A DNA stretch of 64,000 bases from a virus. Of this stretch, positions 1 to 64,000 are shown one piece after another. Under the pieces are notes generated by a model. That model worked only from the letters and a program-made list of their open reading frames with translations, was not told the DNA's origin and did no database searches. The position numbers were made by a program, and so were the translations under genes. The stretch spans positions 1 through 64,000 of the IMG/VR virus record IMGVR_UViG_3300021424_000003; one strand, given 5' to 3'. Within the stretch, counting starts at the first letter, position 1. Each line of letters begins with the position of its first letter.

Positions 1-1
1 C

Positions 2-346
2 CCCGTCATCCGCAACGGGCAAGAACCTAAACGAGCCAGTCACGGGCAGGGTTATGTGACCTTCATACTTAACAATAAAGTCTTCGTACATGTTGAACAG
101 CGGTGCATTGTCAAAGTTCTGATTAATCTGAGTGAGAGTGGTGGTTCCAACGACCGGGCGACCGCTGACCGTGGGGAGTGGAGGCGAATTGTTGTAGCCA
201 AAGTTGTTGTAAACGGTTACACTAAGTCCTGGTTCGGCTTGGGCAGAAATACCGCCAATTCCTACCATAGGCGAAATAAATGAGCCGCCAATCGTCGCAA
301 GTAAAATCCAGCTGCCACTTCTGCGGCGAAGTTTCCCGGGGGACAT
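2..346 (-). CDS. Secreted/membrane PA14-domain protein (C-terminus beyond the left edge; absent from ORF track)
   Basis: Hand translation from ATG 346 (RBS AGGAGGT upstream): MSPGKLRRRSGSWILLATIGG...SAQAEPGLSVTVYNN...INQNFD...DFIVKYEGHITLPVTGSFRFLPVADDG. Signal-peptide-like start plus PA14 pattern ending in DDG. Confidence 0.7.
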   Translation of the reverse strand, partial: MSPGKLRRRSGSWILLATIGGSFISPMVGIGGISAQAEPGLSVTVYNNFGYNNSPPLPTVSGRPVVGTTTLTQINQNFDNAPLFNMYEDFIVKYEGHITLPVTGSFRFLPVADDG

Positions 347-365
347 AGAAACCTCCTGAATTTAA

Positions 366-414
366 ATCTTACCACTTATTAAAAACTTCTAAATTTAACG
401 CTTTGTGATAAAAT
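366..414. promoter_or_regulatory. Divergent extended -10 promoters (TGGTAAGAT on - strand at 366-374; TGATAAAAT on + strand at 406-414)
   Basis: TGn-TAnnnT elements in an AT-rich gap between divergent genes. Confidence 0.55.
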
Positions 415-436
415 TCAAGGTGGCGAAGGAGAATTC

Positions 437-652
437 ATGAATACAAAATTCGCAAAAGAAGCAGCAGAGAGGGCAGTAAGAACTTTCTTCCAGGGATATC
501 TGGCTTACTGGATGGTAAATGGGGCGGATTTTGACAGCCTGATTGCAGGCGACAGCTTAAAGGCTGGAGTCGTTGCCCTTGCGCTATCAGTAGCCATGAG
601 CCTTGGTTTAAAAAACGTTGGGCCAAATAAAGGCTCAGCGAGCGCCGTCTGA
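437..652 (+). CDS. Holin, r1t-like
   Basis: 71 aa with AAERAVRTFFQ motif and two hydrophobic segments; RBS AAGGAG. Confidence 0.7.
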   Translation: MNTKFAKEAAERAVRTFFQGYLAYWMVNGADFDSLIAGDSLKAGVVALALSVAMSLGLKNVGPNKGSASAV

Positions 653-727
653 TTATTCCTAAATCAAAAGGCATTCCTCATCTACAATAATTTCATGCGT
701 TTCTAGCAGCAGAGGAGCTGGCCAAAC

Positions 728-1099
728 ATGCTTTCAGGCGTTTACAACATAACCTGCGAGCAGGGAGCTACGTTCGTAAGGCTGATTGAGCTTGAGTATC
801 CAGACCCACTAGAACCAGATGTGTATCTAGATTTTGACCTATCTGGATTTACCGCTCGTCTTCAGGTACGTCGAACTATAGAAAGCTCAACATTTTTTGT
901 TGAACTAACGTCCGAAAATGGTGGGATAGAAATGCAGCCGGGTGGAATATTAAACGCAATGCGTGTATATATGGATGACGAACTTACTTCAACAATTCCA
1001 TCTGATGGTGTTTATGACTTAGAAATAGAGTCGGCGGCCGGGGAAGTGTCAAGAGTTATAAGAGGAACATTTACTCTATTGCCGCAGGTAACACGATGA
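728..1099 (+). CDS. Minor tail / fibre-attachment beta-sandwich protein
   Basis: GVYNITCEQGATF...GVYDLEI...RVIRGTFTLLPQVTR pattern typical of phage tail-fibre adaptors; sits at the head of the fibre cluster. Confidence 0.6.
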   Translation: MLSGVYNITCEQGATFVRLIELEYPDPLEPDVYLDFDLSGFTARLQVRRTIESSTFFVELTSENGGIEMQPGGILNAMRVYMDDELTSTIPSDGVYDLEIESAAGEVSRVIRGTFTLLPQVTR

Positions 1100-1404
1100 G
1101 CAACGTTCCCAACAATGTAGTCATAGTTCAAGATGTTCCCAATCAGGTAATAGTCAACCAAGACGCACCGAATCAGGTAGTCGTCAGAACTGGCGGACAG
1201 GCTGGAAACACAAGAAGACATACTCATTCGCAGGCAATGGCCTCTACTGAATGGGTGATTAACCACACGCTCGGAGGGAAGCCATCCGTTACTATCGTCG
1301 ATTCTGCAGATACGGTAGTAGTTGGTGAGGTAACATATAACAGTAATTCGCAAGTGACGGTAACGTTTACTGCGGCTTTCTCCGGATATGCATATCTAAC
1401 ATAA
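1096..1404 (+). CDS. Small virion structural protein
   Basis: WVINHTLGGKPSVTIVD...FSGYAYL. The H-N/T-x-G module recurs in the neighbouring fibre genes. Confidence 0.6.
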   Translation: MSNVPNNVVIVQDVPNQVIVNQDAPNQVVVRTGGQAGNTRRHTHSQAMASTEWVINHTLGGKPSVTIVDSADTVVVGEVTYNSNSQVTVTFTAAFSGYAYLT

Positions 1405-1416
1405 AGGCGAGGCCAA

Positions 1417-2898
1417 ATGGCGACTAAATTCGTAACAAACTTAGACCTCGTACAGAATCAAATCCTCAATGGTCGGTTTGAGTCTGTCGCCAGTGACCCA
1501 GAATCTGGCAACTTTGAAGGTCGCCTAATATACAACAGCACCGAAAAGACAATAAAAGTCTACACCGGTTCTGCATGGAGAAAGATGCTCCATGGTGTCT
1601 CTATCGCTGGTGATTCTTCTTCTGCTCTAAGCGTTTCTGAGTCAAATGGCGCTATTACCCTTACGCCAAATCTAGCAACCGGTTCAGATGACGGAGTTAT
1701 GTCCGCAGAGGACAAGGCAAAGCTTGATGCCGCAACAGCCTCCGATTCGATAAGCACCCTGGTCATTCGTGATGCCAACGGAAGATTTCAGGTTGCGACT
1801 CCTGTAAGCGGCCTCGACGCTGCAAACAAGTCTTATGTTGACTCTGCCCGCACTGGCCTAGACGTAAAAGCATCTGTCAAGGTTGCTACCACTGGTGCTA
1901 TCACTCTTTCTACTGGCCTCGAAGCTGGCGATACAATTGACGGTTACACGCTTGTTGCAGGTGACCGTGTTCTTGTAAAAAACCAAGACACCCCATCCGA
2001 AAACGGTATTTATGTAGTCGCTGAGTCTGGAGCACCAAGCCGTTCCGACGACGCTGATTCTTCTGCAGAAGTCACTCCAGGGCTATTCACCTTCGTCGAG
2101 CAAGGTACTATCAACGCTGACTCTGGATGGGTTCTGATTACAGATGCACCAATTACTCTCGGCACAACCGGTCTATCATTCTCGCTCTTTTCCGTTGCTG
2201 GCAACATTCTGGCGGGCGATGGCCTCCTAAAGACGGGAGACGTTCTTTCTGTTCGCGTTGATGATGATGCGGCAAGCCCAACTCTCGAGATTTCTAGCGA
2301 CAGGTTGCGCATCGCATCAACTGCTGCAGGTAGCGGTCTAAGCGGTGGCGGCGGTAGCCCGCTTGCGGTTAATGTCGCTGCTGCTGGCGGTATAGAAATA
2401 TCGTCAGACAACTTACAAATCAAGGTTGACGGCGCAGTTAATGGACTAGAGACAACATCGAACGGCCTACATCTAAAGTCAAATATGGCTGGCACAGGCC
2501 TTACATTTACTGCCGGCGTTTTGTCTGTCGACGCAATCGACCTCGACTCGTCAAGCGGTGGGGGCGTAACAGGGCTACTGCCTATCGCTAACGGCGGTAC
2601 AAATGCCTCGACAGAGTCGCAGGCTCGCACAAATCTTGCCGCTACTTCGCCAACTGGTGCAAATACCAATACGCCAGTACTTGCCCGCGTAGCCTCTAAG
2701 GTAATCGGAGATGGTGCAAGCACCTCATACGCAGTGACCCATAATTTCGGAACTAGAGCAGTTGTTGTTCAGGTGTTCGATTCTTCCTCGTATGATACCG
2801 TAATTGCGGACGTAGTTCGCACCACAACAGATTCAGTAACTGTGACGTTTTCTTCCGCTCCGGCATCAAACGCTTTTACGGTTGTTGTAACAGGCTAA
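1417..2898 (+). CDS. Tail fibre / structural protein
   Basis: 493 aa with DAANKSYVD, GDRVLVKNQ..ENGIY, AGxGL repeats and a C-terminal THNFGTR module. Confidence 0.75.
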   Translation: MATKFVTNLDLVQNQILNGRFESVASDPESGNFEGRLIYNSTEKTIKVYTGSAWRKMLHGVSIAGDSSSALSVSESNGAITLTPNLATGSDDGVMSAEDKAKLDAATASDSISTLVIRDANGRFQVATPVSGLDAANKSYVDSARTGLDVKASVKVATTGAITLSTGLEAGDTIDGYTLVAGDRVLVKNQDTPSENGIYVVAESGAPSRSDDADSSAEVTPGLFTFVEQGTINADSGWVLITDAPITLGTTGLSFSLFSVAGNILAGDGLLKTGDVLSVRVDDDAASPTLEISSDRLRIASTAAGSGLSGGGGSPLAVNVAAAGGIEISSDNLQIKVDGAVNGLETTSNGLHLKSNMAGTGLTFTAGVLSVDAIDLDSSSGGGVTGLLPIANGGTNASTESQARTNLAATSPTGANTNTPVLARVASKVIGDGASTSYAVTHNFGTRAVVVQVFDSSSYDTVIADVVRTTTDSVTVTFSSAPASNAFTVVVTG

Positions 2899-2953
2899 GG
2901 TTTACATAGCACCTCGAGGGGTGCCCAAATAGAAATCAGTTGAGGCTGGGTTC

Positions 2954-5900
2954 ATGACAAGATTCGTAGGCACACCACTACGTGGAATTGAATTTTCATC
3001 TCCCAGTGACGAAGCGCTCTCTGCTCGTGTTGTAAGTGACGGCGTTGCACGGATTAGAATTGATGCCGGTGGCCGAATTACCTGGTCTAGTGGTTCTGCG
3101 ACTGGCGACGTTAATCTGTATCGCGATAGCGCAAATACTCTTAAATCCGATGACAATTTTGTCGCTGCTGGCGGAGTAACAACATTTACAACAAACGGTG
3201 TCCCAGCAGCTGCAAGTCCTGACGGCACTATTGCTGTTGACACAACTAATGATGTTTTCTATTACAGAAGCGGCAGTGAATGGCTGCAAGTGTCTTCTGG
3301 TGCGAGTGTTGTTATCTCTCCCACAGAACCCGCCGGTGCATCCTCTGGGGACCTGTGGTTTGACTCGGATACAGAAGTTCTCTACATTCTTAATGGGGCG
3401 ACGTGGGTTAGCGTCAGTGGTTCGCTCACCCTTTCCGAACTGGACGACGTTTCAATCACCGCACTCGAGGTTGGGCATGTTCTCAAGTATAACGGTACCA
3501 ACTGGGTTAACGACCTAGAGGCAGGGTATAACAACGCTCACACTGAAATCATTGGTGACGGCACAACGACACTGTTTGTGCTCACTCATAATTTTGGGAC
3601 ACGTGACATTTTTGTTCAATGCCGCAACAATGCTTCGCCATATGAAAACATTAACGTTCGCTGGGAAGCAACAACCGAAGACACGGTCACCCTTGACTTC
3701 TCTGTAGCGCCTTCAAGTAACGCAGTACGAGTCAATATCTATGCGAGTGTCGGTGTCGTTGGACCAAGCGCATACTCGCAAACAATTGGCGACGGAACCA
3801 ATGTCGACTATGTCATTACGCACAACATGCAAACCCGCGATGTTGTCGTGTCGGCACGGAATACTTCATCCCCGTACGAAGTCATTGACATCAACTGGGA
3901 GGCAACAAGTACCAACACAATTACTGCTAAGTTTCAGACACCTCCATCGAGTAACTCAATCCGTGTATCTGTTTACGCAGCCGCTGGTGTGGCTGGCGTA
4001 ACAACTATCCAAGGTACAGCAAACGAAGTAGAAGTATCGAGTAGCACTGGTGGCGTAACCGTTGGTCTCCCAACAAATGTCACGGTCTCTGGTTCAATGT
4101 CCTCATCGACACTATTTGTTGATTCGATTGAAGTCGATACAACTGGTGCGACGAACGGTCAGTTCCTTGGCTTTAACGGCACAAAGTTTTTACCAACAGC
4201 AATCCCGACAATCAATACTCTCGATGATGTTGGCGACGTAACCATTACGTCGGCTGCTTCGGGTCAATTCCTTAAATGGAATGGCACCGCATGGGTAAAC
4301 GATGCTATTGACTTGGGAACTGACACAACAGGAAATTATGTAGGAGATGTAACTGGCGGTACTGGCGTCACCGTCACACACACCCCGGGTGAAGGCTCTA
4401 GCCCAACTATCGCAATTGGTCAGGCCGTTGGAACTGCAGATAATCCTACTTTTGCTGGAGCGACTCTCGGCAATATAAGAGTTGGCGTTACTGATGACTC
4501 TACAATTGACACAACTAGTGGTGGAATTAACATAGGTCGTGCTTCATTTGAAACTCCACCTAATGGTGGAATTAACATATGGCCAGTACTTAGGGTTAAC
4601 GCTGGTGCTGTCACTGGGGGACACGTTGGTATCTTTGGTGGCGAAGCGAACACCTCAGATGGGTCTGGCGCAGCACAGGGTGGCAGTGTAACTATTCTTG
4701 GGGGGTGGGGGGCTGACAGTTCGACATCAAATACAGGCGGTAGCGTTTTTATTGATGCCGGTCGAGGCTTTTCCGGGGGCATTCCGGGGTCAATAACCAC
4801 TGACGGAAACATTTATATCGGCGATTACGACGCTGAAGCAGTGTATATTGGACGAACTGGTAAAACGACTACTGTCAATGGAAACTTGACCGTTTCTGGT
4901 AACCTTACGGTCTCTGGAACAACTACTTCAATTAATACTGAAACACTGACAATTGATGACAACATCATTGTTCTGAACAACAATGCGACCGGTGCACCTT
5001 CTCAAAATGCCGGAATTGAAGTTGAACGCGGTTCTTCAGCGAATGTTGACCTTCGTTGGAATGAATCAACAGATAAATGGCAATTCACCAACGACGGAAC
5101 AACATATAAAGACCTTGGCTCGGGTGGGGTTACAGTCTCCGACACAGCACCGTCGTCACCAGCGGCGGGGGATATGTGGTACGAATCAGATACTGGCTCT
5201 CTCTATGTTTATTACGACTCATTCTGGGTAGAAATCGGTCCAGGTGCTGTCTATGACCAAATCATCGGGTCGATACAAGCCAAGGGTGATTTACTTGTTG
5301 GTACAGCATCACAAACGATTGGTCGCGTTGCGGTCGGTTCAAACGGTACACGCCTAACAGCAGACAGTTCTACCTCGACTGGTGTCGCGTGGGTAGCTGA
5401 CTCTACAAATACGGTAATTGACGCCAAGGGCGACCTTCTTGTTGGTAGCGCTGCGGATACTCTAGTTCGTCTTGCTGCAGGTTCTAATGGGCAGTATTTA
5501 GTTTCCGATTCCAGTCAGGCTTCTGGTGTTGGTTGGGTTAGTCAGAATACTCGTAATTTACTATATAACGGTGCGATGCAGGTATCGCAACGAGGAAACT
5601 CGGCTACTTTTATTAGCTCAGGGAGTAATTATTTAACAGCAGACAGATGGGCTGTTGGCGCAAGTTCTCTTGGTACATGGACTCAAGAAGTTGCTTCTGC
5701 TTCTGATGATTTCCCGACTGGTTCTGGTTTTCGCAAATCACTCAAAATGACTTGCACGACTCAAGATGCGTTTCCCTCTAGTACAGACGTAATGCTAATT
5801 CAACAAAAACTTGAAGGTCAGGATTTGCAGTCCATTTGCAAAGGAACGTCGTCTGCGCAACAACTAACCGTTTCATTTTGGGTTAAGTCGGGCCTTACTG

Positions 5901-6529
5901 GGACATACATTTGTGAGTTGTATGACATTGACAACACTCGCCAAACGAGCAAGGCATACACGGTAAATGCCGCAAATACTTGGGAATTTAAAACACTGAC
6001 GTTTGCTGCGGATACAACTGGTGCTTTTGATAACGACGCAAACGGGTCAATGACTATGATGTTTTATCTTGGTACGGGTGCGAGTTGGCAAAGTGGCAGT
6101 TTGCAATCGTCATGGGCTTCTGCATCAACCGGAAATCGTGCAGTAGGACAGGTCAACCTCGCTTCGGGGCAAAATGCTTCTGTCAACTATTGGCAGATTA
6201 CTGGTGTTCAATTAAATGTTGGGCCAGTAGCAGCACCGTTTGAGCATAAGTCATTCGGAGAGGAACTAGCACTCTGCCAGCGATACTTTGAAGCACAAGG
6301 AACCCTAGCCGCATCTGGCGATTACCTGTTCGTCAATTCCCTCTATATCGCAAGCACAACTTGGTTCCTCAATGTGCCTTTCAAGGTGACTAAGAGAGCC
6401 ACACCCACTATCACAGTTTATACTTTTGGCACTTTTCTTGGCGTTGATAGAACTTTCAAAGATGGTTTCAATGCGTTTTGGTCAAGCAACGGCGTGATGT
6501 ACGGATTCACCGCATCGGCAGAACTATGA
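2954..6529 (+). CDS. Long multi-module tail fibre with C-terminal carbohydrate-binding-like receptor domain
   Basis: 1191 aa with LxxLDDV/LKWNGTAWVN repeats, two THN modules, KGDLLVG repeats and RNLLYNGAMQVSQRG...EELALCQRYF...SAEL. Confidence 0.8.
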   Translation: MTRFVGTPLRGIEFSSPSDEALSARVVSDGVARIRIDAGGRITWSSGSATGDVNLYRDSANTLKSDDNFVAAGGVTTFTTNGVPAAASPDGTIAVDTTNDVFYYRSGSEWLQVSSGASVVISPTEPAGASSGDLWFDSDTEVLYILNGATWVSVSGSLTLSELDDVSITALEVGHVLKYNGTNWVNDLEAGYNNAHTEIIGDGTTTLFVLTHNFGTRDIFVQCRNNASPYENINVRWEATTEDTVTLDFSVAPSSNAVRVNIYASVGVVGPSAYSQTIGDGTNVDYVITHNMQTRDVVVSARNTSSPYEVIDINWEATSTNTITAKFQTPPSSNSIRVSVYAAAGVAGVTTIQGTANEVEVSSSTGGVTVGLPTNVTVSGSMSSSTLFVDSIEVDTTGATNGQFLGFNGTKFLPTAIPTINTLDDVGDVTITSAASGQFLKWNGTAWVNDAIDLGTDTTGNYVGDVTGGTGVTVTHTPGEGSSPTIAIGQAVGTADNPTFAGATLGNIRVGVTDDSTIDTTSGGINIGRASFETPPNGGINIWPVLRVNAGAVTGGHVGIFGGEANTSDGSGAAQGGSVTILGGWGADSSTSNTGGSVFIDAGRGFSGGIPGSITTDGNIYIGDYDAEAVYIGRTGKTTTVNGNLTVSGNLTVSGTTTSINTETLTIDDNIIVLNNNATGAPSQNAGIEVERGSSANVDLRWNESTDKWQFTNDGTTYKDLGSGGVTVSDTAPSSPAAGDMWYESDTGSLYVYYDSFWVEIGPGAVYDQIIGSIQAKGDLLVGTASQTIGRVAVGSNGTRLTADSSTSTGVAWVADSTNTVIDAKGDLLVGSAADTLVRLAAGSNGQYLVSDSSQASGVGWVSQNTRNLLYNGAMQVSQRGNSATFISSGSNYLTADRWAVGASSLGTWTQEVASASDDFPTGSGFRKSLKMTCTTQDAFPSSTDVMLIQQKLEGQDLQSICKGTSSAQQLTVSFWVKSGLTGTYICELYDIDNTRQTSKAYTVNAANTWEFKTLTFAADTTGAFDNDANGSMTMMFYLGTGASWQSGSLQSSWASASTGNRAVGQVNLASGQNASVNYWQITGVQLNVGPVAAPFEHKSFGEELALCQRYFEAQGTLAASGDYLFVNSLYIASTTWFLNVPFKVTKRATPTITVYTFGTFLGVDRTFKDGFNAFWSSNGVMYGFTASAEL

Positions 6530-6690
6530 CTTACCGAATCAAACAAAACGAAGCACACATTGTTGTTTTTCGCACAACAGATGGTGCGTGGATACCTTGC
6601 GATGAGGCAAACATGGACTATCAGGCGTATCTGACATGGCTTGCTGAAGGCAACACACCTGAACCGTGGGAGGCCCCCCATGCCGATTGA
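6526..6690 (+). CDS. Small tail-fibre chaperone-like protein (copy 1)
   Basis: ATG overlaps the fibre stop (ATGA); WIPCDEANMDYQAYLTWLAEGNTPEPW. Confidence 0.7.
   Translation: MTYRIKQNEAHIVVFRTTDGAWIPCDEANMDYQAYLTWLAEGNTPEPWEAPHAD
6637..6690 (+). repeat. About 50-bp cassette-junction repeat (other copies 12225-12278 and 14448-14502)
   Basis: GGCAACACACC(T/C)GAACCGTGGGAGGCCCC(CC/TG)ATGCCGATT in three copies; encodes the chaperone end and the next gene's RBS and ATG. Confidence 0.9.
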
Positions 6691-6844
6691 TTTTCCAAAC
6701 TCACCAACTACTAATGATTTTTATACTGTTGGAAACCGCACATGGCGCTATGACGGCGAAAAATGGGTCATCTTGAACGAGGCTGCTAACCAACAAAACC
6801 AGCTGTATGACATGATGGTCATGATGAATATGGAGACCAACTAA
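6680..6844 (+). CDS. Small fibre-associated protein
   Basis: MPIDFPNSPTTNDFYTVGNRTWRYDGEKW; ATG lies inside the junction repeat. Confidence 0.6.
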   Translation: MPIDFPNSPTTNDFYTVGNRTWRYDGEKWVILNEAANQQNQLYDMMVMMNMETN

Positions 6845-7716
6845 TGGCTAACAAGCGCTTCGACCATGCACCAAAGTTTGTTGTCAAAGACGATTCTGTT
6901 GTTATTCAACAGGCGGCTGGTTCTAGCGCATCTTTGCTTGACGTTAAAGACCATACTGGCTCATCCTTAATGTCAATCACGTCTACTGGCGCGATGACTG
7001 GCGCAAATCTTACTAGCCCTGCGCTGACGGGTACGCCAACTGCGCCAACAGCGACAGCGGGAACTAATACAACCCAAATTGCAACTACAGCGTTCGTGCG
7101 TACTGAGTTGTCCAATCTTGTTGATGCTGCTCCGTCTGCTCTCGATACCCTGAATGAACTTGCCGCTGCGCTTGGTGACGACGCAAATTTTTCTTCCACA
7201 ATAACAACTGCTCTTGGACTAAAAGCACCGCTAGCGAGTCCTACATTTACTGGCACTGTTGTTTTACCAAGCAATACATCTATCGGCGCAGTTTCAAGCA
7301 CGGAATTGCAGTATCTTGATGGGGCAACAAGTTCAATACAAACGCAACTGAACTCTAAGGCTAATACAGCAAGCCCAACTTTGAGCGGAACAACAACGGT
7401 TAGCACGTTAAATATTACTTCTTCTTATCAGTTGAATGGTAATACTCTGGTTAATCTTAGATTTGCAGAGGTTAGTCAAGTACTGACCGCTAGTGCTGCT
7501 GATTATCTTATTAATCTTCCACCTGGGGTTGATATGTTTAATTTTGTTAGCATAACCCCAATTAGCAATTTTGATAATAATATTGTTTGGCTTTTCGGCT
7601 GGGCTTTAGGTCACTGGGGTGGTATCCACGAGCCTTATCAAATCCGTATAAGAGCGCAGTTGGGTAACGGAGTCCATCTGGGCGCCGCAGTTTTTAGGGT
7701 GTATTACCGTGGATAA
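6844..7716 (+). CDS. Tail fibre protein
   Basis: SPALTGTPTAPT...TQIATTAFV...LDTLNELAAALGDDANF fibre repeat; paralog of 7812. Confidence 0.75.
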   Translation: MANKRFDHAPKFVVKDDSVVIQQAAGSSASLLDVKDHTGSSLMSITSTGAMTGANLTSPALTGTPTAPTATAGTNTTQIATTAFVRTELSNLVDAAPSALDTLNELAAALGDDANFSSTITTALGLKAPLASPTFTGTVVLPSNTSIGAVSSTELQYLDGATSSIQTQLNSKANTASPTLSGTTTVSTLNITSSYQLNGNTLVNLRFAEVSQVLTASAADYLINLPPGVDMFNFVSITPISNFDNNIVWLFGWALGHWGGIHEPYQIRIRAQLGNGVHLGAAVFRVYYRG

Positions 7717-7721
7717 TTATG

Positions 7722-7783
7722 ATTTCGGTTTGCACCAGCACCTACAACAACAACTGCGACCAATTATGTGTTATTGTCTCGAG
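7722..7783 (+). repeat. 62-bp duplicated intergenic element containing an extended -10 (other copy 15654-15715)
   Basis: ATTTCGGTTTGCAC(C/T)AGCACCTACAACAAC....CGACCAATTATGTG(T/C)TATTGTCTCGAG at both sites. Confidence 0.85.
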
Positions 7784-7811
7784 TCACCGTGGTGGGGGAG
7801 TAGGAAAGTAG

Positions 7812-9065
7812 ATGGCGCGTCAAAGGTTTGACACTGCACCCGAATTCAGGGTGGCTGACGACTCTGTTGTAATTCAACAGGTCGCTGGCTCGTCTGCGCC
7901 CCTACTTGAACTAAAAGACCACTCTGGTTCAACTTTAATCACCGTTCATTCGACAGGACAAATGACCGCAACGGTTGCTCCATCGTTTGTTTCTGCTTCA
8001 CTGACAGGAACACCGACCGCACCAACAGCGGCTGCTGGAACGAACACGACGCAGGTGGCGACTACCGAATTCGTGCGAACTGAGTTGTCTAATCTTGTCG
8101 ACGCCGCTCCATCTGCTCTCGACACTCTGAATGAACTTGCCGCAGCTCTTGGTGATGACGCAAACTTTGCGACAACAGTAACAAATGCGTTAGCAGACAA
8201 AGCACCTTTGAATTCGCCTGCTCTCACAGGCACGCCTACTGCCCCCAACCCAATCACTGGTGATAACAGTGCGCAAATCGCCACTACCGCGTTTGCTAAC
8301 GCTCTAGTCGAAGCATTTCTGCCTGCTGGAATGATTTCCCCATACGCTGGCTCTTCTGCACCAAGCGGGTGGCTGCTTTGTGCAGGTCAAACAGTTAGCA
8401 GGACTACATATTCGCGGCTTTTCTCCGCGCTTGGCACAACGTACAATATAGGAGAGGAAGCGGGTACTGATTTCCGTCTTCCAGACTTACGTGGGCGTAC
8501 AATCGCGGGTGTTGACAACATGGGCGGCTCGGCAGCATCGCGGCTGTCGTCTGCAACAATTTCAAGTGGTGCTGATGCGCTTGGGCGCGTTGGTGGCGCA
8601 GAAACGCACGTTTTGACAGAAGCCCAATTGGCTAGTCACACGCACGTTCAGAATTCTCATAATCACACTCAAAACGAGCACACGCACGCGAACGCTTTGA
8701 CTGGAAGCACGGTTTTTGCGTCCAGTAACCACACCCATCCTAGTCACGGCTCACTCCATGCAGCAGTTGGTGCGACCAACAGCGATGCTGGCAGAATTGC
8801 TTACATTGCAGGAGGTGTGTATGCCAACCCTTCTACATACTCAATTGTGGGTGGTGGTTTGGTAGTTGGCCAGAACTTTAACCACAATACCCCTGTTTAT
8901 GGAGACACTGGAGGAAACTCCGCAAACCTATCCGTAGGTCTTAGTAATGCAGGTCAAACTGCGACAAACCAAGCACAAACTGCAACCAACCAAAACACAG
9001 GCAGCAACTCTGCCCACAACAACGTGCAACCAACAATGGTTCTCAACTATATCATCAAGGCATAA
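7812..9065 (+). CDS. Tail fibre with tail-collar domain and HxH needle
   Basis: PAGMISPYAG..APSGWLLCAG...FRLPDLRGR collar, multiple HxH motifs, ends NYIIKA. Confidence 0.85.
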   Translation: MARQRFDTAPEFRVADDSVVIQQVAGSSAPLLELKDHSGSTLITVHSTGQMTATVAPSFVSASLTGTPTAPTAAAGTNTTQVATTEFVRTELSNLVDAAPSALDTLNELAAALGDDANFATTVTNALADKAPLNSPALTGTPTAPNPITGDNSAQIATTAFANALVEAFLPAGMISPYAGSSAPSGWLLCAGQTVSRTTYSRLFSALGTTYNIGEEAGTDFRLPDLRGRTIAGVDNMGGSAASRLSSATISSGADALGRVGGAETHVLTEAQLASHTHVQNSHNHTQNEHTHANALTGSTVFASSNHTHPSHGSLHAAVGATNSDAGRIAYIAGGVYANPSTYSIVGGGLVVGQNFNHNTPVYGDTGGNSANLSVGLSNAGQTATNQAQTATNQNTGSNSAHNNVQPTMVLNYIIKA

Positions 9066-9066
9066 C

Positions 9067-9402
9067 ATGTTTACACAAGAAGAACTGCATGAACTTAGCA
9101 TGATGGCGCAAGCAATTTGGGATTTGCGCCCCAACGCGACATGGGAATTGCCGCGCCCTGATTTTGATTCACTTGTTTGGAAAGATGAAGTTCAAACTAA
9201 ACCAGATTGGGCAGATGTTGAAGCGCGCATGGTCATCCTTAAAGAGGAATACGATGCGCGCGCATGGGTTCGAGAGCGCCTCGCGGCATACCCTTCTATT
9301 GCCGACCAACTAGACCTCATTTACCATGGCGGTATTGATGCATGGCGTGAGACAATTAAAGAAATCAAGACTCGTATCCCGAAGCCTGAAGAGTCGATTT
9401 AG
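9067..9402 (+). CDS. Tail-fibre chaperone-like protein
   Basis: LRPNATW...RLAAYPSIADQLDLIYH...IKEIKTRIPKP; likely start is ATG 9067. Confidence 0.65.
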   Translation: MFTQEELHELSMMAQAIWDLRPNATWELPRPDFDSLVWKDEVQTKPDWADVEARMVILKEEYDARAWVRERLAAYPSIADQLDLIYHGGIDAWRETIKEIKTRIPKPEESI

Positions 9403-9416
9403 GTGATGAGGTAGTT

Positions 9417-10880
9417 ATGCCGTTTCAACATAAACGCTTAGTTGGGCCGCTTGCACTGACAACAAGTTCAACGCTTGTGTATACAGTGCCTGCGAGCAAG
9501 ACATCAATCGTGAAGCAGGTTGTAGTCGCGAATACGACTGGTAGTTCTGCCACGTTTACTTTGCGCATTGGGGCTAGTACTGCGTTGTTTAATGCGGTTA
9601 CTGTTGCCGCTAACGATTCCCTTCTGATTAATTTGTCGCAAGTTTTGGAGACTACTGAGACTCTTTATGCTTCTGCTTCGGCAAACACAACTTTGAATCT
9701 GACAATTTCTGGTGTCGAGAATGATGGTCCGCTAGAACCGACAGAGACATACATTGCGGACAATGCAATAACAACCCCTAAATTATCAAATGCTTCTGTC
9801 ACAACAGATAAGTTAGCAGCAGATGCTGTTACAACAGCCAAAATTGCTAATAATGCTATTACACAAGCAAAACTTAGCACAGATGTTCCGTTAAGTGGAA
9901 TGAGGAATGTGCTGATAAACGGCGGGTTTGATGTTTGGCAACGCACCACTAGCAGCGAGTATTCGGCATCCCTATCAACCGCCGAATGGAAAGCCCCAGA
10001 CCGTTGGTGGACAGCCCAATTAGCAACAGCAAGCACTTTGATTGTCGAGCGTAAACCTGCCGATACAACAAACTTCAACTACGGTTGCCGTGTCCAACGA
10101 AAATCTCTCCAGACAGGAACTGGCACAATTTATTTCGGGCAAACGCTAGAAAGCGTTACGTCAAAAGCGTGTGCCGGAAAGCAAGTTACGTTGTCTTTCT
10201 ATGTAAAAAAGGGGGCCAATGCCCCTTCAACATTTGATGCCGTTGTCTACGGCGGGAAAGGGACAGACCAAACATCTGGTGCATTATTCTCAACGGGCTT
10301 TACGAGCGGGGCAAATTTGCTGTCGCAGACTGTTACGCCGACCACAACTATGACGAGGTACATCTACACGTTTGCTGTGGACAGCACCTATACCCAGTTG
10401 GCTCTTTGGTTTAAGTGGACACCTTCTGGTACAGCGGGTGCAGATGAGTGGTTCCAGTTTGAGGGTGTCCAATTGGAGCAAGGCACTCAGCCGACCCCGT
10501 TTGAGCAACGCCCTATCGGTGTTGAACTAGCACTCTGCCAGCGGTATTATCAAATGATTGTGTCTGGAAATAGCAAATCAATTGCACATGCTTATATGGC
10601 ATCTACAACTGCATGGGAATCTATAATTAACCTACCTGTCCCCATGCGCTCGGCGGCGACTATTGATTTAGCAACAACGGTTGGTGGAGCTCAATATTTT
10701 GGCGTATACGTAAACAATTTTGAACATAGCATTAACGCTATTCCTAACTCGGATTTTGCTTCGGCAGATAGATTTAGGGTGTATGGAGTAATAGTTGGCT
10801 CAACCAGTACAGCTGGTGCATCGGGAATGTTTTATACCAGAAACGCCGCTGCACGCTTAGCGGTTTCAGCGGAGTTGTGA
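9417..10880 (+). CDS. Receptor-binding fibre: N-terminal KQ adaptor domain, VTTAK repeats, then RN..ING domain
   Basis: RLVGP...IVKQVVVAN; AVTTAKIA; RNVLINGGFDVWQR...ELALCQRYY...SAEL. Confidence 0.75.
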   Translation: MPFQHKRLVGPLALTTSSTLVYTVPASKTSIVKQVVVANTTGSSATFTLRIGASTALFNAVTVAANDSLLINLSQVLETTETLYASASANTTLNLTISGVENDGPLEPTETYIADNAITTPKLSNASVTTDKLAADAVTTAKIANNAITQAKLSTDVPLSGMRNVLINGGFDVWQRTTSSEYSASLSTAEWKAPDRWWTAQLATASTLIVERKPADTTNFNYGCRVQRKSLQTGTGTIYFGQTLESVTSKACAGKQVTLSFYVKKGANAPSTFDAVVYGGKGTDQTSGALFSTGFTSGANLLSQTVTPTTTMTRYIYTFAVDSTYTQLALWFKWTPSGTAGADEWFQFEGVQLEQGTQPTPFEQRPIGVELALCQRYYQMIVSGNSKSIAHAYMASTTAWESIINLPVPMRSAATIDLATTVGGAQYFGVYVNNFEHSINAIPNSDFASADRFRVYGVIVGSTSTAGASGMFYTRNAAARLAVSAEL

Positions 10881-10993
10881 TGTACAGGATTTCGACAGAC
10901 CCAATTAGTGGTTCGCAATCCGTAGTGCTTGTTGAGGCAACGTGGTGGATTCCAATGGATGAAGCCAACTCCGACATTAGTTATAATGGATAA
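10880..10993 (+). pseudogene. Truncated chaperone remnant
   Basis: MYRISTDP...WWIPMDEANSD then ISYNG*; lacks the YQ..W.A.GNTPEPW tail found in the three intact paralogs. Confidence 0.6.
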
Positions 10994-10995
10994 AT

Positions 10996-12105
10996 ATGAC
11001 CGGTATTAGACGAATATCAGATTTAGGAACACAGGGTGTTAAGACTATTCTTGATGGCTCTGTACAGACAGCTGACATAGCTAATAATGCTGTTACACAA
11101 GCAAAACTTAGCACAGATGTGCCATTAAGTGGGATGCGTAACAACATCATCAACGGTGATTTTAAAATCAACCAACGGCAATTGTTGTCACGCTCCACCA
11201 CGGGGTATCTCCATGACCGTTGGAGACTTGAGTGCGCCGGAGGCTCCACCACATATAGCACTCAGGCGTTTACTCTGGGAAATGAAATATCTGGTTTTGA
11301 ACCAGCAAACTTTGCTCAATTAGCAGTTTCCGGTCAATCATCGGCAAGTCATTATTCTGTTTTGCACCAATATATTGAAGGCGTTAGGACGTTCGCTGGA
11401 CAGACGGTTACTGTGTCTTTTTATGCAAGAGCAACATCTGGCACGCCGAAAATTTCTCTTGAGTTAGCTCAATACTTTGGGACAGGAGGTTCACCTTCTA
11501 ACACTGTAAATACAAATGGAGGAATTGTGACTTTGTCAACAACATGGTCACGATACTCATTGACTGTTGCAGTCCCCTCTATTAGCGGGAAAACTGTAGG
11601 GTCAGTTGACGATGCACTGATAGTTCAATTTTGGCTTTCAGGTGGGAGCGACTACTCAGCAAGAATAAATTCTATGGGGATACAGAACAGCACTTTTCAA
11701 ATTTGGGGAATACAAGCCGAACCAAACGTTCAGGCCACACCTCTAGAAATCAGGCCACACGCTTTGGAGTTGCAACTGTGCCAAAGGTATTACTACGAGT
11801 TGCGAGGTTGGGGCTTCGACGATGGGTTGTGTCAAGGACATTACTACTCCACTACGCAGTTGTGGTGCGTCATCCAGCATCCAGTGCAGATGAGGAAAGG
11901 GCCGGTTTTTGCCCTGGCTAACGGGGTTTACAACGCCTATGCAATATCGCAAGGGAACCCAGTGACGACAGCGGCTCAGTATTCTGGCACGCCACAAACA
12001 TCTACAGTGTATTTTTCTGTTTTAAACGCTCGCACCCATGGTGTAGGTGGGTGGATTGCTACCGCTGCTGGAATTATGTATTTCAATTCGGAGTATTTTG
12101 GATGA
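10996..12105 (+). CDS. Receptor-binding fibre paralog
   Basis: RNNIINGDFKINQR...ELQLCQRYY; shares a 57-bp block (11080-11136) with 9846-9902. Confidence 0.75.
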   Translation: MTGIRRISDLGTQGVKTILDGSVQTADIANNAVTQAKLSTDVPLSGMRNNIINGDFKINQRQLLSRSTTGYLHDRWRLECAGGSTTYSTQAFTLGNEISGFEPANFAQLAVSGQSSASHYSVLHQYIEGVRTFAGQTVTVSFYARATSGTPKISLELAQYFGTGGSPSNTVNTNGGIVTLSTTWSRYSLTVAVPSISGKTVGSVDDALIVQFWLSGGSDYSARINSMGIQNSTFQIWGIQAEPNVQATPLEIRPHALELQLCQRYYYELRGWGFDDGLCQGHYYSTTQLWCVIQHPVQMRKGPVFALANGVYNAYAISQGNPVTTAAQYSGTPQTSTVYFSVLNARTHGVGGWIATAAGIMYFNSEYFG

Positions 12106-12278
12106 TGTATTTTTACAACGATGTTGAATTTTTGGGAAATGTGAAACGCCTTGTGTGCTACAAGAACGATGACGGTTTGGATTGCTGGCTTCCTGATGGG
12201 GAAGCCAATGTGTATTACCAGCAGTGGGTTGCTGAAGGCAACACACCCGAACCGTGGGAGGCCCCTGATGCCGATTAG
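12102..12278 (+). CDS. Small chaperone-like protein (copy 2)
   Basis: WLPDGEANVYYQQWVAEGNTPEPWEAPDAD. Confidence 0.7.
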   Translation: MMYFYNDVEFLGNVKRLVCYKNDDGLDCWLPDGEANVYYQQWVAEGNTPEPWEAPDAD

Positions 12279-12378
12279 TTCGTTCTCCGCTCCGTCCGCG
12301 ATGGAACGGGTCGGCAGGGGTGCTACTATATCCGCGTTTACGGATACGGGAACTAGGAGCCAGCATGAGTGCGTCTAG
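12268..12378 (+). pseudogene. Remnant of an MPI... fibre gene
   Basis: MPISSFSAPSA resembles the starts of 14492 (MPINNYIASSA) and 13277 (MPISSALGSSA), then similarity is lost and it stops after 36 codons. Confidence 0.45.
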
Positions 12379-12422
12379 CGTAAATCGAGGACTCCGCCCA
12401 GGGGTGAGCACAAGGAGTAGTA

Positions 12423-12920
12423 ATGGCTTTCACTGAGAAAAGACTGTTTAATAGTGGTGTTGCTAGTCCGCTTGCATTGACAGCTAATACTGATACGACC
12501 ATTTACACCTGTCCGACGAGTCAGACGACGACTACTATTCTTAAACAAATTGTGATGACTAACACTGGGGCGTCTTCGACAACGTTTTCAATATCCCTAG
12601 TTCCATCTGGTGGTTCCGTTCAAACGTCAAATAGAATATTCAATAGCGTGTCAATCGCGTCTAATGAAACAATTATTCTAGATGTCTCGCAAATCTTGAC
12701 ATCTGGTGACTTCATTTCTGCTCTTGCTGGTGCATCTGGTGTGAATATCACTATGTCTGGCGTAGAAAACGCCGGCGGAATGGTTATCTCGGGCTTGGCT
12801 GACAGTGCGGTCACGACGGCAAAAATTGCTAATAGCAACGTCACAGCGGCTAAACTAGGTCCAGACGCTTTTATAGCCAACAATCAGGCTGGCGCAATAG
12901 TTCTTATGGAGATGATGTAA
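12423..12920 (+). CDS. KQ adaptor-domain fibre-associated protein
   Basis: EKRLF...ILKQIVMTN...ITMSGVE plus AVTTAKIA; RBS AAGGAG. Confidence 0.65.
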   Translation: MAFTEKRLFNSGVASPLALTANTDTTIYTCPTSQTTTTILKQIVMTNTGASSTTFSISLVPSGGSVQTSNRIFNSVSIASNETIILDVSQILTSGDFISALAGASGVNITMSGVENAGGMVISGLADSAVTTAKIANSNVTAAKLGPDAFIANNQAGAIVLMEMM

Positions 12921-13277
12921 ATGGCTACCGGGGACAGAACAGAAACACGAGTACTAGGTCCAGTAGAACTACCGACAACACCTGGACTCATCAATGGCAA
13001 CCCGAGCAACGCCGTCGCTGCGAGCCGTGTTTGGGTTGTAAAGCAAATTGCCCTATGTAATAGAACGGGAACAGACGCGCTTGTGTACCTTGCCCTAGCC
13101 CCAAACGGTGTCTCCATTGCAAACAGCCACTACTTCATGTGGGCGCTCCCTATTGCCGCCTCTGACACCCTGGTTCTTGATACGGGAATTGTGATGGTAA
13201 CTGGCGACCAGTTTTATGGATATGCCGACCGTGCTGGTGTGAATATCATTGTTAATGGTTGGGTGAAAGAAGTCTAA
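12921..13277 (+). CDS. KQ adaptor-domain protein
   Basis: RVLGP...VVKQIALCN; paralog of the 9417 N-terminus, 12423 and 23387. Confidence 0.65.
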   Translation: MATGDRTETRVLGPVELPTTPGLINGNPSNAVAASRVWVVKQIALCNRTGTDALVYLALAPNGVSIANSHYFMWALPIAASDTLVLDTGIVMVTGDQFYGYADRAGVNIIVNGWVKEV

Positions 13278-14332
13278 TGCCTATATCATCTGCTTTAGGT
13301 TCGTCTGCGTTGCTGCCTGCTGGCCTCGGGTTTCGTAACAAAATCATCAACGGCGGGTTTGATATCTGGCAACGTGGTACGTCGTCGTTCACGACAAACG
13401 GCGCATATACGGCAGACCGCTGGGTGATGAATTTGACGGGAACTGGGACAGCGCAAACTGTTAGCCAGGTTGCCTTTACCGCTGGCAACCCAATCTCTAA
13501 CCAAGAACCGGCTTATCACATTCGCAATGCTGTAACCGGTGGTTCTGGCACATCTTCGCTTGTTGTGTTGACGCAAAAAATTGAGGATGTCAGAACGTGT
13601 GCGGGCCAGCCTGTTACGGTTTCTTTTTGGGCGAAGGTGACAAGCGGAACAGCCAACCTTGGTCTTGACTTGTACCAGGAGTTTGGGTCGGGTGGTTCGG
13701 CAACTGTTGGCGGTATCGGTGCGCAGAAGTTTGCGTTGACAACTTCGTGGCAGCGGTTTACGGCACTTATCAACGTGTCATCTATTAGTAGCAAAACAAT
13801 TGGGACCAACAATTTTCTTGCTTGCCGTTTTTGGTTTTCGAGTGGCTCTGATTACAACTCGCTGAATAATTCGCTTGGCATCCAGTCTGCGACTTTTGAT
13901 ATTTGGGGTGTGCAGGTTGAGCAGAACTATCAGCCGACCCCGTTTGAACAACGCCCTTTTGCTGTTGAAGTTTCTTTATGCCAACGCTACTTTAGCAAAT
14001 CATTTCAATTAGAAACAGCGCCCGTAAATGGGAATGGTACTGGTGATAATACAGGAAATAATCTTGTTGTATGGGCACCAACTGTTGGCAATTCTTATTC
14101 AGCAGCAATTAAATTTCCAGTAAGGATGCGTAGAACTCCTGACATCACACTCTATAATGCCGAGACATCAACACCTAACACATGGAGTGTATACAACAGT
14201 TCTGGTTCAATAAATAACTCGTATTCTGTAGTAGTTGGAACTCGTAATGAAATATCTGTATTGGTTTACGCTACATCTATTACAACTATCACTGTTTCTA
14301 ACGGAGCATGGTCAGCGAGTGCGGAATTATGA
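13277..14332 (+). CDS. Receptor-binding fibre paralog
   Basis: RNKIINGGFDIWQRG...PTPFEQRP...LCQRYF...SAEL; start at TAATG overlap. Confidence 0.75.
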   Translation: MPISSALGSSALLPAGLGFRNKIINGGFDIWQRGTSSFTTNGAYTADRWVMNLTGTGTAQTVSQVAFTAGNPISNQEPAYHIRNAVTGGSGTSSLVVLTQKIEDVRTCAGQPVTVSFWAKVTSGTANLGLDLYQEFGSGGSATVGGIGAQKFALTTSWQRFTALINVSSISSKTIGTNNFLACRFWFSSGSDYNSLNNSLGIQSATFDIWGVQVEQNYQPTPFEQRPFAVEVSLCQRYFSKSFQLETAPVNGNGTGDNTGNNLVVWAPTVGNSYSAAIKFPVRMRRTPDITLYNAETSTPNTWSVYNSSGSINNSYSVVVGTRNEISVLVYATSITTITVSNGAWSASAEL

Positions 14333-14502
14333 AAAAGTATTTTATAACCAATTCTGACCCTTTGTGCGGTATTAGTGTTGCTCGTCTTGATGATGACGGA
14401 ATAATTACATGGCTTGGCGTCCCAAATGAGGATTTAGAATACCAAGAATGGCTCGCCGCTGGCAACACACCCGAACCGTGGGAGGCCCCTGATGCCGATT
14501 AA
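14329..14502 (+). CDS. Small chaperone-like protein (copy 3)
   Basis: YQEWLAAGNTPEPWEAPDAD. Confidence 0.7.
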   Translation: MKKYFITNSDPLCGISVARLDDDGIITWLGVPNEDLEYQEWLAAGNTPEPWEAPDAD

Positions 14503-15094
14503 CAATTACATAGCGTCCTCTGCCATTGCTAAACCAGGAGTATGTACTAGTACTACTCGTCCTGCTAGTCCTTATGAGGGTCAGTTTATTTACGAAACAG
14601 ATACAAGCAAAACATTGTTGTGGACTGGTTCTTTATGGGTTACTCAAAATTGGGCTGGTCAATGTGCATTTTCGGCGTATAACCCAAGCAATATACAAAT
14701 TTGTAGTAGCGGAACATCAACAAACGTTTTATACCCATATACAGAAAGATATGACCTAGGAAGCAACTTTAATGCAACTACTGGAGTTTTTACTGCTCCA
14801 GTTTATGGTGTCTATTCTTTTTCTATTGTTTTGCACGCAATGGGAATCTCTGCCAGTACTGATTTCCTTTTCGTTAATATGACTGGCAACATTAACGTTG
14901 AGTTTATGGTCGTTTCGGGAACTAGTAATGAAAATTATAATACTAGTGGACAAGGAACACTTTCCACAGTTTTGAACGCTGGAGAAGTAGTGGGGCCACC
15001 AACTGTTGGGACAAACACAGCACAAGGTGCGGCGTACTGGCGTGGTGGAAATACTTTTAATAGTTTTACTGGAATGTTGGTGCGCCCACTATGA
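14492..15094 (+). CDS. Fibre protein with C1q/TNF-like domain
   Basis: TRPASPYEGQFIYETDT plus AFSAY...GSNFNATTGVFTAPVYGVYSFS...FTGMLV. Confidence 0.7.
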   Translation: MPINNYIASSAIAKPGVCTSTTRPASPYEGQFIYETDTSKTLLWTGSLWVTQNWAGQCAFSAYNPSNIQICSSGTSTNVLYPYTERYDLGSNFNATTGVFTAPVYGVYSFSIVLHAMGISASTDFLFVNMTGNINVEFMVVSGTSNENYNTSGQGTLSTVLNAGEVVGPPTVGTNTAQGAAYWRGGNTFNSFTGMLVRPL

Positions 15095-15651
15095 CCATTT
15101 CATCTAACGCTACAGGACTAAGACCGGGGGTCTGTACGTCGTCTACTAGGCCGAGCAACCCGTTTACGGGGCAGATTATCTACGAGACTGACACGGGTTA
15201 TCTGCGTGTGTGGGACGGTTCAGCGTGGGACTACCTCAGCCAGTCTGCGGATAACACGGCTGCGTTACGCCCAGCGGCAGGTCTGATTGGCACGGTGGCT
15301 AATTGGGCAAGCAACACTAAAACTGTTAGTTCGGCATCTCCAACAGTTGACTTGTATGACCAAACCTTGAATTTGGTCGGTGGAAGAAATTACAAATTGA
15401 ACTGGTCTTTTGACGTATTCCATTCTGCTGCCGTTACATGGTTTCTATATGTTTACGTCAACACTGTGTTTACGGGGACGTTGGCATTTTCTAACTCGTA
15501 CCAAATTGGTACATCGTGGATTTACCCAAATACCACTACGTCATCAAAACGCATACAACTTAGGGCGTCGTACAACTCGGGGGCTGGAACCGCCTATTTT
15601 GGAAGTTTGGCAATAGGTGGTGTGTGGCTTGAGGACGTCGGTCCTACGTGA
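15091..15651 (+). CDS. Short fibre/adhesin paralog
   Basis: PGVCTSSTRPSNPFTGQIIYETDTG N-terminus shared with 14492; ends EDVGPT. Confidence 0.65.
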   Translation: MTISSNATGLRPGVCTSSTRPSNPFTGQIIYETDTGYLRVWDGSAWDYLSQSADNTAALRPAAGLIGTVANWASNTKTVSSASPTVDLYDQTLNLVGGRNYKLNWSFDVFHSAAVTWFLYVYVNTVFTGTLAFSNSYQIGTSWIYPNTTTSSKRIQLRASYNSGAGTAYFGSLAIGGVWLEDVGPT

Positions 15652-15782
15652 CCATTTCGGTTTGCACTAGCACCTACAACAACACCCCCGACCAATTATG
15701 TGCTATTGTCTCGAGCGTATAAGTACACCCCTCGAGGGCACAATAGTTGTAAAGAGTTTCCGCAACAAGGAGTGATGACAAA

Positions 15783-15938
15783 ATGGAAGAACAGCTCGAC
15801 CCGCAAACACTTATCGACGAACTCGTCAGGCGCATCCAAACACTAACGCTCGAAAACGTGGTGTTATCAGCGCGCCTCACAGCAGCAATCAAATCACAAA
15901 ACGAAACAACTGCCAGCGGAGACGACACAGGGCAGTAA
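15783..15938 (+). CDS. Small coiled-coil protein (below ORF-track cutoff)
   Basis: MEEQLDPQTLIDELVRRIQTLTLENVVLSARL...; AAGGAG upstream. Confidence 0.55.
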   Translation: MEEQLDPQTLIDELVRRIQTLTLENVVLSARLTAAIKSQNETTASGDDTGQ

Positions 15939-15941
15939 ACA

Positions 15942-16178
15942 TTGGTTACCATCAATCGCTCCGTCGCCATGATGGACTCGCTCAAGCAGGAGCTGTTTAC
16001 GCTGTGCATCCAGAATGGCATTGACCCAGAGACGCTGGACATCGAAAATCCAGATTCCGACCCAGCAATAGCGGCGTCTACTCCTCACGAGCATAACTTC
16101 TATGCAATTCGTAGAATTAAGCAGGTATGCGAGGGATACGTCTTGGCTAAAGGGAAGTTTGATAATCTAGCCGAGTGA
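15942..16178 (+). CDS. Hypothetical protein, GIDP family copy 1
   Basis: ELFTLCIQNGIDPETLDIENP; paralog of 19465 and 20783; start uncertain. Confidence 0.6.
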   Translation: MVTINRSVAMMDSLKQELFTLCIQNGIDPETLDIENPDSDPAIAASTPHEHNFYAIRRIKQVCEGYVLAKGKFDNLAE

Positions 16179-16615
16179 TTCGTTCGGTTTACTGCCCTTC
16201 TGAGGAGTTCCTTGAAGAGGCGCAATCTTTAGCTGAAAAAAATAGCCTGTCTATAACTATTGGACGGTCGGAATCTATGGAAAATATAGATTTTGACGAA
16301 ACCAGGGTATGCATTGTCCACATCCCCACAATTCACATTTTTAATATTTCATCGCCGACCCTTCCGATTGGACTGATGCAGGCTTTTGGGTATACGTGTG
16401 ATTACATTGATTTTAAGAAAGATGGCAATACTCCGATACTGAAAGTCAGGTATGGGCATAATTTTTCAGAAGAAATAAAAATACAGCCTTTTTATCTAGA
16501 GTCCCATATAGCAAAGTATTCGCATAGATTTTCTTCGGCAGGCATACATGATGTGAGTATTGTTGTTGCCGGGGAAGAATATGTCAAAAATTACACATTT
16601 GAGGTGACGGAGTGA
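16175..16615 (+). CDS. Hypothetical protein
   Basis: 146 aa, GTGA-coupled to both neighbours. Confidence 0.55.
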   Translation: MIRSVYCPSEEFLEEAQSLAEKNSLSITIGRSESMENIDFDETRVCIVHIPTIHIFNISSPTLPIGLMQAFGYTCDYIDFKKDGNTPILKVRYGHNFSEEIKIQPFYLESHIAKYSHRFSSAGIHDVSIVVAGEEYVKNYTFEVTE

Positions 16616-17199
16616 AGATAGAAGTTTTAGCGCCATGCATCAACTATTACACAGAGGTATATGACGCTTATCCATTAATAGAAATGCTTGAAGAGGAGGC
16701 CGATAAATCGTGGCCTCGGATGGAGTGGGCGAGGTCATCTACCGGGCAGGCTGGTAATACATCTGTAAATGAGTACCGCTCGTCAATGGAAATGTCCTTG
16801 CTACCGATTATGACCGAAGAGGACATACCGGAGTTAAACCACATAAAAGATGGGTTTCATAAAATATACAGTGAAATAGATAAGTGCGTCTGGGACTACA
16901 GAAACCAGTATGAATTATTTATTTCTCGTCACGAGCCATTTAGTGTTTTGAGGTATGAGAATAGCGCTGAATACCATATACATACAGACTCGTCCCCAGA
17001 GAACGGAAGAGTCATGAGTATGGTTGGGTACTTTAACGACGGATATGAGGGCGGAAAATTGGAGTTCCCATTATTTAATGTAGAAATTCAGCCAGAGGCC
17101 GGCTCTGTAATCCTCTTTAGTTCGGCATATCCATACCAACATGCTGCACACCCAGTAACGAAAGGCACCAAGTATTCCTTGGTGACGTGGTTCCAGTGA
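16612..17199 (+). CDS. 2OG-Fe(II) oxygenase (prolyl-4-hydroxylase-like)
   Basis: YHIHTD (HxD), YFNDGYEGGKLEF, YQHAAHPVTKGTKYSLVTW. Confidence 0.9.
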   Translation: MKIEVLAPCINYYTEVYDAYPLIEMLEEEADKSWPRMEWARSSTGQAGNTSVNEYRSSMEMSLLPIMTEEDIPELNHIKDGFHKIYSEIDKCVWDYRNQYELFISRHEPFSVLRYENSAEYHIHTDSSPENGRVMSMVGYFNDGYEGGKLEFPLFNVEIQPEAGSVILFSSAYPYQHAAHPVTKGTKYSLVTWFQ

Positions 17200-18002
17200 G
17201 AAAAGTAAAGTACAAGATTGCAAATTTCACTTCGGATATTCCGAGAGTGAAAAAAAACGAAATGCTTATAATTCCGCATACAAACCTACTGTGGGAAGTG
17301 CCTCCATTTACGAATAGAAACAACAAGCCAGAGTGGTGGAAAAATCTAGAAAAGGGGAAAGGCTCTCTCCGGAGGTGCCATGGAACTATTGACTACCTGT
17401 CTCTGGGCGTCACATTTTCGCTATGGACAAATGTTCACGTAAGACCGACAGCGAACAACAAAAGTTTCGAGCTCAAGCTGGACCAAATGGGCGCACCAGA
17501 AATGAGGCCAGAGTTTAGAACCGAATGGTTCCCGTACTCCTCAACGGAGGGGTGTCCGTTTGCAAAAAACAGAGAAATACCTGAAGGCGACTTTCCCAAG
17601 CTGGTTACGCCCTGGATGTTTAAAACTGCACCAGGGTATTCCACACTAATCCTTCCGACCCTATTTGAGCAAAATCCCAACTATTCAGTTTTGCCGGGAG
17701 TTGTTCATACCGACTACTACCACGCAATAAATATTGTTCTCAATATACATACTAAAAATGAGTTCACTATACCGATAGGGACCCCCATGTATCAGTTGAT
17801 TCCATTTAAGAGGAGCGACAATACCTCCGAAATAATCAAGGGCAACGAAAGCATGTGGAGATTTGTAAACGGAAGAGGTGTTGGCCAGCACTACTTGGGC
17901 GATTTTGACAGAAGAATTTCGTACCGCAGGGAGTTGGCGCGAGCCGATGATTCTGTGGAAAAAGAAGACAAGTCGCTTATTGAAAGAATCCTGAGAAGAT
18001 GA
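17196..18002 (+). CDS. Hypothetical beta-clip/dUTPase-like-fold protein commonly linked to phage oxygenases
   Basis: PEWWK...RRC.G..DY...KLVTPWMFKTAPGYS...LPGVVHTDYY...GTPMYQLIPFKR. Confidence 0.6.
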   Translation: MRKVKYKIANFTSDIPRVKKNEMLIIPHTNLLWEVPPFTNRNNKPEWWKNLEKGKGSLRRCHGTIDYLSLGVTFSLWTNVHVRPTANNKSFELKLDQMGAPEMRPEFRTEWFPYSSTEGCPFAKNREIPEGDFPKLVTPWMFKTAPGYSTLILPTLFEQNPNYSVLPGVVHTDYYHAINIVLNIHTKNEFTIPIGTPMYQLIPFKRSDNTSEIIKGNESMWRFVNGRGVGQHYLGDFDRRISYRRELARADDSVEKEDKSLIERILRR

Positions 18003-19462
18003 TTAAAACAATATGTGTTGCTGGTTCAGGAACGGCTGGGAACATATTCGCCTTGATGCTTAGGCAGGCATTTCCGTCATGTGAAATCATAAAGGTCTAC
18101 TCTCCAGAAATAGGCATAGTTGGCGTCGGTGAGGGCTCGACTGAACACTGGAAAATGTTTATGAATATGTGTGAAATCCCATTAGGGGAGATGATTGTAG
18201 AGACTTCAGCTACACACAAACTAGGAATTAGGTTCGAAGGGTGGACAAATCACACCCCTGATTATTTTCACAGTATTAGCGGCAACGAGTATCTAAACCA
18301 GTTTGGGCTAATGGGGCTGTACTCGGGTCTTAATGAAAACAGAAAACTTCTAACTAATTCAATTTCTTATAGAGGTCTTATAGAGCATTCCGTCCACTCG
18401 AAAGACCCACACAACAGGACAAATCAGTTTCACTTTGACACTTTCAAGCTCAATAAATACTTCGAAAAGCTGTGTATTCAAAGGAATATAAAACTTGTAG
18501 AGGCTGAGATAAAAAATGTGGAAATTGATGTGGAAAACGGACGAATAAAGTCCCTTCACCTAGACAATAATAAAGCTGTCAGTGCTGACATATTTATTGA
18601 CGCAACGGGTTTCAAAAGAGTGCTGATGTCGGCCGTCGGCGCAAATAAATGGAAGTCATATTCTAAATTCCTCCCTATGAATGCGGCAATCGCATTTCCT
18701 TCAGCTTTGCCAGAAGACAGAAAAATAAACCCCTTCACTAGGGCTATAGCAAAATCATCTGGGTGGATGTGGGAAATTCCCACACAAGAGAGACGTGGCA
18801 ACGGTTATGTGTACTGCTCTGAATTTATTTCTGAAGAAGAGGCTGTTAATGAGGCGTCTACTCAGGTCGGCTTCGAGGTTGAACCAGCAAGAAAGTTCTC
18901 AATAGACCCAGGTTGTCTTGAGGAGCAATGGGTGAAGAACGTCATTTCAGCAGGACTATGTTCAAGTTTTGTCGAGCCACTCGAAGCAACCTCCATAGGT
19001 TCAACAGTGATGCAATCTGTGGCGGCAGTTAGGTATTTGGCTGGATACAACGGAAGCCCGGTTTTGGCAAAAAACTACAACGCGCGGATGAATGAAATGA
19101 TGGAGAATCTCGTGTCCATGATTTCTCTTCACTATCTCTCAGATAGGGGAGATACGGAATTTTGGAGATTCGCCCAGGGGCTGGATAGGCCGGAATATCT
19201 GGTCGAACTTCTGGAGCTTTGGGCAGTGAGACCACCGACAGAGGGGGACATGAAGAAGGGGCAATATGAGTTATTCCATGAACCCCATTTCTGGCATGTA
19301 GCTCAGGGCCAGGGGCTCATCAGCGCTGACGCCTCCTCGCGTATAATTGACATGCTTGGTATTAGGCAGGCAGTCAACAAAAAAATATGGGACCTCAAGG
19401 TTGAGCAAACCGCTGAACCAGTGATTGACCATCTAAAAGCACTACTTGCTCTAAAGGAGTAA
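17999..19462 (+). CDS. Flavin-dependent (tryptophan-halogenase-family) halogenase
   Basis: GSGTAG FAD motif, GVGEGS, THKLGIRF (catalytic Lys position), WMWEIP (WxWxIP), FVEPLEATSI. Confidence 0.9.
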   Translation: MIKTICVAGSGTAGNIFALMLRQAFPSCEIIKVYSPEIGIVGVGEGSTEHWKMFMNMCEIPLGEMIVETSATHKLGIRFEGWTNHTPDYFHSISGNEYLNQFGLMGLYSGLNENRKLLTNSISYRGLIEHSVHSKDPHNRTNQFHFDTFKLNKYFEKLCIQRNIKLVEAEIKNVEIDVENGRIKSLHLDNNKAVSADIFIDATGFKRVLMSAVGANKWKSYSKFLPMNAAIAFPSALPEDRKINPFTRAIAKSSGWMWEIPTQERRGNGYVYCSEFISEEEAVNEASTQVGFEVEPARKFSIDPGCLEEQWVKNVISAGLCSSFVEPLEATSIGSTVMQSVAAVRYLAGYNGSPVLAKNYNARMNEMMENLVSMISLHYLSDRGDTEFWRFAQGLDRPEYLVELLELWAVRPPTEGDMKKGQYELFHEPHFWHVAQGQGLISADASSRIIDMLGIRQAVNKKIWDLKVEQTAEPVIDHLKALLALKE

Positions 19463-19464
19463 AA

Positions 19465-19713
19465 ATGGGTATAGAACAGTTTCTATCTGCGGAAGATAAA
19501 AAGGCTGCACTTGGGGAGGTTAAGTCACTCCTTGAAAGGGAGATTTATTTCCTGTGCCTGAAAACGGGCGTAGACCCGGAAGAGATTGACCCAGAGACGT
19601 TTACCGCTCAGGGGGTAATCAATCCCGTGCCCGTGAGCATGATGACGTACCAAATAATTGAAACCCATTGTAAGAATCTAGTAGCGGTTACAGCAAAACT
19701 AGCGACAATGTAG
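19465..19713 (+). CDS. Hypothetical protein, GIDP family copy 2
   Basis: EIYFLCLKTGVDPEEIDPETF; RBS AAGGAG. Confidence 0.65.
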   Translation: MGIEQFLSAEDKKAALGEVKSLLEREIYFLCLKTGVDPEEIDPETFTAQGVINPVPVSMMTYQIIETHCKNLVAVTAKLATM

Positions 19714-19723
19714 GGCCCGGATT

Positions 19724-20443
19724 ATGGTATGGCCCCAGTATCTAACGCTACCAAATGAGGTAATTTTTAGACCACCGGCAACGGAGCCGCCTGGTTACAA
19801 TGGCGTTTTTCAGTTAATGAAAAGCTTTTTTGTTGTTGAAGGTCTAAATGTTCCCAGAACTGGGCGTTGCGAGAATCTTTGCTATAGCTCGGACTCCCCG
19901 GTTGTTGGCACAAAATATGAAAGCGAAGTAAACCTACTCGGAAAGAAGTCACCATTTTCCGGCACCTCACTAAAGACAGAGAATCTAAAAGTAGTGCGGT
20001 GGGTAATGGATGTAAAAGGGCTGTTTTCTATTGTGTATCTGGAATACACAGAACACCCAGTCGTCTATGGTGAATCGAGAGACTCTTTCTATTTGGAACA
20101 GGACGACTCCCCGTCAGCGATGTGGGTTGGCAGAACTCTTCCAGAGCTTTTCAAAAACATGAGAGAATGGTCCATCCTTCTGGATGACCCCTTCAATTCT
20201 GACCACCCCGTTGCACAGATTTCCAAAGCTGCATTTGATTACATGGGCACCCCAGAATGGGTGTATGAGGAAATAGATAATATGCCCGATATGCATTTAT
20301 CTAGATTTCTCAAGGGCGATGAAAACTATAGAGAGCTCGTATGGGGGTTCCCTCAGTTTTCTAACGAAATGATTGATTGGCTTGACAGCCACTTTAAAGC
20401 CAATAAATTCAAATCTCTTGAGCAGATGCTTGAGGAAATGTAA
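19724..20443 (+). CDS. Hypothetical protein
   Basis: 239-aa ORF in the operon; no recognised motif. Confidence 0.6.
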   Translation: MVWPQYLTLPNEVIFRPPATEPPGYNGVFQLMKSFFVVEGLNVPRTGRCENLCYSSDSPVVGTKYESEVNLLGKKSPFSGTSLKTENLKVVRWVMDVKGLFSIVYLEYTEHPVVYGESRDSFYLEQDDSPSAMWVGRTLPELFKNMREWSILLDDPFNSDHPVAQISKAAFDYMGTPEWVYEEIDNMPDMHLSRFLKGDENYRELVWGFPQFSNEMIDWLDSHFKANKFKSLEQMLEEM

Positions 20444-20570
20444 TGACATTACAGGAAGAAAAACTTTACAAAGAAGCCCAACCGTACAACCACGGATTTT
20501 TCGTTTTATGGTCTGATTGAAACATTTAAATCAGATGTTCAGACATCAGACAGAATATCTGGCCTATAAA

Positions 20571-20786
20571 TCACCAATGCCCGACTGGGCACTCGGCGTG
20601 CTGTAGACGCACCTTGAGGTTCATAAAACAACCACACTTACGACACTGGTTTGTCGCTTCAATAAAATGAGGGCATTCGGTACATATTGAGTACCTATTA
20701 CGCGCTTCTTCATCGGATGCGTATTTGGTCGACTTCCTGAAAAAGTCTAAAGGAGAGGCTTTTTTACCGCGATTTTCTCTTGTCAC
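20571..20786 (-). CDS. Small Cys-rich (Zn-binding) protein
   Basis: RYSICTECPHF...QCRKCGCFMNLKVRL..AECPVGHW; GTG start overlaps the upstream stop. Confidence 0.7.
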   Translation of the reverse strand: MTRENRGKKASPLDFFRKSTKYASDEEARNRYSICTECPHFIEATNQCRKCGCFMNLKVRLQHAECPVGHW

Positions 20787-21046
20787 GAAAGAGAGTCTAT
20801 CTTGCCTTGCAACATGGCGTAAGCATTGCACAGTTCTTCAATTCGTGACACCTCGATTGATTTACTGGGATTCTTTTCGTCATCTTTAAGTGATGCCAAA
20901 ATTGAGTTTTCAAATGGGTTGGAAATATCTATATCATCAGGGTCTATCCCATTGATGGCCAGCAGTCTGAACAACTCTGTCGCTATTTGTGACTTAGCAG
21001 CAGAAAGCGAAGCCATTTTCTGTATGTTTGAAATTTCAAGTTTCAT
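20783..21046 (-). CDS. Hypothetical protein, GIDP family copy 3
   Basis: ELFRLLAINGIDPDDIDISNP. Confidence 0.65.
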   Translation of the reverse strand: MKLEISNIQKMASLSAAKSQIATELFRLLAINGIDPDDIDISNPFENSILASLKDDEKNPSKSIEVSRIEELCNAYAMLQGKIDSLS

Positions 21047-21054
21047 TTCTTCTC

Positions 21055-22671
21055 CTAATTATTAAGAACAATTATCTGCATTCCTGGAGTGCCAGCTATG
21101 CTCCACGGGGGAATCGGTAAGCTTGATGTACCACCAGAGGTGTCAATTGATATCCCGGAAGGTGGGGATGTCTCGGTAACCAATATTACTCCTCCTCCGC
21201 CCCCAGGATTGCCATTAGTTCCTTCTGTTACTGAGCCAGCAGTTCCCGCTGGTCCGGCCAATCCAGCTACCCCTGCAGCACCACCAGGCCAATCGAAGGA
21301 ATAGTGCCCTACGTTTAGAACTGGTCCAGCATGTCTGTGTACATTTACATCATGGGCTCGGGGCGCTCTATGGTGTACGGTGTACTGGCCGGTAACGTAT
21401 TGTATGCCGCCGGAGAACCCGCCTTGACCGCTGTTATTTGCCCCAGTATGGTTCACGTTGGCGTTGTGATGATAATGAACAGGGTTATCAAGTTGCATGT
21501 GCGCATAATTACCCGCTGGAGCTCCACCGGTAGATGAAGGAGAGGAAAAGTGATTATGGTTTACCCCATTTATAGAAGTAAAATCACCGGCGAACGGAAC
21601 AAAGTTATTTAGTATCCCATGGTCATGGTGGGTTGCTGCCGCAAAAGTCGGAATACCACCTATTGATGCTGAGTAATGCTCTTCATACACATATCTTTGA
21701 GACGCAGAGCTGGCATGACTCATGATAAATGAGCCATTCGTTGGGTCTGGAAAACCAGCCGTACGCGCGCCAGCATGTGAATGCGGCAGTGGGGTTGTGT
21801 GGTGGTCCTGTCCACTGTGGTGCGCTGGCCTAGTGTGATGGTATGTATAAAAGGCAACAGCGTGTCCAGTCTTAGCGGCTGGAGAAGAGCCTCCCGAACC
21901 AGGCGAGCCTCCATGCATTGGCCCTGGCGCTATTGCCGGTGTTTTATCAATTCCATTCCTTCCTTGACTAAAAATTGTTCCACTTCCAGCGACAGTCTTT
22001 GCCGCGACTATTACAACAGGTCCACCAAAACCTCCTGCTCCGCCAACCCCCGCTGTACCCGGCGAAGCCAAAGCGCCTCTTGTCCCTGGCGTTGCATCCG
22101 AGCCTTTTCCACCAGGAACACCATGGTTGTTTGCATCTGGTGGATACTGTCCAGGACTACCGCCTGTACCGGCAGAACCGGGCCATGTTGCAGGGGAATC
22201 TGTACCGGGTGTTAGTGTTCCATTTGTTCCAGATGTTCCTCCGGAACCGCCAGAAAGCTGCCTCAAAATCCCAGAAGACTCCCGGTATGAGCCAGATACA
22301 GCAGATTGCACATCATTTAAAATAGATGCGGGTATTTGTGTTGCTGTTGTTCCAGGACCAGCTCCGCCTATTGAGTAAATTACCGCAGTAGAAGATGGTG
22401 TATTCCCAGATACAGTACCGGAAGTAACAGTTGTATTGCTTTTCACACCTATGGAACCATTTATCGTCAGTGCACTTTTCACAAAAACCCTGAACCCATT
22501 CGTGTTTAGATGAACCCCAGAATTTATTGTTAGATTGTTATAGTGCATGTCCCTAGATAGCGAGGTGTTGGCTGAAATAACAACGTTTCCATCCACGCCA
22601 CTTCCATAGACAGAATCGTTGCCAATTCTTTGTTTAAAGGTTTTATCTGGAAATCTTACGAGCGAACCCAT
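21055..22671 (-). CDS. Gly-rich adhesin-like protein with His-rich insert
   Basis: GGxGG and G-x-x tracts; 27 His in about 187 aa; N-terminus paralogous to 22673. Confidence 0.7.
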   Translation of the reverse strand: MGSLVRFPDKTFKQRIGNDSVYGSGVDGNVVISANTSLSRDMHYNNLTINSGVHLNTNGFRVFVKSALTINGSIGVKSNTTVTSGTVSGNTPSSTAVIYSIGGAGPGTTATQIPASILNDVQSAVSGSYRESSGILRQLSGGSGGTSGTNGTLTPGTDSPATWPGSAGTGGSPGQYPPDANNHGVPGGKGSDATPGTRGALASPGTAGVGGAGGFGGPVVIVAAKTVAGSGTIFSQGRNGIDKTPAIAPGPMHGGSPGSGGSSPAAKTGHAVAFYTYHHTRPAHHSGQDHHTTPLPHSHAGARTAGFPDPTNGSFIMSHASSASQRYVYEEHYSASIGGIPTFAAATHHDHGILNNFVPFAGDFTSINGVNHNHFSSPSSTGGAPAGNYAHMQLDNPVHYHHNANVNHTGANNSGQGGFSGGIQYVTGQYTVHHRAPRAHDVNVHRHAGPVLNVGHYSFDWPGGAAGVAGLAGPAGTAGSVTEGTNGNPGGGGGVILVTETSPPSGISIDTSGGTSSLPIPPWSIAGTPGMQIIVLNN

Positions 22672-22672
22672 G

Positions 22673-23383
22673 TTATATGACCTGCATGTAAAAAACTGTC
22701 CCAGCGTTTTGACCAGCTACATCCGTAGCCACTCCAGATGGAAGTGAAACCCCACTTGAAACAATTAATATGACTCCTCCACCGGCAGGTGCTGTTCCTG
22801 GAGCCCTAAACGATGCAGTTCCTGATGATGGTCCACCTATGTATCGAGCAGAAACTACCACAACTCCACCACCCGGCTGGCTGTTCCCACCAGCGCCGCC
22901 CCTAAGGTATGTTGGGCCACCCCCAGATGCGGTGATAGAATAACCAGTTATCGCCTGATGTGGAACTCTAAAATATTCAGTGCCGCCTAATGCTGCGGTA
23001 GGTGGAGTAGCGGTAAATCCAGAAGCTGAACCACCAAGGCTATGGGTAACCGATGTAGACGCTGCACCACCCTGCTGTATGGAGCCAGCGGTTGAAAACC
23101 CAGTAGTAAAACCAATTACCGAGCTAGAGCCAAAACTGAGAGTTCCCTTTACGAATATTCTGTATCCGTTTGGCGCTAGTCGTACTCCAGAGTTAATAGA
23201 CAAGTTCTGAAAATGAATGTCTCGAGTCATTGAGTAGACGTTCCCAGATGGGGTCATGCTTAAAACTGCGCTAGACCCGTCTAGGGTGGCGTTGCCATCC
23301 ATCCCGGTTCCATATACCGGGTCGGCTGAGTCAAGAAACTGCGCTAGTGTATTTTGCGCTGGGTAGCGCTCAATGCCAGGCAT
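22673..23383 (-). CDS. Gly-rich adhesin-like protein (short paralog)
   Basis: VYGTGMDG...RDIHFQNLSINSGVRL..NGYRIFVK; GGAGG/GGGV motifs. Confidence 0.65.
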   Translation of the reverse strand: MPGIERYPAQNTLAQFLDSADPVYGTGMDGNATLDGSSAVLSMTPSGNVYSMTRDIHFQNLSINSGVRLAPNGYRIFVKGTLSFGSSSVIGFTTGFSTAGSIQQGGAASTSVTHSLGGSASGFTATPPTAALGGTEYFRVPHQAITGYSITASGGGPTYLRGGAGGNSQPGGGVVVVSARYIGGPSSGTASFRAPGTAPAGGGVILIVSSGVSLPSGVATDVAGQNAGTVFYMQVI

Positions 23384-23386
23384 CGA

Positions 23387-23722
23387 TTACTCCTCATAGG
23401 CATTGATTGTTACGGAGACAGTACCGCCAGCTCCACAGTAAAAGTAAAGCCTATCTGTTGAAGCCATCCGAATATTTGTATTGAAAGTTATGGTCTCGTT
23501 TGCTGCTATTGACTGACCATTGAATATTCTGTTTACTGAAGTTTCTGACCCAGTAGTCGAAACGCCAAAAGTAACAGTTGTAGCAGAGCCGGAATTACAA
23601 AAAATAACCTGCTTAACTACCCCGGTCGTGGCAGTCGGCGAATAACGCCCTGTTGCCGTATCAGATGACCAGCTACCAGTTGGGACTGCCTTGGGGCCAA
23701 ATCTCACTGCATCCAGACTCAT
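23387..23722 (-). CDS. KQ adaptor-domain protein
   Basis: RFGP...VVKQVIFCN...NRIFN..SIAANETI. Confidence 0.6.
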   Translation of the reverse strand: MSLDAVRFGPKAVPTGSWSSDTATGRYSPTATTGVVKQVIFCNSGSATTVTFGVSTTGSETSVNRIFNGQSIAANETITFNTNIRMASTDRLYFYCGAGGTVSVTINAYEE

Positions 23723-24207
23723 GCGGATACCTCCATAATTGTTTTAAGCTGCAAATCTCTGAGGTTCGTTGCATAAGAAATCGAACCGCCAGTACCGAAG
23801 TTTACAGAAGACCCATCTGTGCCAGAGAAGCTAACGGTGTTGCTCACCGTAAGCGTTTTAGTGTCGGCAACTGTTATCGTTGCCCCGACCGCCGGGGGCG
23901 TAAGGGTAACTCTGTTGACGACTATGGGGGTTTGCAACTTTTCGGTCGTAATTGTCCCATCGCCAACAACAAACTGCTCTGAGTCAACCCATGCAACTCC
24001 GTTGTAATACTGAACCTTTTGTTCGTTAACTAGATAAACGAATCTCCCCGGGGCGAGGGCGGGTTTTGTAATTCCGTCTCCAAAGGCATTATTTCTGGCT
24101 GTTGCATTTGCAAAGATGGCAACAACCTGGTCCATGAAATAGCCATTGAGCTCGTCGTCCGAGAGCACCTCACCATTTCTGAAAATTTTTACACCGAGAC
24201 CAGCCAT
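23719..24207 (-). CDS. Fibre-base/minor tail protein
   Basis: GVKIFRNGEVLS..ELNGYFMDQVVAIFANATARN...YYNGVAW. Confidence 0.65.
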   Translation of the reverse strand: MAGLGVKIFRNGEVLSDDELNGYFMDQVVAIFANATARNNAFGDGITKPALAPGRFVYLVNEQKVQYYNGVAWVDSEQFVVGDGTITTEKLQTPIVVNRVTLTPPAVGATITVADTKTLTVSNTVSFSGTDGSSVNFGTGGSISYATNLRDLQLKTIMEVSA

Positions 24208-24262
24208 ATGCCCTCCAGATACTTGATAATTTTACCATTTGAATAAAAATGAATGAGCACTT

Positions 24263-25774
24263 TTACCTTCGCACTTGACCTACGTCTGGGGTGGTAGGAA
24301 CATTCGTACCAGGGTTTGCGTAGGAGAAAGTGTCCGCTGTAACTGCGGTTACCGTGTATGTACCACTAAAAGGCCCACCAGAGGCGTCTACATCTATAAC
24401 CTCAACAATGTCACCAACCAGAATCCCGTGTGTTCCGTCTGTGGTAATTGTTGCGACATCACTTGACCTTGATTTTGAAAGAACATCGAACCAGTCATAA
24501 CCGTCGTTTGTCTCTCCAATCGGAATACCACTAGATGAGCCGACTATGCCAAGAACTGGGTTACCCACCGTGAACTCGAACTCATCTTTAGCTTCATGAT
24601 AGATTTTGTACCCCATCGGCCTAGCGTCTTCCACCGACTGGAGGATTAACTCGCTTGATTCAAGTTCAGCGACACAATCGGAAGTTTCATTAACCAAGGT
24701 TTGAATAAGTATCTTGAATGGGTCGCCAAGGTATTCCGGTGTTATAGCTACCGCATATGTAGAGGGGTTTCCGTTTTTAGTAAAATGAAGGCACTGTTTT
24801 GCAGATTCCAAGAGAGCCTGTCTGCTCCCTGCAGCAATTCCGTAAAACCCTGTTGATAATTGCCATCTTTCATATGACCGCTCAGCTTCTGAAGACGGCA
24901 AATATGGTGAACCAGAAGAGCTGTATACGTTTTTTCTAGATTTTGTCCCAACGAATTGAGCCAGCCATGGAGCGTATCTGGGATTTACGTAATATGGGTT
25001 TGACAAGGTGCTGTGAACATTGTTGATTGTTATTTGCTCTTGAAGCGAGTTCAGAACATACGGCTGGTGCTCATATAGGGCCTTGTACTCCTCAAAAGCA
25101 TCATCGGCAGAAGCAGTCATACAGTCTATTAGACGATGCATCGGCATGGTTGGGTCTGTTTGCTGAGAGTCAATATCCCAATAAAAGTCCGGCATAAGCA
25201 GTCTCGAGCTATGAACAAATATATTTTCATAATACATTTGGTCATCTATTAGGTTCGGAGAAGTTATGTAAACAATAGAACCATTATGTCCACTTACTTC
25301 AATTCTCGCCTTTACCGCGTAAGTTGCTGAAGAACTTATTGGGATAGTAAGCAAATTACTTCGTATCGTGGTGAAAGAACCTGGATATACGGTCTTGGTT
25401 AGTGGTGTTACTGATGTGTGGGCTTGTGTTGATAGATGTAGGTATGTTGTTACGGTACAGACCGATGGGGTTATGATTTTTGCATTAAACGAAAATCTTC
25501 TAGCGTTATCGCCTACAAGTAACTGTGTTTCAAAGTCTGTGTAAACATGAATATCAGCTCCAGTGACTGGATTTATGTTTAGTGAGTACCTTGAGAGCAC
25601 GCTGTAGGGTTCAGGTACTATTTCTATGGTCGGTGTTATTGATAGAGATGATGAGCCAACACGCCACCCTGCATCATAAGAATACGAAGAAGTTATTTCA
25701 GATGGATACCCCGTAGAGCGAGATTTTACATACAGCCCGGTTTGGTCGCTAAATCGATTAACTGTTTTTGACAT
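24263..25774 (-). CDS. Baseplate wedge protein (gpI-like) with C-terminal beta domain
   Basis: PWLAQFVG motif; follows baseplate J; C-terminal ATITT..HGILVGD domain also present in J. Confidence 0.65.
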   Translation of the reverse strand: MSKTVNRFSDQTGLYVKSRSTGYPSEITSSYSYDAGWRVGSSSLSITPTIEIVPEPYSVLSRYSLNINPVTGADIHVYTDFETQLLVGDNARRFSFNAKIITPSVCTVTTYLHLSTQAHTSVTPLTKTVYPGSFTTIRSNLLTIPISSSATYAVKARIEVSGHNGSIVYITSPNLIDDQMYYENIFVHSSRLLMPDFYWDIDSQQTDPTMPMHRLIDCMTASADDAFEEYKALYEHQPYVLNSLQEQITINNVHSTLSNPYYVNPRYAPWLAQFVGTKSRKNVYSSSGSPYLPSSEAERSYERWQLSTGFYGIAAGSRQALLESAKQCLHFTKNGNPSTYAVAITPEYLGDPFKILIQTLVNETSDCVAELESSELILQSVEDARPMGYKIYHEAKDEFEFTVGNPVLGIVGSSSGIPIGETNDGYDWFDVLSKSRSSDVATITTDGTHGILVGDIVEVIDVDASGGPFSGTYTVTAVTADTFSYANPGTNVPTTPDVGQVRR

Positions 25775-25776
25775 GT

Positions 25777-27237
25777 TTATACCGAAACGTAAGTAAATAT
25801 TATGCCTGTCGGGTCCAGTGAAGGGGCCCAGCCTTTACGGGAAGGCTCGAGGTCCGTGGCGAGCTGAGTCAACCACCCATCTGCGGTAGTTCCAATTAAG
25901 GAAAGAGATTGGACATATCTAACACCAGGGATTTGGCTAATTAAGCCGATAATTACATTCTTTCTTACGATGTCTTCGTGCGTTGGGAATCCAGACGGGC
26001 TTAAGTATTCAATTACTGTATTTTCAATAATTTGTTCTAGAGGTTCCCTATCGTATGCTGTATCCAAAACTATTGAACCCTCTATCGAAAGAGGAAGAAT
26101 TCCCATATTTTCTACGTTGACAGTGAGGCCACCTATTGCTGCCTCTGCTACAGCAAGTTTGATTATTTCTTTTTGTTCTGTTTCGACAAATCCACCAAGA
26201 CCATAAACATATGTTGCTATATGACCGACAACCTCTTTGCCGCGCACTGCTGTTCCAGAATCTGAAGTAGACGATACGTTTCCTCCGGCGCTCAAATATG
26301 AAAAAGTAGTTGAAGTAATTGCAGTAACTTCTACTTCTCCGTCAAAAGCTCCAGAAGGAGAGCCCGCAGCAGATATATCACTTACCGTAATTATGTCACC
26401 GACAAGTATCTGGTGAGCTTCCGATGTTGTCAGCGTTGCAACACCAGATGCCCTTGATTTAGTGGTAATAGAATAAGTTTTTTCTGTGTCTCTATTACCA
26501 ACGTCTGGGTCACCGTTTGTTAGGTCATAAGTTCTAACTCTTCCTACATAGCCGACGTAATTATTTGCTATAAATGCATCAACCTGAGTTGACTTTGCAA
26601 GAGTGGAAGATAGGGACGAAAGATACGATGTGGCTCTCGACAGGAATTCTGCAGAGTTTTCTTCATTAAAACCATTTTGGAAGTAGCTGCCAGCAGCAAC
26701 GCTAAGTATTTCTGTGGACGGGGAAAGAATCAGCAGCGACTCCCCTTCTGCAATAACTGGTATAACACCGGGCAAAAATGCTTCACACAATACTGTTCCC
26801 GATGGGTACGGGTCCCCACCAACGTATGACTCGTCTGCCGGTATATCGAGCGATTCAACTGTCTGAAATACAATCTCAGTTGTTTCATCTTCGAAGGTGT
26901 AGGGGTATCCAAATAGCGTTCCCGAAGCTATTGTTGCCCCCTCGTAGGAATCAGCCGTTATTGTTACGGACATTTCTGCAGGAATAGCGGGTCTCTGCGT
27001 AACGCCCATCATGGAAAGTATTCCAGACATAACACTATCTGGGAGCCTGTTGAGACCAGTTGCCATCTGCCACCCAATATATGAAATTGCCTGGAACATG
27101 GCGTCTTCCACTGTTCCAACTCGCAAATTAAACTCCGGGAGAGTCAATCTCGCCATTTCTATAGCTTCGAGATAAAGGTCTCCCGGAGTCTTGTCGAAAA
27201 TTGTCAAATCTACGTACTGCGAAAAATCAGCCGTCAT
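25777..27237 (-). CDS. Baseplate J-like protein
   Basis: LNRLPD..M.GIL.MMGV, TI.SGT, IGLISQIPGVRYV. Confidence 0.8.
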   Translation of the reverse strand: MTADFSQYVDLTIFDKTPGDLYLEAIEMARLTLPEFNLRVGTVEDAMFQAISYIGWQMATGLNRLPDSVMSGILSMMGVTQRPAIPAEMSVTITADSYEGATIASGTLFGYPYTFEDETTEIVFQTVESLDIPADESYVGGDPYPSGTVLCEAFLPGVIPVIAEGESLLILSPSTEILSVAAGSYFQNGFNEENSAEFLSRATSYLSSLSSTLAKSTQVDAFIANNYVGYVGRVRTYDLTNGDPDVGNRDTEKTYSITTKSRASGVATLTTSEAHQILVGDIITVSDISAAGSPSGAFDGEVEVTAITSTTFSYLSAGGNVSSTSDSGTAVRGKEVVGHIATYVYGLGGFVETEQKEIIKLAVAEAAIGGLTVNVENMGILPLSIEGSIVLDTAYDREPLEQIIENTVIEYLSPSGFPTHEDIVRKNVIIGLISQIPGVRYVQSLSLIGTTADGWLTQLATDLEPSRKGWAPSLDPTGIIFTYVSV

Positions 27238-27238
27238 C

Positions 27239-27538
27239 TCATCCCTCCGTTATAACAAATGAAAAACTTACACCAGCAGTGCCGTCTGTTTTTGTATTCA
27301 CTGATAAGGAGGTAATTTCTACCTCAGGAACATAACGTGCAGCATTCAAAATAAATAAACCCCTATCAATCGAGGTAAAAGACGGGTCATTGACCCCAAA
27401 AAATGGGGAATACGGGTGTGTTCGAGGCTCAGTGAGGATAGCCATTGTCAATAGTTGTGCGTAATAATCCTCAGAACCGTCACGAAGAAGCTCTAGGCCG
27501 TCAGAGCCAAATCTTATAGGAAATTTAATTGTGTTCAT
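27239..27538 (-). CDS. Baseplate gp25/W-like sheath initiator
   Basis: LTEP..HP..PFFGVNDP; position just upstream of J. Confidence 0.65.
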   Translation of the reverse strand: MNTIKFPIRFGSDGLELLRDGSEDYYAQLLTMAILTEPRTHPYSPFFGVNDPSFTSIDRGLFILNAARYVPEVEITSLSVNTKTDGTAGVSFSFVITEG

Positions 27539-27616
27539 TGTTTTCGCTCTCCTGAATAATACATTTTAATTCATTTTTTAACCCTAATGCGACGTCATTT
27601 GTTGCCGATATTGAGG

Positions 27617-28330
27617 TCATGTTAAGTCCCCTGTGAGTAGGTAAGAATTTAAATCAACACATACTAGCGTCGCCACTGAATAGCGCGCCCTTAGGCTTAA
27701 GGAACGAGCCGTGTCAACAGATACTCCAGCTCCTGGGATTATTGTAAAAGTTCCAGTCGCACGTCTAGCAAAATCAACTTTTTGACCAATCGCGAAACCT
27801 GTTGATGAATTAATCTCAAGCGTGCATGTTGTTGTGTTGTATAAAAGTTTTCCAGCCGCAGAAGCACCTAGGGGGCCATTAGAGACAGCCTCAACGGGTT
27901 GCGCATTGCTCCACAGGGAGACCCATGATTCTCCATCCCACAAAAAGTAAGAATTAGTATCTGTAGCGTAGGCGAGACAGCCCTCCGGTAGAGCAGCAAC
28001 AACTTCCGGGTATATTGCTGTGGACTCCATGATTAAAATCATTGATTGATTAATAGGTCTTGCGTTTCCAAAAACAACCATAGAAGTCATTGCCTGGTTA
28101 GAGAAAGCACAGAGCACCGTGTCGTCAATTATCATCTTGGTGCTTTGCGTTACGCCGAGGGGCATTAGGGGGCCATATGAAATTCCAAGAGCCTGCACAT
28201 ATATTACTATCCGTCCATCTGGGTAGGCCTTGGTGACAACACCTTGATACATCTCCCCTGGTCTCTTAGGGGCAGATGCTGCCTTATCGCGACGAACTGG
28301 GGCGTTCTGAATTCCATAATCTGAAATCAT
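27617..28330 (-). CDS. Baseplate spike/gpV-like OB-fold protein
   Basis: YQGVVTKAYPDGRIVIYV...DDTVLCAF; position between hub and gp25. Confidence 0.55.
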   Translation of the reverse strand: MISDYGIQNAPVRRDKAASAPKRPGEMYQGVVTKAYPDGRIVIYVQALGISYGPLMPLGVTQSTKMIIDDTVLCAFSNQAMTSMVVFGNARPINQSMILIMESTAIYPEVVAALPEGCLAYATDTNSYFLWDGESWVSLWSNAQPVEAVSNGPLGASAAGKLLYNTTTCTLEINSSTGFAIGQKVDFARRATGTFTIIPGAGVSVDTARSLSLRARYSVATLVCVDLNSYLLTGDLT

Positions 28331-30267
28331 GATGCGCCTGGAGTGTTTTCGAATTTCCCATTTGGAAATCTTTTTTTCATAACTTCTAATTGCTGTCTAG
28401 ATATGAGTTTTCCATAAATAGATGCGTTGGCTATTGCTTCTTTTGTTGTGTTTCCACGAGCTTTGGCAAGAAACAAACCAGAAGATTCCGCATATCTAAA
28501 AGAGCTTGTATCTGATTCGATATAACCACCAACTATTTTGTTTTGTATGACTGCGATTTGCTTACCATGTATCGGTGTTGGAACAGAAATAGTTACCCTA
28601 TTCCCCATGACATTGATACTATTTATTCTAAATAAAGTTGTTGATGCGGCTAGCCTTGATGAGCTAGATGCGTTTTTAAAATCTACAGGTAATATTGTTA
28701 GTGTGTCGTTGACCTGTAGGTCAGATACAGAGTCAACCCCCAGATGCAAATATGGTGCCTTCTGAAAAGAAACAGATGAAGCAACGGGAACAAGCCCAGA
28801 TGCATCTGAAGACCTAAAAAAGCTGAGAATTTGACACCTAGAAAGTTGAACAGGTACAGAACCAGAAGAAAGCACTTTTGTCCATATTTGTGGAACCAAA
28901 AGAGCGTAAGGCTTGCCACCGTTTACCCCGCTTTTTCTAGTCACAAAAGTTGCTGAATATAAGGTTCTTGGTTCATTGTCAACCATAAACACCGGCCTAG
29001 ACCATAGGTTTATGTTCCCTGTTTCAAAAATGCCCTTAGTTTTCGGGGGGTAGTTGTATGGGAGTGACGCACTAGGGAGTGGAAATATGTTTAAGTTTGC
29101 TGGCGGAGTAAAAAATCTAGGTATGTTGTCCTGTTTAAAAACTTGATTCTGCACAACAGAAGTATTGGCCAAGACGTCTATCACCTGCGGACCCCTTTTG
29201 CCAATTTCTAAGTCTTTTATTTCTTTTTCTTCTTTTTCTGGCTTCTTAAAAGATATATTCACGGGGTCTGGAACCAGGTCACTGAATGTGACTGAATCGA
29301 TTAGGTAGTAGCCATTAAACGTTGGTACGCCGTCTATTTTTATTGTCATTCCGGGACGAAGACGGACGGCGTTCGCTCTGTCGATAATTGCATTGCCACT
29401 CCCATCGAAAGGATTATTTTCCGAAATCGTCACGTTTGGAACAGATAGAAGCTGTAGTGAATTTCTGGCTGATGACTCGATTGTTGGCTGAAAAGAAAAC
29501 GGCTTCACTGAAGATTGTTGAAAGTGTGACTTATATATCACCGGTATGTACTTATTTTGTTTTGAGTCTGACTTTTTCTTGGTTTTCTTTTTACTCAGGG
29601 GAACTTCGTGTGTACCCCATCTCTTCAGGAGGAACTTTTCTGAAGCAAATACCAGATATCCGTCAACTTCAAAAACTACGAATTTAGCTTCTGTAGCCAG
29701 ATTTGTTATAACATCCCACACAGAGTCTGCTTTATTTCCGCCCGATGCTTTATTTATCTGCTGTTTTTTGTTCGTACTTTGTCCAAAAAACTTAAGACCA
29801 TATTTTTTCGCTGCCTGCTGCACAAAGGCGGTTCCGCTACCCTTTATACTGCCTGGTCTCCTATCTCTTTTCATTTGTTGAATAGCCCTCGAGTAGCAGC
29901 GAACCTCCACGGTTGGGCTTGCTCCTGGCCCCTGAGATACCGTAACGTTGGCTATCTCAAAAAGCTGTGTTTGCTTTTCTTTTACATCGGGATTCCTTGT
30001 CCCCTCAATCGTCCCAAATGTTTCTGTTACATAGGCAACAATTCTTCCTATTGAGAAATAGTTGTTCTCGAGCATTTTGAGACCAGTATCGCTTACGCTA
30101 AAAGATATTTCACTTGACATATTCATCGCATAACTAACGTTTAGGTTTATAAGGTTTGCCCTTACGTCGGCAATTTGGTAGTTCTTTTCGTCTACGAAGT
30201 AGATAACACCGCCCGCCTGTCTTAGGAGACTTGTTGGTGTCGGCAAATAGGTTATCGAAGCAGGCAT
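28327..30267 (-). CDS. Baseplate hub (gpD/gp44-like) protein
   Basis: WDVITNLATEAKFVVFEVDGYLVF, LRPGMTIKIDGV..FNGYYLIDSV. Confidence 0.7.
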   Translation of the reverse strand: MPASITYLPTPTSLLRQAGGVIYFVDEKNYQIADVRANLINLNVSYAMNMSSEISFSVSDTGLKMLENNYFSIGRIVAYVTETFGTIEGTRNPDVKEKQTQLFEIANVTVSQGPGASPTVEVRCYSRAIQQMKRDRRPGSIKGSGTAFVQQAAKKYGLKFFGQSTNKKQQINKASGGNKADSVWDVITNLATEAKFVVFEVDGYLVFASEKFLLKRWGTHEVPLSKKKTKKKSDSKQNKYIPVIYKSHFQQSSVKPFSFQPTIESSARNSLQLLSVPNVTISENNPFDGSGNAIIDRANAVRLRPGMTIKIDGVPTFNGYYLIDSVTFSDLVPDPVNISFKKPEKEEKEIKDLEIGKRGPQVIDVLANTSVVQNQVFKQDNIPRFFTPPANLNIFPLPSASLPYNYPPKTKGIFETGNINLWSRPVFMVDNEPRTLYSATFVTRKSGVNGGKPYALLVPQIWTKVLSSGSVPVQLSRCQILSFFRSSDASGLVPVASSVSFQKAPYLHLGVDSVSDLQVNDTLTILPVDFKNASSSSRLAASTTLFRINSINVMGNRVTISVPTPIHGKQIAVIQNKIVGGYIESDTSSFRYAESSGLFLAKARGNTTKEAIANASIYGKLISRQQLEVMKKRFPNGKFENTPGAS

Positions 30268-31967
30268 TATGATACGCCCCTGGCGCGTAGCGCCCCATCT
30301 GTTGCCGTGGAATTATATCTATCTATAGCTGCCTGTACTCTTGCATAATCCTTACTTGGAATTGTCCAGTAAGAACATTTGGCATTTTTTGTCTGCCTCT
30401 CAATAAGTTTCTGTGCCTTTAGAGCCAGTGCTAGCCCTGAGTTTACGGGGAGTTGCTGCAGGTTAATCTTAAGTTTGTTGGCGCCCGACAGTGTGGTTCC
30501 GGCGGCCCCTCTTCCACAACCCTCGATTGTTTCTCCATCTTTTGGCGGAGGAGGATTCCACGGTGGTGGCTTTGGGAACTTAATTAAGTCAACAAGTTCG
30601 TGCGGAAACTCCGTTAGAGTTATGTCGCATGATGCTCTGCTTATTGAGCCATTAACGTTTCTGTAGACAGATGTAACACTAAATTCTGATATTACAAATA
30701 GAGCGCCCGCATTGCTTGAGTTCTTAAACGGAAATTTCAGCTGAGTTGACATTATTTCGTCAAGACCCATAAACACTATCGGGTAAGGAGACAGCGATAT
30801 TTTTCTTAAATTGTTCAGCTGCTGGTCCACCGACGTGGTTATAACTTTTCCATCTATTGCGCTATCAAGCGTTCCTGATGTGTCAGATGAAACAAGGAAT
30901 GTGAAAGAAACCTGCATCAGCTTGTAGCTCTGCCAGTCAACTATTGGCCTATTGGCTACTCGTTCTATGGTTGACCAGTTAGAGCCTATTGAGCTATATG
31001 AAATTTGATTAGGTTTATGCAAGAACTGGTGCGACAGGGGTGCGATTGTGTTATCGGTAACCTGCATTAATTTGGGTGTCACTGGCACTTGCGCAAGTGT
31101 TCTCGGTGCACCAGCTGCATTGATAAGCTGTCCTCTTGACCTTTGAGCATCCCCCACGCTGACAGATATATTAACTGGCATTCCAGCTGAACGAGAAGCA
31201 ACAGCACGTGGAGTAGAGGTTGATAAAGCGGCTCTGGTAGCTAGGGCCTCCGAGGATTTTGCATCAACAAGGGCTATGGCCTGTTCTCGAGTTTTGCCAA
31301 TAGATACAAGTTCATCAACTTGTGCTAGGCGTATCGATTCCCCGGCTGCAGCCATAAGCGAATCCGTCGACTGACCAGAAGTGTCCCTGGTAAAAAGAAC
31401 GTCAAGCATGAATTGGGTGTCTCGTGTTCCAGGTGCGGAAAACTTGGCAAAAGGATAAAATTTATTTTCAAATGGGTTATGCCAATACCCGGGGTAGACA
31501 AGGTCCCCATTGTCGTCATTGACTGCTGTATACGTCTGGGAGCTTTCCACCCAAACCTGTATGTTGCTGTAAGAGTATGGGTTTAGTGATGAATTAAGAG
31601 GGAATTTCTTTAATCGAGCAGTGGCTACATACAGTTTATTGCCGGAATATTTATGCGTGAAGACCGGAAAAGAACCTGTATATTTTCTTCGCAGCTGCGT
31701 AGGTCTCGTCACCACTCTTTTTTCATATTTAATACGAGATTGCTCGACAAGTTCGTCCCCCGCCGTGTACTGGACATATGAACCCATTAGAGGTAATGGC
31801 ATCCAGTATTCGTCTTCGTCCAACCTTGACGAAGAGACGCCATCGGGCTGTGTTCTAAATAGGTGATAGACCGGATATCCGGGGTATAGAACACCTACAC
31901 CGTTTTGTATCTTTCTCACCTCTACGTAAAAATATGTATTTCTGATAGCTTGGTTTACAGGCATCAC
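30267..31967 (-). CDS. Tail tube-initiator-like baseplate protein
   Basis: C-terminal P..ISYS...W..IER..RP...ISRASCDITLTE; located right after the tape measure gene. Confidence 0.55.
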   Translation of the reverse strand: MMPVNQAIRNTYFYVEVRKIQNGVGVLYPGYPVYHLFRTQPDGVSSSRLDEDEYWMPLPLMGSYVQYTAGDELVEQSRIKYEKRVVTRPTQLRRKYTGSFPVFTHKYSGNKLYVATARLKKFPLNSSLNPYSYSNIQVWVESSQTYTAVNDDNGDLVYPGYWHNPFENKFYPFAKFSAPGTRDTQFMLDVLFTRDTSGQSTDSLMAAAGESIRLAQVDELVSIGKTREQAIALVDAKSSEALATRAALSTSTPRAVASRSAGMPVNISVSVGDAQRSRGQLINAAGAPRTLAQVPVTPKLMQVTDNTIAPLSHQFLHKPNQISYSSIGSNWSTIERVANRPIVDWQSYKLMQVSFTFLVSSDTSGTLDSAIDGKVITTSVDQQLNNLRKISLSPYPIVFMGLDEIMSTQLKFPFKNSSNAGALFVISEFSVTSVYRNVNGSISRASCDITLTEFPHELVDLIKFPKPPPWNPPPPKDGETIEGCGRGAAGTTLSGANKLKINLQQLPVNSGLALALKAQKLIERQTKNAKCSYWTIPSKDYARVQAAIDRYNSTATDGALRARGVS

Positions 31968-34900
31968 GAACGCTCCCTGGCTATTGATTCGGCACGCTTT
32001 ATCTTCTGCATAACAACATTGGCTATTTCTTCTGGCGAACTATTGCCACCATTGATGTGGAATGTATATGTATTACCACCACTGCTTGAAGTGCCAGCGA
32101 CAGCGGTGGAAGACATCGTATTAACAGATGGCGTCATTGCATCGCCTATCGCGCCAGGACCCGGGACGACGTGCAGATGTCTGCTGCCAGCTGTTCCATG
32201 GAATTCAGCAAAACCACCCGACTGGCGAGTTAGCACTGCATACTGGCCAAGATTCTGACCAACAAGGTCTATCGCTCTCCCCGTTACATGGTCTGAGTTT
32301 ATTGAGCCAAGATTCCCAGTCCTGTATGAGGAAGTAATTGTTCTGTTGCCAGTTAGTTGCGCATTTATTGCGCCATGGCGAGCCATTGTCTGCGATAGAC
32401 GCGAAGAAGTTGTATCACCAACAGAAGAGCCACGAGGAGTTGATGTGTCAGCTTTTTCTGCAATAAGTTTTATAAACTTATTCGTCATCCACTCTGGTTT
32501 GTTCGTACTGCTGAAGTATATAGCCATATTCTTCGAGAAGTTGTCCACAGCGGTTTTAAACGTTTCGCTGGCAGTATCCATCTTTTCAGCAACCAGATTT
32601 GCCCCCTCGTCCATGTCGCTAAGGGAAAGCTTATTGTTTTGTCCGTACTGAGCAAATATTTTGCTAGCTTGAGCCGACATAAATTCAGATTCAGTTGCAA
32701 AACCTGAATCTTTAATTAGCTTCTTTTTCTCTTCTTCTGTTTTATCAGCAAGAGGATTTTTAAAGTTAATCTTTCCAGCTTCATAGTCGGTAAGGAACTT
32801 ACGTCTGTTATCGGCACTCATTCCAGATATGAGGCCGCCTATCTCTTTATCGTTAGACAGGAACCCAAGACCAGCCATCTGCGCCGATATGTCGGCAGAA
32901 GCAGTGCCTATAAATCCCTGCTCTGTTCGTCTGTTTGAGGCATCAAGAGCATTTGTGACTCTATCTGTGAAGAAGTCCTTTGGGTCTATCCCGTACATAA
33001 AGCCACCAGGTTTAAATGCGGCTCCTGGGGCATCCTTTGTTCCTAGCTGGTCCTGCTGACCATAAAGCGCATCAATGGGGCTGTCGAACATAGAAAGTGA
33101 TGATTCCTGGAACTTCTTTAGCGCTTCAATAACAGCTATCGGGTCATTCCCGGAATCGACTGCACTAGCCAATGCAAAACCAGCTTCGTCGTATATTTGT
33201 GGGTCAACTATATTTTTTATGGCTTCGTCAAATGCACTTAAACCATCAGCAAATGAGTCGATGTTCATATTCTTTAGTTCTATCGCTGTTTTTCTAGTGG
33301 CAAATCCAAGGTCTGTAACAAGCTTGGTGAAGTCAACCATAGGGTCATAAAGGTCTATACCAAGTTTCTTTGCTAGTTGTTCAATTTCAGCGCCAGACTT
33401 ACCACTAGCCTCTTGTAGACGTTTCATTCTCACAGTCGTCTGCTCGTCTATGGTCTTCATTGCGTCGATTCTGTCCGGTAGACCTTTTTGCAGCTCTTTA
33501 AAACCAGAAGCCTCATCTTTGTCTAGCTTCTTAAGTTCTTCCTCTGAGAACAGGTCTTTAAATGCTGGGTCTTTTAGGGCGTCCTTGAAAACTGCTTTAT
33601 CTTTTTCTAGTTGCTTTTTACGCCCACCTCTATTGAATAGACCCTTCACTCCGCCAGCTATTCCGCCAACAAGACCGCCGATAGTCCCACCTATTGCTGC
33701 GCCTATTCCAGCCCCTATCGCTATGCCAAGTGGCCCGCCCACTGAACCTAATACTCCACCGGCAACCGTTCCCAAGCCTCCACCAATTTTTGCTCCCCCC
33801 TTAAACCCCCTCCCGGCTTGCTCCAAGGTTGAACCGGCGTACTTACCCTTGAATCCACCCTTCTGTAGTTTCTCCTGAAATCTTCCCAACTTGTCAGCAG
33901 TGTTTCCGGCCACACCACTCAAGCCCGCATCCATATTGGATATGTCGCCGCCTGCTGCCACGGTTGCTTCGATTCTTTTAATTCTTTCACCAGCGGCAAC
34001 AAATTCACTCATCATTATGTTGTCGAGGAATCCATTCATTGCTGCTTTAGCTTCTTTTGCACGTACGGCCATTCCGTTGGTGAATCCCCTAATTGCACCA
34101 GTTATGGTCCCCAGCGCTGCACCAACTGCAGTACCTATGCCAGGAGCAATCATCGTTCCTATTGCGGCACCAGCGCCAGCACCAGTTAATGCTCCAGCCT
34201 TAGCGCTTTGCGCATTAAGAGCTGCGCCTCCAAGACCAACAGCAAGACCGGCAAGCGGGTTGAATTGACCGACTATTCCTCCAAGAGCCATTGCACCCTG
34301 CATCTCTTCAGGCATAAATTGAGACGCAAGAGACATCCCCATACCTACGCCCATCTTTGCGCTCATTGAGTTGTTTATTCCGCCAATGCCAAGTTTTTCG
34401 TTGCCAAGGATTGCGGAGCCAAGTGCGCTTTCTCTTCTTGACCTGTTTGCCAGCCCGGCCATCCTCATGCGCGTCCCTACGCCTTCTCCTCTGCCGGAAA
34501 ATCCTTTTGTGGATACCTGACCAGCTTCGTTTATGGTTCCTATCTGTTGCCCAGTTTTAGTGCTAAGAATTCGACCAGTTGGAACCCTTACGTCATTCCC
34601 ATCGGCATCTTTTACAGTCGTCATTTCTTGGAATGCATACCTACGCCCGGTTGTCTTTGAGCGGAATAGGTCGTTTTCTCTTCCGTCTAGACCAAACGCC
34701 GGGTTGTATTGAGCACGATACATACGGGTTAGAAAATTAAGACGAGATGTTGCCCCAGTTGTTCCTGGTCCTCCAGCTCCCGGGGGCGCGGTGCCAGGTC
34801 CGCCTGTTCCACCGGACGGTGAACCTCCGGCACCAGGAGTCGTTCCAGCTGTGTATCCATTTCCAGGTCCACGTGCACCTGAAGAGAGTCTTTCTCCGCT

Positions 34901-36931
34901 ACCAGCGCCAGGGGTGACCCCCCTGGATGAAAGCCATGCGGCTGCTTGGTCTTTTTCCGGTCCAGGCGGGAGCAAGTCATATCTCCTTTGTATTGCTGCT
35001 ATTCTTGCTGGGCTAGCAGAAGACACGATTTTCGGCTGGGAGGTCGCAACAAGAGCGGAGCTTGTTGCAGTGCCTGTCATTGAACCAGGGCCAATCGCAC
35101 CCATAATTCTTGGACCCGGACCTATAGCCCCCATTGGTCTTGAACCTGGGCCCAACCCCGGATATATGGGCCCGGGTCCTATCGTTCCCCTTGGCTGCTG
35201 TCCGGGACCTATTGGGAGTGGACCGCGAGGTGGTGGGGTTCCTCCTGGTTGAGTAGGTATTGGTCTTCCACCAATATTTACGACCGGGGTATTGATGTTT
35301 ACAGTGTTCGGAGCCATGGCATTGTCTTTGCCCAGATATCCGCCTTTATGCCCCTTCATCTGGCGGAACATTATTGCTAGTGCCATCAGTCCAGCGCCAC
35401 CCTTGCCACCGAACATGTTCGTAAACATTCCAAATATGCTATTAAGCATCTTTACAACATCCGTGAGTCCCTTAACTAGGTCGTTTATAAATGGCAATGC
35501 GTCAAAGAATGCTTTTCTAAATGTTTTGGATATATCCATCACCGCATTAAGCAAATTTCCGATATTAGTACCAAGCTCCCCGAGGTCATCCTTGTATTTA
35601 ATTACCTGCTCATTGAATTGACCAAGGGCGTCTTTTATGCCTGCCTTAAGTTCTTTCCATATGTTGCCAAACATTCCCTCAATGGCCCTGGCGCCCTCGA
35701 TGTATGGCTTTAGGTTCTCTTTAGTTATTCTGAACCATCTACTTACTCTTTGCCACCAGTTCCCAATGTCTTTGAAAAATCCTTTTGTTTCGGGAAGCCA
35801 TTCACGTACAAGTTTTACAAAGAAATTAGACGTCTTCTCTATACCGCTGACAAGCGAGTCCATCATTGGTCCGCGACCGAATTCAGCAAGTGAGCCGGAT
35901 ACCCGAAGAAGGTCTTTCCTTATGATGCGATATATTTTCTCTATCGCTACCTTTGCTGGGCCGAGGAATTCCTGACCGAAATCTCCGAAATCTCCTCTAA
36001 GGAGAGTGAAATACTTTTTTATTGATGCAATAAGAGTTTGATTCACTGCTTCAAACTGACCGGCCACACCGCCCATTTTGGCTAGTTCGCCAGACATGAT
36101 TAGGGCTTTAAGTTCTTTCTTAGATGTAACTTTTGCCTTCTTGAGCGCAGCTTCCATTTCTGGGCCGAGTTCTTTAGCGGCAGCCTTAACATCAGTCATA
36201 CTCTTCTTTGAGTCATTTAGGGCGGCAATAACGGCACCGACCTGCTCAGCAGCCTGTGCTGGGTCCTTACCTGCTGCACCGAAATCCATAAGATTCTTTA
36301 GGAGCCCACTTGTCTTTGCTATCTGAGCAGAGTTCATTGACTTAGACATCGATGTATACGCTTTATTTATTGCTTCGACACCAAGGCCTGCCAGGTTTGC
36401 GTCCCTTTGCAAAGCTCGCATCGATGCTCTCGTTTGGTTGAGTCCTGCACCAAACGCAGGTGCGCCCTTGCCCTTGAAGGCATACATCGCTGCTTGCGAT
36501 TCACGTTGAGCAGCAGCAAAAGTTCCCAAAGCAACTGCGGCCGACGCCGCAGCACCAGCTATGGCAGTCATGCCAAATGCGTACGCTTTATGAAGATACT
36601 TTCCAGCAACAAATAGAGCGTGGATTCCGACTAGCGCAGCAGATAGTAGCGCCATCTGAATCAGGGTTCCCTTAATTGCCAGACCGAGAACCTTAGACAG
36701 GCCCATGCCCATCATCTTGATTCCTTTGTCCATTGAGTCGAAGACTTTTCTTGTCCTCGTAGCAGCAATCAGGAAGGTTGACATCTGTGTGCCAGCCACC
36801 TGAGCGCCAGAGGAAAGGCGCGACATCCTCCGCTCTAGGCCGGTTATGGCTTTATCGAGGGCTTTTACTTCGGCAGCGCCCTGTAACGCTCCCTTTACCT
36901 CAATATTAATTGTCGCTTCGGCCCTAGCCAT
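31964..36931 (-). CDS. Tape measure protein with glycine zippers and C-terminal M15-type Zn peptidase
   Basis: 1655 aa, Ala/Gly-rich helical; GAxxG zippers; SSYR...SDHVTGRAID...HLHV. Confidence 0.85.
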   Translation of the reverse strand: MARAEATINIEVKGALQGAAEVKALDKAITGLERRMSRLSSGAQVAGTQMSTFLIAATRTRKVFDSMDKGIKMMGMGLSKVLGLAIKGTLIQMALLSAALVGIHALFVAGKYLHKAYAFGMTAIAGAAASAAVALGTFAAAQRESQAAMYAFKGKGAPAFGAGLNQTRASMRALQRDANLAGLGVEAINKAYTSMSKSMNSAQIAKTSGLLKNLMDFGAAGKDPAQAAEQVGAVIAALNDSKKSMTDVKAAAKELGPEMEAALKKAKVTSKKELKALIMSGELAKMGGVAGQFEAVNQTLIASIKKYFTLLRGDFGDFGQEFLGPAKVAIEKIYRIIRKDLLRVSGSLAEFGRGPMMDSLVSGIEKTSNFFVKLVREWLPETKGFFKDIGNWWQRVSRWFRITKENLKPYIEGARAIEGMFGNIWKELKAGIKDALGQFNEQVIKYKDDLGELGTNIGNLLNAVMDISKTFRKAFFDALPFINDLVKGLTDVVKMLNSIFGMFTNMFGGKGGAGLMALAIMFRQMKGHKGGYLGKDNAMAPNTVNINTPVVNIGGRPIPTQPGGTPPPRGPLPIGPGQQPRGTIGPGPIYPGLGPGSRPMGAIGPGPRIMGAIGPGSMTGTATSSALVATSQPKIVSSASPARIAAIQRRYDLLPPGPEKDQAAAWLSSRGVTPGAGSGERLSSGARGPGNGYTAGTTPGAGGSPSGGTGGPGTAPPGAGGPGTTGATSRLNFLTRMYRAQYNPAFGLDGRENDLFRSKTTGRRYAFQEMTTVKDADGNDVRVPTGRILSTKTGQQIGTINEAGQVSTKGFSGRGEGVGTRMRMAGLANRSRRESALGSAILGNEKLGIGGINNSMSAKMGVGMGMSLASQFMPEEMQGAMALGGIVGQFNPLAGLAVGLGGAALNAQSAKAGALTGAGAGAAIGTMIAPGIGTAVGAALGTITGAIRGFTNGMAVRAKEAKAAMNGFLDNIMMSEFVAAGERIKRIEATVAAGGDISNMDAGLSGVAGNTADKLGRFQEKLQKGGFKGKYAGSTLEQAGRGFKGGAKIGGGLGTVAGGVLGSVGGPLGIAIGAGIGAAIGGTIGGLVGGIAGGVKGLFNRGGRKKQLEKDKAVFKDALKDPAFKDLFSEEELKKLDKDEASGFKELQKGLPDRIDAMKTIDEQTTVRMKRLQEASGKSGAEIEQLAKKLGIDLYDPMVDFTKLVTDLGFATRKTAIELKNMNIDSFADGLSAFDEAIKNIVDPQIYDEAGFALASAVDSGNDPIAVIEALKKFQESSLSMFDSPIDALYGQQDQLGTKDAPGAAFKPGGFMYGIDPKDFFTDRVTNALDASNRRTEQGFIGTASADISAQMAGLGFLSNDKEIGGLISGMSADNRRKFLTDYEAGKINFKNPLADKTEEEKKKLIKDSGFATESEFMSAQASKIFAQYGQNNKLSLSDMDEGANLVAEKMDTASETFKTAVDNFSKNMAIYFSSTNKPEWMTNKFIKLIAEKADTSTPRGSSVGDTTSSRLSQTMARHGAINAQLTGNRTITSSYRTGNLGSINSDHVTGRAIDLVGQNLGQYAVLTRQSGGFAEFHGTAGSRHLHVVPGPGAIGDAMTPSVNTMSSTAVAGTSSSGGNTYTFHINGGNSSPEEIANVVMQKIKRAESIARERS

Positions 36932-36998
36932 AGGCGCTCCAACACTCTCAGACGATTTCTGTTTTAAAAAAATCGCGTGAGTGTAGGATGGCCAGGCT

Positions 36999-37196
36999 TT
37001 AGCCGGCGGCTTTCGCCCTACGCTCCTGCTCTTCGCGGTCGTTACTTATAACTTTAGCACAGGCAAGACGTATCAACCACTCCTCCTCAGAGGAGGCAAG
37101 AATAAGCACGGGGTCCGTGCCAAACAGTTCCCCAAGTCTGGCCGAAGATATGACCAGTGGGTCTTCAACTAATTCGTCGAAGACCCCTTCGTAGGG
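36999..37196 (-). CDS. Tail assembly chaperone -1 frameshift extension (gpGT-like)
   Basis: ATG-less open frame PYEGVFDELVEDPLV...RRAKAAG* overlapping the end of the chaperone at GAC-CCT-ACG. Confidence 0.65.
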   Translation of the reverse strand, partial: PYEGVFDELVEDPLVISSARLGELFGTDPVLILASSEEEWLIRLACAKVISNDREEQERRAKAAG

Positions 37197-37705
37197 TCCT
37201 CGACATCAACCGAATCGGAGTACCCGGCGGCGTCAAGAATCGAAAGAGCCGCAGCTTCGATGTGTGGGTCAACACCGAAGAACTCACGAACACAATCCGG
37301 AAGAGGCCTTGTCGTCTGAGTCATTTCGAGAATTGCGGGGGAGGCGAACGTCAGCTCATTGCCATTGTCGTCAAATACCTCTTCATCATCAAAGAGGAGA
37401 CCGATTGTTGTATGCCCAATAACTGAACATGCAAAACGTGTTGCATCCATGCCGTTTCTGGTGTCCTCACCAGCCTGCTTACGCCAGTTTTTCATCTGAT
37501 TTTGAGTGATGTTGGGGCTTATCTTTATCTTGACGCCAGGACGTTCTGGAACTGGGATATAGACAATGGGACGCTCCACTTTTTTCCTGATGACAGCAGA
37601 AAGCTTCTGGAGGGGGGTTTCGTTTGCCGGTAATTCGGCAGCCCTGCCCTTTGCCTTTGCGGGAGTCGGACTATCTGTTGTGTAAAGTTCAGTGTTATCG
37701 CTCAT
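37169..37705 (-). CDS. Tail assembly chaperone (gpG-like)
   Basis: Between tube and tape measure; ends EDPTKGSSTN; preceded by TGCTAGTTT-7nt-ATG (leaderless). Confidence 0.7.
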   Translation of the reverse strand: MSDNTELYTTDSPTPAKAKGRAAELPANETPLQKLSAVIRKKVERPIVYIPVPERPGVKIKISPNITQNQMKNWRKQAGEDTRNGMDATRFACSVIGHTTIGLLFDDEEVFDDNGNELTFASPAILEMTQTTRPLPDCVREFFGVDPHIEAAALSILDAAGYSDSVDVEDPTKGSSTN

Positions 37706-37757
37706 AGCGGAGAAACTAGCACACGAATCTGTGCGCTGCGTGAACTAGATAAAATTA

Positions 37758-38237
37758 TCAGCCAGCAGCACCCGCGCCAGACTCCACGTCTGAAATTGCA
37801 AATGTGAGGGAAAATGTGGCTGGGGCACCCGAGGATGAGTCGCCGTCTGGCTCCGTTATTCCTACCAGCAGGGCCTTTGCGTACACGCGGTCTGTGCCGG
37901 GAACCTTGAGGTCGCAGTCGAAGGTCTCAACCGTGATGTCATATTCCGCACGGCCGACCAGCGGACGAAGGGAGGCGATTTTCTCACCAATACCGGTGTT
38001 CGAGTCGGAGGCGATACGGTCATCGTCGTAGTGAGCAGTAAGCGTAATGTCGCCAACTTCAGATGGAGCACAGAGAACCGTTGGGCGCAGCTTGCCGCCC
38101 TCATAAATCTTCTCCACCGATGCGGTAATTTCGCCACCGGACACTTGAGCAAAGTAAAAGCCCGTCCATTTGGGGTGCTTTTCCGGAGCGACCGGAACAA
38201 TGCTCGCTAGTACTTGACGCTGAGATACTTTTGCCAT
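37758..38237 (-). CDS. Tail tube protein
   Basis: 159 aa immediately downstream of the sheath; FAQVSGGEI...GDITLT...FSLTF. Confidence 0.75.
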   Translation of the reverse strand: MAKVSQRQVLASIVPVAPEKHPKWTGFYFAQVSGGEITASVEKIYEGGKLRPTVLCAPSEVGDITLTAHYDDDRIASDSNTGIGEKIASLRPLVGRAEYDITVETFDCDLKVPGTDRVYAKALLVGITEPDGDSSSGAPATFSLTFAISDVESGAGAAG

Positions 38238-38251
38238 ATTTCTATCCCTCT

Positions 38252-39772
38252 CTAGACGACGCTAGCTGTTAGGTTCGACTTAATGATGTCGACTTCGATT
38301 TTGTCGCCAACGCTGCTGGTGCGGACACCAACTTTTGCCTTCACCGTGCCGCCAGCGAGCTGGCTAACGGGGTTGAGGGCTGCGTCACACCGAACGGTGT
38401 AGCCATTGTCGATTTTCTTACCATTTGCATCAAACGCCTGGAATAGCGCACCCTGCTCGCGCATCGGAGCAAGAATCGCTATGAGTCTAGAAGTAATCGC
38501 CGAGAAGATGGTGTCACGACCATCGATTACGCCGAACACTAGGTCTTCCAGCGAGCGCTGTGACTCCACAACCACGTGGTTAACAATTTCCTGAGTGGTA
38601 ATGAATCTGAAGTTCTCGTCATCGAACGAAAGCGCACGGGCTCCATAGATTCTTACCGAGTTCTGAATAATTCTGATTGCATTGATGTTGTTTAAATCCA
38701 GATTGTCGCCTGTCACCTTGTTGATATCTGCAGCAACCCCAGTGATAAATCTTCCCGCAGAAACTAGGCCAGCCGCCGGAACGTGAGCACCAGATTGATT
38801 GTGTGCGAGAGAGCGCTTAGCAGCTACATAGCCATCGGGCGGGATTCTCCGGATAACACCAGCTGTCGCAGTTGGCGCATCGACCCATGGGTAGTACATC
38901 GCTGCATGCTCTGAGCCATCTTCGGTCGATAGTGTTAGGGACTTAGCAGCCGCCTCGGATACGCTGTCATCTATGCCAGCATGAATTATTGCAATTCTGT
39001 TGTATTCATTTGCGTGAGCAATCAGTGCGTTTGAAATTTCAGGTGAAGCTTTTGTATCGCCGTCGTAGTCTGTATATGGGCTTGCTCCAGTAACTCTTCC
39101 GGCAGTTTCGCCGTCGGGGATTGAAACGGCACCAGTACCGAATGCGTCGTTGAACAAATCAAGACCGCCAATCAGGGCTGCGTCGTCAACGCTCGCTAGG
39201 TCGTCGAGTCCAGCAGTTAGCGCCGTAGAAGCCAGTGGTTCTGGAATCGTTGTAGCTCCAGATACTACTTCCGCCGAAACGTAACGAGAGGCAACTGAGC
39301 TGAGGTTAATTCTGCCAGCAGCCTGAGCAACCGTTGCAACAGTTCCTGTTGAGTAGACAATAACATCGTCGTACGAAACACTGATTACGAATGTTGAAGA
39401 TGTTGGGTTTGTTACTGTCACTTTAATATTCGAGCTCCATGCACCAGGGCCGTTTGCTGAAATTGTTAGAACTGGGTCGTCATCTGCGTCCTGCAAGACC
39501 TTAGTACCCGTTGATGCACCGCTGCCCACTACGCGGGCTACGTAGCATTGTGTGCCGCCTTCCTCGAAAAACGTTTCGACAGTTGGATGTAGGTATGAAT
39601 AGGCGACATATTCACCGTAGATGCTTTCAAAGTCAGCAATACTCTGCACAAGAGTTGCAGAATCAACTGGGCCGCGTGGCGCGAGACCAACAAAGAAGGC
39701 CTGCGAAGACTCGCGAACTGTTGCTGATGATGGGCCCGTTCTAACTGCTGTTGAGATAACTACGCCTGGCAT
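38252..39772 (-). CDS. Contractile tail sheath protein
   Basis: MPGVVI, FVG.A.RGP, FFEEGG..CYVARV, YYPW, PPDG..A, INAIR, IYGARAL. Confidence 0.92.
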   Translation of the reverse strand: MPGVVISTAVRTGPSSATVRESSQAFFVGLAPRGPVDSATLVQSIADFESIYGEYVAYSYLHPTVETFFEEGGTQCYVARVVGSGASTGTKVLQDADDDPVLTISANGPGAWSSNIKVTVTNPTSSTFVISVSYDDVIVYSTGTVATVAQAAGRINLSSVASRYVSAEVVSGATTIPEPLASTALTAGLDDLASVDDAALIGGLDLFNDAFGTGAVSIPDGETAGRVTGASPYTDYDGDTKASPEISNALIAHANEYNRIAIIHAGIDDSVSEAAAKSLTLSTEDGSEHAAMYYPWVDAPTATAGVIRRIPPDGYVAAKRSLAHNQSGAHVPAAGLVSAGRFITGVAADINKVTGDNLDLNNINAIRIIQNSVRIYGARALSFDDENFRFITTQEIVNHVVVESQRSLEDLVFGVIDGRDTIFSAITSRLIAILAPMREQGALFQAFDANGKKIDNGYTVRCDAALNPVSQLAGGTVKAKVGVRTSSVGDKIEVDIIKSNLTASVV

Positions 39773-39893
39773 AAGACCTTCCTCTGTTTATATCGATGGG
39801 CAATGCCGTCTAACAAATTATATTGTACAGACGGTAATCCTCCAACTATTGCAACTGTTCTCAAAGAATAGTTCGATTTAAATAATAACACTT

Positions 39894-40520
39894 TTAGTCC
39901 GCCGTCAGCTCTGGTATCTGGTCGGTCAATTTACCGCCGACGACCGTGAACTGAATTTCGTTTGCAATTCCTATTGGCCTGCGAGAAACAACTTCGTCTA
40001 TGTCCATGTTGTACCCGATATAGGCGCCAGCCATTACTCTGTCGCCCTTAAGCAATGTCAAATCAGAAAATTCCTCCCTAAGCGTTCCCTCATCAATCAT
40101 GGCTCGGAAGGAATTTCTAGAGTCATATGCCTTCATGCACGGATAGTCGAGGATTGCCGCCCTCACTACGGTAGTAAGCCTGTCCCTCATAATTGTGGCC
40201 TCTTCGGGACCCTCTGTTTTGACCCAAACATATGTCCGCATGGCGTACCCGACGCGATAAAGGGGGTCAGGACCATCAAACCCAATACGCTCAAAGCCAG
40301 ATGTAGATATAGCCAAATTCACGACTAGCGGCCATGCATCTATGGCCAATGGTTCGTGAACTGTGTATTCTTCTGGCGAAGGAAGTGTTTGGTCGTCGAC
40401 GCCCCACCCGTTTCTATAATCAATAATTCTTACCGGGATGTCTTCTTTAAGATAATTATTGACATACGCTTTCGCAAACTGCGGGCCATGCATTAGTGGG
40501 TAGCCAGGTGCCTCAGCCAT
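39894..40520 (-). CDS. Tail terminator/neck protein
   Basis: Position between the neck genes and the sheath. Confidence 0.5.
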   Translation of the reverse strand: MAEAPGYPLMHGPQFAKAYVNNYLKEDIPVRIIDYRNGWGVDDQTLPSPEEYTVHEPLAIDAWPLVVNLAISTSGFERIGFDGPDPLYRVGYAMRTYVWVKTEGPEEATIMRDRLTTVVRAAILDYPCMKAYDSRNSFRAMIDEGTLREEFSDLTLLKGDRVMAGAYIGYNMDIDEVVSRRPIGIANEIQFTVVGGKLTDQIPELTAD

Positions 40521-40993
40521 TATGCGGGCAGCCCTTCATTTCCTTCAGTAATATAATTCGCCATTTTTTCAGCGAGGTCATTAAGAAAAGTTTCATTAAT
40601 AAATACTATTTCGCGTTTTGGCATTTTGCTTGTTCCTGTTTGATGAAACTGAGCATATGGAACGCCGGTGCCAAAGGTGGCGGAAAGCTTGTCTATTTTG
40701 TTTACGAGGGGGTCGGATAGTTCTGCAACACTTCTGAACAGTCTTCCGCTCCGAACAAGAGTTGGTGCTCCAGGGTAGCGAGCTAGTTTCCATGATGCGT
40801 ACTCTGCGCTCAACGGTGCCCATCCACCAACCTCTAGCCCCTGTGAAGTGAAATTATCGGCGAAAGTTCTTTTAAGCTGCTGATGCGCCCATCTAAAAGC
40901 GGGCCTAACATCAGTTATTCTTGATTTCATTCCATCTATAAGGTCATCTACTTCGTCAGCTCTGACCTCAACTTGTATTCGTACTCTTCCCAT
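40520..40993 (-). CDS. Virion morphogenesis (Mu gpG-like/neck) protein
   Basis: F..QG...WAPLS...L.RSGRL..S...GT.VPYA.FHQ.GT..MP.R. Confidence 0.8.
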   Translation of the reverse strand: MGRVRIQVEVRADEVDDLIDGMKSRITDVRPAFRWAHQQLKRTFADNFTSQGLEVGGWAPLSAEYASWKLARYPGAPTLVRSGRLFRSVAELSDPLVNKIDKLSATFGTGVPYAQFHQTGTSKMPKREIVFINETFLNDLAEKMANYITEGNEGLPA

Positions 40994-41640
40994 TATGAAA
41001 CTCTACTGCGTCTGTACTTCCTTATAGAAAGTAACTCTGAGTCCAAGAATCCGGTCACCAGTGGTCCGACGTTTCTAGTTTCTAAATCTTTCAACCCAAC
41101 CACATCGTCATGCATGTTTTGCATTTCACGAGATGCAGCCCGAAGAATTAAAAGCTTAAATATGGGTATATTGCCCCCGTCTAGCCCTGCAGTGTACGAA
41201 ATTGTTATCTTGTCACCATCTAGGGCGTAGTAATAGTCGATGCCAAATCTTCTTTTAACATAATCAACTTCCTCTATAAGTGTTCTTTCTGTGCTGCCTA
41301 CTGGCTTTACTTTTACCTCATCGACAGAAACAACTGGAGAGTTTCTAAGGTAGATAGTGTGTGGTGGTTCGGCATATTCCGACATTTCAACAGGGTTTGT
41401 ATTAACAAATGAATCTGTGTACTGAGACGTTGGAGTAGATAGGAACGAACCCATCGGCACGCCGCGAAAACCTGATTCAATTACGTACTCTTCTTCAAAT
41501 TCTTCAACTTCTACAGGCCTACGAAGGTAGCCCTCCATTTCTGACTGAAGGCCTGCAAGGACTATGTCTGCAGCATCCTGCTGACGTAAAGATAATTTTA
41601 TGTCCATGTATGTGATTAGGTCAGATTTATTAACCAACAT
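40993..41640 (-). CDS. Head-tail adaptor (gp6/gp15-like)
   Basis: DLITYM...EGYLRRP...PVVSV...ISYTAG...LLILRAAS. Confidence 0.7.
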   Translation of the reverse strand: MLVNKSDLITYMDIKLSLRQQDAADIVLAGLQSEMEGYLRRPVEVEEFEEEYVIESGFRGVPMGSFLSTPTSQYTDSFVNTNPVEMSEYAEPPHTIYLRNSPVVSVDEVKVKPVGSTERTLIEEVDYVKRRFGIDYYYALDGDKITISYTAGLDGGNIPIFKLLILRAASREMQNMHDDVVGLKDLETRNVGPLVTGFLDSELLSIRKYRRSRVS

Positions 41641-41673
41641 GCCTAGACTCCAGCGGTAGTCGTCATTTTGCGA

Positions 41674-42258
41674 CTACTTTTTTCTCTTAGGGGCTGCCTT
41701 CTTGGGCTTAGCGGCTTTCTTTGCTGTTTTCCTAGCAGCAGCTTTTTTCTTTAACTTTGCACGTGCCTTGGATGCAGCGTCTGTCTGCTTCTTGCGCTGT
41801 TTTCTAATTTCAGCAAGTATGGAGCCCTGCGAACCTCGACCAGCCCGCCTCCCGCGTGCTGTTGCTCTGGCGTAGTCGGCCCTGTCGGCTTCATCCATTG
41901 CCGGACGCGCTTTGTACCCCCGCCTACGACCGATGTCTTGCCTGCCTTCTGGACTTTCTGCGAGACCAAGAATTCCGGGCCCTCTCCTCTTCCTGTATAG
42001 GCTGCCGCCTACTGCGCGAACTTCTTCCTCTGAGGCATAGCCTTGACGGCTGAGCGAAGACTTGGCAAGGCGATTTCTGGTTTGCTTGTCGCCAAATACC
42101 CGGCTTGTATATTCCTCTATCGCCTTTAGCTTATTATTCAGCATGGTCCTTCTTGGGCCGGTCTTTAAGCCCCTTAGCTGTCTACGGATTTCTTTCTCAA
42201 AATCCATTGCAGCAGCGGCGTCGTCTGTTATATCTGGGCCATAACGCAGTCCTGGCAT
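41674..42258 (-). CDS. Highly basic protein with histone-H1-like Lys/Ala tail
   Basis: Arg-rich; C-terminus KKKAAARKTAKKAAKPKKAAPKRKK; has its own TGGTATACT promoter at 42296-42304. Confidence 0.65.
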   Translation of the reverse strand: MPGLRYGPDITDDAAAAMDFEKEIRRQLRGLKTGPRRTMLNNKLKAIEEYTSRVFGDKQTRNRLAKSSLSRQGYASEEEVRAVGGSLYRKRRGPGILGLAESPEGRQDIGRRRGYKARPAMDEADRADYARATARGRRAGRGSQGSILAEIRKQRKKQTDAASKARAKLKKKAAARKTAKKAAKPKKAAPKRKK

Positions 42259-42340
42259 AAATCCCCGCTTCAGTTAAAAAGGACTTTATGAACAGAGTAT
42301 ACCATTTTTGATATTTAGGGTACTAATAAAAACCCGCTGA

Positions 42341-42898
42341 TTATCTGTCGCTATTTGGTGGAGACTCAATTGCTATTCCGGAATCATCAGTTGTTCCAGG
42401 GGGTGCTTCAACTGGAACCCAGGCACGAGCGTAAGCGTGCTCTTTAATATTTCTAGACTTCAGAAGAGAGTTGTTAATCATGAGCGCATATTCCTCCCTT
42501 TTCATGCACAAAACTCTCTCCAGACTTGCTGCATCTTCTGATTTTGACATCACCAATTTTCTAATAATCTTTGACATTGGCTTGGCAACCAATGCTCCCC
42601 GTGAGCGATTGAAGCGTAGATGCATCAGCATGGCATCCAGCGAAGATACGTCGTGCTCTACCACTGGAATTTCGTCCCCAACCACATTTGAAATTCTGCT
42701 TACTTGTGTGGCCAGTAGGAATCTTTCTGAACCGTCAATTATTTCTCCGGTGGATTTACGAACCTGTATTGGTTGAGTAAATCCATAATCCATTAGAGAC
42801 GCAGACAGGGCCAGAAGGTCGGGCCGAAGAATATAGGTCGCCCTCCATTCTGGGACCACTAAATGGGAAGAATTTTTATAGATTATTTCAAGCTTCAT
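42341..42898 (-). CDS. ParB/Srx-like protein (IbrB-like)
   Basis: SLMDYGFTQPI.V...EIIDGSER...H.RFNRSRG. Confidence 0.75.
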   Translation of the reverse strand: MKLEIIYKNSSHLVVPEWRATYILRPDLLALSASLMDYGFTQPIQVRKSTGEIIDGSERFLLATQVSRISNVVGDEIPVVEHDVSSLDAMLMHLRFNRSRGALVAKPMSKIIRKLVMSKSEDAASLERVLCMKREEYALMINNSLLKSRNIKEHAYARAWVPVEAPPGTTDDSGIAIESPPNSDR

Positions 42899-44027
42899 GA
42901 GTCGTATCTATTCCTGCTTCTGTGATTCTTATTGAATCGGCTTTTGTTTTGGGCCCCACTGGAGTTGGTGAGTTTACGTCAATATCATTGAGTGCTAAAT
43001 TTCTAATAAGCCAACTAACGGGGTACCCATATGGGTCCTGCAAGTGTTTTTTTCTGAATCTTGAAACATATGCTTTTGCGTCTCTCTGGCGCCTTTCACC
43101 CATTAGATAGTCGTTGATGAACATGAGAGCCCCATCCCATCCATATGAAGAATATCTTGCTATCAATTTCTCAATATCAAATTCCGGCCACCACCGGCGT
43201 TGAGCGTCTATCTGAGGGAAGCACTCAAACAACCGGTCATAGAATTCCGGCTCTGTCGCAACAACATCCCCTATTCGTCTAATTGCTACGGAGTGAAGGG
43301 GAATGCCAACCCTGGTGTTGCTGCCGGTAAGTGCTGCAAGGTCGTAATACTCACAAAACTCTGCTCCGTGTTCCTCTGTTATAAATTTGAATACATCATT
43401 CGTGTTCCAGTCATAAATTATCTTTGCAAACTTCAAAGGGATTCCCGCCTTGAGTTTGTATGGAGTAACTATGTAGTTCTCGTGAAGTTTCTGAACAATA
43501 GACCTATAGCGAACCATTGATTCACTAGCACGAACTCCAGTAATAAAAGCGACATTGCCCCTCTTCCCTTGCATGGTGTAGTAATCGGTTTGTTCGGGCA
43601 ATGAGACATCATGAGTCAGACCGAAGTGCTCCCCAGTGATTGCCCACGGTGGGATATCCCTCACCAAGCGACCAATCTTTTTTCTGGCGTTACTCCATAA
43701 AAGTGTTGTCACCCTAGAACCAAGAACCCATATTTCTGCCGGATACGGAAGGCAATACCATTCCATATCCACCCAGTCATATTGACGTACACGCTCTGTG
43801 TATTCAATAACGGTTGGACTTACCATCTCTTCATCTCTGAAAATAACTTTTACTGGCCCAAGACAACGCTCTTCATGAACTTCTTTGGCAAGGTAGAGAA
43901 CCGCAGTGCTGTCCTTGCCTCCGGAAAATTGAATACAGACGGTGTCGAAGGTGTCGTAAACGTGTCTAATTCTTTGTCTTGCAGCCTCGACGCATGACAT
44001 GTCTAAAAACATTCTCTGCCTAGTCAT
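42888..44027 (-). CDS. PAPS-reductase-family PP-loop protein (IbrA-like)
   Basis: EAARQRI..VYDTFD...FSGGKDS, FRDEE, W.CLP, GVRASES..R, IYDW...DV. Confidence 0.85.
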   Translation of the reverse strand: MTRQRMFLDMSCVEAARQRIRHVYDTFDTVCIQFSGGKDSTAVLYLAKEVHEERCLGPVKVIFRDEEMVSPTVIEYTERVRQYDWVDMEWYCLPYPAEIWVLGSRVTTLLWSNARKKIGRLVRDIPPWAITGEHFGLTHDVSLPEQTDYYTMQGKRGNVAFITGVRASESMVRYRSIVQKLHENYIVTPYKLKAGIPLKFAKIIYDWNTNDVFKFITEEHGAEFCEYYDLAALTGSNTRVGIPLHSVAIRRIGDVVATEPEFYDRLFECFPQIDAQRRWWPEFDIEKLIARYSSYGWDGALMFINDYLMGERRQRDAKAYVSRFRKKHLQDPYGYPVSWLIRNLALNDIDVNSPTPVGPKTKADSIRITEAGIDTTHEA

Positions 44028-44197
44028 CAGTATTGCGCAATCTGTGAGAGTCTTTGAACCTCCGCCCTAAGCGAATCTATTTCAATAACAAGCCTGTCTC
44101 TTTCCCGTACGACCGCATCGTGATAATTGCTACATACGATAATTTTTTCCGGTTCGCAAAAGGCTAAACCACACAAACATTTATTCTGTTCGCTCAT
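44027..44197 (-). CDS. Small Cys/coiled-coil protein (below ORF-track cutoff)
   Basis: MSEQNKCLCGLAFC...RERDRLVIEIDSLRAEVQRL; fills the gap with coupled start and stop. Confidence 0.55.
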   Translation of the reverse strand: MSEQNKCLCGLAFCEPEKIIVCSNYHDAVVRERDRLVIEIDSLRAEVQRLSQIAQY

Positions 44198-44998
44198 TTA
44201 GATTTCCGTATGCTGAGAGATGAAATCCAATAGTCGCTCTGCGGTAGTAGTCCCAACCACGACTGAATCGTTTCTTAGCCATCTAATGAACTCGTACCAC
44301 TTCGCCTGCTGGTCAGGACTATCAAAAACTATCGTGTACTGAACAACCGCCTGAGGCCTTTCCCCTTGAGCGGAAACAGTCGAACCCCTAACAGCAACAT
44401 CTGATTGATTGGCAGAAGGTGGTGCAATAATTCTGTTTTCTCCATTGGAATCTCTAGAGACCGTAAAAGATGGTTCCTGAACGTCGTCGTCTCCATCGGG
44501 TTCGATTCCTGGTTGAGAAACTAAAAAGGGGGGCACGTATTGGCCGGTTGCCGACAGCTCGCTACTGTTTCTTTCCATTTCCTGCTCATACTCAGCCATC
44601 TCAAACTCATCCCACCCAAGGCTCTCCATCAGCTCTGGGTAGTAGTCACTAACTTCTATGACTAATTCAAAAACTGCCTCACTGTCTGAATAACCCAATT
44701 CAACAGTTCTATTATCCGCGAGAGCGAAAGCTATTGCTCGGGAGTCGTCGCCCTCCAAGTAAACGACGGCAATTTTGTCCCATCCGAGCTCCTTTGCTGC
44801 TTCTATCTGGTGATTACCAGCGATAACAGTGGCTGTTCCGTCGTCGTTCTTTTTTGCAACGATTGGTTTTACTTGGCCAAACTCAGCATACGAAGCGACT
44901 ATTGCCGGGATGTCCCCGATACGAGGGTTCTTCGGCAACGGTACAAGTGTGTCTATGTCCACCGCCATGGAACGTAGGGATGGGTGTATTCCGTCCAT
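44198..44998 (-). CDS. ParB/Srx-like protein
   Basis: L.PLPKNPR.GD....ASY.EFGQ.KPIV...VIAGNH...AA..LGW...ALADNR. Confidence 0.85.
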   Translation of the reverse strand: MDGIHPSLRSMAVDIDTLVPLPKNPRIGDIPAIVASYAEFGQVKPIVAKKNDDGTATVIAGNHQIEAAKELGWDKIAVVYLEGDDSRAIAFALADNRTVELGYSDSEAVFELVIEVSDYYPELMESLGWDEFEMAEYEQEMERNSSELSATGQYVPPFLVSQPGIEPDGDDDVQEPSFTVSRDSNGENRIIAPPSANQSDVAVRGSTVSAQGERPQAVVQYTIVFDSPDQQAKWYEFIRWLRNDSVVVGTTTAERLLDFISQHTEI

Positions 44999-45297
44999 TA
45001 TTTATTTTCCCGACCAATAACTTCTCTGCACAAATCCTCAACCAGCTCATGAGTAAGGATTATGCTCCACGATGAGTATGGTTGTCTGCCGTTTTCGGCA
45101 ATCCATAGCCTTCTTTGGTCGCTGACGACAAGAAAATGCTCGATTGTTCTTGGTGAGGTTGACCATGGACATGGAGGGAGTTCCTCCTGATTAGTGTCAG
45201 GACTAAATACAGAATATTTTGTTGTGGTCGCAGTGGACGTTGAGGTTGAGTATTGAATCGGCGAATGCCTAATTTGTTTTCTTCTCCAGGGCCTCAT
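44998..45297 (-). CDS. Hypothetical protein
   Basis: Translationally coupled 99-aa ORF. Confidence 0.45.
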   Translation of the reverse strand: MRPWRRKQIRHSPIQYSTSTSTATTTKYSVFSPDTNQEELPPCPWSTSPRTIEHFLVVSDQRRLWIAENGRQPYSSWSIILTHELVEDLCREVIGRENK

Positions 45298-45641
45298 GAT
45301 GTCTGAACCCTAACATTCGCATTGAGAGTTCTCAGCGCATCGATTGATGTTCGTAGTGAAAGTAGCTTTTCCCTCTTGGACTTAACGAGGGCTTCGGCAA
45401 TCTTGTGGTCGTAAGCAGCGTCATCCATTTTGTAGTCAGCCCAAGCTTCTCGCTCCTTTATGGAGCCTTTGGCCGATAGGTATTCTTTGGCCCAGTTTGC
45501 TTTATATAGGGCTTCCTTCTTTGCGGATTCTGTTGCCAGCACCTCAAAGGATTCTGTTTCTTCTTCGAGAATTTCCATGAGCCTCATAAGCTCGCCTTCA
45601 ATCTCGACCTGAGAAATAGGAGATGTCCTCGTGTTCCTCAA
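45294..45641 (-). CDS. Helical protein, possibly a UvsY-like recombination mediator
   Basis: All-alpha coiled coil located in the recombination cluster; function is inferred. Confidence 0.4.
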   Translation of the reverse strand: MRNTRTSPISQVEIEGELMRLMEILEEETESFEVLATESAKKEALYKANWAKEYLSAKGSIKEREAWADYKMDDAAYDHKIAEALVKSKREKLLSLRTSIDALRTLNANVRVQTS

Positions 45642-46171
45642 TGGTTTTCCTTTCTAATAAATTCATTCAGAGAAGACCAGTCAACCCTGTCAAGTGCAGA
45701 CATGTTGTTTGAGGGCCAATCATATTTTGATTTTCCGACCTTCGCAAGACCCATCTCTTCGAGAACCCACGCATCACACATGTCATCAGCGCCAGAACCA
45801 GACCAAACGATTCCAGTTTTTGCGGATATTGACGAGATAACTTCCCCCTTCCCCGCATTGCCTCTTCCGGTCGCAAACTTGGCCCTGCAGGTGGGGGGAA
45901 TTTCCACAAATCCTATGCCAGACTCCCAAAGCTTCATTCTTACGCATCCGCCCAATTCGCCAATGCTATGAGCCTGGCTATTTCTGGAGGCAAAAGAATA
46001 TCCTTCAATTAATACAAAACAGCTTTTTATGTTTATGCAGTAATTTAAAATTTGAGTAGAAATATGAAAAAGTCTTTCAGTTCCCCTCGATTTAGTGCTA
46101 ATTATCGACGGGGAGCCAAGGCTGCATATCCCGGTGGAGGTCAAAGAAAGGTCTACTCCGACAAAATTCAC
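45638..46171 (-). CDS. RuvC-like Holliday junction resolvase
   Basis: GVDLSLTSTG, IEGYS, ELGG, KFATG.GNA.K, DDMCDA. Confidence 0.85.
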   Translation of the reverse strand: MNFVGVDLSLTSTGICSLGSPSIISTKSRGTERLFHISTQILNYCINIKSCFVLIEGYSFASRNSQAHSIGELGGCVRMKLWESGIGFVEIPPTCRAKFATGRGNAGKGEVISSISAKTGIVWSGSGADDMCDAWVLEEMGLAKVGKSKYDWPSNNMSALDRVDWSSLNEFIRKENH

Positions 46172-46189
46172 GAATGAACCCTACTACAT

Positions 46190-46230
46190 GAACGAGCCCG
46201 CACCGATTAATGACTGGTGCGGGCCCGTTC
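46190..46230. other. Strong 15-bp-stem hairpin upstream of the RuvC gene
   Basis: GAACGAGCCCGCACC-N11-GGTGCGGGCCCGTTC; fully paired with one G-U on the - strand. Confidence 0.7.
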
Positions 46231-46297
46231 ACCTATAGCGGCCCTAAGGTATAAAAAGCACGCAAATAATATTAAAGCATAAAAATAATCACTTGAT

Positions 46298-46458
46298 AAA
46301 AGCAAACGACCGCCAGTCCTGCAGAGACTGAACGGTCGTAGGCAGCGAACGAGCTCGGGGTCTCAGGTGGCCGCCGCCTCCTTTGCCGTGGTAACTCCAC
46401 TAGACACTTGGACCACTCTCCCTTCTTTGCCGATTTATGCGGAATTCAGGTACCTGTT
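46298..46458 (-). ncRNA. Candidate structured small RNA, possibly Ms1/MTS2823-like
   Basis: Own -10 (TATTAT 46464-46469), no ORF, 3' hairpin ACGACCG..CAGTC/GACTG..CGGTCGT plus TTTGCTTTT; motif order resembles Ms1 as recalled from memory. Confidence 0.45.
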
Positions 46459-46527
46459 AGTAGATAATACCGCGACTAGGATTGGCTCGCCTATTAATAA
46501 TTGGGCGAATTTTCAAAACCTATTAAA

Positions 46528-46884
46528 TTAATTTTCCCAATTGTGCAAAGATAGGCCTAGTTCAAAGGCCAAACCCGGGTTCTCTCCGATTCTCCTGTGG
46601 CAGGGGCGACAGACACAAATGAGGTTTGACTCCTCCGTTATCGAACCGCCCTGAGAGCGACGCACAAGTTCGTGAACGTCTACCGATTGCCTTCTTGCGT
46701 AGGCGACCAGACCATCATGCTTCGCGAATATCGGGCACGCTTCACAATACGGTCTTTCGGACAGAAGTTTTTTTACAAGAGGTATTCTCTCGTTCTTGTA
46801 CTTGCTCGCCATTTTAGATGAGCGTCTTTTCAAGGGAGACCGCTTCATCGGTTTTGTCGAACGCCTTAGAGGCTTTCTTTTCAT
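46528..46884 (-). CDS. HNH endonuclease
   Basis: CEAC...DVHELVRRSQGG....NLICVCRPCH; start MKRKPL at ATG 46884. Confidence 0.85.
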   Translation of the reverse strand: MKRKPLRRSTKPMKRSPLKRRSSKMASKYKNERIPLVKKLLSERPYCEACPIFAKHDGLVAYARRQSVDVHELVRRSQGGSITEESNLICVCRPCHRRIGENPGLAFELGLSLHNWEN

Positions 46885-47393
46885 TAAATGGTGGAAGCGT
46901 CTATCGAGTCGAAAAGCCACTTATTTTCAAGGGTGGCCCATAACGCCCTGTCGATTGCTGTGTCCTCGAGGTCGTACTCACGAAGCATCGCCCTATGCTT
47001 AATGATTGCTCGACGTAGTGTGTCTGCTTCGCTTGGTGCGGAAGGCGATTCCATTCGCGTTCCCGTATCAATCATTTTTACAACTTGGTCAAGCTTTTTA
47101 TCCACATAGAACTTAAAGCGCGAAATCTTCTTTTTTCTTTCGGCATAAACCCTGGATGCTTCAGCCATAAGGACCTTGCCTTCCCTGCCGAGGTCTTCAA
47201 ATCTTTGTTTGTCGGCCTCTTCATCCAAGTCGATGTCTTCAATTTGCTCTCCGAGGTTTTCTAGGAGAGACAGAAGTGCTTCCTTCCACCTCAACCAATT
47301 CTCCTTTTCCAGGAGAAACTCTCGCTGCTCTCGTGAAATTTGGTTTTTCACGTCGTCAGCGACCATTTTTGCAAATCTGTAATCGTCAATCAT
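46884..47393 (-). CDS. Hypothetical helical protein
   Basis: Coupled ORF; ends LRRAIIKHR...DRALW; start uncertain. Confidence 0.6.
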   Translation of the reverse strand: MIDDYRFAKMVADDVKNQISREQREFLLEKENWLRWKEALLSLLENLGEQIEDIDLDEEADKQRFEDLGREGKVLMAEASRVYAERKKKISRFKFYVDKKLDQVVKMIDTGTRMESPSAPSEADTLRRAIIKHRAMLREYDLEDTAIDRALWATLENKWLFDSIDASTI

Positions 47394-47401
47394 CTTTTCT
47401 C

Positions 47402-48175
47402 TCAATTCCACGCTGGACAAATGCTTTTGTAACTACACCAGTTGCACAAAATGGATGTAACTGGCTCAAAGTTTCCCGAAGAACATCTGCTATCAATATC
47501 TGATTTCGCTTCTTGCACAATCTCAATCGTATTAATTTTATCGTCCTCTTCCGCTTTTCTTGCTATTTTGACTCCATCTTTTAGGTAGAGAAGTTCAAGT
47601 TCTTCGACACCGCCTGCGCCCATTCCCTCAAGAAGGCTTGCATAAATATACAGTTGGAAAAACTTTTCGTCCAAGTACTGAGGTTTTGGTGTTTTGCCGG
47701 TCTTATAGTCGCTAACGATTATCTGACCAGTTTTCTCGGACGTAGAATATCTATCTATAAAGCCCTTTATCACTACACCACCAATCAAACCATAAACTTC
47801 AAACTCAAGACCGTCTGGTTCAATTTTTTGTGGGTTCTCTATCTTCCATAGATTCTCTATGCACCACCATGCCTGCCATCTGAACATTTTTAGTTGTTCG
47901 GCATTGTGAATATAGGGAGAGACTTGCTGTTTCCACGACAAATCCCACATGTTTTTCGCAATGGTTTTTGCCACCCCTAGAGTTCTATCCTCCGGAGGAA
48001 GGCCGTAAAGATTTTCCAGAGCGTCGTGAACAAAGTTTCCCAACATCGCGGCCTCGCCGGGCTCTTCGGGAATTTGGTCAATCTTGCTGAACTTAAATTT
48101 AAGTGGGCATTGCCGAAATGTGCCTATAGAGGAAGCAGAAAGGTGTGGTGGTGGTGTTAGTGCAGAATCACTCAT
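47402..48175 (-). CDS. RecB/Cas4-like PD-(D/E)xK exonuclease with 4-Cys Fe-S staple
   Basis: LSASS...QCP, GNFVH, GFIDR, DYKTG, QLYIY, CNWC.Y...C. Confidence 0.88.
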   Translation of the reverse strand: MSDSALTPPPHLSASSIGTFRQCPLKFKFSKIDQIPEEPGEAAMLGNFVHDALENLYGLPPEDRTLGVAKTIAKNMWDLSWKQQVSPYIHNAEQLKMFRWQAWWCIENLWKIENPQKIEPDGLEFEVYGLIGGVVIKGFIDRYSTSEKTGQIIVSDYKTGKTPKPQYLDEKFFQLYIYASLLEGMGAGGVEELELLYLKDGVKIARKAEEDDKINTIEIVQEAKSDIDSRCSSGNFEPVTSILCNWCSYKSICPAWN

Positions 48176-48845
48176 CTGATGCGCTCGGGGAATCGAATTT
48201 GATTTTGATGATTTCAGCAATCAACTCATCGAGTTCCTCATGCGTGGCGCTGGTCTTTGTCGGCTTTGGTTTGCCACCACTGAAGCTTTCCCAGTGGGCA
48301 TTCAGCTTGTTTTTCTGTTCGGAATCTAGGCTCTTTGCAAGTCCCATGAAGTTTTCCCACTTCTGGATTCTCTCGCCTTCTTCTTGCGATACAGGAGAAG
48401 TTGAGGCAGCGATTACCTCCTCGACCTCCATCGCATCTTCGGAACGGGCTAGATAGAGGCCAACACCCATGGTCTGAGCGGCCTTCTTGAGGGCATCAGA
48501 AACAGCGCCCTTCATCTCGTCGCCAAGGTCAACGATGTCGCCCTGCCTGGTTCGCTTTATCTTCTGACCGCCGTAGCCGTCGCGGTGAACTGCACTTACC
48601 GAACCTGACGTATTCGCATGCCAGGTCAATCTGACATGGGCAACGATGTAGTCGGGGTCAATGGAATCACGTTGACAAGAAACAATTTCGAAAGACCATT
48701 GGTCAACGCCGAGAACTTTATTAAGTCTCGCAATCACTTCACTAACAGGAATATATGTAAGTGAAGCACCCCCCTTTTTCAATATGCGCTCCATTTCTGG
48801 GGGGAATGGCTCAGAGAGCATTTGCATGATGTTTGCGCTTGTCAT
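48168..48845 (-). CDS. Rad52/Rad22-family single-strand annealing protein (Sak-like)
   Basis: LTYI....VIARLNKVLG...WSFE...KGAVSDALKKAA..MGVGLYL. Confidence 0.88.
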   Translation of the reverse strand: MTSANIMQMLSEPFPPEMERILKKGGASLTYIPVSEVIARLNKVLGVDQWSFEIVSCQRDSIDPDYIVAHVRLTWHANTSGSVSAVHRDGYGGQKIKRTRQGDIVDLGDEMKGAVSDALKKAAQTMGVGLYLARSEDAMEVEEVIAASTSPVSQEEGERIQKWENFMGLAKSLDSEQKNKLNAHWESFSGGKPKPTKTSATHEELDELIAEIIKIKFDSPSASDE

Positions 48846-49339
48846 TGGTTATCTCCTTTTCTGACGATGATGCTTGTTTTAAGCTGCCCCGTCTCGCAGT
48901 ACATATCGGGATTGATTCCAATATTGTTGAGTTCTTTGACCCGCCAGTAGGAGGGTGCACAGTATGTAAAAATTTGCATTGCAATGTCTTCGGGGGAATT
49001 TAGAATTTCCCCCGTATCCATGTCAACCGACATTTGGGAAAGCCTGTCAACAACGGCACGAGCAAGGTCTTTGTGTTGCCATGCCTTACGCTCGTACGAA
49101 CTCTTCTTCTCAATGAGGGCGTTACCATCAAGTGTGACTACAGACTCCCCGGCCATCATCTCTCCAAACTTTGCCGAAAATGAGTCGTAGATAATGGAGA
49201 GGTCTCTCTTAATGAGGTTAAGAGCAAGCAGGGTATTCCCCACTTCGACAACATCTCCGGACGACTCCAGCAGTTTGGTGAGGTCGGAATCTAGGGATAA
49301 AATAAGTTCCTTGATTTCGTCAATCTTTTCCATAGACAA
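48842..49339 (-). CDS. Hypothetical protein (recombination operon)
   Basis: 165 aa with VDMDTGE motif; TGCTATAGT promoter at 49405-49413. Confidence 0.6.
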   Translation of the reverse strand: MSMEKIDEIKELILSLDSDLTKLLESSGDVVEVGNTLLALNLIKRDLSIIYDSFSAKFGEMMAGESVVTLDGNALIEKKSSYERKAWQHKDLARAVVDRLSQMSVDMDTGEILNSPEDIAMQIFTYCAPSYWRVKELNNIGINPDMYCETGQLKTSIIVRKGDNQ

Positions 49340-49397
49340 CGTTTAGTAGCGCTTTCTTGTAGGTAGGTGGGTAGGTATTGCCGGCGATAATTCCGAC

Positions 49398-50726
49398 CTA
49401 GAGGACTATAGCAATCCTTCTTTTAGATGGCAACCCCAATTCGGCAAGATGTGTAAAAGCCCCCACGGCGGAGTCAACCTGGTCATCATGGTCACAGGCC
49501 TCCGGGAAAGAGGAAAGCTCGTCCATCCAGGCGGTAAGCCACGGCCCCCTGATAATTCTCACGTTCCCATTGGCGACGGCTGCGGCAAATGGCCTAGCCC
49601 TGGTTACCTTGTCCCCAGTGGCCCTAGCCCCCATAAAGTCATAGCCAGGAAGCACATATCTGGCATATTGGTCCAGGAGGGCCTTCCCGGAGGAGCCCGG
49701 CTCCTGTTCCATTCTAATTGGGACACTTGGGCCGTCCTCATAGGCGGTCTGGGCTATCAATTGCTCGACTTTTTCGCCCCTCAGGCGCCCCCGCTTGATG
49801 TCCAAAATATAGACAATTCCGTCGGAAAACATCATCAAAGTCCCAACCGTCCAGTCGGGGTCAGGGTTTGAGTGACTCGGCTCGGTGGCTGCAAGGTCCC
49901 AAAATCGCACAATTCTTGCATTTGGGTCATTTTTGGGCACATCCGCCATGTCTATAATTTCCACAGATTCCCGCTCAAAAAGGGTTCCAAGGGTGGTGCT
50001 CCACCAGTCTCCCTCCTCAAGTCTGCGCCTTTCGATGGGGTCAAGGGCGGAAAGTGCCTGACGGTAGGAAACGGCGTCAATTCCTGGGTTATCAGCAAGC
50101 TTGCTGGGTACAAATATTCTGCCATCCTCCATTCCCTCGACAATAAAACGCTGCCTAACCCAGTTGGGGGCAGGGTTTGAGGCGCACCTCATCCTAAGGG
50201 GCACCTGAGAAAGTGGTCCACTAGCAGGGCGACGAAGGCGGGAAAACATGTATCTATAGTCTGCTTCACGGATTTCCGTTACTTCGTCCATGCCTATGAA
50301 TTGGAATTCTGAACCCTTGTATCTCAGGTAGTCGTTTTGATTGTTTAGGTAACCAAAGGAAATTCTTGCCCCCGATGGAAACGTGCCAACAAAGCTGTTG
50401 TTATTCCAGTGGACACCGTCGTAAAGATTTATCCAGCTTTTAAATCTGTCCATTAGGGCGCCGGGGAGAGATAGGTCGGCAAATGTACGCCTAAATAATA
50501 TTGCAGAATAATTCGGTATGTCTACATATTGAAGTGCCGACATCAATAGCGCCGACGACTTACCGCCCCCGGCCGCCCCACCGAATAGTGCTTCGATAGC
50601 ATTGGTGCGGAGAAAAACCTTCTGCGTTGTTGAGGGGTCCTCGGGGCAGAAGGGGGGGACACGCGGCTGAAGATATTCGAGTATCTTGCTCCACTTTTCT
50701 TCCTCTGCACTGCTCATATCTACCAC
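49398..50726 (-). CDS. terL: Terminase large subunit
   Basis: GGAAGGGKS Walker A, IGMDEV Walker B, ASNP, nuclease WDLA...HDDQVD. Confidence 0.92.
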   Translation of the reverse strand: MVDMSSAEEEKWSKILEYLQPRVPPFCPEDPSTTQKVFLRTNAIEALFGGAAGGGKSSALLMSALQYVDIPNYSAILFRRTFADLSLPGALMDRFKSWINLYDGVHWNNNSFVGTFPSGARISFGYLNNQNDYLRYKGSEFQFIGMDEVTEIREADYRYMFSRLRRPASGPLSQVPLRMRCASNPAPNWVRQRFIVEGMEDGRIFVPSKLADNPGIDAVSYRQALSALDPIERRRLEEGDWWSTTLGTLFERESVEIIDMADVPKNDPNARIVRFWDLAATEPSHSNPDPDWTVGTLMMFSDGIVYILDIKRGRLRGEKVEQLIAQTAYEDGPSVPIRMEQEPGSSGKALLDQYARYVLPGYDFMGARATGDKVTRARPFAAAVANGNVRIIRGPWLTAWMDELSSFPEACDHDDQVDSAVGAFTHLAELGLPSKRRIAIVL

Positions 50727-50769
50727 GCCTTAATACTGCAGGCCATCACAATAGGCTAGTGTATAGCAC

Positions 50770-50949
50770 ATGCCAAAACTTATAGAAAAAGTCCGGGCAA
50801 AGACGACTCGGGCATTGTTCGCTTATATTTTCATGCTTTCATTTATACTATTAACCAGTATTGGCGCTGCGTTAATATACCCTCCTGCCGGCTTACTGGT
50901 GGGAGGGACAACGTGTGGTCTTTTTGGCTACCTCCTAGGTCGTGAGTAG
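50770..50949 (+). CDS. Small two-TM membrane protein preceding the portal (below ORF-track cutoff)
   Basis: MPKL...ALFAYIFMLSFILLTSIGAALIYPPAGLLVGGTTCGLFGYLLGRE. Confidence 0.65.
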   Translation: MPKLIEKVRAKTTRALFAYIFMLSFILLTSIGAALIYPPAGLLVGGTTCGLFGYLLGRE

Positions 50950-50954
50950 GAAAT

Positions 50955-53057
50955 ATGGCTTGGAATTCTCCGGTAAATAAATCCCTTTCCAATGAGAGTA
51001 ATAAAGAAATAGGCCCAGGAGCACCAGTAGCCAACAATCCCGGACTTGCGGGGAGGGCATATAGGGATTCCTGGGACATTGAAAGGGCATACCGAGAAGG
51101 GATGCAGAAAGTCACGTGGGTGGCTAGATGTATCGACGCAATTGCCGGGAACCAGGCAAGACTCCCAATAATCCTCAGAAAAGATAACTCTCCAGATGGC
51201 GAGATTCTTTCAAAAAGGGCTTCTCAAAACTCCGAGTTAATGGAGATTCTCAATACAAAATCGAACATCGGAGAAAACGCCTTCATCTTCAGATACAGAC
51301 TTTCGGCACAGATACTTCTTGGAACTCGCGGTGCATTTGTGGAGAAGGTGCGAGGAAGGGACGGCGGGATAGTTGGACTGAACCTTCTTCCCGCACAGTC
51401 AACGGCGCCAATACCAGATGCAAAAAAGTTTGTTTCTGGTTATGAGGTGACAATGCCGTATGGACAAAAAGTCATACTGAAAAAAGAGGACGTAACCTGG
51501 ATTAGAAGGCCTCATCCACTCGACCCATACCTGTCCTTAACTCCCCTTGAATCAGCTGGCGTTGCTATAGAGATAGAAAATCTAGCGAAGCTCTACAACA
51601 GAAACTATCTCCTGAACGACGGCAGACCTGGCGGGCTGCTTGTTCTCCGTGGGGAAATAGATGATGACGACAAAGAAGAGCTGCGCAGCAGATTCAGGGG
51701 GAACCTATCGCGTGTTGGATATACATCCGTTATCTCTTCTGATGATGGCGTTGATTATGTAGACACATCCGCAAATCCAAGAGACGCTGCCTACATACAG
51801 ATGAGGCAGTTAACTAAGGAGGAAATTCTTGCATCATTCGGAGTTCCAGAGTCTGTTATTGGAAACGCTTCCGGTAGAACGTTTAGCAATGCTTCGGAAG
51901 AGATTCGTGTCTTTTGGATGGAGACGATGCTTCCCCATTTGGAGATTCTTTCACGGGGTCTAGACGAACTAGACGATAAGAACTACGTCGATTTCGACAC
52001 AAGCGAAGTTCCAATCCTGATGCTCTACAAGCAGGAAAGACATCGCTATTTGATGGATGAATTCCAAAACGGCCTAATCAGCAACAACGAGTACAGAATT
52101 CTTTCCGGAAGAAAAGAAACAGAGTCAGACCTTGCTGATTCGCTATTGCTCAATCCAAACCTGATTCCGATTGCCAATACTAAGAAGAAAATGGAGGATA
52201 AAGCTTCCGCGACCGTCCCTGGTGCTCCAGGTATGCCGGGGATGCCTCCGGGTATGCCGGGGATGCCCCCAGGTATGCCGGGGATGCCTCCGGGTCCAGA
52301 GCAGATGGTGCCAGGTGCCGATGGCCAACCACTTGACCCAAATACTATGGCTGGGGCAATGGCGGAAGTTACGGCGCAGGGTGGCGGGGAGTTGGCACAA
52401 GCGCCGATACCGGGTCTACCCACTCCCCCGCAGCCAGAAGCAATGCCAGCAGGAATGTCAACGGGAATGGCACCAGTTCCATCGGGAGCAGCCTCAATCG
52501 ATAATGCGGATATTCAGACCAAATCAGAGCAAGAAGTTGAGGTGCAGAGATGGGAAGAGATTCTCTATCGGAGCATAGAGAGGGTTCTTGAAAGACAGCA
52601 GCGCGTTGTTCTCGAGAAGTCGAGCGGTGCAAAGGCCAAAAAAGCACTTGTGGCCGGAACTATCGATATTCCATCAATACTTCACTCCGAGACATGGGAT
52701 AGACAATTTGAGGACGACATCAAGCCGGTCATAACAGCAATAATCAAGGAATCTCAGGCAGCATCGGGTGTGAAGATTTCTAGGAAATCCTCCAAAAATC
52801 ATTTAATTGAATCTGATGTTTCTGTTCAGGTTGAGTCTCAGATGGAGAGAATCAAGTCGATTAACTCCGAAATGACATCAGAAATAACAAATATCATGCT
52901 TGCCTCTCTTTCAGTTATCGGTGAAGAGCAGAGAGTGAGCACATTTAGGTCGAATATCGTCTCGCTGTACACCAATTTGCTTGGGAAAAGACTCCCAGAG
53001 ATTGCCGAGGACGAAACTCGTAGGGCCTGGCTATTCGGCCAACACTTAACTAGATAA
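50955..53057 (+). CDS. HK97-family portal with Pro/Gly/Met linker and C-terminal MuF-like helical extension
   Basis: VARCIDAIA...LPI, NDGRPGGLL, EILASFGVP..VIG, ISNNEYR; C-terminal IAEDETRRA. Confidence 0.9.
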   Translation: MAWNSPVNKSLSNESNKEIGPGAPVANNPGLAGRAYRDSWDIERAYREGMQKVTWVARCIDAIAGNQARLPIILRKDNSPDGEILSKRASQNSELMEILNTKSNIGENAFIFRYRLSAQILLGTRGAFVEKVRGRDGGIVGLNLLPAQSTAPIPDAKKFVSGYEVTMPYGQKVILKKEDVTWIRRPHPLDPYLSLTPLESAGVAIEIENLAKLYNRNYLLNDGRPGGLLVLRGEIDDDDKEELRSRFRGNLSRVGYTSVISSDDGVDYVDTSANPRDAAYIQMRQLTKEEILASFGVPESVIGNASGRTFSNASEEIRVFWMETMLPHLEILSRGLDELDDKNYVDFDTSEVPILMLYKQERHRYLMDEFQNGLISNNEYRILSGRKETESDLADSLLLNPNLIPIANTKKKMEDKASATVPGAPGMPGMPPGMPGMPPGMPGMPPGPEQMVPGADGQPLDPNTMAGAMAEVTAQGGGELAQAPIPGLPTPPQPEAMPAGMSTGMAPVPSGAASIDNADIQTKSEQEVEVQRWEEILYRSIERVLERQQRVVLEKSSGAKAKKALVAGTIDIPSILHSETWDRQFEDDIKPVITAIIKESQAASGVKISRKSSKNHLIESDVSVQVESQMERIKSINSEMTSEITNIMLASLSVIGEEQRVSTFRSNIVSLYTNLLGKRLPEIAEDETRRAWLFGQHLTR
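52227..52295 (+). repeat. 3.3 x 21-bp tandem repeat (PGMPGMP)
   Basis: CC(A/G)GGTATGCCGGGGATGCC(T/C) repeated in frame. Confidence 0.9.
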
Positions 53058-53157
53058 TTTTTAGTAAATAGTTTACTAAAAACACTGCAAAAACACCGAA
53101 ACTTTCAATGAGCACGAGCTTTCGTCGTTTATTATCTTTCTTTGACAAAGGAGTCTC

Positions 53158-53690
53158 ATGTCAAAATCCTTCGTGAATCCTGAAATTCAGTACAAAGCTG
53201 CCACTCAGGGTGCAATAAACCTAGACGAAGCCAGGGGCATAGTCGAGTGTTTCGTGGCAGGAATTGGCAACAAGGACTCCGTTGGCGATGTTTGCGCCCC
53301 TGGGGCATTCGCCAAAAGCCTATTGCGCCGGAAACCAAGAGTTGTGTGGGGCCATAACTGGAACGACCCAATCGGCAAGGTTCTAGAAATTTACGAAGTT
53401 CCAGCAAACGACCCAAGACTTCCGAGCAAGATGAGAGCAGCGGGTATTGGTGGGCTCTACGCAAAAGTTCAATTCAACCTAATGTCAGAAAAAGGCAAGG
53501 AAGCATTTGCGAGTGTTGCATTCTTTGGCGAAGAGCAGGAATGGTCAATTGGGTATAAGACAATCAACGCAAAATTTGACCAGCAGATGCAGGCGAATGT
53601 TCTATTTGAGGTAGAGCTTTACGAGGTGAGCCCTGTTCTTCACGGTGCAAATCAATTGACTGGAACAATATCTGTTAAGTCGGATGAAAA
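53158..53690 (+). other. Domain: HK97-type prohead serine protease
   Basis: GNKDSVGD...GAF..S, VWGHNW..PIG (His), WSIGY (Ser), LYEVSPV..GAN. Confidence 0.9.
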
Positions 53691-56600
53691 TAATGCCACC
53701 GCAGTGATGGAAAGGGCTGTTAGTTCCATCGCGAATGCCGATAGTGAAAATTCTCCGGAACTAAAAGAGGTTCTATACGCACTCAGAAATATTGCTTCCA
53801 TGATTTCCGATAACGAGAAGCATGAGTATGGAATGCCCTCAGTAATGCCTTCAGCAAATAGACAACCTATTCCATCAATGCCAAGCCCTGCTCCGTCCAC
53901 GGCGCCGAGGTCAGTAGTCAAGCCAACAAGACCATCTATCCCTGAAAACCCCATGGTAGTTGCTCTTCGCCGTGAGCTGGTCGCAAGAACTGGGTCGAAC
54001 ATAATTGTCCGCTCTGCTGGAGACAATGTTGTTGTATTTGACCGAATTATGAGCGACGGTTCGTCTTGCACGTACAGACTTGCGTATCACTATGCAGATG
54101 GTGAATTCATGTTTGGTAAGCCAGAGAAGGTCAACGCGCAGACCGTTTACACTCCCGAGACTCCTGGGGCACCAGGAGATGCATACTGGGGAGACGATTA
54201 CTCAGAAACACCAAAGTCATTGCAATCTGGTGATTTTTGGAGTGCCGGTTTTTATAGCGAGCTGACCTCGCAGCCAGACACAAGCAATGCCCTCATGGAG
54301 GTGATAGAGAGTCTTCAACATCTAATCAATGAAAAATCGGAATACGTAATACCAGTAGAGCCGGCAGAGGCTTTTGAGTTAAGGCAAATGATTGACCCAG
54401 TTCTCGAGTATTACAACGCTGACGCCAGAGTAACCGAGGAGGGGATTGTAGTTAAGTCAGCACACAATCCAGAGCTAATTGAAGCTCTTGATGTCGCGAC
54501 TAAGTCCGTGCTGGGAAAAATCCGAAGGGGCATTGGCGCTGGAAGGCGTCTTGATGCTCCAAACATTGGTGGCGGTAAAGGTCGTAGCAGAGCAGCGCGA
54601 GCAATTGGCGCAGCAACTGGCGGTGTAGCTGGAAATCTAGACCCTTCAAAAATATCTCTCAACGACCCGGACGGAGACGGGTGGGCCAGAGAGGGTTCAA
54701 GAAATCCTGTTTGGGTTGGGTTTAAAAAAGCAGTAGAAAAAATTGCGGGCAGCGTTGGCCGGAAGAAGAAGCCATCAAAAGACAAGCAAAGGGCCCGCTC
54801 TGCTGTTAATGCAGATAAACCCGGTCCGCCGAGAGTAAGGTCCGGAGCGCCGTGGGATGCTCCATTAACTCCTGCTCCGCCTCGTCCTAGCAGAGTGACG
54901 CTTACAGATGATGCTGGAGCAAGACTAAGAGAACTCGGCAAAGAAAGAGCCAGAGAGCTTGGCTTTGACAGAAACATTGACCCCGTCCTTCCAAGACCGC
55001 GCAAGAAACTTACAAACCAAGTATCCGCTGCCCCACGCCCTGGAGAGGGCAGAAGTAGGGCATCGGGCGAATCAATTGCGAATGCAATACGTCGCTCAAA
55101 GAGCGCACCAAACCCTGTCCTTGGCCAGGAAATGGCAAATGATGTAGCTAAGTTCGGCTACCCGGAAGAGATGTCAACGGATGACCTAGTGAGAACGGTC
55201 GGCAAATTTAGAGGAGAAATAGCCAAGGCTAGAGAGAATCTAGAAAAGATTCAGGCAGATAGAGACTCTGGCAAAAAAGTATCTTCTTCAGAAATCGGAA
55301 AAGCTAGACAAAGTGTCGACTCCCTCCGTCAGAGAGCGTCTGTTTACTCATCCGAAATATCAAAGCGCGACAAAATAAAAGGTTCCGACAGATTCTCTTC
55401 AGGAAAAGCCATTACCCCAGAAGACAGACGCAAAAGAAGACATGCTCCGCTGGGTACAACTGGAGAATTTGACCTTCCAGACGAAGTTGCCACAAGAAAT
55501 AAGCACGAAGAGTTTGTAGCAGAATTTAGAAAAAACAACGGATTTTGGCTGGATATCCCAAGAGAGGGAACCGTCGCTTCAATGAATACGTCGGAGGAGT
55601 GGCAGAGGGCTAGAGAAATAGCAACAAACGTCGGGATTCTTGAGTGGCAGGAAAATGAAAGAAATAGAAGGCCGAAGGGTTTTAGCGAAAAAGCGCGTTC
55701 GTCCATGGACTACCTAACATGGTTCGGTGGATATACAAAGCGCCTTGGTGACTATCTCGATAGGGAAGAGTCCAGTGAAAATGTAACCGATGACGAACTT
55801 GCTGGTGCAAGGGCGGCAGTACTAGATGCATTGGCATTCAGAATGGCAACGCCAACTGGTCCAGAAAGCCAAAATACGCTTGCGGCAATGCTCGCAGACG
55901 CCGGATTCGGTCCAAATGGAAAACACGAAAAAGCATTCGGTGGGCGCAAGAAATCCAGCGTTGTTGGATTCTCTTCTGGTCGCGGAAACAGAGTAGACAC
56001 TCGAGTGCTAGACCAACTTATGAACGATGGTAAAGAGGTCAGCGACGATGACGTGAAGGCAATACTTATGCCTAACGCCGGCATATTGATGCATCCAGAA
56101 TATAACGACAGAACCGGCGAGGTATCTCTTGGCTGGAAGAACGTCCTAGAATCCTCATTAGAGGACAGGAGTTTCAATAGGGGTTCCCAGAGGGCGATGA
56201 TTCGCCTTGACGATGAGGGTTATCAAAAATTTACAGAGGCACTAGAAGCAGCAAATGGAGAGCTGACCCCATCGGACGGCCTGCCATCTAGCTCAAGAAG
56301 CGTAAGGGACAGGGAATACCCATATTCATGGGGCAAGTCTCGAATGGGGGCTTTTTCATCTGGGCGCAAGTATCCACCAGAAATAGAAGACGAGCTTGTA
56401 TTCGATTCCGAACTGGGCGGCAATAGAGCAGCAGACAGAATCAATACCGAAAATGTCGACATGGAGATAGTTCCATCTTCCGATATTGGCCTTGATGGTC
56501 CAGATGATGGAGCATGGACTGTTGTCGGCATGTACAGGGGAGAAGACTATGGCTCCGTCGACTACATCTATGAACTAGATACTTTTGATTCGGTAGAAGA

Positions 56601-59600
56601 AGCAAGACGCTTCATAGAGACATTTGACAGATTGATAGATGAGGAAATTAGACCTGGCGACCCAGATTTCTTCCTCGATATAGATAACTACAACAAAGAC
56701 AACAAAATATCCCTGGATGATGACCTTGACTCCGCTATATCTAAGGCTGTTCAGTCAAGAAAAGATAGAGAGAACGACCCATACGACTATGGCAGTCTCC
56801 TGTCATCAGTTCTTTCCGACAGGTCATTAAACCTTTTTGGTGATGGAGAATCAAGATTCTCTTCCGGAAGAAACAAAGCAGAAAGACGCCAATCTGTCAA
56901 GAGAGTCATGGCAGAAGATATGGCCGATAGAGAGGTCAATCTAGGAATACTTTCTCGCCGCATGAAGGGTGAAACCCTGGACGAAGTAGGTAGAGCATAC
57001 GGAATAGACAGGGGAACAGTCCGCCAAATGGAGATGCGCGAGATGAAGCGTCTCAGGGATGGAGCAACACCAAGCGAAATACTTGCCTACAGAATGACAG
57101 GCCTCACACTCGACGATATGGGCAGAATGCTCGGCATGTCCCGTGAAGAGGTTAGAAGAATCGAGTCTAGAGAAATAGCACGGATGAGACTCGGCGGTCG
57201 CGACGGAAGCGACGCGATATTCGAGGGTCGTAAAGCTGGTCTAAGCCGCAATTCAATCAAAAAGCTAACTGGCATGTCTATGGATGACATAGCGACTAAG
57301 GAAAGAAAAGGATTTGAGAGGGCCGTAACACGAGAAGATGTCTCTCATCAGATATTTGACAAATACGTAACTAGATTCGGCGAAGACGAACTAACTGATG
57401 CGGAACTTGCGGAGGAGCTAGGGGTTAGCGAAAGAATTGTTTCCGAAGTTCGCGCGGGGGCAAAGAAAGACATACTCGATGCCCGTCGTGGCATGGACGA
57501 ACACTACAGCAGCCTTCCGGAGCCAACCGACGAAGAGCTTCAGGAGATGGCAGACTACTATGCAAATGATTTTGCTAGAGAGCAGGGTTTTGGCTCCTAT
57601 GCGGAGTATAAGGATTATGTTTCCAGTGTCGGCAGGGAAGACGATGGAGAGAGGCTGTCTTCTGGAGCAGGTAAGCGCGACCTTACATTTAGTCAAAAAG
57701 TTGGTCAAAGAGTATTTGAGGAAGCAGAAAAGATAGCCAAAGAAGACAATAGGGACATTTTCGACACCCTGGATTCGCTCGTCTTTGATAAGCGCATGGA
57801 TTCAACGAATCGTAGAAAAGATTTCGATGTAGCAGAGATGTATTCTCACATTAATTCCCTTCTTTTCCCAGAGGGTGCTAGAGAAAGCAGGAAGCGCAGA
57901 CTCTGGAGAAGAGAAAGACTCTCCTCTGGCAGAACCGGTAGAGGTCGGAAGAATCGGCGACAGGGCAAATCAAATCAGGGAGCATGGTCAGAAGAGGACC
58001 TTCAGAGATTCCGCGATAGAAATGTTCTACGCGCCAAAACTCGTCCCGGAAAGCGCAAGGATGGCCCATCAGCGGAAGAATTCTCTTCTGGACGCAAGAG
58101 AATAGATACGGCCGGTAGTTCAGCGCTGACTGGAGCATTCTACGATGCCGACAACAAAAGGCTTGTTGTCGGATTCAACAAGGGTGGGGTATATGCCTAT
58201 GACGGCGTAACCCCAGAAGACATAGAAGAGATGCACAATGCCGAAAGCAAAGGTGCAGCTATGGCTTCTATCAAGAAGAAGTACAAAGGCGTAAGACTTT
58301 CAGAAGCGGACGACAGCTTTAAGGCCACCAAACAGGGTGACGAATGGGTTGTAAATCCAGATAACGAAACGACTTACTCAATATCCGAAGACGGTGGAGA
58401 GTTCTTTGTTCTGAGAACTTCTGGAAGCTACGCACGCGATGGCGGCCAGTCTGGAGATGAGTACTACCATCCAGAGTCGTTTAAGAATATGGACTCCGCG
58501 ATGAAGTGGGTCGAGCAGGACTTCCTGCCATCAATAACTCCAGAACCGTGGGACGAAGATGACTACGATGTAGACAGGCTTTCATCTGGTGGGCCAGCTC
58601 GCGCCGCAGCCCAGATGCAATTTGATACTCGTAGAAGTAGAAAAGCGACAGAAATGACATACGACCCGCAAGACGGTCGTGTTGGAATAACTTATAACGA
58701 TGGAAAGCAGAGATTCTTCTCCGAGGTGCCTTACGAGGTTGCTAGGGCGGCAGGCAATCCATCAAAAGATATAGACAACTTCATTGATGACCTAGAGCGC
58801 GGGAAAGTGGGCAAGGAGGGCGGAAGATTTAGTTCCGGTGCAAGCTCGGTGCCTCGCACTGACTTTGATTACTCCTATCAGAAGTTCCCACCGACAGAAG
58901 AGCAGGCAGTCATTGCGGATGCGGTGGCGACTGGCGAGAACGTAATTGTAAGAGCATTCGCCGGCACTGGCAAAACTTCTACTCTTGTAATGATTGCTGA
59001 GAGACTGAAGCGTCAGGACCCAAAGAAGAAAATCGTCTACATGGCGTTCAACAAGGACATCCAGCTTGAGGCTGAGGGAAAGTTCCCTGGTAATACAGAG
59101 TCACGAACAGGCGACTCCATATCGTGGAACTGGGTCAAGCAGACAATGGGCGAAGCCTTCACGGACAGAATGAAGGGCAACCCACCAGAAAGAGTGAAGT
59201 CAAAGGGAACAAGAAACAAGGATATATCTATTCATTTCAAGATTAAACAAATGGAGCATCCGGACGGGCTAAAAGATGAGAAAACCGGAAACCCCATAGT
59301 CCTTGATGCTGTTGATGTTACAAAGCTTGTAAGAGAAGCGGTTAAAGAATTCCTTATTTCGGAAGACGATGAGATAGGCACACAGCACTTTAAGAAAATA
59401 CAGAATGTTCCACCAGCTCTTTTGGGACATGCCAAAGCTATATGGGATGACATGAACGACCCTGATGGCGTGATGAAATTGGATAACTCCGTATTCACCA
59501 AGATGTGGGCACTATCTAGGCCTCAGCTCAGTGACGGTGTCGGTCTATTCAAAGGAAAGCCATCAGTAATATTCTTTGACGAAGCTCAGGACATAAACCC

Positions 59601-62600
59601 AGTAATGGCAAAAGTCATGCGGGAACAGAACATCCAAGTTATATTTGTTGGAGATAGTTACCAGGCTATTTACGGATTCCGTGGAGCATCGGACAGTCTC
59701 GAGAAAGCGGAAGCCACATATGACTTGCCTCTCACTGGGTCATGGAGATTCGACAGCAAGATAGCTGGATACGCAAACAGATTCCTAGCGTACATGGGTT
59801 CAAAAGATAGAATTCGTGGCGTAGGAAAGCCGGGTGATGGTGTTGTTGAACCAGAGTCGATGGTTGACCCAGATGCAATTCTGACAAGAAGTAACGGTGG
59901 GGCGCTACGTGCAGTTGTTGAGCAAATAAAAAACGGAAGAATCGTAGGGACTTCGGAAAACTTCAAGAAAGACCTAACGAAATTCGCATGGCACGCAATA
60001 AGTCTCAAGGCCGATAAGCCAGTAAAAAATCCACATCCAGAACTAGAGGAATTCTCTTCATGGCAGGAGGTTACAGATGCAGCCAACGCCGAGGATGCAA
60101 GCCCTCGACTAAGAATGCTTGTACAGCTATTCAATGACACACCAAACATTATCGAGATACTGGACCAAGTCGTTGTCGGTGGCAAGCTCAGGGGGGAATC
60201 TGGTGGAGGCTCCGGCAAGAGGATTCTTCCTAGCGAAGTAACAGATGGCTTTGAGATGTCCATAGACCCAAGCAGTCTGGGTAAATGGGCAGGAGACAAA
60301 AAGACATCCGTTTTGTACAAAAATGGAAAACTGTTCTTTCAGTTGCCATACACAGCAAAAGGCTCATCTGGTGATGACAGCAAAAAGAGCTGGATTAAAG
60401 AAAACTTAGGAAAAATCAATCGCTTTGAGTATGGCAAGCCAGAAGAGACTGGCGGCAAGTTTGCAGTATTCGTAGACGCAACACCAGAACAGGCTGCAAA
60501 ACTTCTCTCCGGAATAACATCGGGTGATGCTCAGGAAGTAGACGTCATGGTAATGACGGCACACAGGTCAAAGGGTCTTGAGTTCGGAAAAGTTCAGCTT
60601 TACGGAGACTTCCCAAGACCAAGAAAGAACAAGAATACCGGTGAGATGGAGTACCCAGCTCCGGAAGAGCAAAGACTTCAGTACGTTGCATCAACTAGGG
60701 CCATACGCGAACTAGACCCAGGCCCAACTTCATGGATATATAACGAAACATCTGAAGATGACGAAAGCCCAGGCGTACCTAGTGGTTTCTCGTCTGGCGC
60801 AAAAGGTAACCCAATGCCGAGCGCCATTGGTAAGGACATGGTTCTAGAAGACGGCGGCACATACGAAGACAACATGTTTAGGGGCACGTACGTTGCCGAC
60901 TTTAATGGCGGGAAGATGGTAATCCAGCCGGCAGGCAGGGATTCGTGGGCTGTTTACAGGGCAGACTTTATGGGCGGCGAAGATGGGCCTTCTTACAACT
61001 TCAGCTATGGTCCACCAACGGACGAGTCTGAGTTCAGTTCACTCGCAGACGCATACGAGCATGTTCTCAATTATGTAAAAGACAACGACATAACGCTTGA
61101 CCAGATGGATGGAAGTCGCCGCTCAAAGGGGAGTGAGTCCTTCTCGGTGGCAAAAATCGGAAACTCCGGTTCTGGAATATCTGAAAGATTTAGCTCAGGT
61201 CGCAAGAATGCCGATAAAAGATTAAAGGCAGCTAGAAAATTTTCAAGGGGGGGAGATGCCGATGATGATGGTCGTCTGTCTTCTGGAAAGAGAGATTCTG
61301 ACGAAGGGTTCGCATCGGGCCGAATACTGTCTCGACTTCGCGGCCGAGAAGAAACCACTCAGAAAGAAGCAGATGAACTCTATAAATGGGCGGCGGAAGC
61401 AAGCAAGAAGCGTCCCGACGACGAATACTTGAGTCGCGTTGTTGGTAAGGGCTCAGAATACGGAGAAGGTCTAGACGAAAAAGACTTCGAATACATACGC
61501 CAACAACAGCTCATTGATTTTATAGTCGATAACGACCTGCACCTACGCGACCCGGAAGGAGCTGGTCGAATATTAGATATATGGACCGGTGAAAGCCGGG
61601 GAAGAATTAAAGATAAAGACTGGGAGGCCCTGTCGGAACTCCGATACCGGCGCCAACAGAGAGAGGACGACGCATTTAATCGTGAAGCATTAAAGGACGT
61701 TGCCGAATCGCAAGGCATGCCACGTGACGACCAGCAAAAACTTGCCATTTTTGCGTGGGCGGCTTCTCGATTTGGGAAATATCCACTGGTAGAAGACGTC
61801 GTGAGAGGTGGGAGAACAAACATCCCAAACAGCCTCGACGACAGAGAATGGAAATTTCTTAAAACCGAATGGCTCAACAGCGACGCTCCAGACCCACAAC
61901 CACTCAACACTAGAATGACCAATGGTGACATGGGCCCAGATAGGTATCTAGAACAAGACTATCTAGCGTACATGCGCGAGAGCGGTATGACCGGCTTGCT
62001 GGAAAAGTACCAGACGCGAGGTGGACTGACCGGCAAAGATTGGGCTTATGTAAAGAAGTTACACGACGACCTTGGCCCAAGGGGATGGCGAAATCCAAAG
62101 AGTGCCTCATACAGGGGAATAACTAGAAAAGAAAGAAGGGAAATTGACAAAAAAACTGGACGCCTGAGTGATTGGGATGTTCTGACCGAGGCACAAAGAG
62201 CTTCACTAGAGAAGCGCAAGGAAAAATTCAACCTTACAGAATCAATGGCCAACGCGCTTTCTTCAGGCCGTACCACCCCGAATAAGCCCAAACAGGATGA
62301 TGGTCGTTTGTCTTCTGGCGGTGACCCTACTCCTGAACAGATTGAAGCGGAAGACAGAGAAAATAGGGCTGACTTCTACAAGAACAGCTCTGGTCTTTAT
62401 GAAAATGAACTTGCCGAATGGCTGGATGCAAATCCAAGCAAGACAGAAAAAGACTATGAGTCAAGCCCTGAATTTGCAGAGAGACTTGACGATATGGACA
62501 GCATCATGGGCGATTTCGCCGATGCTGAGGCAGAACGTCGTCTAGATGATTATGCAAATCGCATGTCGTCCGGGGGAAAGCCACCCCGTTATCCACGACC

Positions 62601-64000
62601 CCCCACGCTCGGAGCGTTTCTCGGTTCTACGGATGACTTATTCAAAAATGTAGATTCATGGGAAGATTTCAGGAATATATACAACGACCAAGAAATCATA
62701 TTTTTTGATTACGAAACTACCGGTTTAGTATTTGATGAATTCGGCAGAGCGACTAGCAACGGAGCACCAGTTCAGTTTGGTGCAGTAAAAATTAAAAACG
62801 GCAAAGAAATAGGCCGAATAAACCTATTCATGAACCCCGGCGAGTCGCTCGGAGAATGGTCGCGAAACAATCTCAAAGACATAGACGGAAATCCACTAAC
62901 AGATGACTGGCTTGGTGGACAGATTTCCGTTGAAGATGCTCACAAACAGCTAATCGAGTTCGCTGGGGCTGATGCAATATTCGGAGTTCAAAATGCAACG
63001 TTTGATAAAGCTGTTTTGGACGATGTGTTATCAAAAATGAAATCGGACTGGAGGCCGTCAGGCTACATAGATACACGAGAGCTCGCAAGCCTTGTGCTCC
63101 CCAGATGGACACCAGAAACAGAAGATGGGCCATTTCAGACAAACAAAGATGGTGAAAAGGTCCCTTCCTCAAGTCTTGCCGCAATTACTGAATATCTTGA
63201 CGTTGAGCTTGGAGATGGCCACCACAACGCAGATGTTGATGCTTTCGCAGCAAGCGAAGTAATGAGAAAAATGATTGATGGGGCAATCGAAAATGATTGG
63301 TCGCGAGATGCCCTATCAAAAGAAAAACGTGATTCTCGTCATGCGGAAACGATTGCAAAATTTGAAGAGAGCGTTCGGCAATTTGAGTCAGAATTAAGCC
63401 AGTATGGTCTATCTTCTGGGCGCCGCCAGCGGCCATCTGATGAGGAGATTTATAACCTCAGAATGTCTGGCCCAACCCTAGAGGAAGTCGGGGAGAAGTA
63501 TGGAATGACGCGCCAAGAAGTGCGCGCTGCAGAAATGCGCCATATCAGGAAAATGCGTGATGCCGACTTTGAGGCAACTGGGGCACAGACATCTAGAAGA
63601 GAGCGTCGTCTATCTTCTGGAGGGAGACCCACACGCGCCGGTTCAGCAAAACAAAGAGGGAAAGTAGTCCTCACAAGCCAAGAACCAGGCGGTAAGTGGA
63701 CTGACGTACCAGAAAACCAACTAAGTCGAAAAGACGATTTCTTTGACAATGAAACAGCTTCAAGAATATTGGATAACCCACTAGAGAATTACAACGACCA
63801 AACCGGCTGGCCAGTAGCTGCTAGGGATTTCTTCCAAAGCCTAGTTTTGCAGCAAGAAGGAAGAGACATTCCTGTAATGGATGAAGATGGAAGGTTCACG
63901 CCTGAAGGACGCAACCAAGTCAAGAAGATGCTTTTCGGCTCTAATGAAGCAAGGGAAAAATTCCTAGACCAAATAGAGTCAGGCGATGTATCTCATATGC
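53158..64000 (+). CDS. Giant prohead-protease-led polyprotein (at least 3614 aa; runs off the window; absent from ORF track)
   Basis: ATG 53158 after AAGGAG; codon-by-codon translation found no stop up to 64000. Confidence 0.9.
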   Translation, partial: MSKSFVNPEIQYKAATQGAINLDEARGIVECFVAGIGNKDSVGDVCAPGAFAKSLLRRKPRVVWGHNWNDPIGKVLEIYEVPANDPRLPSKMRAAGIGGLYAKVQFNLMSEKGKEAFASVAFFGEEQEWSIGYKTINAKFDQQMQANVLFEVELYEVSPVLHGANQLTGTISVKSDENNATAVMERAVSSIANADSENSPELKEVLYALRNIASMISDNEKHEYGMPSVMPSANRQPIPSMPSPAPSTAPRSVVKPTRPSIPENPMVVALRRELVARTGSNIIVRSAGDNVVVFDRIMSDGSSCTYRLAYHYADGEFMFGKPEKVNAQTVYTPETPGAPGDAYWGDDYSETPKSLQSGDFWSAGFYSELTSQPDTSNALMEVIESLQHLINEKSEYVIPVEPAEAFELRQMIDPVLEYYNADARVTEEGIVVKSAHNPELIEALDVATKSVLGKIRRGIGAGRRLDAPNIGGGKGRSRAARAIGAATGGVAGNLDPSKISLNDPDGDGWAREGSRNPVWVGFKKAVEKIAGSVGRKKKPSKDKQRARSAVNADKPGPPRVRSGAPWDAPLTPAPPRPSRVTLTDDAGARLRELGKERARELGFDRNIDPVLPRPRKKLTNQVSAAPRPGEGRSRASGESIANAIRRSKSAPNPVLGQEMANDVAKFGYPEEMSTDDLVRTVGKFRGEIAKARENLEKIQADRDSGKKVSSSEIGKARQSVDSLRQRASVYSSEISKRDKIKGSDRFSSGKAITPEDRRKRRHAPLGTTGEFDLPDEVATRNKHEEFVAEFRKNNGFWLDIPREGTVASMNTSEEWQRAREIATNVGILEWQENERNRRPKGFSEKARSSMDYLTWFGGYTKRLGDYLDREESSENVTDDELAGARAAVLDALAFRMATPTGPESQNTLAAMLADAGFGPNGKHEKAFGGRKKSSVVGFSSGRGNRVDTRVLDQLMNDGKEVSDDDVKAILMPNAGILMHPEYNDRTGEVSLGWKNVLESSLEDRSFNRGSQRAMIRLDDEGYQKFTEALEAANGELTPSDGLPSSSRSVRDREYPYSWGKSRMGAFSSGRKYPPEIEDELVFDSELGGNRAADRINTENVDMEIVPSSDIGLDGPDDGAWTVVGMYRGEDYGSVDYIYELDTFDSVEEARRFIETFDRLIDEEIRPGDPDFFLDIDNYNKDNKISLDDDLDSAISKAVQSRKDRENDPYDYGSLLSSVLSDRSLNLFGDGESRFSSGRNKAERRQSVKRVMAEDMADREVNLGILSRRMKGETLDEVGRAYGIDRGTVRQMEMREMKRLRDGATPSEILAYRMTGLTLDDMGRMLGMSREEVRRIESREIARMRLGGRDGSDAIFEGRKAGLSRNSIKKLTGMSMDDIATKERKGFERAVTREDVSHQIFDKYVTRFGEDELTDAELAEELGVSERIVSEVRAGAKKDILDARRGMDEHYSSLPEPTDEELQEMADYYANDFAREQGFGSYAEYKDYVSSVGREDDGERLSSGAGKRDLTFSQKVGQRVFEEAEKIAKEDNRDIFDTLDSLVFDKRMDSTNRRKDFDVAEMYSHINSLLFPEGARESRKRRLWRRERLSSGRTGRGRKNRRQGKSNQGAWSEEDLQRFRDRNVLRAKTRPGKRKDGPSAEEFSSGRKRIDTAGSSALTGAFYDADNKRLVVGFNKGGVYAYDGVTPEDIEEMHNAESKGAAMASIKKKYKGVRLSEADDSFKATKQGDEWVVNPDNETTYSISEDGGEFFVLRTSGSYARDGGQSGDEYYHPESFKNMDSAMKWVEQDFLPSITPEPWDEDDYDVDRLSSGGPARAAAQMQFDTRRSRKATEMTYDPQDGRVGITYNDGKQRFFSEVPYEVARAAGNPSKDIDNFIDDLERGKVGKEGGRFSSGASSVPRTDFDYSYQKFPPTEEQAVIADAVATGENVIVRAFAGTGKTSTLVMIAERLKRQDPKKKIVYMAFNKDIQLEAEGKFPGNTESRTGDSISWNWVKQTMGEAFTDRMKGNPPERVKSKGTRNKDISIHFKIKQMEHPDGLKDEKTGNPIVLDAVDVTKLVREAVKEFLISEDDEIGTQHFKKIQNVPPALLGHAKAIWDDMNDPDGVMKLDNSVFTKMWALSRPQLSDGVGLFKGKPSVIFFDEAQDINPVMAKVMREQNIQVIFVGDSYQAIYGFRGASDSLEKAEATYDLPLTGSWRFDSKIAGYANRFLAYMGSKDRIRGVGKPGDGVVEPESMVDPDAILTRSNGGALRAVVEQIKNGRIVGTSENFKKDLTKFAWHAISLKADKPVKNPHPELEEFSSWQEVTDAANAEDASPRLRMLVQLFNDTPNIIEILDQVVVGGKLRGESGGGSGKRILPSEVTDGFEMSIDPSSLGKWAGDKKTSVLYKNGKLFFQLPYTAKGSSGDDSKKSWIKENLGKINRFEYGKPEETGGKFAVFVDATPEQAAKLLSGITSGDAQEVDVMVMTAHRSKGLEFGKVQLYGDFPRPRKNKNTGEMEYPAPEEQRLQYVASTRAIRELDPGPTSWIYNETSEDDESPGVPSGFSSGAKGNPMPSAIGKDMVLEDGGTYEDNMFRGTYVADFNGGKMVIQPAGRDSWAVYRADFMGGEDGPSYNFSYGPPTDESEFSSLADAYEHVLNYVKDNDITLDQMDGSRRSKGSESFSVAKIGNSGSGISERFSSGRKNADKRLKAARKFSRGGDADDDGRLSSGKRDSDEGFASGRILSRLRGREETTQKEADELYKWAAEASKKRPDDEYLSRVVGKGSEYGEGLDEKDFEYIRQQQLIDFIVDNDLHLRDPEGAGRILDIWTGESRGRIKDKDWEALSELRYRRQQREDDAFNREALKDVAESQGMPRDDQQKLAIFAWAASRFGKYPLVEDVVRGGRTNIPNSLDDREWKFLKTEWLNSDAPDPQPLNTRMTNGDMGPDRYLEQDYLAYMRESGMTGLLEKYQTRGGLTGKDWAYVKKLHDDLGPRGWRNPKSASYRGITRKERREIDKKTGRLSDWDVLTEAQRASLEKRKEKFNLTESMANALSSGRTTPNKPKQDDGRLSSGGDPTPEQIEAEDRENRADFYKNSSGLYENELAEWLDANPSKTEKDYESSPEFAERLDDMDSIMGDFADAEAERRLDDYANRMSSGGKPPRYPRPPTLGAFLGSTDDLFKNVDSWEDFRNIYNDQEIIFFDYETTGLVFDEFGRATSNGAPVQFGAVKIKNGKEIGRINLFMNPGESLGEWSRNNLKDIDGNPLTDDWLGGQISVEDAHKQLIEFAGADAIFGVQNATFDKAVLDDVLSKMKSDWRPSGYIDTRELASLVLPRWTPETEDGPFQTNKDGEKVPSSSLAAITEYLDVELGDGHHNADVDAFAASEVMRKMIDGAIENDWSRDALSKEKRDSRHAETIAKFEESVRQFESELSQYGLSSGRRQRPSDEEIYNLRMSGPTLEEVGEKYGMTRQEVRAAEMRHIRKMRDADFEATGAQTSRRERRLSSGGRPTRAGSAKQRGKVVLTSQEPGGKWTDVPENQLSRKDDFFDNETASRILDNPLENYNDQTGWPVAARDFFQSLVLQQEGRDIPVMDEDGRFTPEGRNQVKKMLFGSNEAREKFLDQIESGDVSHM
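56870..57480 (+). other. Domain: 3-4 tandem sigma70-region-4-like HTHs
   Basis: TLDEVGRAYGIDRGTVRQMEMREMKRLR; TLDDMGRMLGMSREEVRRIESREIARMR; TDAELAEELGVSERIV. Confidence 0.75.
58093..58290 (+). other. Domain: KTSC (copy 1)
   Basis: SSALTGAFYDADNKRLVVGFNKGGVYAYDGV.......NAESKG. Confidence 0.8.
58591..58824 (+). other. Domain: divergent KTSC-like (copy 2)
   Basis: MTYDPQDGRVGITYNDGKQRFFSEVPYEV. Confidence 0.55.
58840..60783 (+). other. Domain: UvrD/Rep-like SF1 helicase
   Basis: PTEEQ, AFAGTGKTS, YMAFNK, DEAQD, VGDSYQAIYGFRGA, LTGSWRF, TAHRSKGLEF, EEQRLQYVASTRA. Confidence 0.92.
62575..63405 (+). other. Domain: DEDDh (DnaQ-like) 3'-5' exonuclease
   Basis: FFDYETTG (ExoI), QNATFD (ExoII), HNADVD (ExoIII). 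Confidence 0.88.
63421..63606 (+). other. Domain: single sigma70-region-4-like HTH
   Basis: IYNLRMSGPTLEEVGEKYGMTRQEVRAAEMRHIRKMR. Confidence 0.75.

Follow-up and report, generated by a model that had tools for sequence, protein, structure and literature searches.

A giant protease-led open frame with repeated tags between its modules in an uncultured lake phage

The giant frame and its neighbours

The window, the whole stretch of DNA analysed here, is bases 1-64000 of a 119,344-base (119-kb) IMG/VR record. The phage is uncultured, contractile-tailed and from a lake, and its host probably belongs to the Actinobacteria. A gap of 100 nt separates the end of the portal gene from the start of a single forward-strand frame, which begins at 53158 and is open to the end of the window at 63999 (3614 aa in the ORF listing). 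The original prediction had been one open frame of at least 3614 codons directly after the portal, and this is borne out: in the whole record it runs for 4,736 codons. Extending the contig, as had been proposed, gives both the stop (67368) and an HK97-type capsid gene (PF05065 E 2e-43) 14 kb downstream of the frame. The gene order portal, protease protein, acidic protein and second giant is retained in relatives. The features are collected in Table 1.

Table 1. Features in and around the giant frame (positions counted from the first base of the window)
Feature	Residue (aa)	Position	Strand	Evidence or remark
Tail tape measure protein, 1,655 aa		31964..36931	-	phrog_1533 E 1.5e-11, phrog_167 E 1e-10; downstream of sheath, tube and chaperone
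Portal protein, 700 aa		50955..53057	+	PF04860 E 1.5e-46; phrog_2662 E 6e-62; adjoins giant frame upstream
Giant protease-led ORF, 4,736 aa		53158..64000, on to 67368 of record	+	last 1,122 aa outside window, ending in ArdC-N and MPTase
S78 (HK97-type) prohead protease domain	28-172	53239..53673	+	PF04586 (Peptidase_S78)
Conserved post-protease "anchor" region	176-745	53683..55392	+	alignment of relatives; AlphaFold2 model
Tag 1, RFSSG	746	55393..55404	+
Tag 2, GFSSG	938	55969..55980	+
Tag 3, AFSSG	1066	56353..56364	+
Tag 4, RFSSG	1234	56857..56868	+
HTH module, two Sigma70_r4 stretches and HTH_3/HTH_31 matches	1264-1348	56947..57201	+	PF04545 E 1.4e-14
Tag 5, RLSSG	1500	57655..57666	+
Tag 6, RLSSG	1588	57919..57930	+
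Tag 7, EFSSG	1642	58081..58092	+
KTSC domain	1654-1703	58117..58266	+	PF13619 E 3e-12
Tag 8, RLSSG	1808	58579..58590	+
Tag 9, RFSSG	1891	58828..58839	+
UvrD-type SF1 helicase	1903-2520	58864..60717	+	phrog_1967 E 1e-79; PF00580, PF13361, PF13245
Tag 10, GFSSG	2544	60787..60798	+
Tag 11, RFSSG	2678	61189..61200	+
Tag 12, RLSSG	2707	61276..61287	+	GFASG variant next, aa 2717
Tag 13, ALSSG	3034	62257..62268	+
Tag 14, RLSSG	3051	62308..62319	+
Tag 15, RMSSG	3136	62563..62574	+
DEDDh (RNase_T-type) exonuclease	3177-3397	62686..63348	+	between tags 15 and 16; PF00929 E 2e-6; phrog_192 E 4e-19
Tag 16, GLSSG	3418	63409..63420	+
Weak third sigma-r4-like HTH (in aa 3420-3486)	3440-3467	63475..63558	+	PF04545 E 8e-5, 22.5 bits, cut-off 24.1
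Tag 17, RLSSG	3485	63610..63621	+
Three further tags	4059, 4312, 4357	past window

We see almost no chance that this frame is an assembly chimera or open by accident. Contigs from four other lake-water metagenome runs, all of them runs not marked as possible sources of the record, cover 30 of 30 bins of the region 53001-68000 at 99% or more. These independent contigs span the whole frame without indels or joints, and none of their 9 single-base differences creates a stop. The identical giant protein is present on 2 contigs, hundreds of relatives are known, and domain matches are spread along the entire frame. The giant frame is a real gene. No slippery run able to yield a short form of its product was found in it.

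S78 prohead proteases trim the capsid protein in the procapsid. No other S78 match occurs in the 119-kb record besides the N-terminal domain of the giant frame, which lies between the portal and capsid genes. This domain scores 35.8 bits against a cut-off of 21, contains both GHNW and WSIGY, and has H66 and S130 invariant in 15/15 aligned relatives. In the anchor region behind it, the AlphaFold2 model (mean pLDDT 60; folded parts 80-95) has two small alpha/beta domains at about aa 265-325 and 375-460; the region also has a D-x-D-x-D-G motif and a helical hairpin at aa 653-741. It has no match in Pfam and none in Foldseek at E <= 0.001. Among 116 phage records matching aa 1-745 none spans more than 30%, the matched part being the protease domain alone. 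We know of no cultured relative of the giant protein.

Tags, cargo modules and relatives

The tag [FLM]-S-S-G occurs 20 times in the giant protein; 2,000 shuffles gave 0.33 copies on average and never more than 3. At module joints it takes the form [R/G]-[F/L/M]-S-S-G. Because the copies are spelled with 6 different Ser, 4 Gly and 5 Leu codons, it is the peptide that is under selection and not a repeat in the DNA. Helicase, exonuclease, KTSC, HTH and ArdC matches are each confined to one inter-tag segment, the helicase occupying the whole segment from tag 9 to tag 10, and none of the 20 tags splits a detected domain. Both Sigma70_r4 stretches and more HTH matches fall inside aa 1236-1501, and the exonuclease motifs D-x-E, D and H-x4-D are readable in the translation. 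Beyond the window come ArdC-N (E 2e-24), an anti-restriction unit among the cargo, and MPTase-PolyVal, a zincin (E 4e-45) with HExxH. The earlier reading of this frame was right about an intact HK97-type protease in the lead, sigma-r4 HTHs, an SF1 helicase, a DEDDh exonuclease and cargo delimited by a motif. It had also counted two KTSC domains, which is half confirmed: one is clear, but the second (aa 1810-1892, E 0.089) is a weak match under the cut-off.

Among 1,391 candidates scored, at least 197 are giant relatives of 2,604-8,288 aa (E <= 0.001), and the protease itself has relatives in at least 594 IMG/VR stretches. A repeated ??S? word rises above every shuffle in 106 of 130 distinct giants, and 104 of those 106 are tags. 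They are clade-specific, and all fit hydrophobic-[S/A/R]-S, that is, a hydrophobic-x-Ser grammar. Alignment to relatives P0004 and P0005 runs through the segments in full, and where the proteins differ they do so by whole inter-tag segments; the 81%-identical P0004 lacks the entire exonuclease segment. In more distant relatives the order of segments is shuffled. Whether cargo order and content vary among protease-led homologues had been posed as a test, and they do vary, as whole motif-bounded units. This comparison of sequences shows that the tag allows modules to come, go and change places as cassettes.

The tag is also found outside the giant frame. The tape measure carries RLSSGA twice, at aa 39 (nt 36806-36817) and aa 682 (nt 34877-34888), and class-matched tags occur in the tape measure of 4/4 other genomes examined. 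A second giant head-region protein is marked by this tag too. In the capsid protein about 140 residues precede the conserved N-arm as an N-terminal extension, and [V/L/M]-[F/Y]-[S/T] stands about where a maturation cut would be expected. This candidate site is constant across tag classes.

Candidate readers of the tags

We believe, at somewhat better than even odds, that the 4,736-aa protein is a "polyvalent" head-cargo polyprotein whose tags are cut by S78 and whose modules are packaged and delivered with the DNA. The protease and its anchor of about 500 residues would be built into the procapsid, bringing some 20 modules behind them: HTH binders, KTSC, the SF1 helicase, the DEDDh exonuclease, unknowns, and ArdC with the zincin. 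The tag would be a processing signal, most likely cut by S78 itself after hydrophobic-x-Ser in the three-residue grammar of the assemblin fold. Freed modules would remain inside the head until they pass with the DNA into the next host, where ArdC biology and known virion-borne polyvalent proteins suggest anti-restriction and early takeover. The original prediction of a protease that carries a toolkit stands for the intact and only S78, the motif-delimited variable cargo and ArdC; head loading, cutting at maturation and ejection are steps that we infer. There are precedents for packaging in the CTS-targeted head cargo of T4 (PMC9026906), in the ejection proteins of SPN3US, reported at >40 MDa, and in phi24B gp47, a 2,811-aa polyvalent protein that a preprint reports in the virion proteome (10.64898/2026.04.10.717836).

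We favour S78 over the zincin MPTase as the reader because of the shape of the tag, its link to protease residue 53, and a tagged genome (G005) that has no MPTase. The T4 prohead protease cuts at L/I-x-E and that of phiKZ at S/A-x-E (PMC9026906), and pseudorabies protease at LQA-T and VQA-S (PMC4498786); the tag has the same P3-x-P1 shape as these published assemblin-fold sites. The [V/L/M]-[F/Y]-[S/T] stretch of the capsid protein, near the expected point of maturation, also speaks for S78. Residue 53 is the best of 176 protease columns for separating tag classes, being K in 91/93 proteins with S/A tags and E, G or S in 17/17 with R tags, a charge-complementary change. The exception, L082, has K53 yet three RGARS tags, and the association probably goes back to one or two events in evolution. 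Against S78, the protease is 68-87% identical across classes though their tags differ at constrained positions, and the candidate capsid site stays the same whatever the tag class. The tape measure assembles outside the capsid, so a protease confined to the prohead does not explain its tags. Each protease copy would bring about 0.5 MDa of cargo, estimated from the residue count, which at anything but a low copy number would crowd the head.

It is unlikely, in our opinion, that the MPTase of the ArdC unit cuts the tags, in the producing cell or after ejection, with S78 serving only for capsid maturation and as a loading handle. Iyer et al. proposed this role for the enzyme in polyvalent proteins (PMC5512222), and it is present in 18/28 related records including this one, and in 3/4 of those at least 90% complete. 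In G006, G007, G009 and G002 the protease-led frame is without it, but a different giant frame, 1,104-2,741 aa long, encodes it; a cytoplasmic reader could also reach the tape measure. However, no MPTase is present in G005, a 91%-complete genome in which class-specific tags mark the tape measure as well as the protease protein. The minimal forms G011, G012 and G013 also lack it, though as fragments only 21-58% complete. The MPTase belongs to the tag-flanked cargo, and the hydrophobic-x-Ser shape and residue-53 link point to S78.

The tags could instead be short linear motifs in flexible linkers, acting as docking, unfolding or translocation signals common to the cargo, second giant and tape measure as proteins that exit through the tail, with the chain delivered uncut. 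The N4 virion RNA polymerase, named among polyvalent proteins by Iyer et al. (PMC5512222), is an example of an uncut giant virion protein; the tag is common to head cargo and tape measure, both ejected proteins; and the peptide is under selection with no co-variation at the capsid site. We nevertheless judge this improbable: the tag has the shape of known assemblin-fold cleavage sites, every detected domain is tag-flanked as at polyprotein junctions, and modules with unrelated targets should work better once freed. We think it very unlikely that the polyprotein serves expression alone, being cleaved in the producing cell's cytoplasm into modules that act late in infection and are not packaged. 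Tags in the tape measure do imply a reader active outside the capsid, and a helicase and exonuclease could serve replication or packaging. But the gene sits in the head operon, ArdC as a family targets incoming DNA (PMC5512222), herpes assemblin is nearly inactive until concentrated in capsids (PMC4498786), and polyvalent proteins have been reported in virions (preprint 10.64898/2026.04.10.717836).

Relation to known systems

The giant protein is a variant of the polyvalent proteins defined by Iyer, Burroughs, Anand, de Souza and Aravind in 2017 (PMC5512222). Like them it joins many unrelated conflict domains, ArdC-N, MPTase and helicase in one chain, from a gene beside portal and terminase. 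Delivery with DNA and release by embedded peptidases were proposed there. The authors also reported that some of these proteins contain assemblin-like peptidases, and made the comparison with RNA-virus polyproteins. That strategy, offered as a new idea in the original prediction, is therefore less new, having been predicted in 2017 in general form. Two things are new, the N-terminal position of the prohead protease and the tag code. Iyer et al. describe assemblin-like peptidases as rare and "always at the C termini", whereas in this phage the chain begins with one, the phage's own protease for the capsid; a repeated junction peptide is not known from their account.

The T4 internal proteins and Alt, which are CTS-targeted and cut by gp21 (PMC9026906), offer a parallel in prohead-loaded cargo, trimming at a three-residue motif and the ejection that we propose; so do the phiKZ and SPN3US ejection proteins, trimmed in the prohead by an assemblin-fold protease and ejected into the host. 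Those cargoes come from genes of their own, carry individual targeting propeptides and are cut after Glu, while here one chain has about 20 modules behind the protease and a motif ending in Ser. Herpesvirus UL26 also fuses an N-terminal assemblin-fold protease to a downstream polypeptide, one that binds the capsid protein; it cuts itself free at sites of the hydrophobic-x-Ala/Ser type and is kept inactive until it becomes concentrated in the capsid (PMC4498786). Its downstream part is scaffold only, with two sites, in contrast to some 20 sites here, in a stretch of enzymes and DNA-binding modules about 4,000 residues long. In size and number of domains the protein resembles phi24B gp47, P1 DarB/DdrB and the N4 virion RNA polymerase, which are head-carried and thought or known to be ejected, but none of these is reported with a prohead protease domain or a repeated junction tag. 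Gordonia phages GMA6 and DalanDe and Brevibacterium phage Cantare have the same gene order, a protease 39-43% identical and a capsid protein 48-49% identical. In them the distance from where the protease match starts to the capsid gene is no more than about 1.2-1.7 kb, whereas here 28 kb of cargo and other genes intervene.

The frame and its domains

The record is linear, 119,344 bases long and about 79% complete (CheckV). A listing of the open frames in the window gives the one beginning at 53158 a length of 3,614 aa, with no stop codon before the window runs out. Its stop lies at 67368 of the record, which brings it to 4,736 aa, so the original prediction of a giant open frame after the portal holds and can be extended to its stop and to the capsid gene further downstream. 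The two objections foreseen in that prediction, stops supported by reads and chimeric assembly, find nothing in their favour in four lake runs over 53001-68000. These are runs not marked as possible sources of the record, and their contigs cover 30 of 30 bins at >=99% identity with zero indels, zero joints and nine single-base differences (4 synonymous, 5 missense, no stops). The identical protein also occurs on two contigs of the protein collection. Scoring 1,391 candidates gave 197 relatives of 2,604-8,288 aa at E <= 0.001, and the protease domain has relatives in at least 594 stretches of IMG/VR; this giant is the longest among the 130 distinct giants compared. Coverage by the runs together with the relatives excludes a chimera or a chance frame for practical purposes. 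A look for slippery runs that could give a short, protease-only form found none. Runs of eight or more A or T are absent throughout the frame, and its longest single-base runs, one of 7 G (61247) and one of 7 A (62149), are far from the protease.

Features of the giant and its neighbourhood (record coordinates unless marked aa, which are positions in the giant)
Feature	Position	Strand	Details
Tail sheath, tube, chaperone, 1,655-aa tape measure	31964..39772	-
Tape measure gene	31964-36931	-	R-L-S-S-G-A at 36806-36817 and 34877-34888
Large terminase	49398..50726	-	just upstream of portal, opposite strand
Portal	50955-53057	+	700 aa; PF04860, E 1.5e-46; ends 100 nt before giant's start
Giant	53158..67368	+	protease-led frame
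Peptidase_S78	aa 28-172		35.8 bits; curated cut-off 21
Anchor	aa 176-745		region after the protease
Sigma70_r4, two stretches, and further HTH matches	aa 1236-1501
KTSC	aa 1654-1703
KTSC, second copy, weak	aa 1810-1892		E 0.089
UvrD-type SF1 helicase	aa 1903-2520		phrog_1967, E 1e-79
RNase_T-type DEDDh exonuclease	aa 3177-3397
Sigma70_r4-like HTH, weak, third	aa 3420-3486
ArdC-N	aa 4365-4481		PF08401, E 2e-24; beyond window
MPTase zincin with HExxH	aa 4509-4635		PF18818, E 4e-45; beyond window
Acidic protein, 525 aa	67456-69033 (L003:456-2033)	+	follows the giant
Second giant, 2,213 aa	68993-75634 (L003:1993-8634)	+	no Pfam or PHROG match
Five frames	between second giant and capsid gene		no functional annotation; one DUF3721 match, one phrog_6439 match
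HK97-type capsid gene	81440..82771		PF05065, E 2e-43; downstream of giant
WhiB-family gene	89306-89521	+	PF02467, E 2e-15

The prohead protease at the N terminus is intact, as had been predicted, and belongs to a family whose members cut capsid and internal proteins within the prohead. Its match lies over the cut-off, and H66 and S130, which we take to be the catalytic pair, stay unchanged in all 15 relatives aligned. Profiles also recover the sigma-r4 HTHs, the SF1 helicase and the DEDDh exonuclease that had been read from the window, but of the two KTSC domains claimed there one is clear and the other is a weak match only. S78, HTH, KTSC, SF1 helicase, DEDDh exonuclease, ArdC-N and MPTase all stand together in one frame. 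The last two form a unit matching phrog_7245 (E 1e-80), and with the ssDNA-binding ArdC-N domain first and a zincin bearing HExxH after it, this unit has the layout of the ArdC anti-restriction proteins. Ten other segments gave sub-threshold matches only against Pfam at E <= 1, and aa 3487-4060 had no usable match in the ESM Atlas. The anchor is conserved in all relatives. It is modelled as two small alpha/beta domains and a helical hairpin with disordered joins (mean pLDDT 60), and a Foldseek search of this model against the PDB gave zero matches at E <= 0.001.

Tags and cassettes

The peptide [F/L/M]-S-S-G occurs 20 times in the giant, whereas 2,000 shuffles gave 0.33 copies on average and never more than 3. 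Arg directly precedes it in 14 of the 20 copies. Every detected domain falls inside one segment between tags; the helicase, for example, fills the one that runs from the tag at aa 1891 to that at aa 2544. The cargo is delimited by a motif, as the original prediction had it. The tags are written with six Ser codons (from both Ser codon families), four Gly codons and five Leu codons. This variety argues for selection on the peptide itself and rules out a DNA-level repeat as the origin of the tags. The record's other roughly 31,600 residues hold seven copies: three in the second giant (R-[MF]-S-S-G, all in its last third), two in the tape measure and two elsewhere. Relatives keep a giant at the position of the second giant, and some of these giants include the ArdC-MPTase unit.

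Comparison with relatives bears out the expectation that cargo order and content vary among protease-led frames, and the variation comes in tag-bounded units. In two close relatives, P0004 (81% identical) and P0005 (78%), the segments between tags match those of the giant end to end and it is whole segments that differ. Two stretches of the giant, aa 2680-3052 and aa 3138-3419 (the exonuclease segment), are absent from P0004, which in turn has segments that the giant lacks; farther out among the relatives, homologous segments are reordered. These whole-segment differences and the reordering lead us to regard the segments as cassettes. The smallest relatives, of 1,002-1,240 aa, retain three or four tags along with the protease, the anchor and a conserved module at the C terminus. 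By eye, the giants P0032 and P0038, whose tags are of the GLAS class, contain a kinase-like module, and their conserved C-terminal module appears also in the minimal forms L075, L036 and L082.

The tag itself differs between clades: R-[FL]-S-S-G, K-L-S-S-G, G-L-S-S-G, G-L-A-S-G, G-L-A-S-[RST], D-G-F-A-S-R-G, G-M-R-S-R and S-S-R-S-[KQT]. Common to them is a grammar of a hydrophobic residue, then S, A or R, then an invariant Ser. A repeated ??S? word exceeds all of 50 shuffles in 106 of the 130 distinct giants, although in 2 of these 106 the word is not a tag; the other 24 fail.

Candidate proteases for the tag

Two proteases in the giant could read the tag, and we favour S78 over the zincin as the putative reader. 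S78 is the one protease that all forms share. It is also the only match to the S78 profile in the record, although at about 79% completeness the missing part of the genome may hold a second copy. Its gene lies between the portal gene and that of an HK97-fold capsid protein with an N-terminal extension. This capsid protein has [V/L/M]-[F/Y]-[S/T], a putative site, roughly at the expected place of maturation, which we assume from the HK97 cleavage position relative to the N-arm. The shape of the tag is also that of the P3-x-P1 sites of assemblin-fold proteases, which are L/I-x-E in T4 and S/A-x-E in phiKZ (PMC9026906), and LQA-T and VQA-S in pseudorabies virus (PMC4498786). Finally, among 110 distinct relatives protease residue 53 (nt 53314-53316) separates the tag classes better than any other of the 176 columns. 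Of 93 proteins whose second tag position is Ser or Ala, 91 have Lys53; the 17 with Arg in that position all have Glu, Gly or Ser as residue 53. This link probably reflects one or two evolutionary events, and the relative L082 is an exception to it.

The alternative is that the MPTase of the ArdC unit cuts the tags. Of 28 records, this one among them, 18 have an MPTase, and when it is missing from the protease-led frame it lies in another giant frame. However, G005, a related genome that is 91% complete, has tags in both its protease protein and its tape measure and has no MPTase, and we consider the zincin the less favoured reader. The case for S78 has difficulties of its own besides the history of residue 53. 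Ten capsid proteins from six tag classes are 71-86% identical with the same N-terminal region, and no capsid site that changes along with the tag class was found among them. The protease domain is likewise 68-87% identical across classes. Then there are the tape measure tags, which match the class of the genome here and in each of the four other genomes examined (G-M-R-S-Q in G006, A-S-R-S-Q in G007, K-F-S-S-G-R in G004 and G-L-A-S-S in G005), a comparison that leaves out the GFASR class (G001, missed by the search) and the GLAS class. No relative of the GLAS class (P0038) was found in IMG/VR, so that class is outside the capsid comparison as well. Because the tape measure assembles outside the head, its tags count against S78, and a strictly intra-capsid cut leaves them unexplained. 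The original prediction of a polyprotein carried into the head and cut there is thus partly supported: the intact protease and the tag-bounded cassettes speak for it, and the tape measure tags and the constant capsid site speak against it.

A broader proposal would be that each genome has one peptide code of its own, hydrophobic-x-Ser with clade-specific flanks, on all the large proteins that exit the virion: the head cargo polyprotein, the second giant head protein and the tape measure. The capsid protease would read this code, the charge of residue 53 would change with the tag, and the modules would be exchangeable cassettes. Hundreds of lake actinophages would then carry different injected toolkits behind a nearly invariant protease. 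We hold this proposal tentatively, with more doubt than conviction.

Polyvalent proteins, cargo systems and the host

Iyer et al. 2017 (PMC5512222) define polyvalent proteins as single chains of 2-15 or more unrelated domains from phages or conjugative elements, with ArdC-N and MPTase as hubs and with phage examples adjoining portal-terminase genes. They propose that such chains travel with the DNA and that embedded peptidases set the domains free, and already draw the comparison with RNA-virus polyproteins. The giant is such a chain. It contains the hub domains MPTase, ArdC-N and helicase/ATPase, and terminase, portal, capsid and tail genes surround it as in the phage type. The same authors describe assemblin-like peptidases as rare and "always at the C termini", whereas S78 is N-terminal here, a variant architecture. 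From its domain order, we consider the giant a polyvalent protein with a new architecture, its own capsid protease first and then a repeated junction code. Our literature searches found no paper on an N-terminal prohead protease heading a tag-punctuated cargo chain; the supplements and FTP architecture lists of Iyer et al. may hold such proteins. One polyvalent protein, the 2,811-aa gp47 of phi24B, is reported from the virion proteome in a 2026 preprint (10.64898/2026.04.10.717836). In herpesviruses, UL26 joins an assemblin at its N terminus to scaffold (PMC4498786). T4 loads CTS-tagged cargo that gp21 trims (PMC9026906), as separate proteins each with an N-terminal propeptide of about 10 residues removed at L/I-x-E. 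The giant does not belong to this system, being one chain behind the protease with a tag that ends in Ser rather than Glu, but it may work alike.

If the tags are cut sites of the capsid protease, they would offer a simple and evolvable way of loading arbitrary proteins and releasing them in the next host, a natural counterpart of engineered T4 CTS fusions. For these abundant phages of fresh water, the cassettes would then list candidates for injected proteins of anti-defence and host takeover, the majority of them with folds not yet known. The polyvalent-protein idea of 2017 would gain a concrete processing code, and a few hundred residues of protein would be enough to test it in vitro. The tape measure tag would join head cargo and tail content in a single processing system, which to our knowledge is not described for any model phage.

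The sheath, tube, chaperone and tape measure genes indicate a contractile tail. The host is probably an actinobacterium, because the phage has a WhiB gene, a hallmark of actinobacteria and their phages, because the metagenomes holding the stretch are lake water, and because its nearest head genes are those of Gordonia and Brevibacterium phages. A tRNA scan of the window found no tRNA genes, and no RNA datasets are listed among the sequencing runs holding the stretch. A protein of 379 aa encoded upstream of the tail genes, at 42888-44027 (-), has a domain of the PAPS-reductase type (PF01507, E 1e-8). The portal has a run of P-G-M-P repeats behind its Pfam domain, at about aa 420-450, as do the related portals of L075 and L082. 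The 525-aa protein is very acidic with a Cys-rich stretch at its N terminus, and an acidic protein of 456-490 aa occupies its place in the minimal relatives. By eye, this stretch resembles a Cys-rich insert in the anchor of other clades (alignment A2, columns ~300-345).

Follow-up and report, generated by a model that had tools for sequence, protein, structure and literature searches.

The uncultured phage of record IMGVR_UViG_3300021424_000003 possesses a giant ORF of 4736 aa on the plus strand, which starts at position 53158, runs past the end of the window (the whole stretch of 64000 nucleotides that was analyzed) and stops at 67368. The encoded polyprotein is made up of independently folding units, designated as 21 modules, that are separated by a recurring junction peptide, x-[FLM]-S-S-G (the tag), and by its domain content it is a predicted polyvalent protein. 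We propose that the tags are candidate sites at which a sequence-specific protease of the phage cuts, this protease most likely being the N-terminal Peptidase_S78 domain of the same chain, and assign this reading a probability of roughly 45%.

A sequence-only reading of the window had listed 17 tags and one variant, and every one of them was recovered in a single frame of a single ORF. In order along the plus strand, they are RFSSG (55390–55404, the first joint), GFSSG (55966–55980), AFSSG (56350–56364), RFSSG (56854–56868), RLSSG (57652–57666), RLSSG (57916–57930), EFSSG (58078–58092), RLSSG (58576–58590), RFSSG (58825–58839), GFSSG (60784–60798), RFSSG (61186–61200), RLSSG (61273–61287), ALSSG (62254–62268), RLSSG (62305–62319), RMSSG (62560–62574), GLSSG (63406–63420) and RLSSG (63607–63621, the last within the window). 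The variant, GFASG (61306–61320, plus strand), is similar to the GFAS tag of related phages. Beyond the window, the same ORF carries three more tags at genome positions 65329, 66088 and 66223, giving a total of 20. The composition of the 4736-aa ORF predicts 0.335 copies of [FLM]SSG, and 2000 residue shuffles gave a mean of 0.33 and a maximum of 3; likewise, R[FLM]SSG was observed 14 times against 0.026 expected, and the SSG tripeptide occurs 22 times in the ORF, in 20 cases directly after F, L or M. The codons vary among the tags as had been described, with Ser encoded by TCT, TCA, TCC, TCG, AGT and AGC, Gly by all four of its codons and the hydrophobic position by eight, and the conservation is therefore at the protein level. 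Regarding the flanks, the basic downstream context was pronounced (R/K in 60% of the copies at +1 and 40% at +2, against a background of 14%), while the acidic upstream context, also claimed from the sequence, was present but mild (D/E in 30% at −2 and −4, against 17%).

The giant ORF joins Peptidase_S78, Sigma70_r4, KTSC, UvrD helicase, RNase_T, ArdcN and MPTase-PolyVal domains (Pfam), all encoded on the plus strand. The tag-free N-terminal module (aa 1–748; 53158–55401) consists of the protease, two small folded domains (aa 262–325 and 377–459) and disordered basic stretches. The Peptidase_S78 prohead serine protease domain (PF04586) occupies aa 28–172 (53239–53673) with a score of 35.2 bits against a cut-off of 21, and the S78 module also matches the head maturation protease family phrog_3244. 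The two small domains that follow gave weak cystatin/NTF2-like and KH/ferredoxin-like matches (Z of about 6.5), both of which are common arrangements, and a profile search found no PDB sequence relative of the N-terminal module. Further downstream lie Sigma70_r4/HTH repeats within module 5 (56956–57171; Pfam), a KTSC domain in module 8 (58117–58266; 45.6 bits, above the curated cut-off), a UvrD-type superfamily 1 helicase that contains no internal tag (module 10; 58837–60795), a DnaQ/RNase T-type exonuclease (module 16; 62572–63417) and a single Sigma70_r4-like HTH (module 17; 63418–63618). The module lengths given in the sequence-only reading were correct, namely 653 aa for the helicase, 282 aa for the exonuclease and 83 and 67 aa for two further modules. 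The names given to the latter two held less well: the 83-aa "KTSC copy 2" matched KTSC below threshold (E 0.089, 13 bits against a cut-off of 25), and the 67-aa "lone HTH" scored 22.5 bits with Sigma70_r4, just below the cut-off of 24.1. The last module (aa 4360–4736) comprises ArdcN (aa 4365–4481, 84.6 bits) followed by an MPTase-PolyVal zincin (aa 4509–4635, 150.9 bits), both exceeding the curated Pfam cut-offs, and matches phrog_7245 at E 1e-79 over profile positions 6–307 of 324. It has the full ArdcN and zincin architecture of ArdC; whereas ArdC is a plasmid-encoded, conjugatively transferred protein, its counterpart here is a terminal polyprotein cassette.

The tags coincide with the boundaries of these units. 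None of the 20 tags falls inside a Pfam envelope, the envelopes covering 27% of the chain (chance 0.0017). Measured from the ends of the homology blocks shared with relatives, the median distance to a tag is 14 aa, compared with 67 aa when random points are taken, and both module-sized indels that distinguish the ORF from that of an 80%-identical relative are bounded by tags. In addition, an AlphaFold model of aa 3040–3500 placed four tags in pLDDT dips between folded units.

The portal protein gene (50955–53057, plus strand) is located directly upstream of the polyprotein ORF, which indicates that the polyprotein belongs to the head module; the terminase gene is on the same side, and the capsid protein gene is downstream. 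Five copies of R[FLM]SSG occur outside the giant ORF, three in a second giant head-module ORF and two in the tape measure protein, and the tags are thus confined to three large virion-module ORFs of the genome. The tape measure protein (1655 aa; 31964–36931, minus strand) carries RLSSG near its N-terminus (aa 38–42; 36806–36820, minus strand) and again in a Gly/Pro-rich stretch (aa 681–685; 34877–34891, minus strand), where the tag lies no more than 3 alignment columns away from the GMRS tag of a relative. The capsid protein (genome positions 81440–82771) has no [FLM][SA]S-type tag despite a delta-like N-terminal region, nor does it have a site that co-varies with the tag class in the six of six phages aligned. 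The N-terminal module of the second giant ORF gave no PDB relative in a profile search and showed no invariant set of His/Ser/Cys suggestive of a protease. Two neighboring conserved head-module ORFs of 382 and 525 aa had no Pfam, PHROG or PDB sequence match, and an Atlas search returned nothing for the former and only a weak PepSY lead for the latter.

To place these observations in a wider context, 80 loci and 16 whole records were examined from 536 relatives in IMG/VR. The relatives were gathered by similarity to the S78 module, and their possession of S78 is therefore by construction. Related phages carry tags at the same joints, though of other sequence, with GLAS, GLRS, GFAS, GMRS or SRS in place of SSG; for example, the exonuclease module is flanked by SSG in this phage and by GMRS in the record designated as G003. 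In the whole records G001 and G003, the phage's own tag is found in several giant ORFs as well as in the tape measure protein, i.e., the change is genome-wide, and the GLAS-tag phage G001 (88% complete) has 29 tags across six tag-bearing ORFs, all within its record. One Ser is retained in every tag class (SSG, GLAS, GLRS, GFAS, GMRS and SRS), and the capsid protein is 74–86% (about 75%) identical between phages whose tags are completely different. Given that the tags differ at the same joints and shift in step in each genome, a phage-encoded sequence-specific reader, most plausibly a protease, is suggested. The SRS class has no hydrophobic residue. An A-N-L-x-x stretch in two loci (L087 and L046) looked tag-like at first and was rejected as part of a pentapeptide-repeat domain. 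Among cultured relatives, the best S78 matches were actinophage proteases with at most 43% identity, and gp27 of Gordonia phage DalanDe (1633 aa, with the protease near its C-terminus) contains no recurrent junction peptide. Among the titles and abstracts listed first in literature searches, none described SSG-type junction tags.

Peptidase_S78 is present as a single copy in this genome and, in five of five records, as one copy per record that is always part of this fusion. Its position in the head module and its occurrence as the sole copy identify it as the predicted capsid-maturation protease. Alignment of 47 relatives showed H66, S130 and H162 to be invariant in every one, and we assume these to be candidate catalytic residues. 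A Foldseek search with the domain (pLDDT about 70–83) returned herpesvirus proteases as the top, although weak, matches (E 0.015–0.3), and the comparison with T4 gp21 (5jbl) likewise gave a weak match (Z 6.5, rmsd 4.0, 117 residues aligned). Between phages with SSG, GLAS and GMRS tags, the catalytic domain retains 77% identity (74% for the capsid protein), and its conserved motifs are unchanged in every tag class and also in those relatives in which no tags were detected. Candidate S78 residues that track the tag class adjoin the conserved Ser motif; they were rejected, their pairing with tags being inconsistent and the GLRS and LRSSG phages breaking the pattern. A complex prediction of S78 aa 1–200 (with alignment) and a 60-aa linker containing three tags, run without controls, had a score of 0.00 and is taken neither for nor against S78.

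If the tags are cut by S78, the polyprotein would enter the prohead through its first module, which gene order and the single S78 copy suggest is the only capsid-maturation protease of the phage. Concentrated there, the protease would cut R-[FLM]-S-S-G, probably on the C-terminal side of the conserved second Ser, and a cut at this position would place a hydrophobic residue at P3 and a small one at P1, resembling the P3-x-P1 motifs of other prohead proteases. About 20 proteins would be released, including the helicase, the exonuclease, HTH/sigma-like DNA binders, KTSC modules, an ArdC-type anti-restriction unit and modules without assignment, and these would be ejected with the DNA as an early-infection toolkit, in line with the concept of polyvalent proteins. 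Two further proteins, the second giant head-module protein and the tape measure protein, may be substrates of the same enzyme in trans. The protease-site interpretation, which the sequence-only reading had also put forward, gives the best fit to the location of the tags at joints, the pLDDT dips, the bounds of homology and indels and the differing tags of relatives; the cut itself we infer from these features.

Three observations nevertheless count against S78 as the reader. Its invariance across tag classes is hard to reconcile with such different specificities of 4–5 residues, the tape measure protein is outside the capsid, and the capsid protein is tag-free, although capsid and cargo share one motif in T4 and SPN3US. 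As for the tape measure protein, a cytosolic protein is among the targets of T4 gp21 (PMC12991175; PMC10052503), and the action of a prohead protease outside the capsid is thus possible. The same observations would be accommodated if the tags were read by another phage enzyme, either the MPTase-PolyVal zincin or an unrecognized protease among the modules without assigned function, acting either ahead of packaging or, following ejection, inside the cell: an enzyme able to work outside the capsid would suit the tags in the tape measure protein, and a conserved S78 together with a tag-free capsid argues for a distinct reader that evolves faster. Zincins as a rule favor a hydrophobic residue at P1′, and the cut would then be R|[FLM]-S-S-G. 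The zincin is present in six of the seven SSG-class records (the seventh has its polyprotein cut off by the contig end), as well as in one GMRS-class and one SRS-class record; it is 57% identical between this SSG-tag phage and the GMRS-tag G003, i.e., more diverged than S78, and MPTase zincins have been proposed as processors of polyvalent proteins by Iyer et al. 2017 (PMC5512222). However, it was found in only 8 of the 16 records (25–88% complete) and in none of the seven of the GLAS, GLRS, GFAS, GFxS and LRSSG classes, which include G001 (88% complete) and G004 (79%). We favor S78 over the zincin, which is missing from the 88%-complete GLAS-tag genome. The zincin and ArdcN form a complete ArdC-like anti-restriction unit, and the zincin is thus explicable as cargo. 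Pfam analysis of five large tag-bearing ORFs of G001 revealed S78 as the only peptidase, and in five of five records there was no match to ClpP, Trypsin_2 (trypsin-like) or S8 (subtilase), the sole SprT-like match being a sub-threshold one in G003. On balance, we consider a phage-encoded reader other than S78 to be rather doubtful.

We judge it unlikely that the tags stay uncut and that some factor of the phage or the host binds them as short linear motifs for capsid loading, for unfolding or threading at ejection, or for Ser modification. The tag bearers, cargo polyproteins and the tape measure protein, are all expected to exit the virion via the tail, the Ser retained in every class could be a modification site, and the cargo-loading peptides of encapsulins are short Gly/Ser/Leu/basic motifs. 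A docking signal at each joint, however, has no evident use when the first module already tethers the chain, and capsid docking, the alternative offered by the sequence-only reading, is weakened by the presence of the same tag in the tape measure protein, a protein not taken up into capsids, and by a capsid protein that keeps about 75% identity across complete changes of the tags; the ejection or export signal of that alternative is untouched by these points. The tags also bound the units of indels and module exchange, as would fit sites kept functional between independently folding products. Cleavage by a host protease exploited by the phage has a precedent in the staphylococcal phage 80alpha, the capsid and scaffold proteins of which are reportedly acted on by the host Prp protease, and the GFAS tags of some relatives resemble the Prp site. 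We nonetheless hold it to be very improbable, since phages with 74–86% identical capsids carry unrelated tags that shift in step in each genome, and the conserved housekeeping proteases of related hosts are not expected to be so divergent. That the tags have no reader at all and represent leftover linker sequence, multiplied through duplication or passed on when cassettes recombine, is hardly credible: modules have clearly been exchanged and indels end at tags, but the codons differ between copies, including TCN versus AGY for Ser, the five positions recur in 20 copies where 0.33 would be expected, and different yet equally strict tags occupy the same joints in relatives.

The S78 reading can be compared with several known systems. 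The giant ORF resembles polyvalent proteins in being a giant chain of disparate activities with the hallmark MPTase-PolyVal, ArdC-N and KTSC domains, along with helicase, nuclease and HTH domains, and in being phage-encoded among virion genes. Delivery with the DNA and proteolytic processing have been proposed for that class (Iyer, Burroughs, Anand, de Souza, Aravind 2017; PMC5512222); passages of that paper describe assemblin-like peptidases as always C-terminal and propose zincins as the processors, and the word "linker" does not occur in its main text. In contrast, the protease of the present phage is N-terminal and its only prohead protease, and a strict, lineage-specific tag is found at every joint and also in the tape measure protein. 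Another comparison is provided by T4 gp21 and by SPN3US/phiKZ gp245/gp175, in which an assemblin-fold protease trims head-packaged cargo (the ejection proteins in SPN3US/phiKZ) at a short P3-x-P1 motif, namely I/L-x-E for T4 gp21 and A-x-E for gp245/gp175, with Ser preferred at P1′ by SPN3US gp245 (PMC12991175; PMC10052503). In those phages, the substrates are separate gene products, a propeptide being removed from each, and cargo and capsid protein have the motif in common, whereas here about 20 products would derive from one protease-fused chain and the capsid protein has no tag.

In T4, Alt and the internal proteins are reportedly cut by gp21. The maturation and release sites of herpesvirus assemblin are (V/L/I)-x-A|S; this protease may be related in fold to S78, judging by the weak structural matches, and its hydrophobic P3 and small P1 would fit [FLM]-S-S and L-A-S, though not the SRS class. 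Positive-strand RNA viruses with proteases of the 3C/NIa type produce many mature proteins from one ORF through an in-chain protease and short virus-specific junctions that differ between relatives. The present case differs from these in that a tailed phage with a dsDNA genome is concerned, its products probably serve as virion cargo and not in replication, and further virion proteins bear the tag. We tentatively suggest that a family of uncultured tailed phages may use this polyprotein strategy otherwise typical of RNA viruses, with interchangeable effector cassettes placed behind the capsid protease and in other giant head-module proteins and separated by a strict code of 4–5 residues that each lineage rewrites genome-wide, the tape measure protein included.

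If the tags are cut, the chain would amount to a catalogue of about 20 proteins delivered at the first moment of infection, among them the helicase, the exonuclease, DNA binders, the anti-restriction unit and several modules of unknown function. If each lineage does rewrite such a code, one fast-retuning protease specificity would define everything that the virion cuts up and injects, and a cassette moved between phages would need re-tagging to function. The lineage-specific codes would represent a natural set of orthogonal protease/site pairs, and the tags would allow a search of metagenomes for virion-delivered effectors from sequence alone. The system would also couple the processing of the tape measure protein to that of head cargo, a link of which we know no earlier description.

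The tags also provide exact boundaries for expressing and testing single modules. The exonuclease module is a cassette that recurs in giant phage proteins by the hundred; it matched 299 representative proteins at E ≤ 0.001, most of them giant, and among the 150 matches listed, the matched stretch mostly begins and ends near the two flanking tags. The module was also found within much shorter proteins (276–408 aa), and its predicted structure between the tags is a compact DnaQ-like domain.

The window covers the initial 64 kb of a virus record that is 119,344 bp long and has an estimated completeness of 79%, and the giant ORF studied here is a single ORF of 4736 aa that starts at 53158 and stops at 67368, past the window end. 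The sequence-only reading had proposed 17 copies of an x-[FLM]-S-S-G peptide (SSG tag) as cleavage sites between domains; all 17, from 55390 to 63621, were located again and lie in the frame of this ORF. The GFASG variant is also present at 61306, and three further tag copies lie in the giant ORF beyond the window. The composition of the ORF predicts 0.335 [FLM]SSG copies, and the maximum in 2000 shuffles was 3, which bears out the suspected enrichment. For R[FLM]SSG the count is 14, with 0.026 expected, and 20 of the 22 SSG tripeptides are preceded by F, L or M. Codons vary between tag copies, with both serine codon families in use, indicating that selection acts on the peptide. As to the tag context described earlier, the basic downstream side held (60% R/K at +1), while the acidic upstream side proved only mild. 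Scanning the other ORFs (at least 100 aa, stop to stop) yielded 10 [FLM]SSG copies in 51,095 aa: three in a 2213-aa head-module ORF and two in the tape measure protein, each of these five preceded by Arg; two without Arg, consistent with chance; and three in antisense shadow frames of the giant ORF.

Pfam assigned to the giant ORF a Peptidase_S78 domain (aa 28–172), Sigma70_r4 HTH repeats, KTSC, a UvrD-type helicase, RNase_T and, at the C-terminus, ArdcN and MPTase-PolyVal (the zincin), in agreement with PHROGs matches. By domain content, the chain thus belongs to the polyvalent proteins of Iyer et al. (2017), who described this class and proposed zincin-mediated processing (PMC5512222). The main text of that paper places assemblin-like peptidases at C-termini and does not use the word 'linker'. 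Genes for the large terminase and portal are directly upstream of the giant ORF; a 525-aa ORF and then the 2213-aa ORF follow downstream, the major capsid protein is encoded at genome 81440–82771, and the tail sheath and tape measure genes are on the opposite strand. The S78 domain is the sole copy in the record, as it is in five of five related records, and none of these five has a ClpP-type protease; the chain therefore starts with the phage's only candidate capsid-maturation protease.

Independent modules of the chain meet at the tags, which divide it into 21 pieces ranging from 17 to 748 aa. Burial of tags within folded domains, which would have spoken against cleavage, was not seen in any Pfam envelope (chance 0.0017). 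In a comparison of the chain with ORFs from 80 related loci and from two whole relatives, homology-block ends lay a median of 14 aa from a tag, versus 67 aa for random positions, and 54% of them, versus 19% of random positions, were within 20 aa of one. A relative 80% identical to the chain (L008) is collinear with it save for two module-sized gaps (aa 2710–3036 and 3139–3420 of the present chain), both bounded by tags.

The exonuclease module illustrates this arrangement. With aa 3040–3500 as the query against 1.84 billion representative proteins, 299 matches were obtained at E ≤ 0.001, most in proteins of 1000–7000 aa and at variable positions; among the 150 matches listed, the matched stretch mostly ran from query residue ~95–104 to 377–388, that is, from tag to tag. 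An AlphaFold model of this segment (27-row alignment, mean pLDDT 85.7) predicts a confident DnaQ-like exonuclease core, which Foldseek matched to Pol III epsilon (E 1e-6, TM 0.80). In the model, the four tags sit at helix ends between units, with mean pLDDT values of 39/54, 50/52, 84/72 and 53/45 for their 10-residue blocks. Confidence is clearly low around three of these tags, the tag at aa 3417 showing only a moderate dip. Tags also recur at domain boundaries in homologs: the module shares 55% identity with part of another giant ORF in the related phage G003, where GMRS tags flank it, and other tags are found at the same joints. Among 149 representative proteins with the module, 39 have an adjoining x-SSG tag, 30 of them on both sides; other flanks include [ST]-G-x-M-[SAT], G-x-R-S, GLAS, GSKS and further conserved peptides. 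Unrelated giant proteins (within P0006–P0150) carry the cassette with [LIV]-[ST]-G-x-M-[SAT] on either side, A-A-A-W-N-C-G-G downstream in 19 proteins and Q-S-A-T-M-D-A-S-G upstream in nine. These alternative peptides could represent additional junction codes; the one with the Asn-Cys junction might instead be of another kind.

Searching IMG/VR with the N-terminal 470 aa gave 536 relatives, of which 80 loci were retained; the related records are all metagenomic and most are incomplete. Relatives of at least 59% identity whose ORF is sufficiently covered have 9–18 [FLM]SSG copies. More distant ones have other recurrent peptides (G-L-A-S, G-L-R-S, G-F-A-S, G-M-R-S-R and S-R-S), and one has L-R-S-S-G in its second ORF; many of those with short S78 proteins showed no significant tag. 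The related phage G001 carries GL[AR]S in six large ORFs (10, 2, 2, 3, 9 and 3 copies), the last being the tape measure protein, and G003 carries G[MLF]RS in four giant ORFs (5, 17, 5 and 23 copies) and once in its tape measure protein. The mid-tape-measure tags of G003 and the present phage align within three columns, and six of these phages have capsid proteins with 74–86% identity. Each genome keeps to its tag strictly, close relatives differ in it, and it changes at once in every tagged protein; this points to a phage-encoded reader of matching specificity, the simplest of which would be a protease. Two loci, L087 and L046, also contain a pentapeptide-repeat module (A-N-L-x-x, 16 copies) within the S78 polyprotein, at about aa 935–1125 in L087.

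We tentatively propose, with a probability of about 0.45, that the fused S78 protease reads the tags as cleavage sites. It is rather unlikely that another phage protease, the zincin included, does so, and the rest of the probability falls to non-cleavage or host readings. MPTase-PolyVal is present in eight of 16 records and follows the tag class. Its presence in six of seven SSG-class records (in the seventh, the contig stops within the polyprotein), one GMRS-class and one SRS-class record would suit the zincin as reader; however, it is found in none of seven records of the GLAS, GLRS, GFAS, GFxS and LRSSG classes, including G001 (88% complete) and G004 (79% complete). In G001, moreover, the six tag-bearing ORFs (29 tags) all lie within the record, and S78 is the only peptidase by Pfam in the five that were run. 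Here the zincin and ArdcN form a complete ArdC-like unit, so the zincin is explainable as cargo. Together, these points favour S78.

Other observations count against S78. SSG, GLAS and GMRS phages share 77% identity in its catalytic domain, and its conserved motifs do not vary across all tag classes and tag-free relatives. The capsid protein, which should be the main substrate of S78, lacks both a tag and any site co-varying with tag class. The ubiquity of S78 among the relatives is by construction, since they were sampled through the S78 module. That the tape measure protein lies outside the capsid is an objection softened by a 2026 preprint, in which the T4 prohead protease gp21 is shown to cleave a host protein of the cytosol in the course of infection (PMC12991175). 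Divergence is fastest in the two small domains after the protease (27–37% identity), whose predicted folds gave only weak matches. One of them (aa 262–325, window 53941–54132) gave weak cystatin/NTF2/VirB8-like matches (Z ~6.5, 61–71 residues aligned). Protease inhibitors are among the proteins matched, several times over, but the scores lie in the range of common arrangements.

The reported motifs are I/L-x-E for T4 gp21 (PMC12991175) and A-x-E, with Ser preferred at P1', for SPN3US gp245 (PMC10052503); their substrates are separate head proteins sharing the motif with the capsid protein, whereas no motif shared by capsid and cargo was found here. In its workings, the arrangement would come closest to an RNA-virus polyprotein that carries its own protease. 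The titles and abstracts of the top-ranked literature matches contained no description of SSG-type junction tags. Gene 27 of the cultured actinophage Gordonia phage DalanDe, a 1633-aa protein that has S78 near its C-terminus and long low-complexity stretches of acidic character but lacks a recurrent junction peptide, represents a different way of extending a prohead protease.

The 525-aa ORF (genome 67456–69033; L005:457–2031) lies beyond the window, after the polyprotein and before the second giant ORF. The set of relatives' ORFs contains 33 in which it is conserved, with the C-terminal 300 aa ~60% identical; it has no match in Pfam or PHROG. Its nearest Atlas clusters are viral, and 14–17% of their members contain PepSY, a peptidase-inhibitor domain, a weak lead towards a protease regulator. 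The second giant ORF (2213 aa, genome 68993–75634; L005:1994–8632) begins with a family-wide module of ~290 aa (27–47% identity, alignment A3) containing a strongly conserved R-C-P-P-G-x-P-A-A-N-Q-F-T-D-x-x-G-S-N-C-F and having no relative in PDB or Pfam; this module is immediately followed by the first tag in GLAS and GFAS phages. Elsewhere in the window, a run of tail-fibre-like paralogous ORFs (1417–12105, plus strand; three match phrog_4492) is preceded by a head-decoration-like or fibre-like ORF, and two auxiliary-type genes encode tryptophan-halogenase-like (17999–19462, plus strand; phrog_2928, E 1e-99) and PAPS-reductase-like (42888–44027, minus strand; phrog_2302, E 6e-73) proteins.
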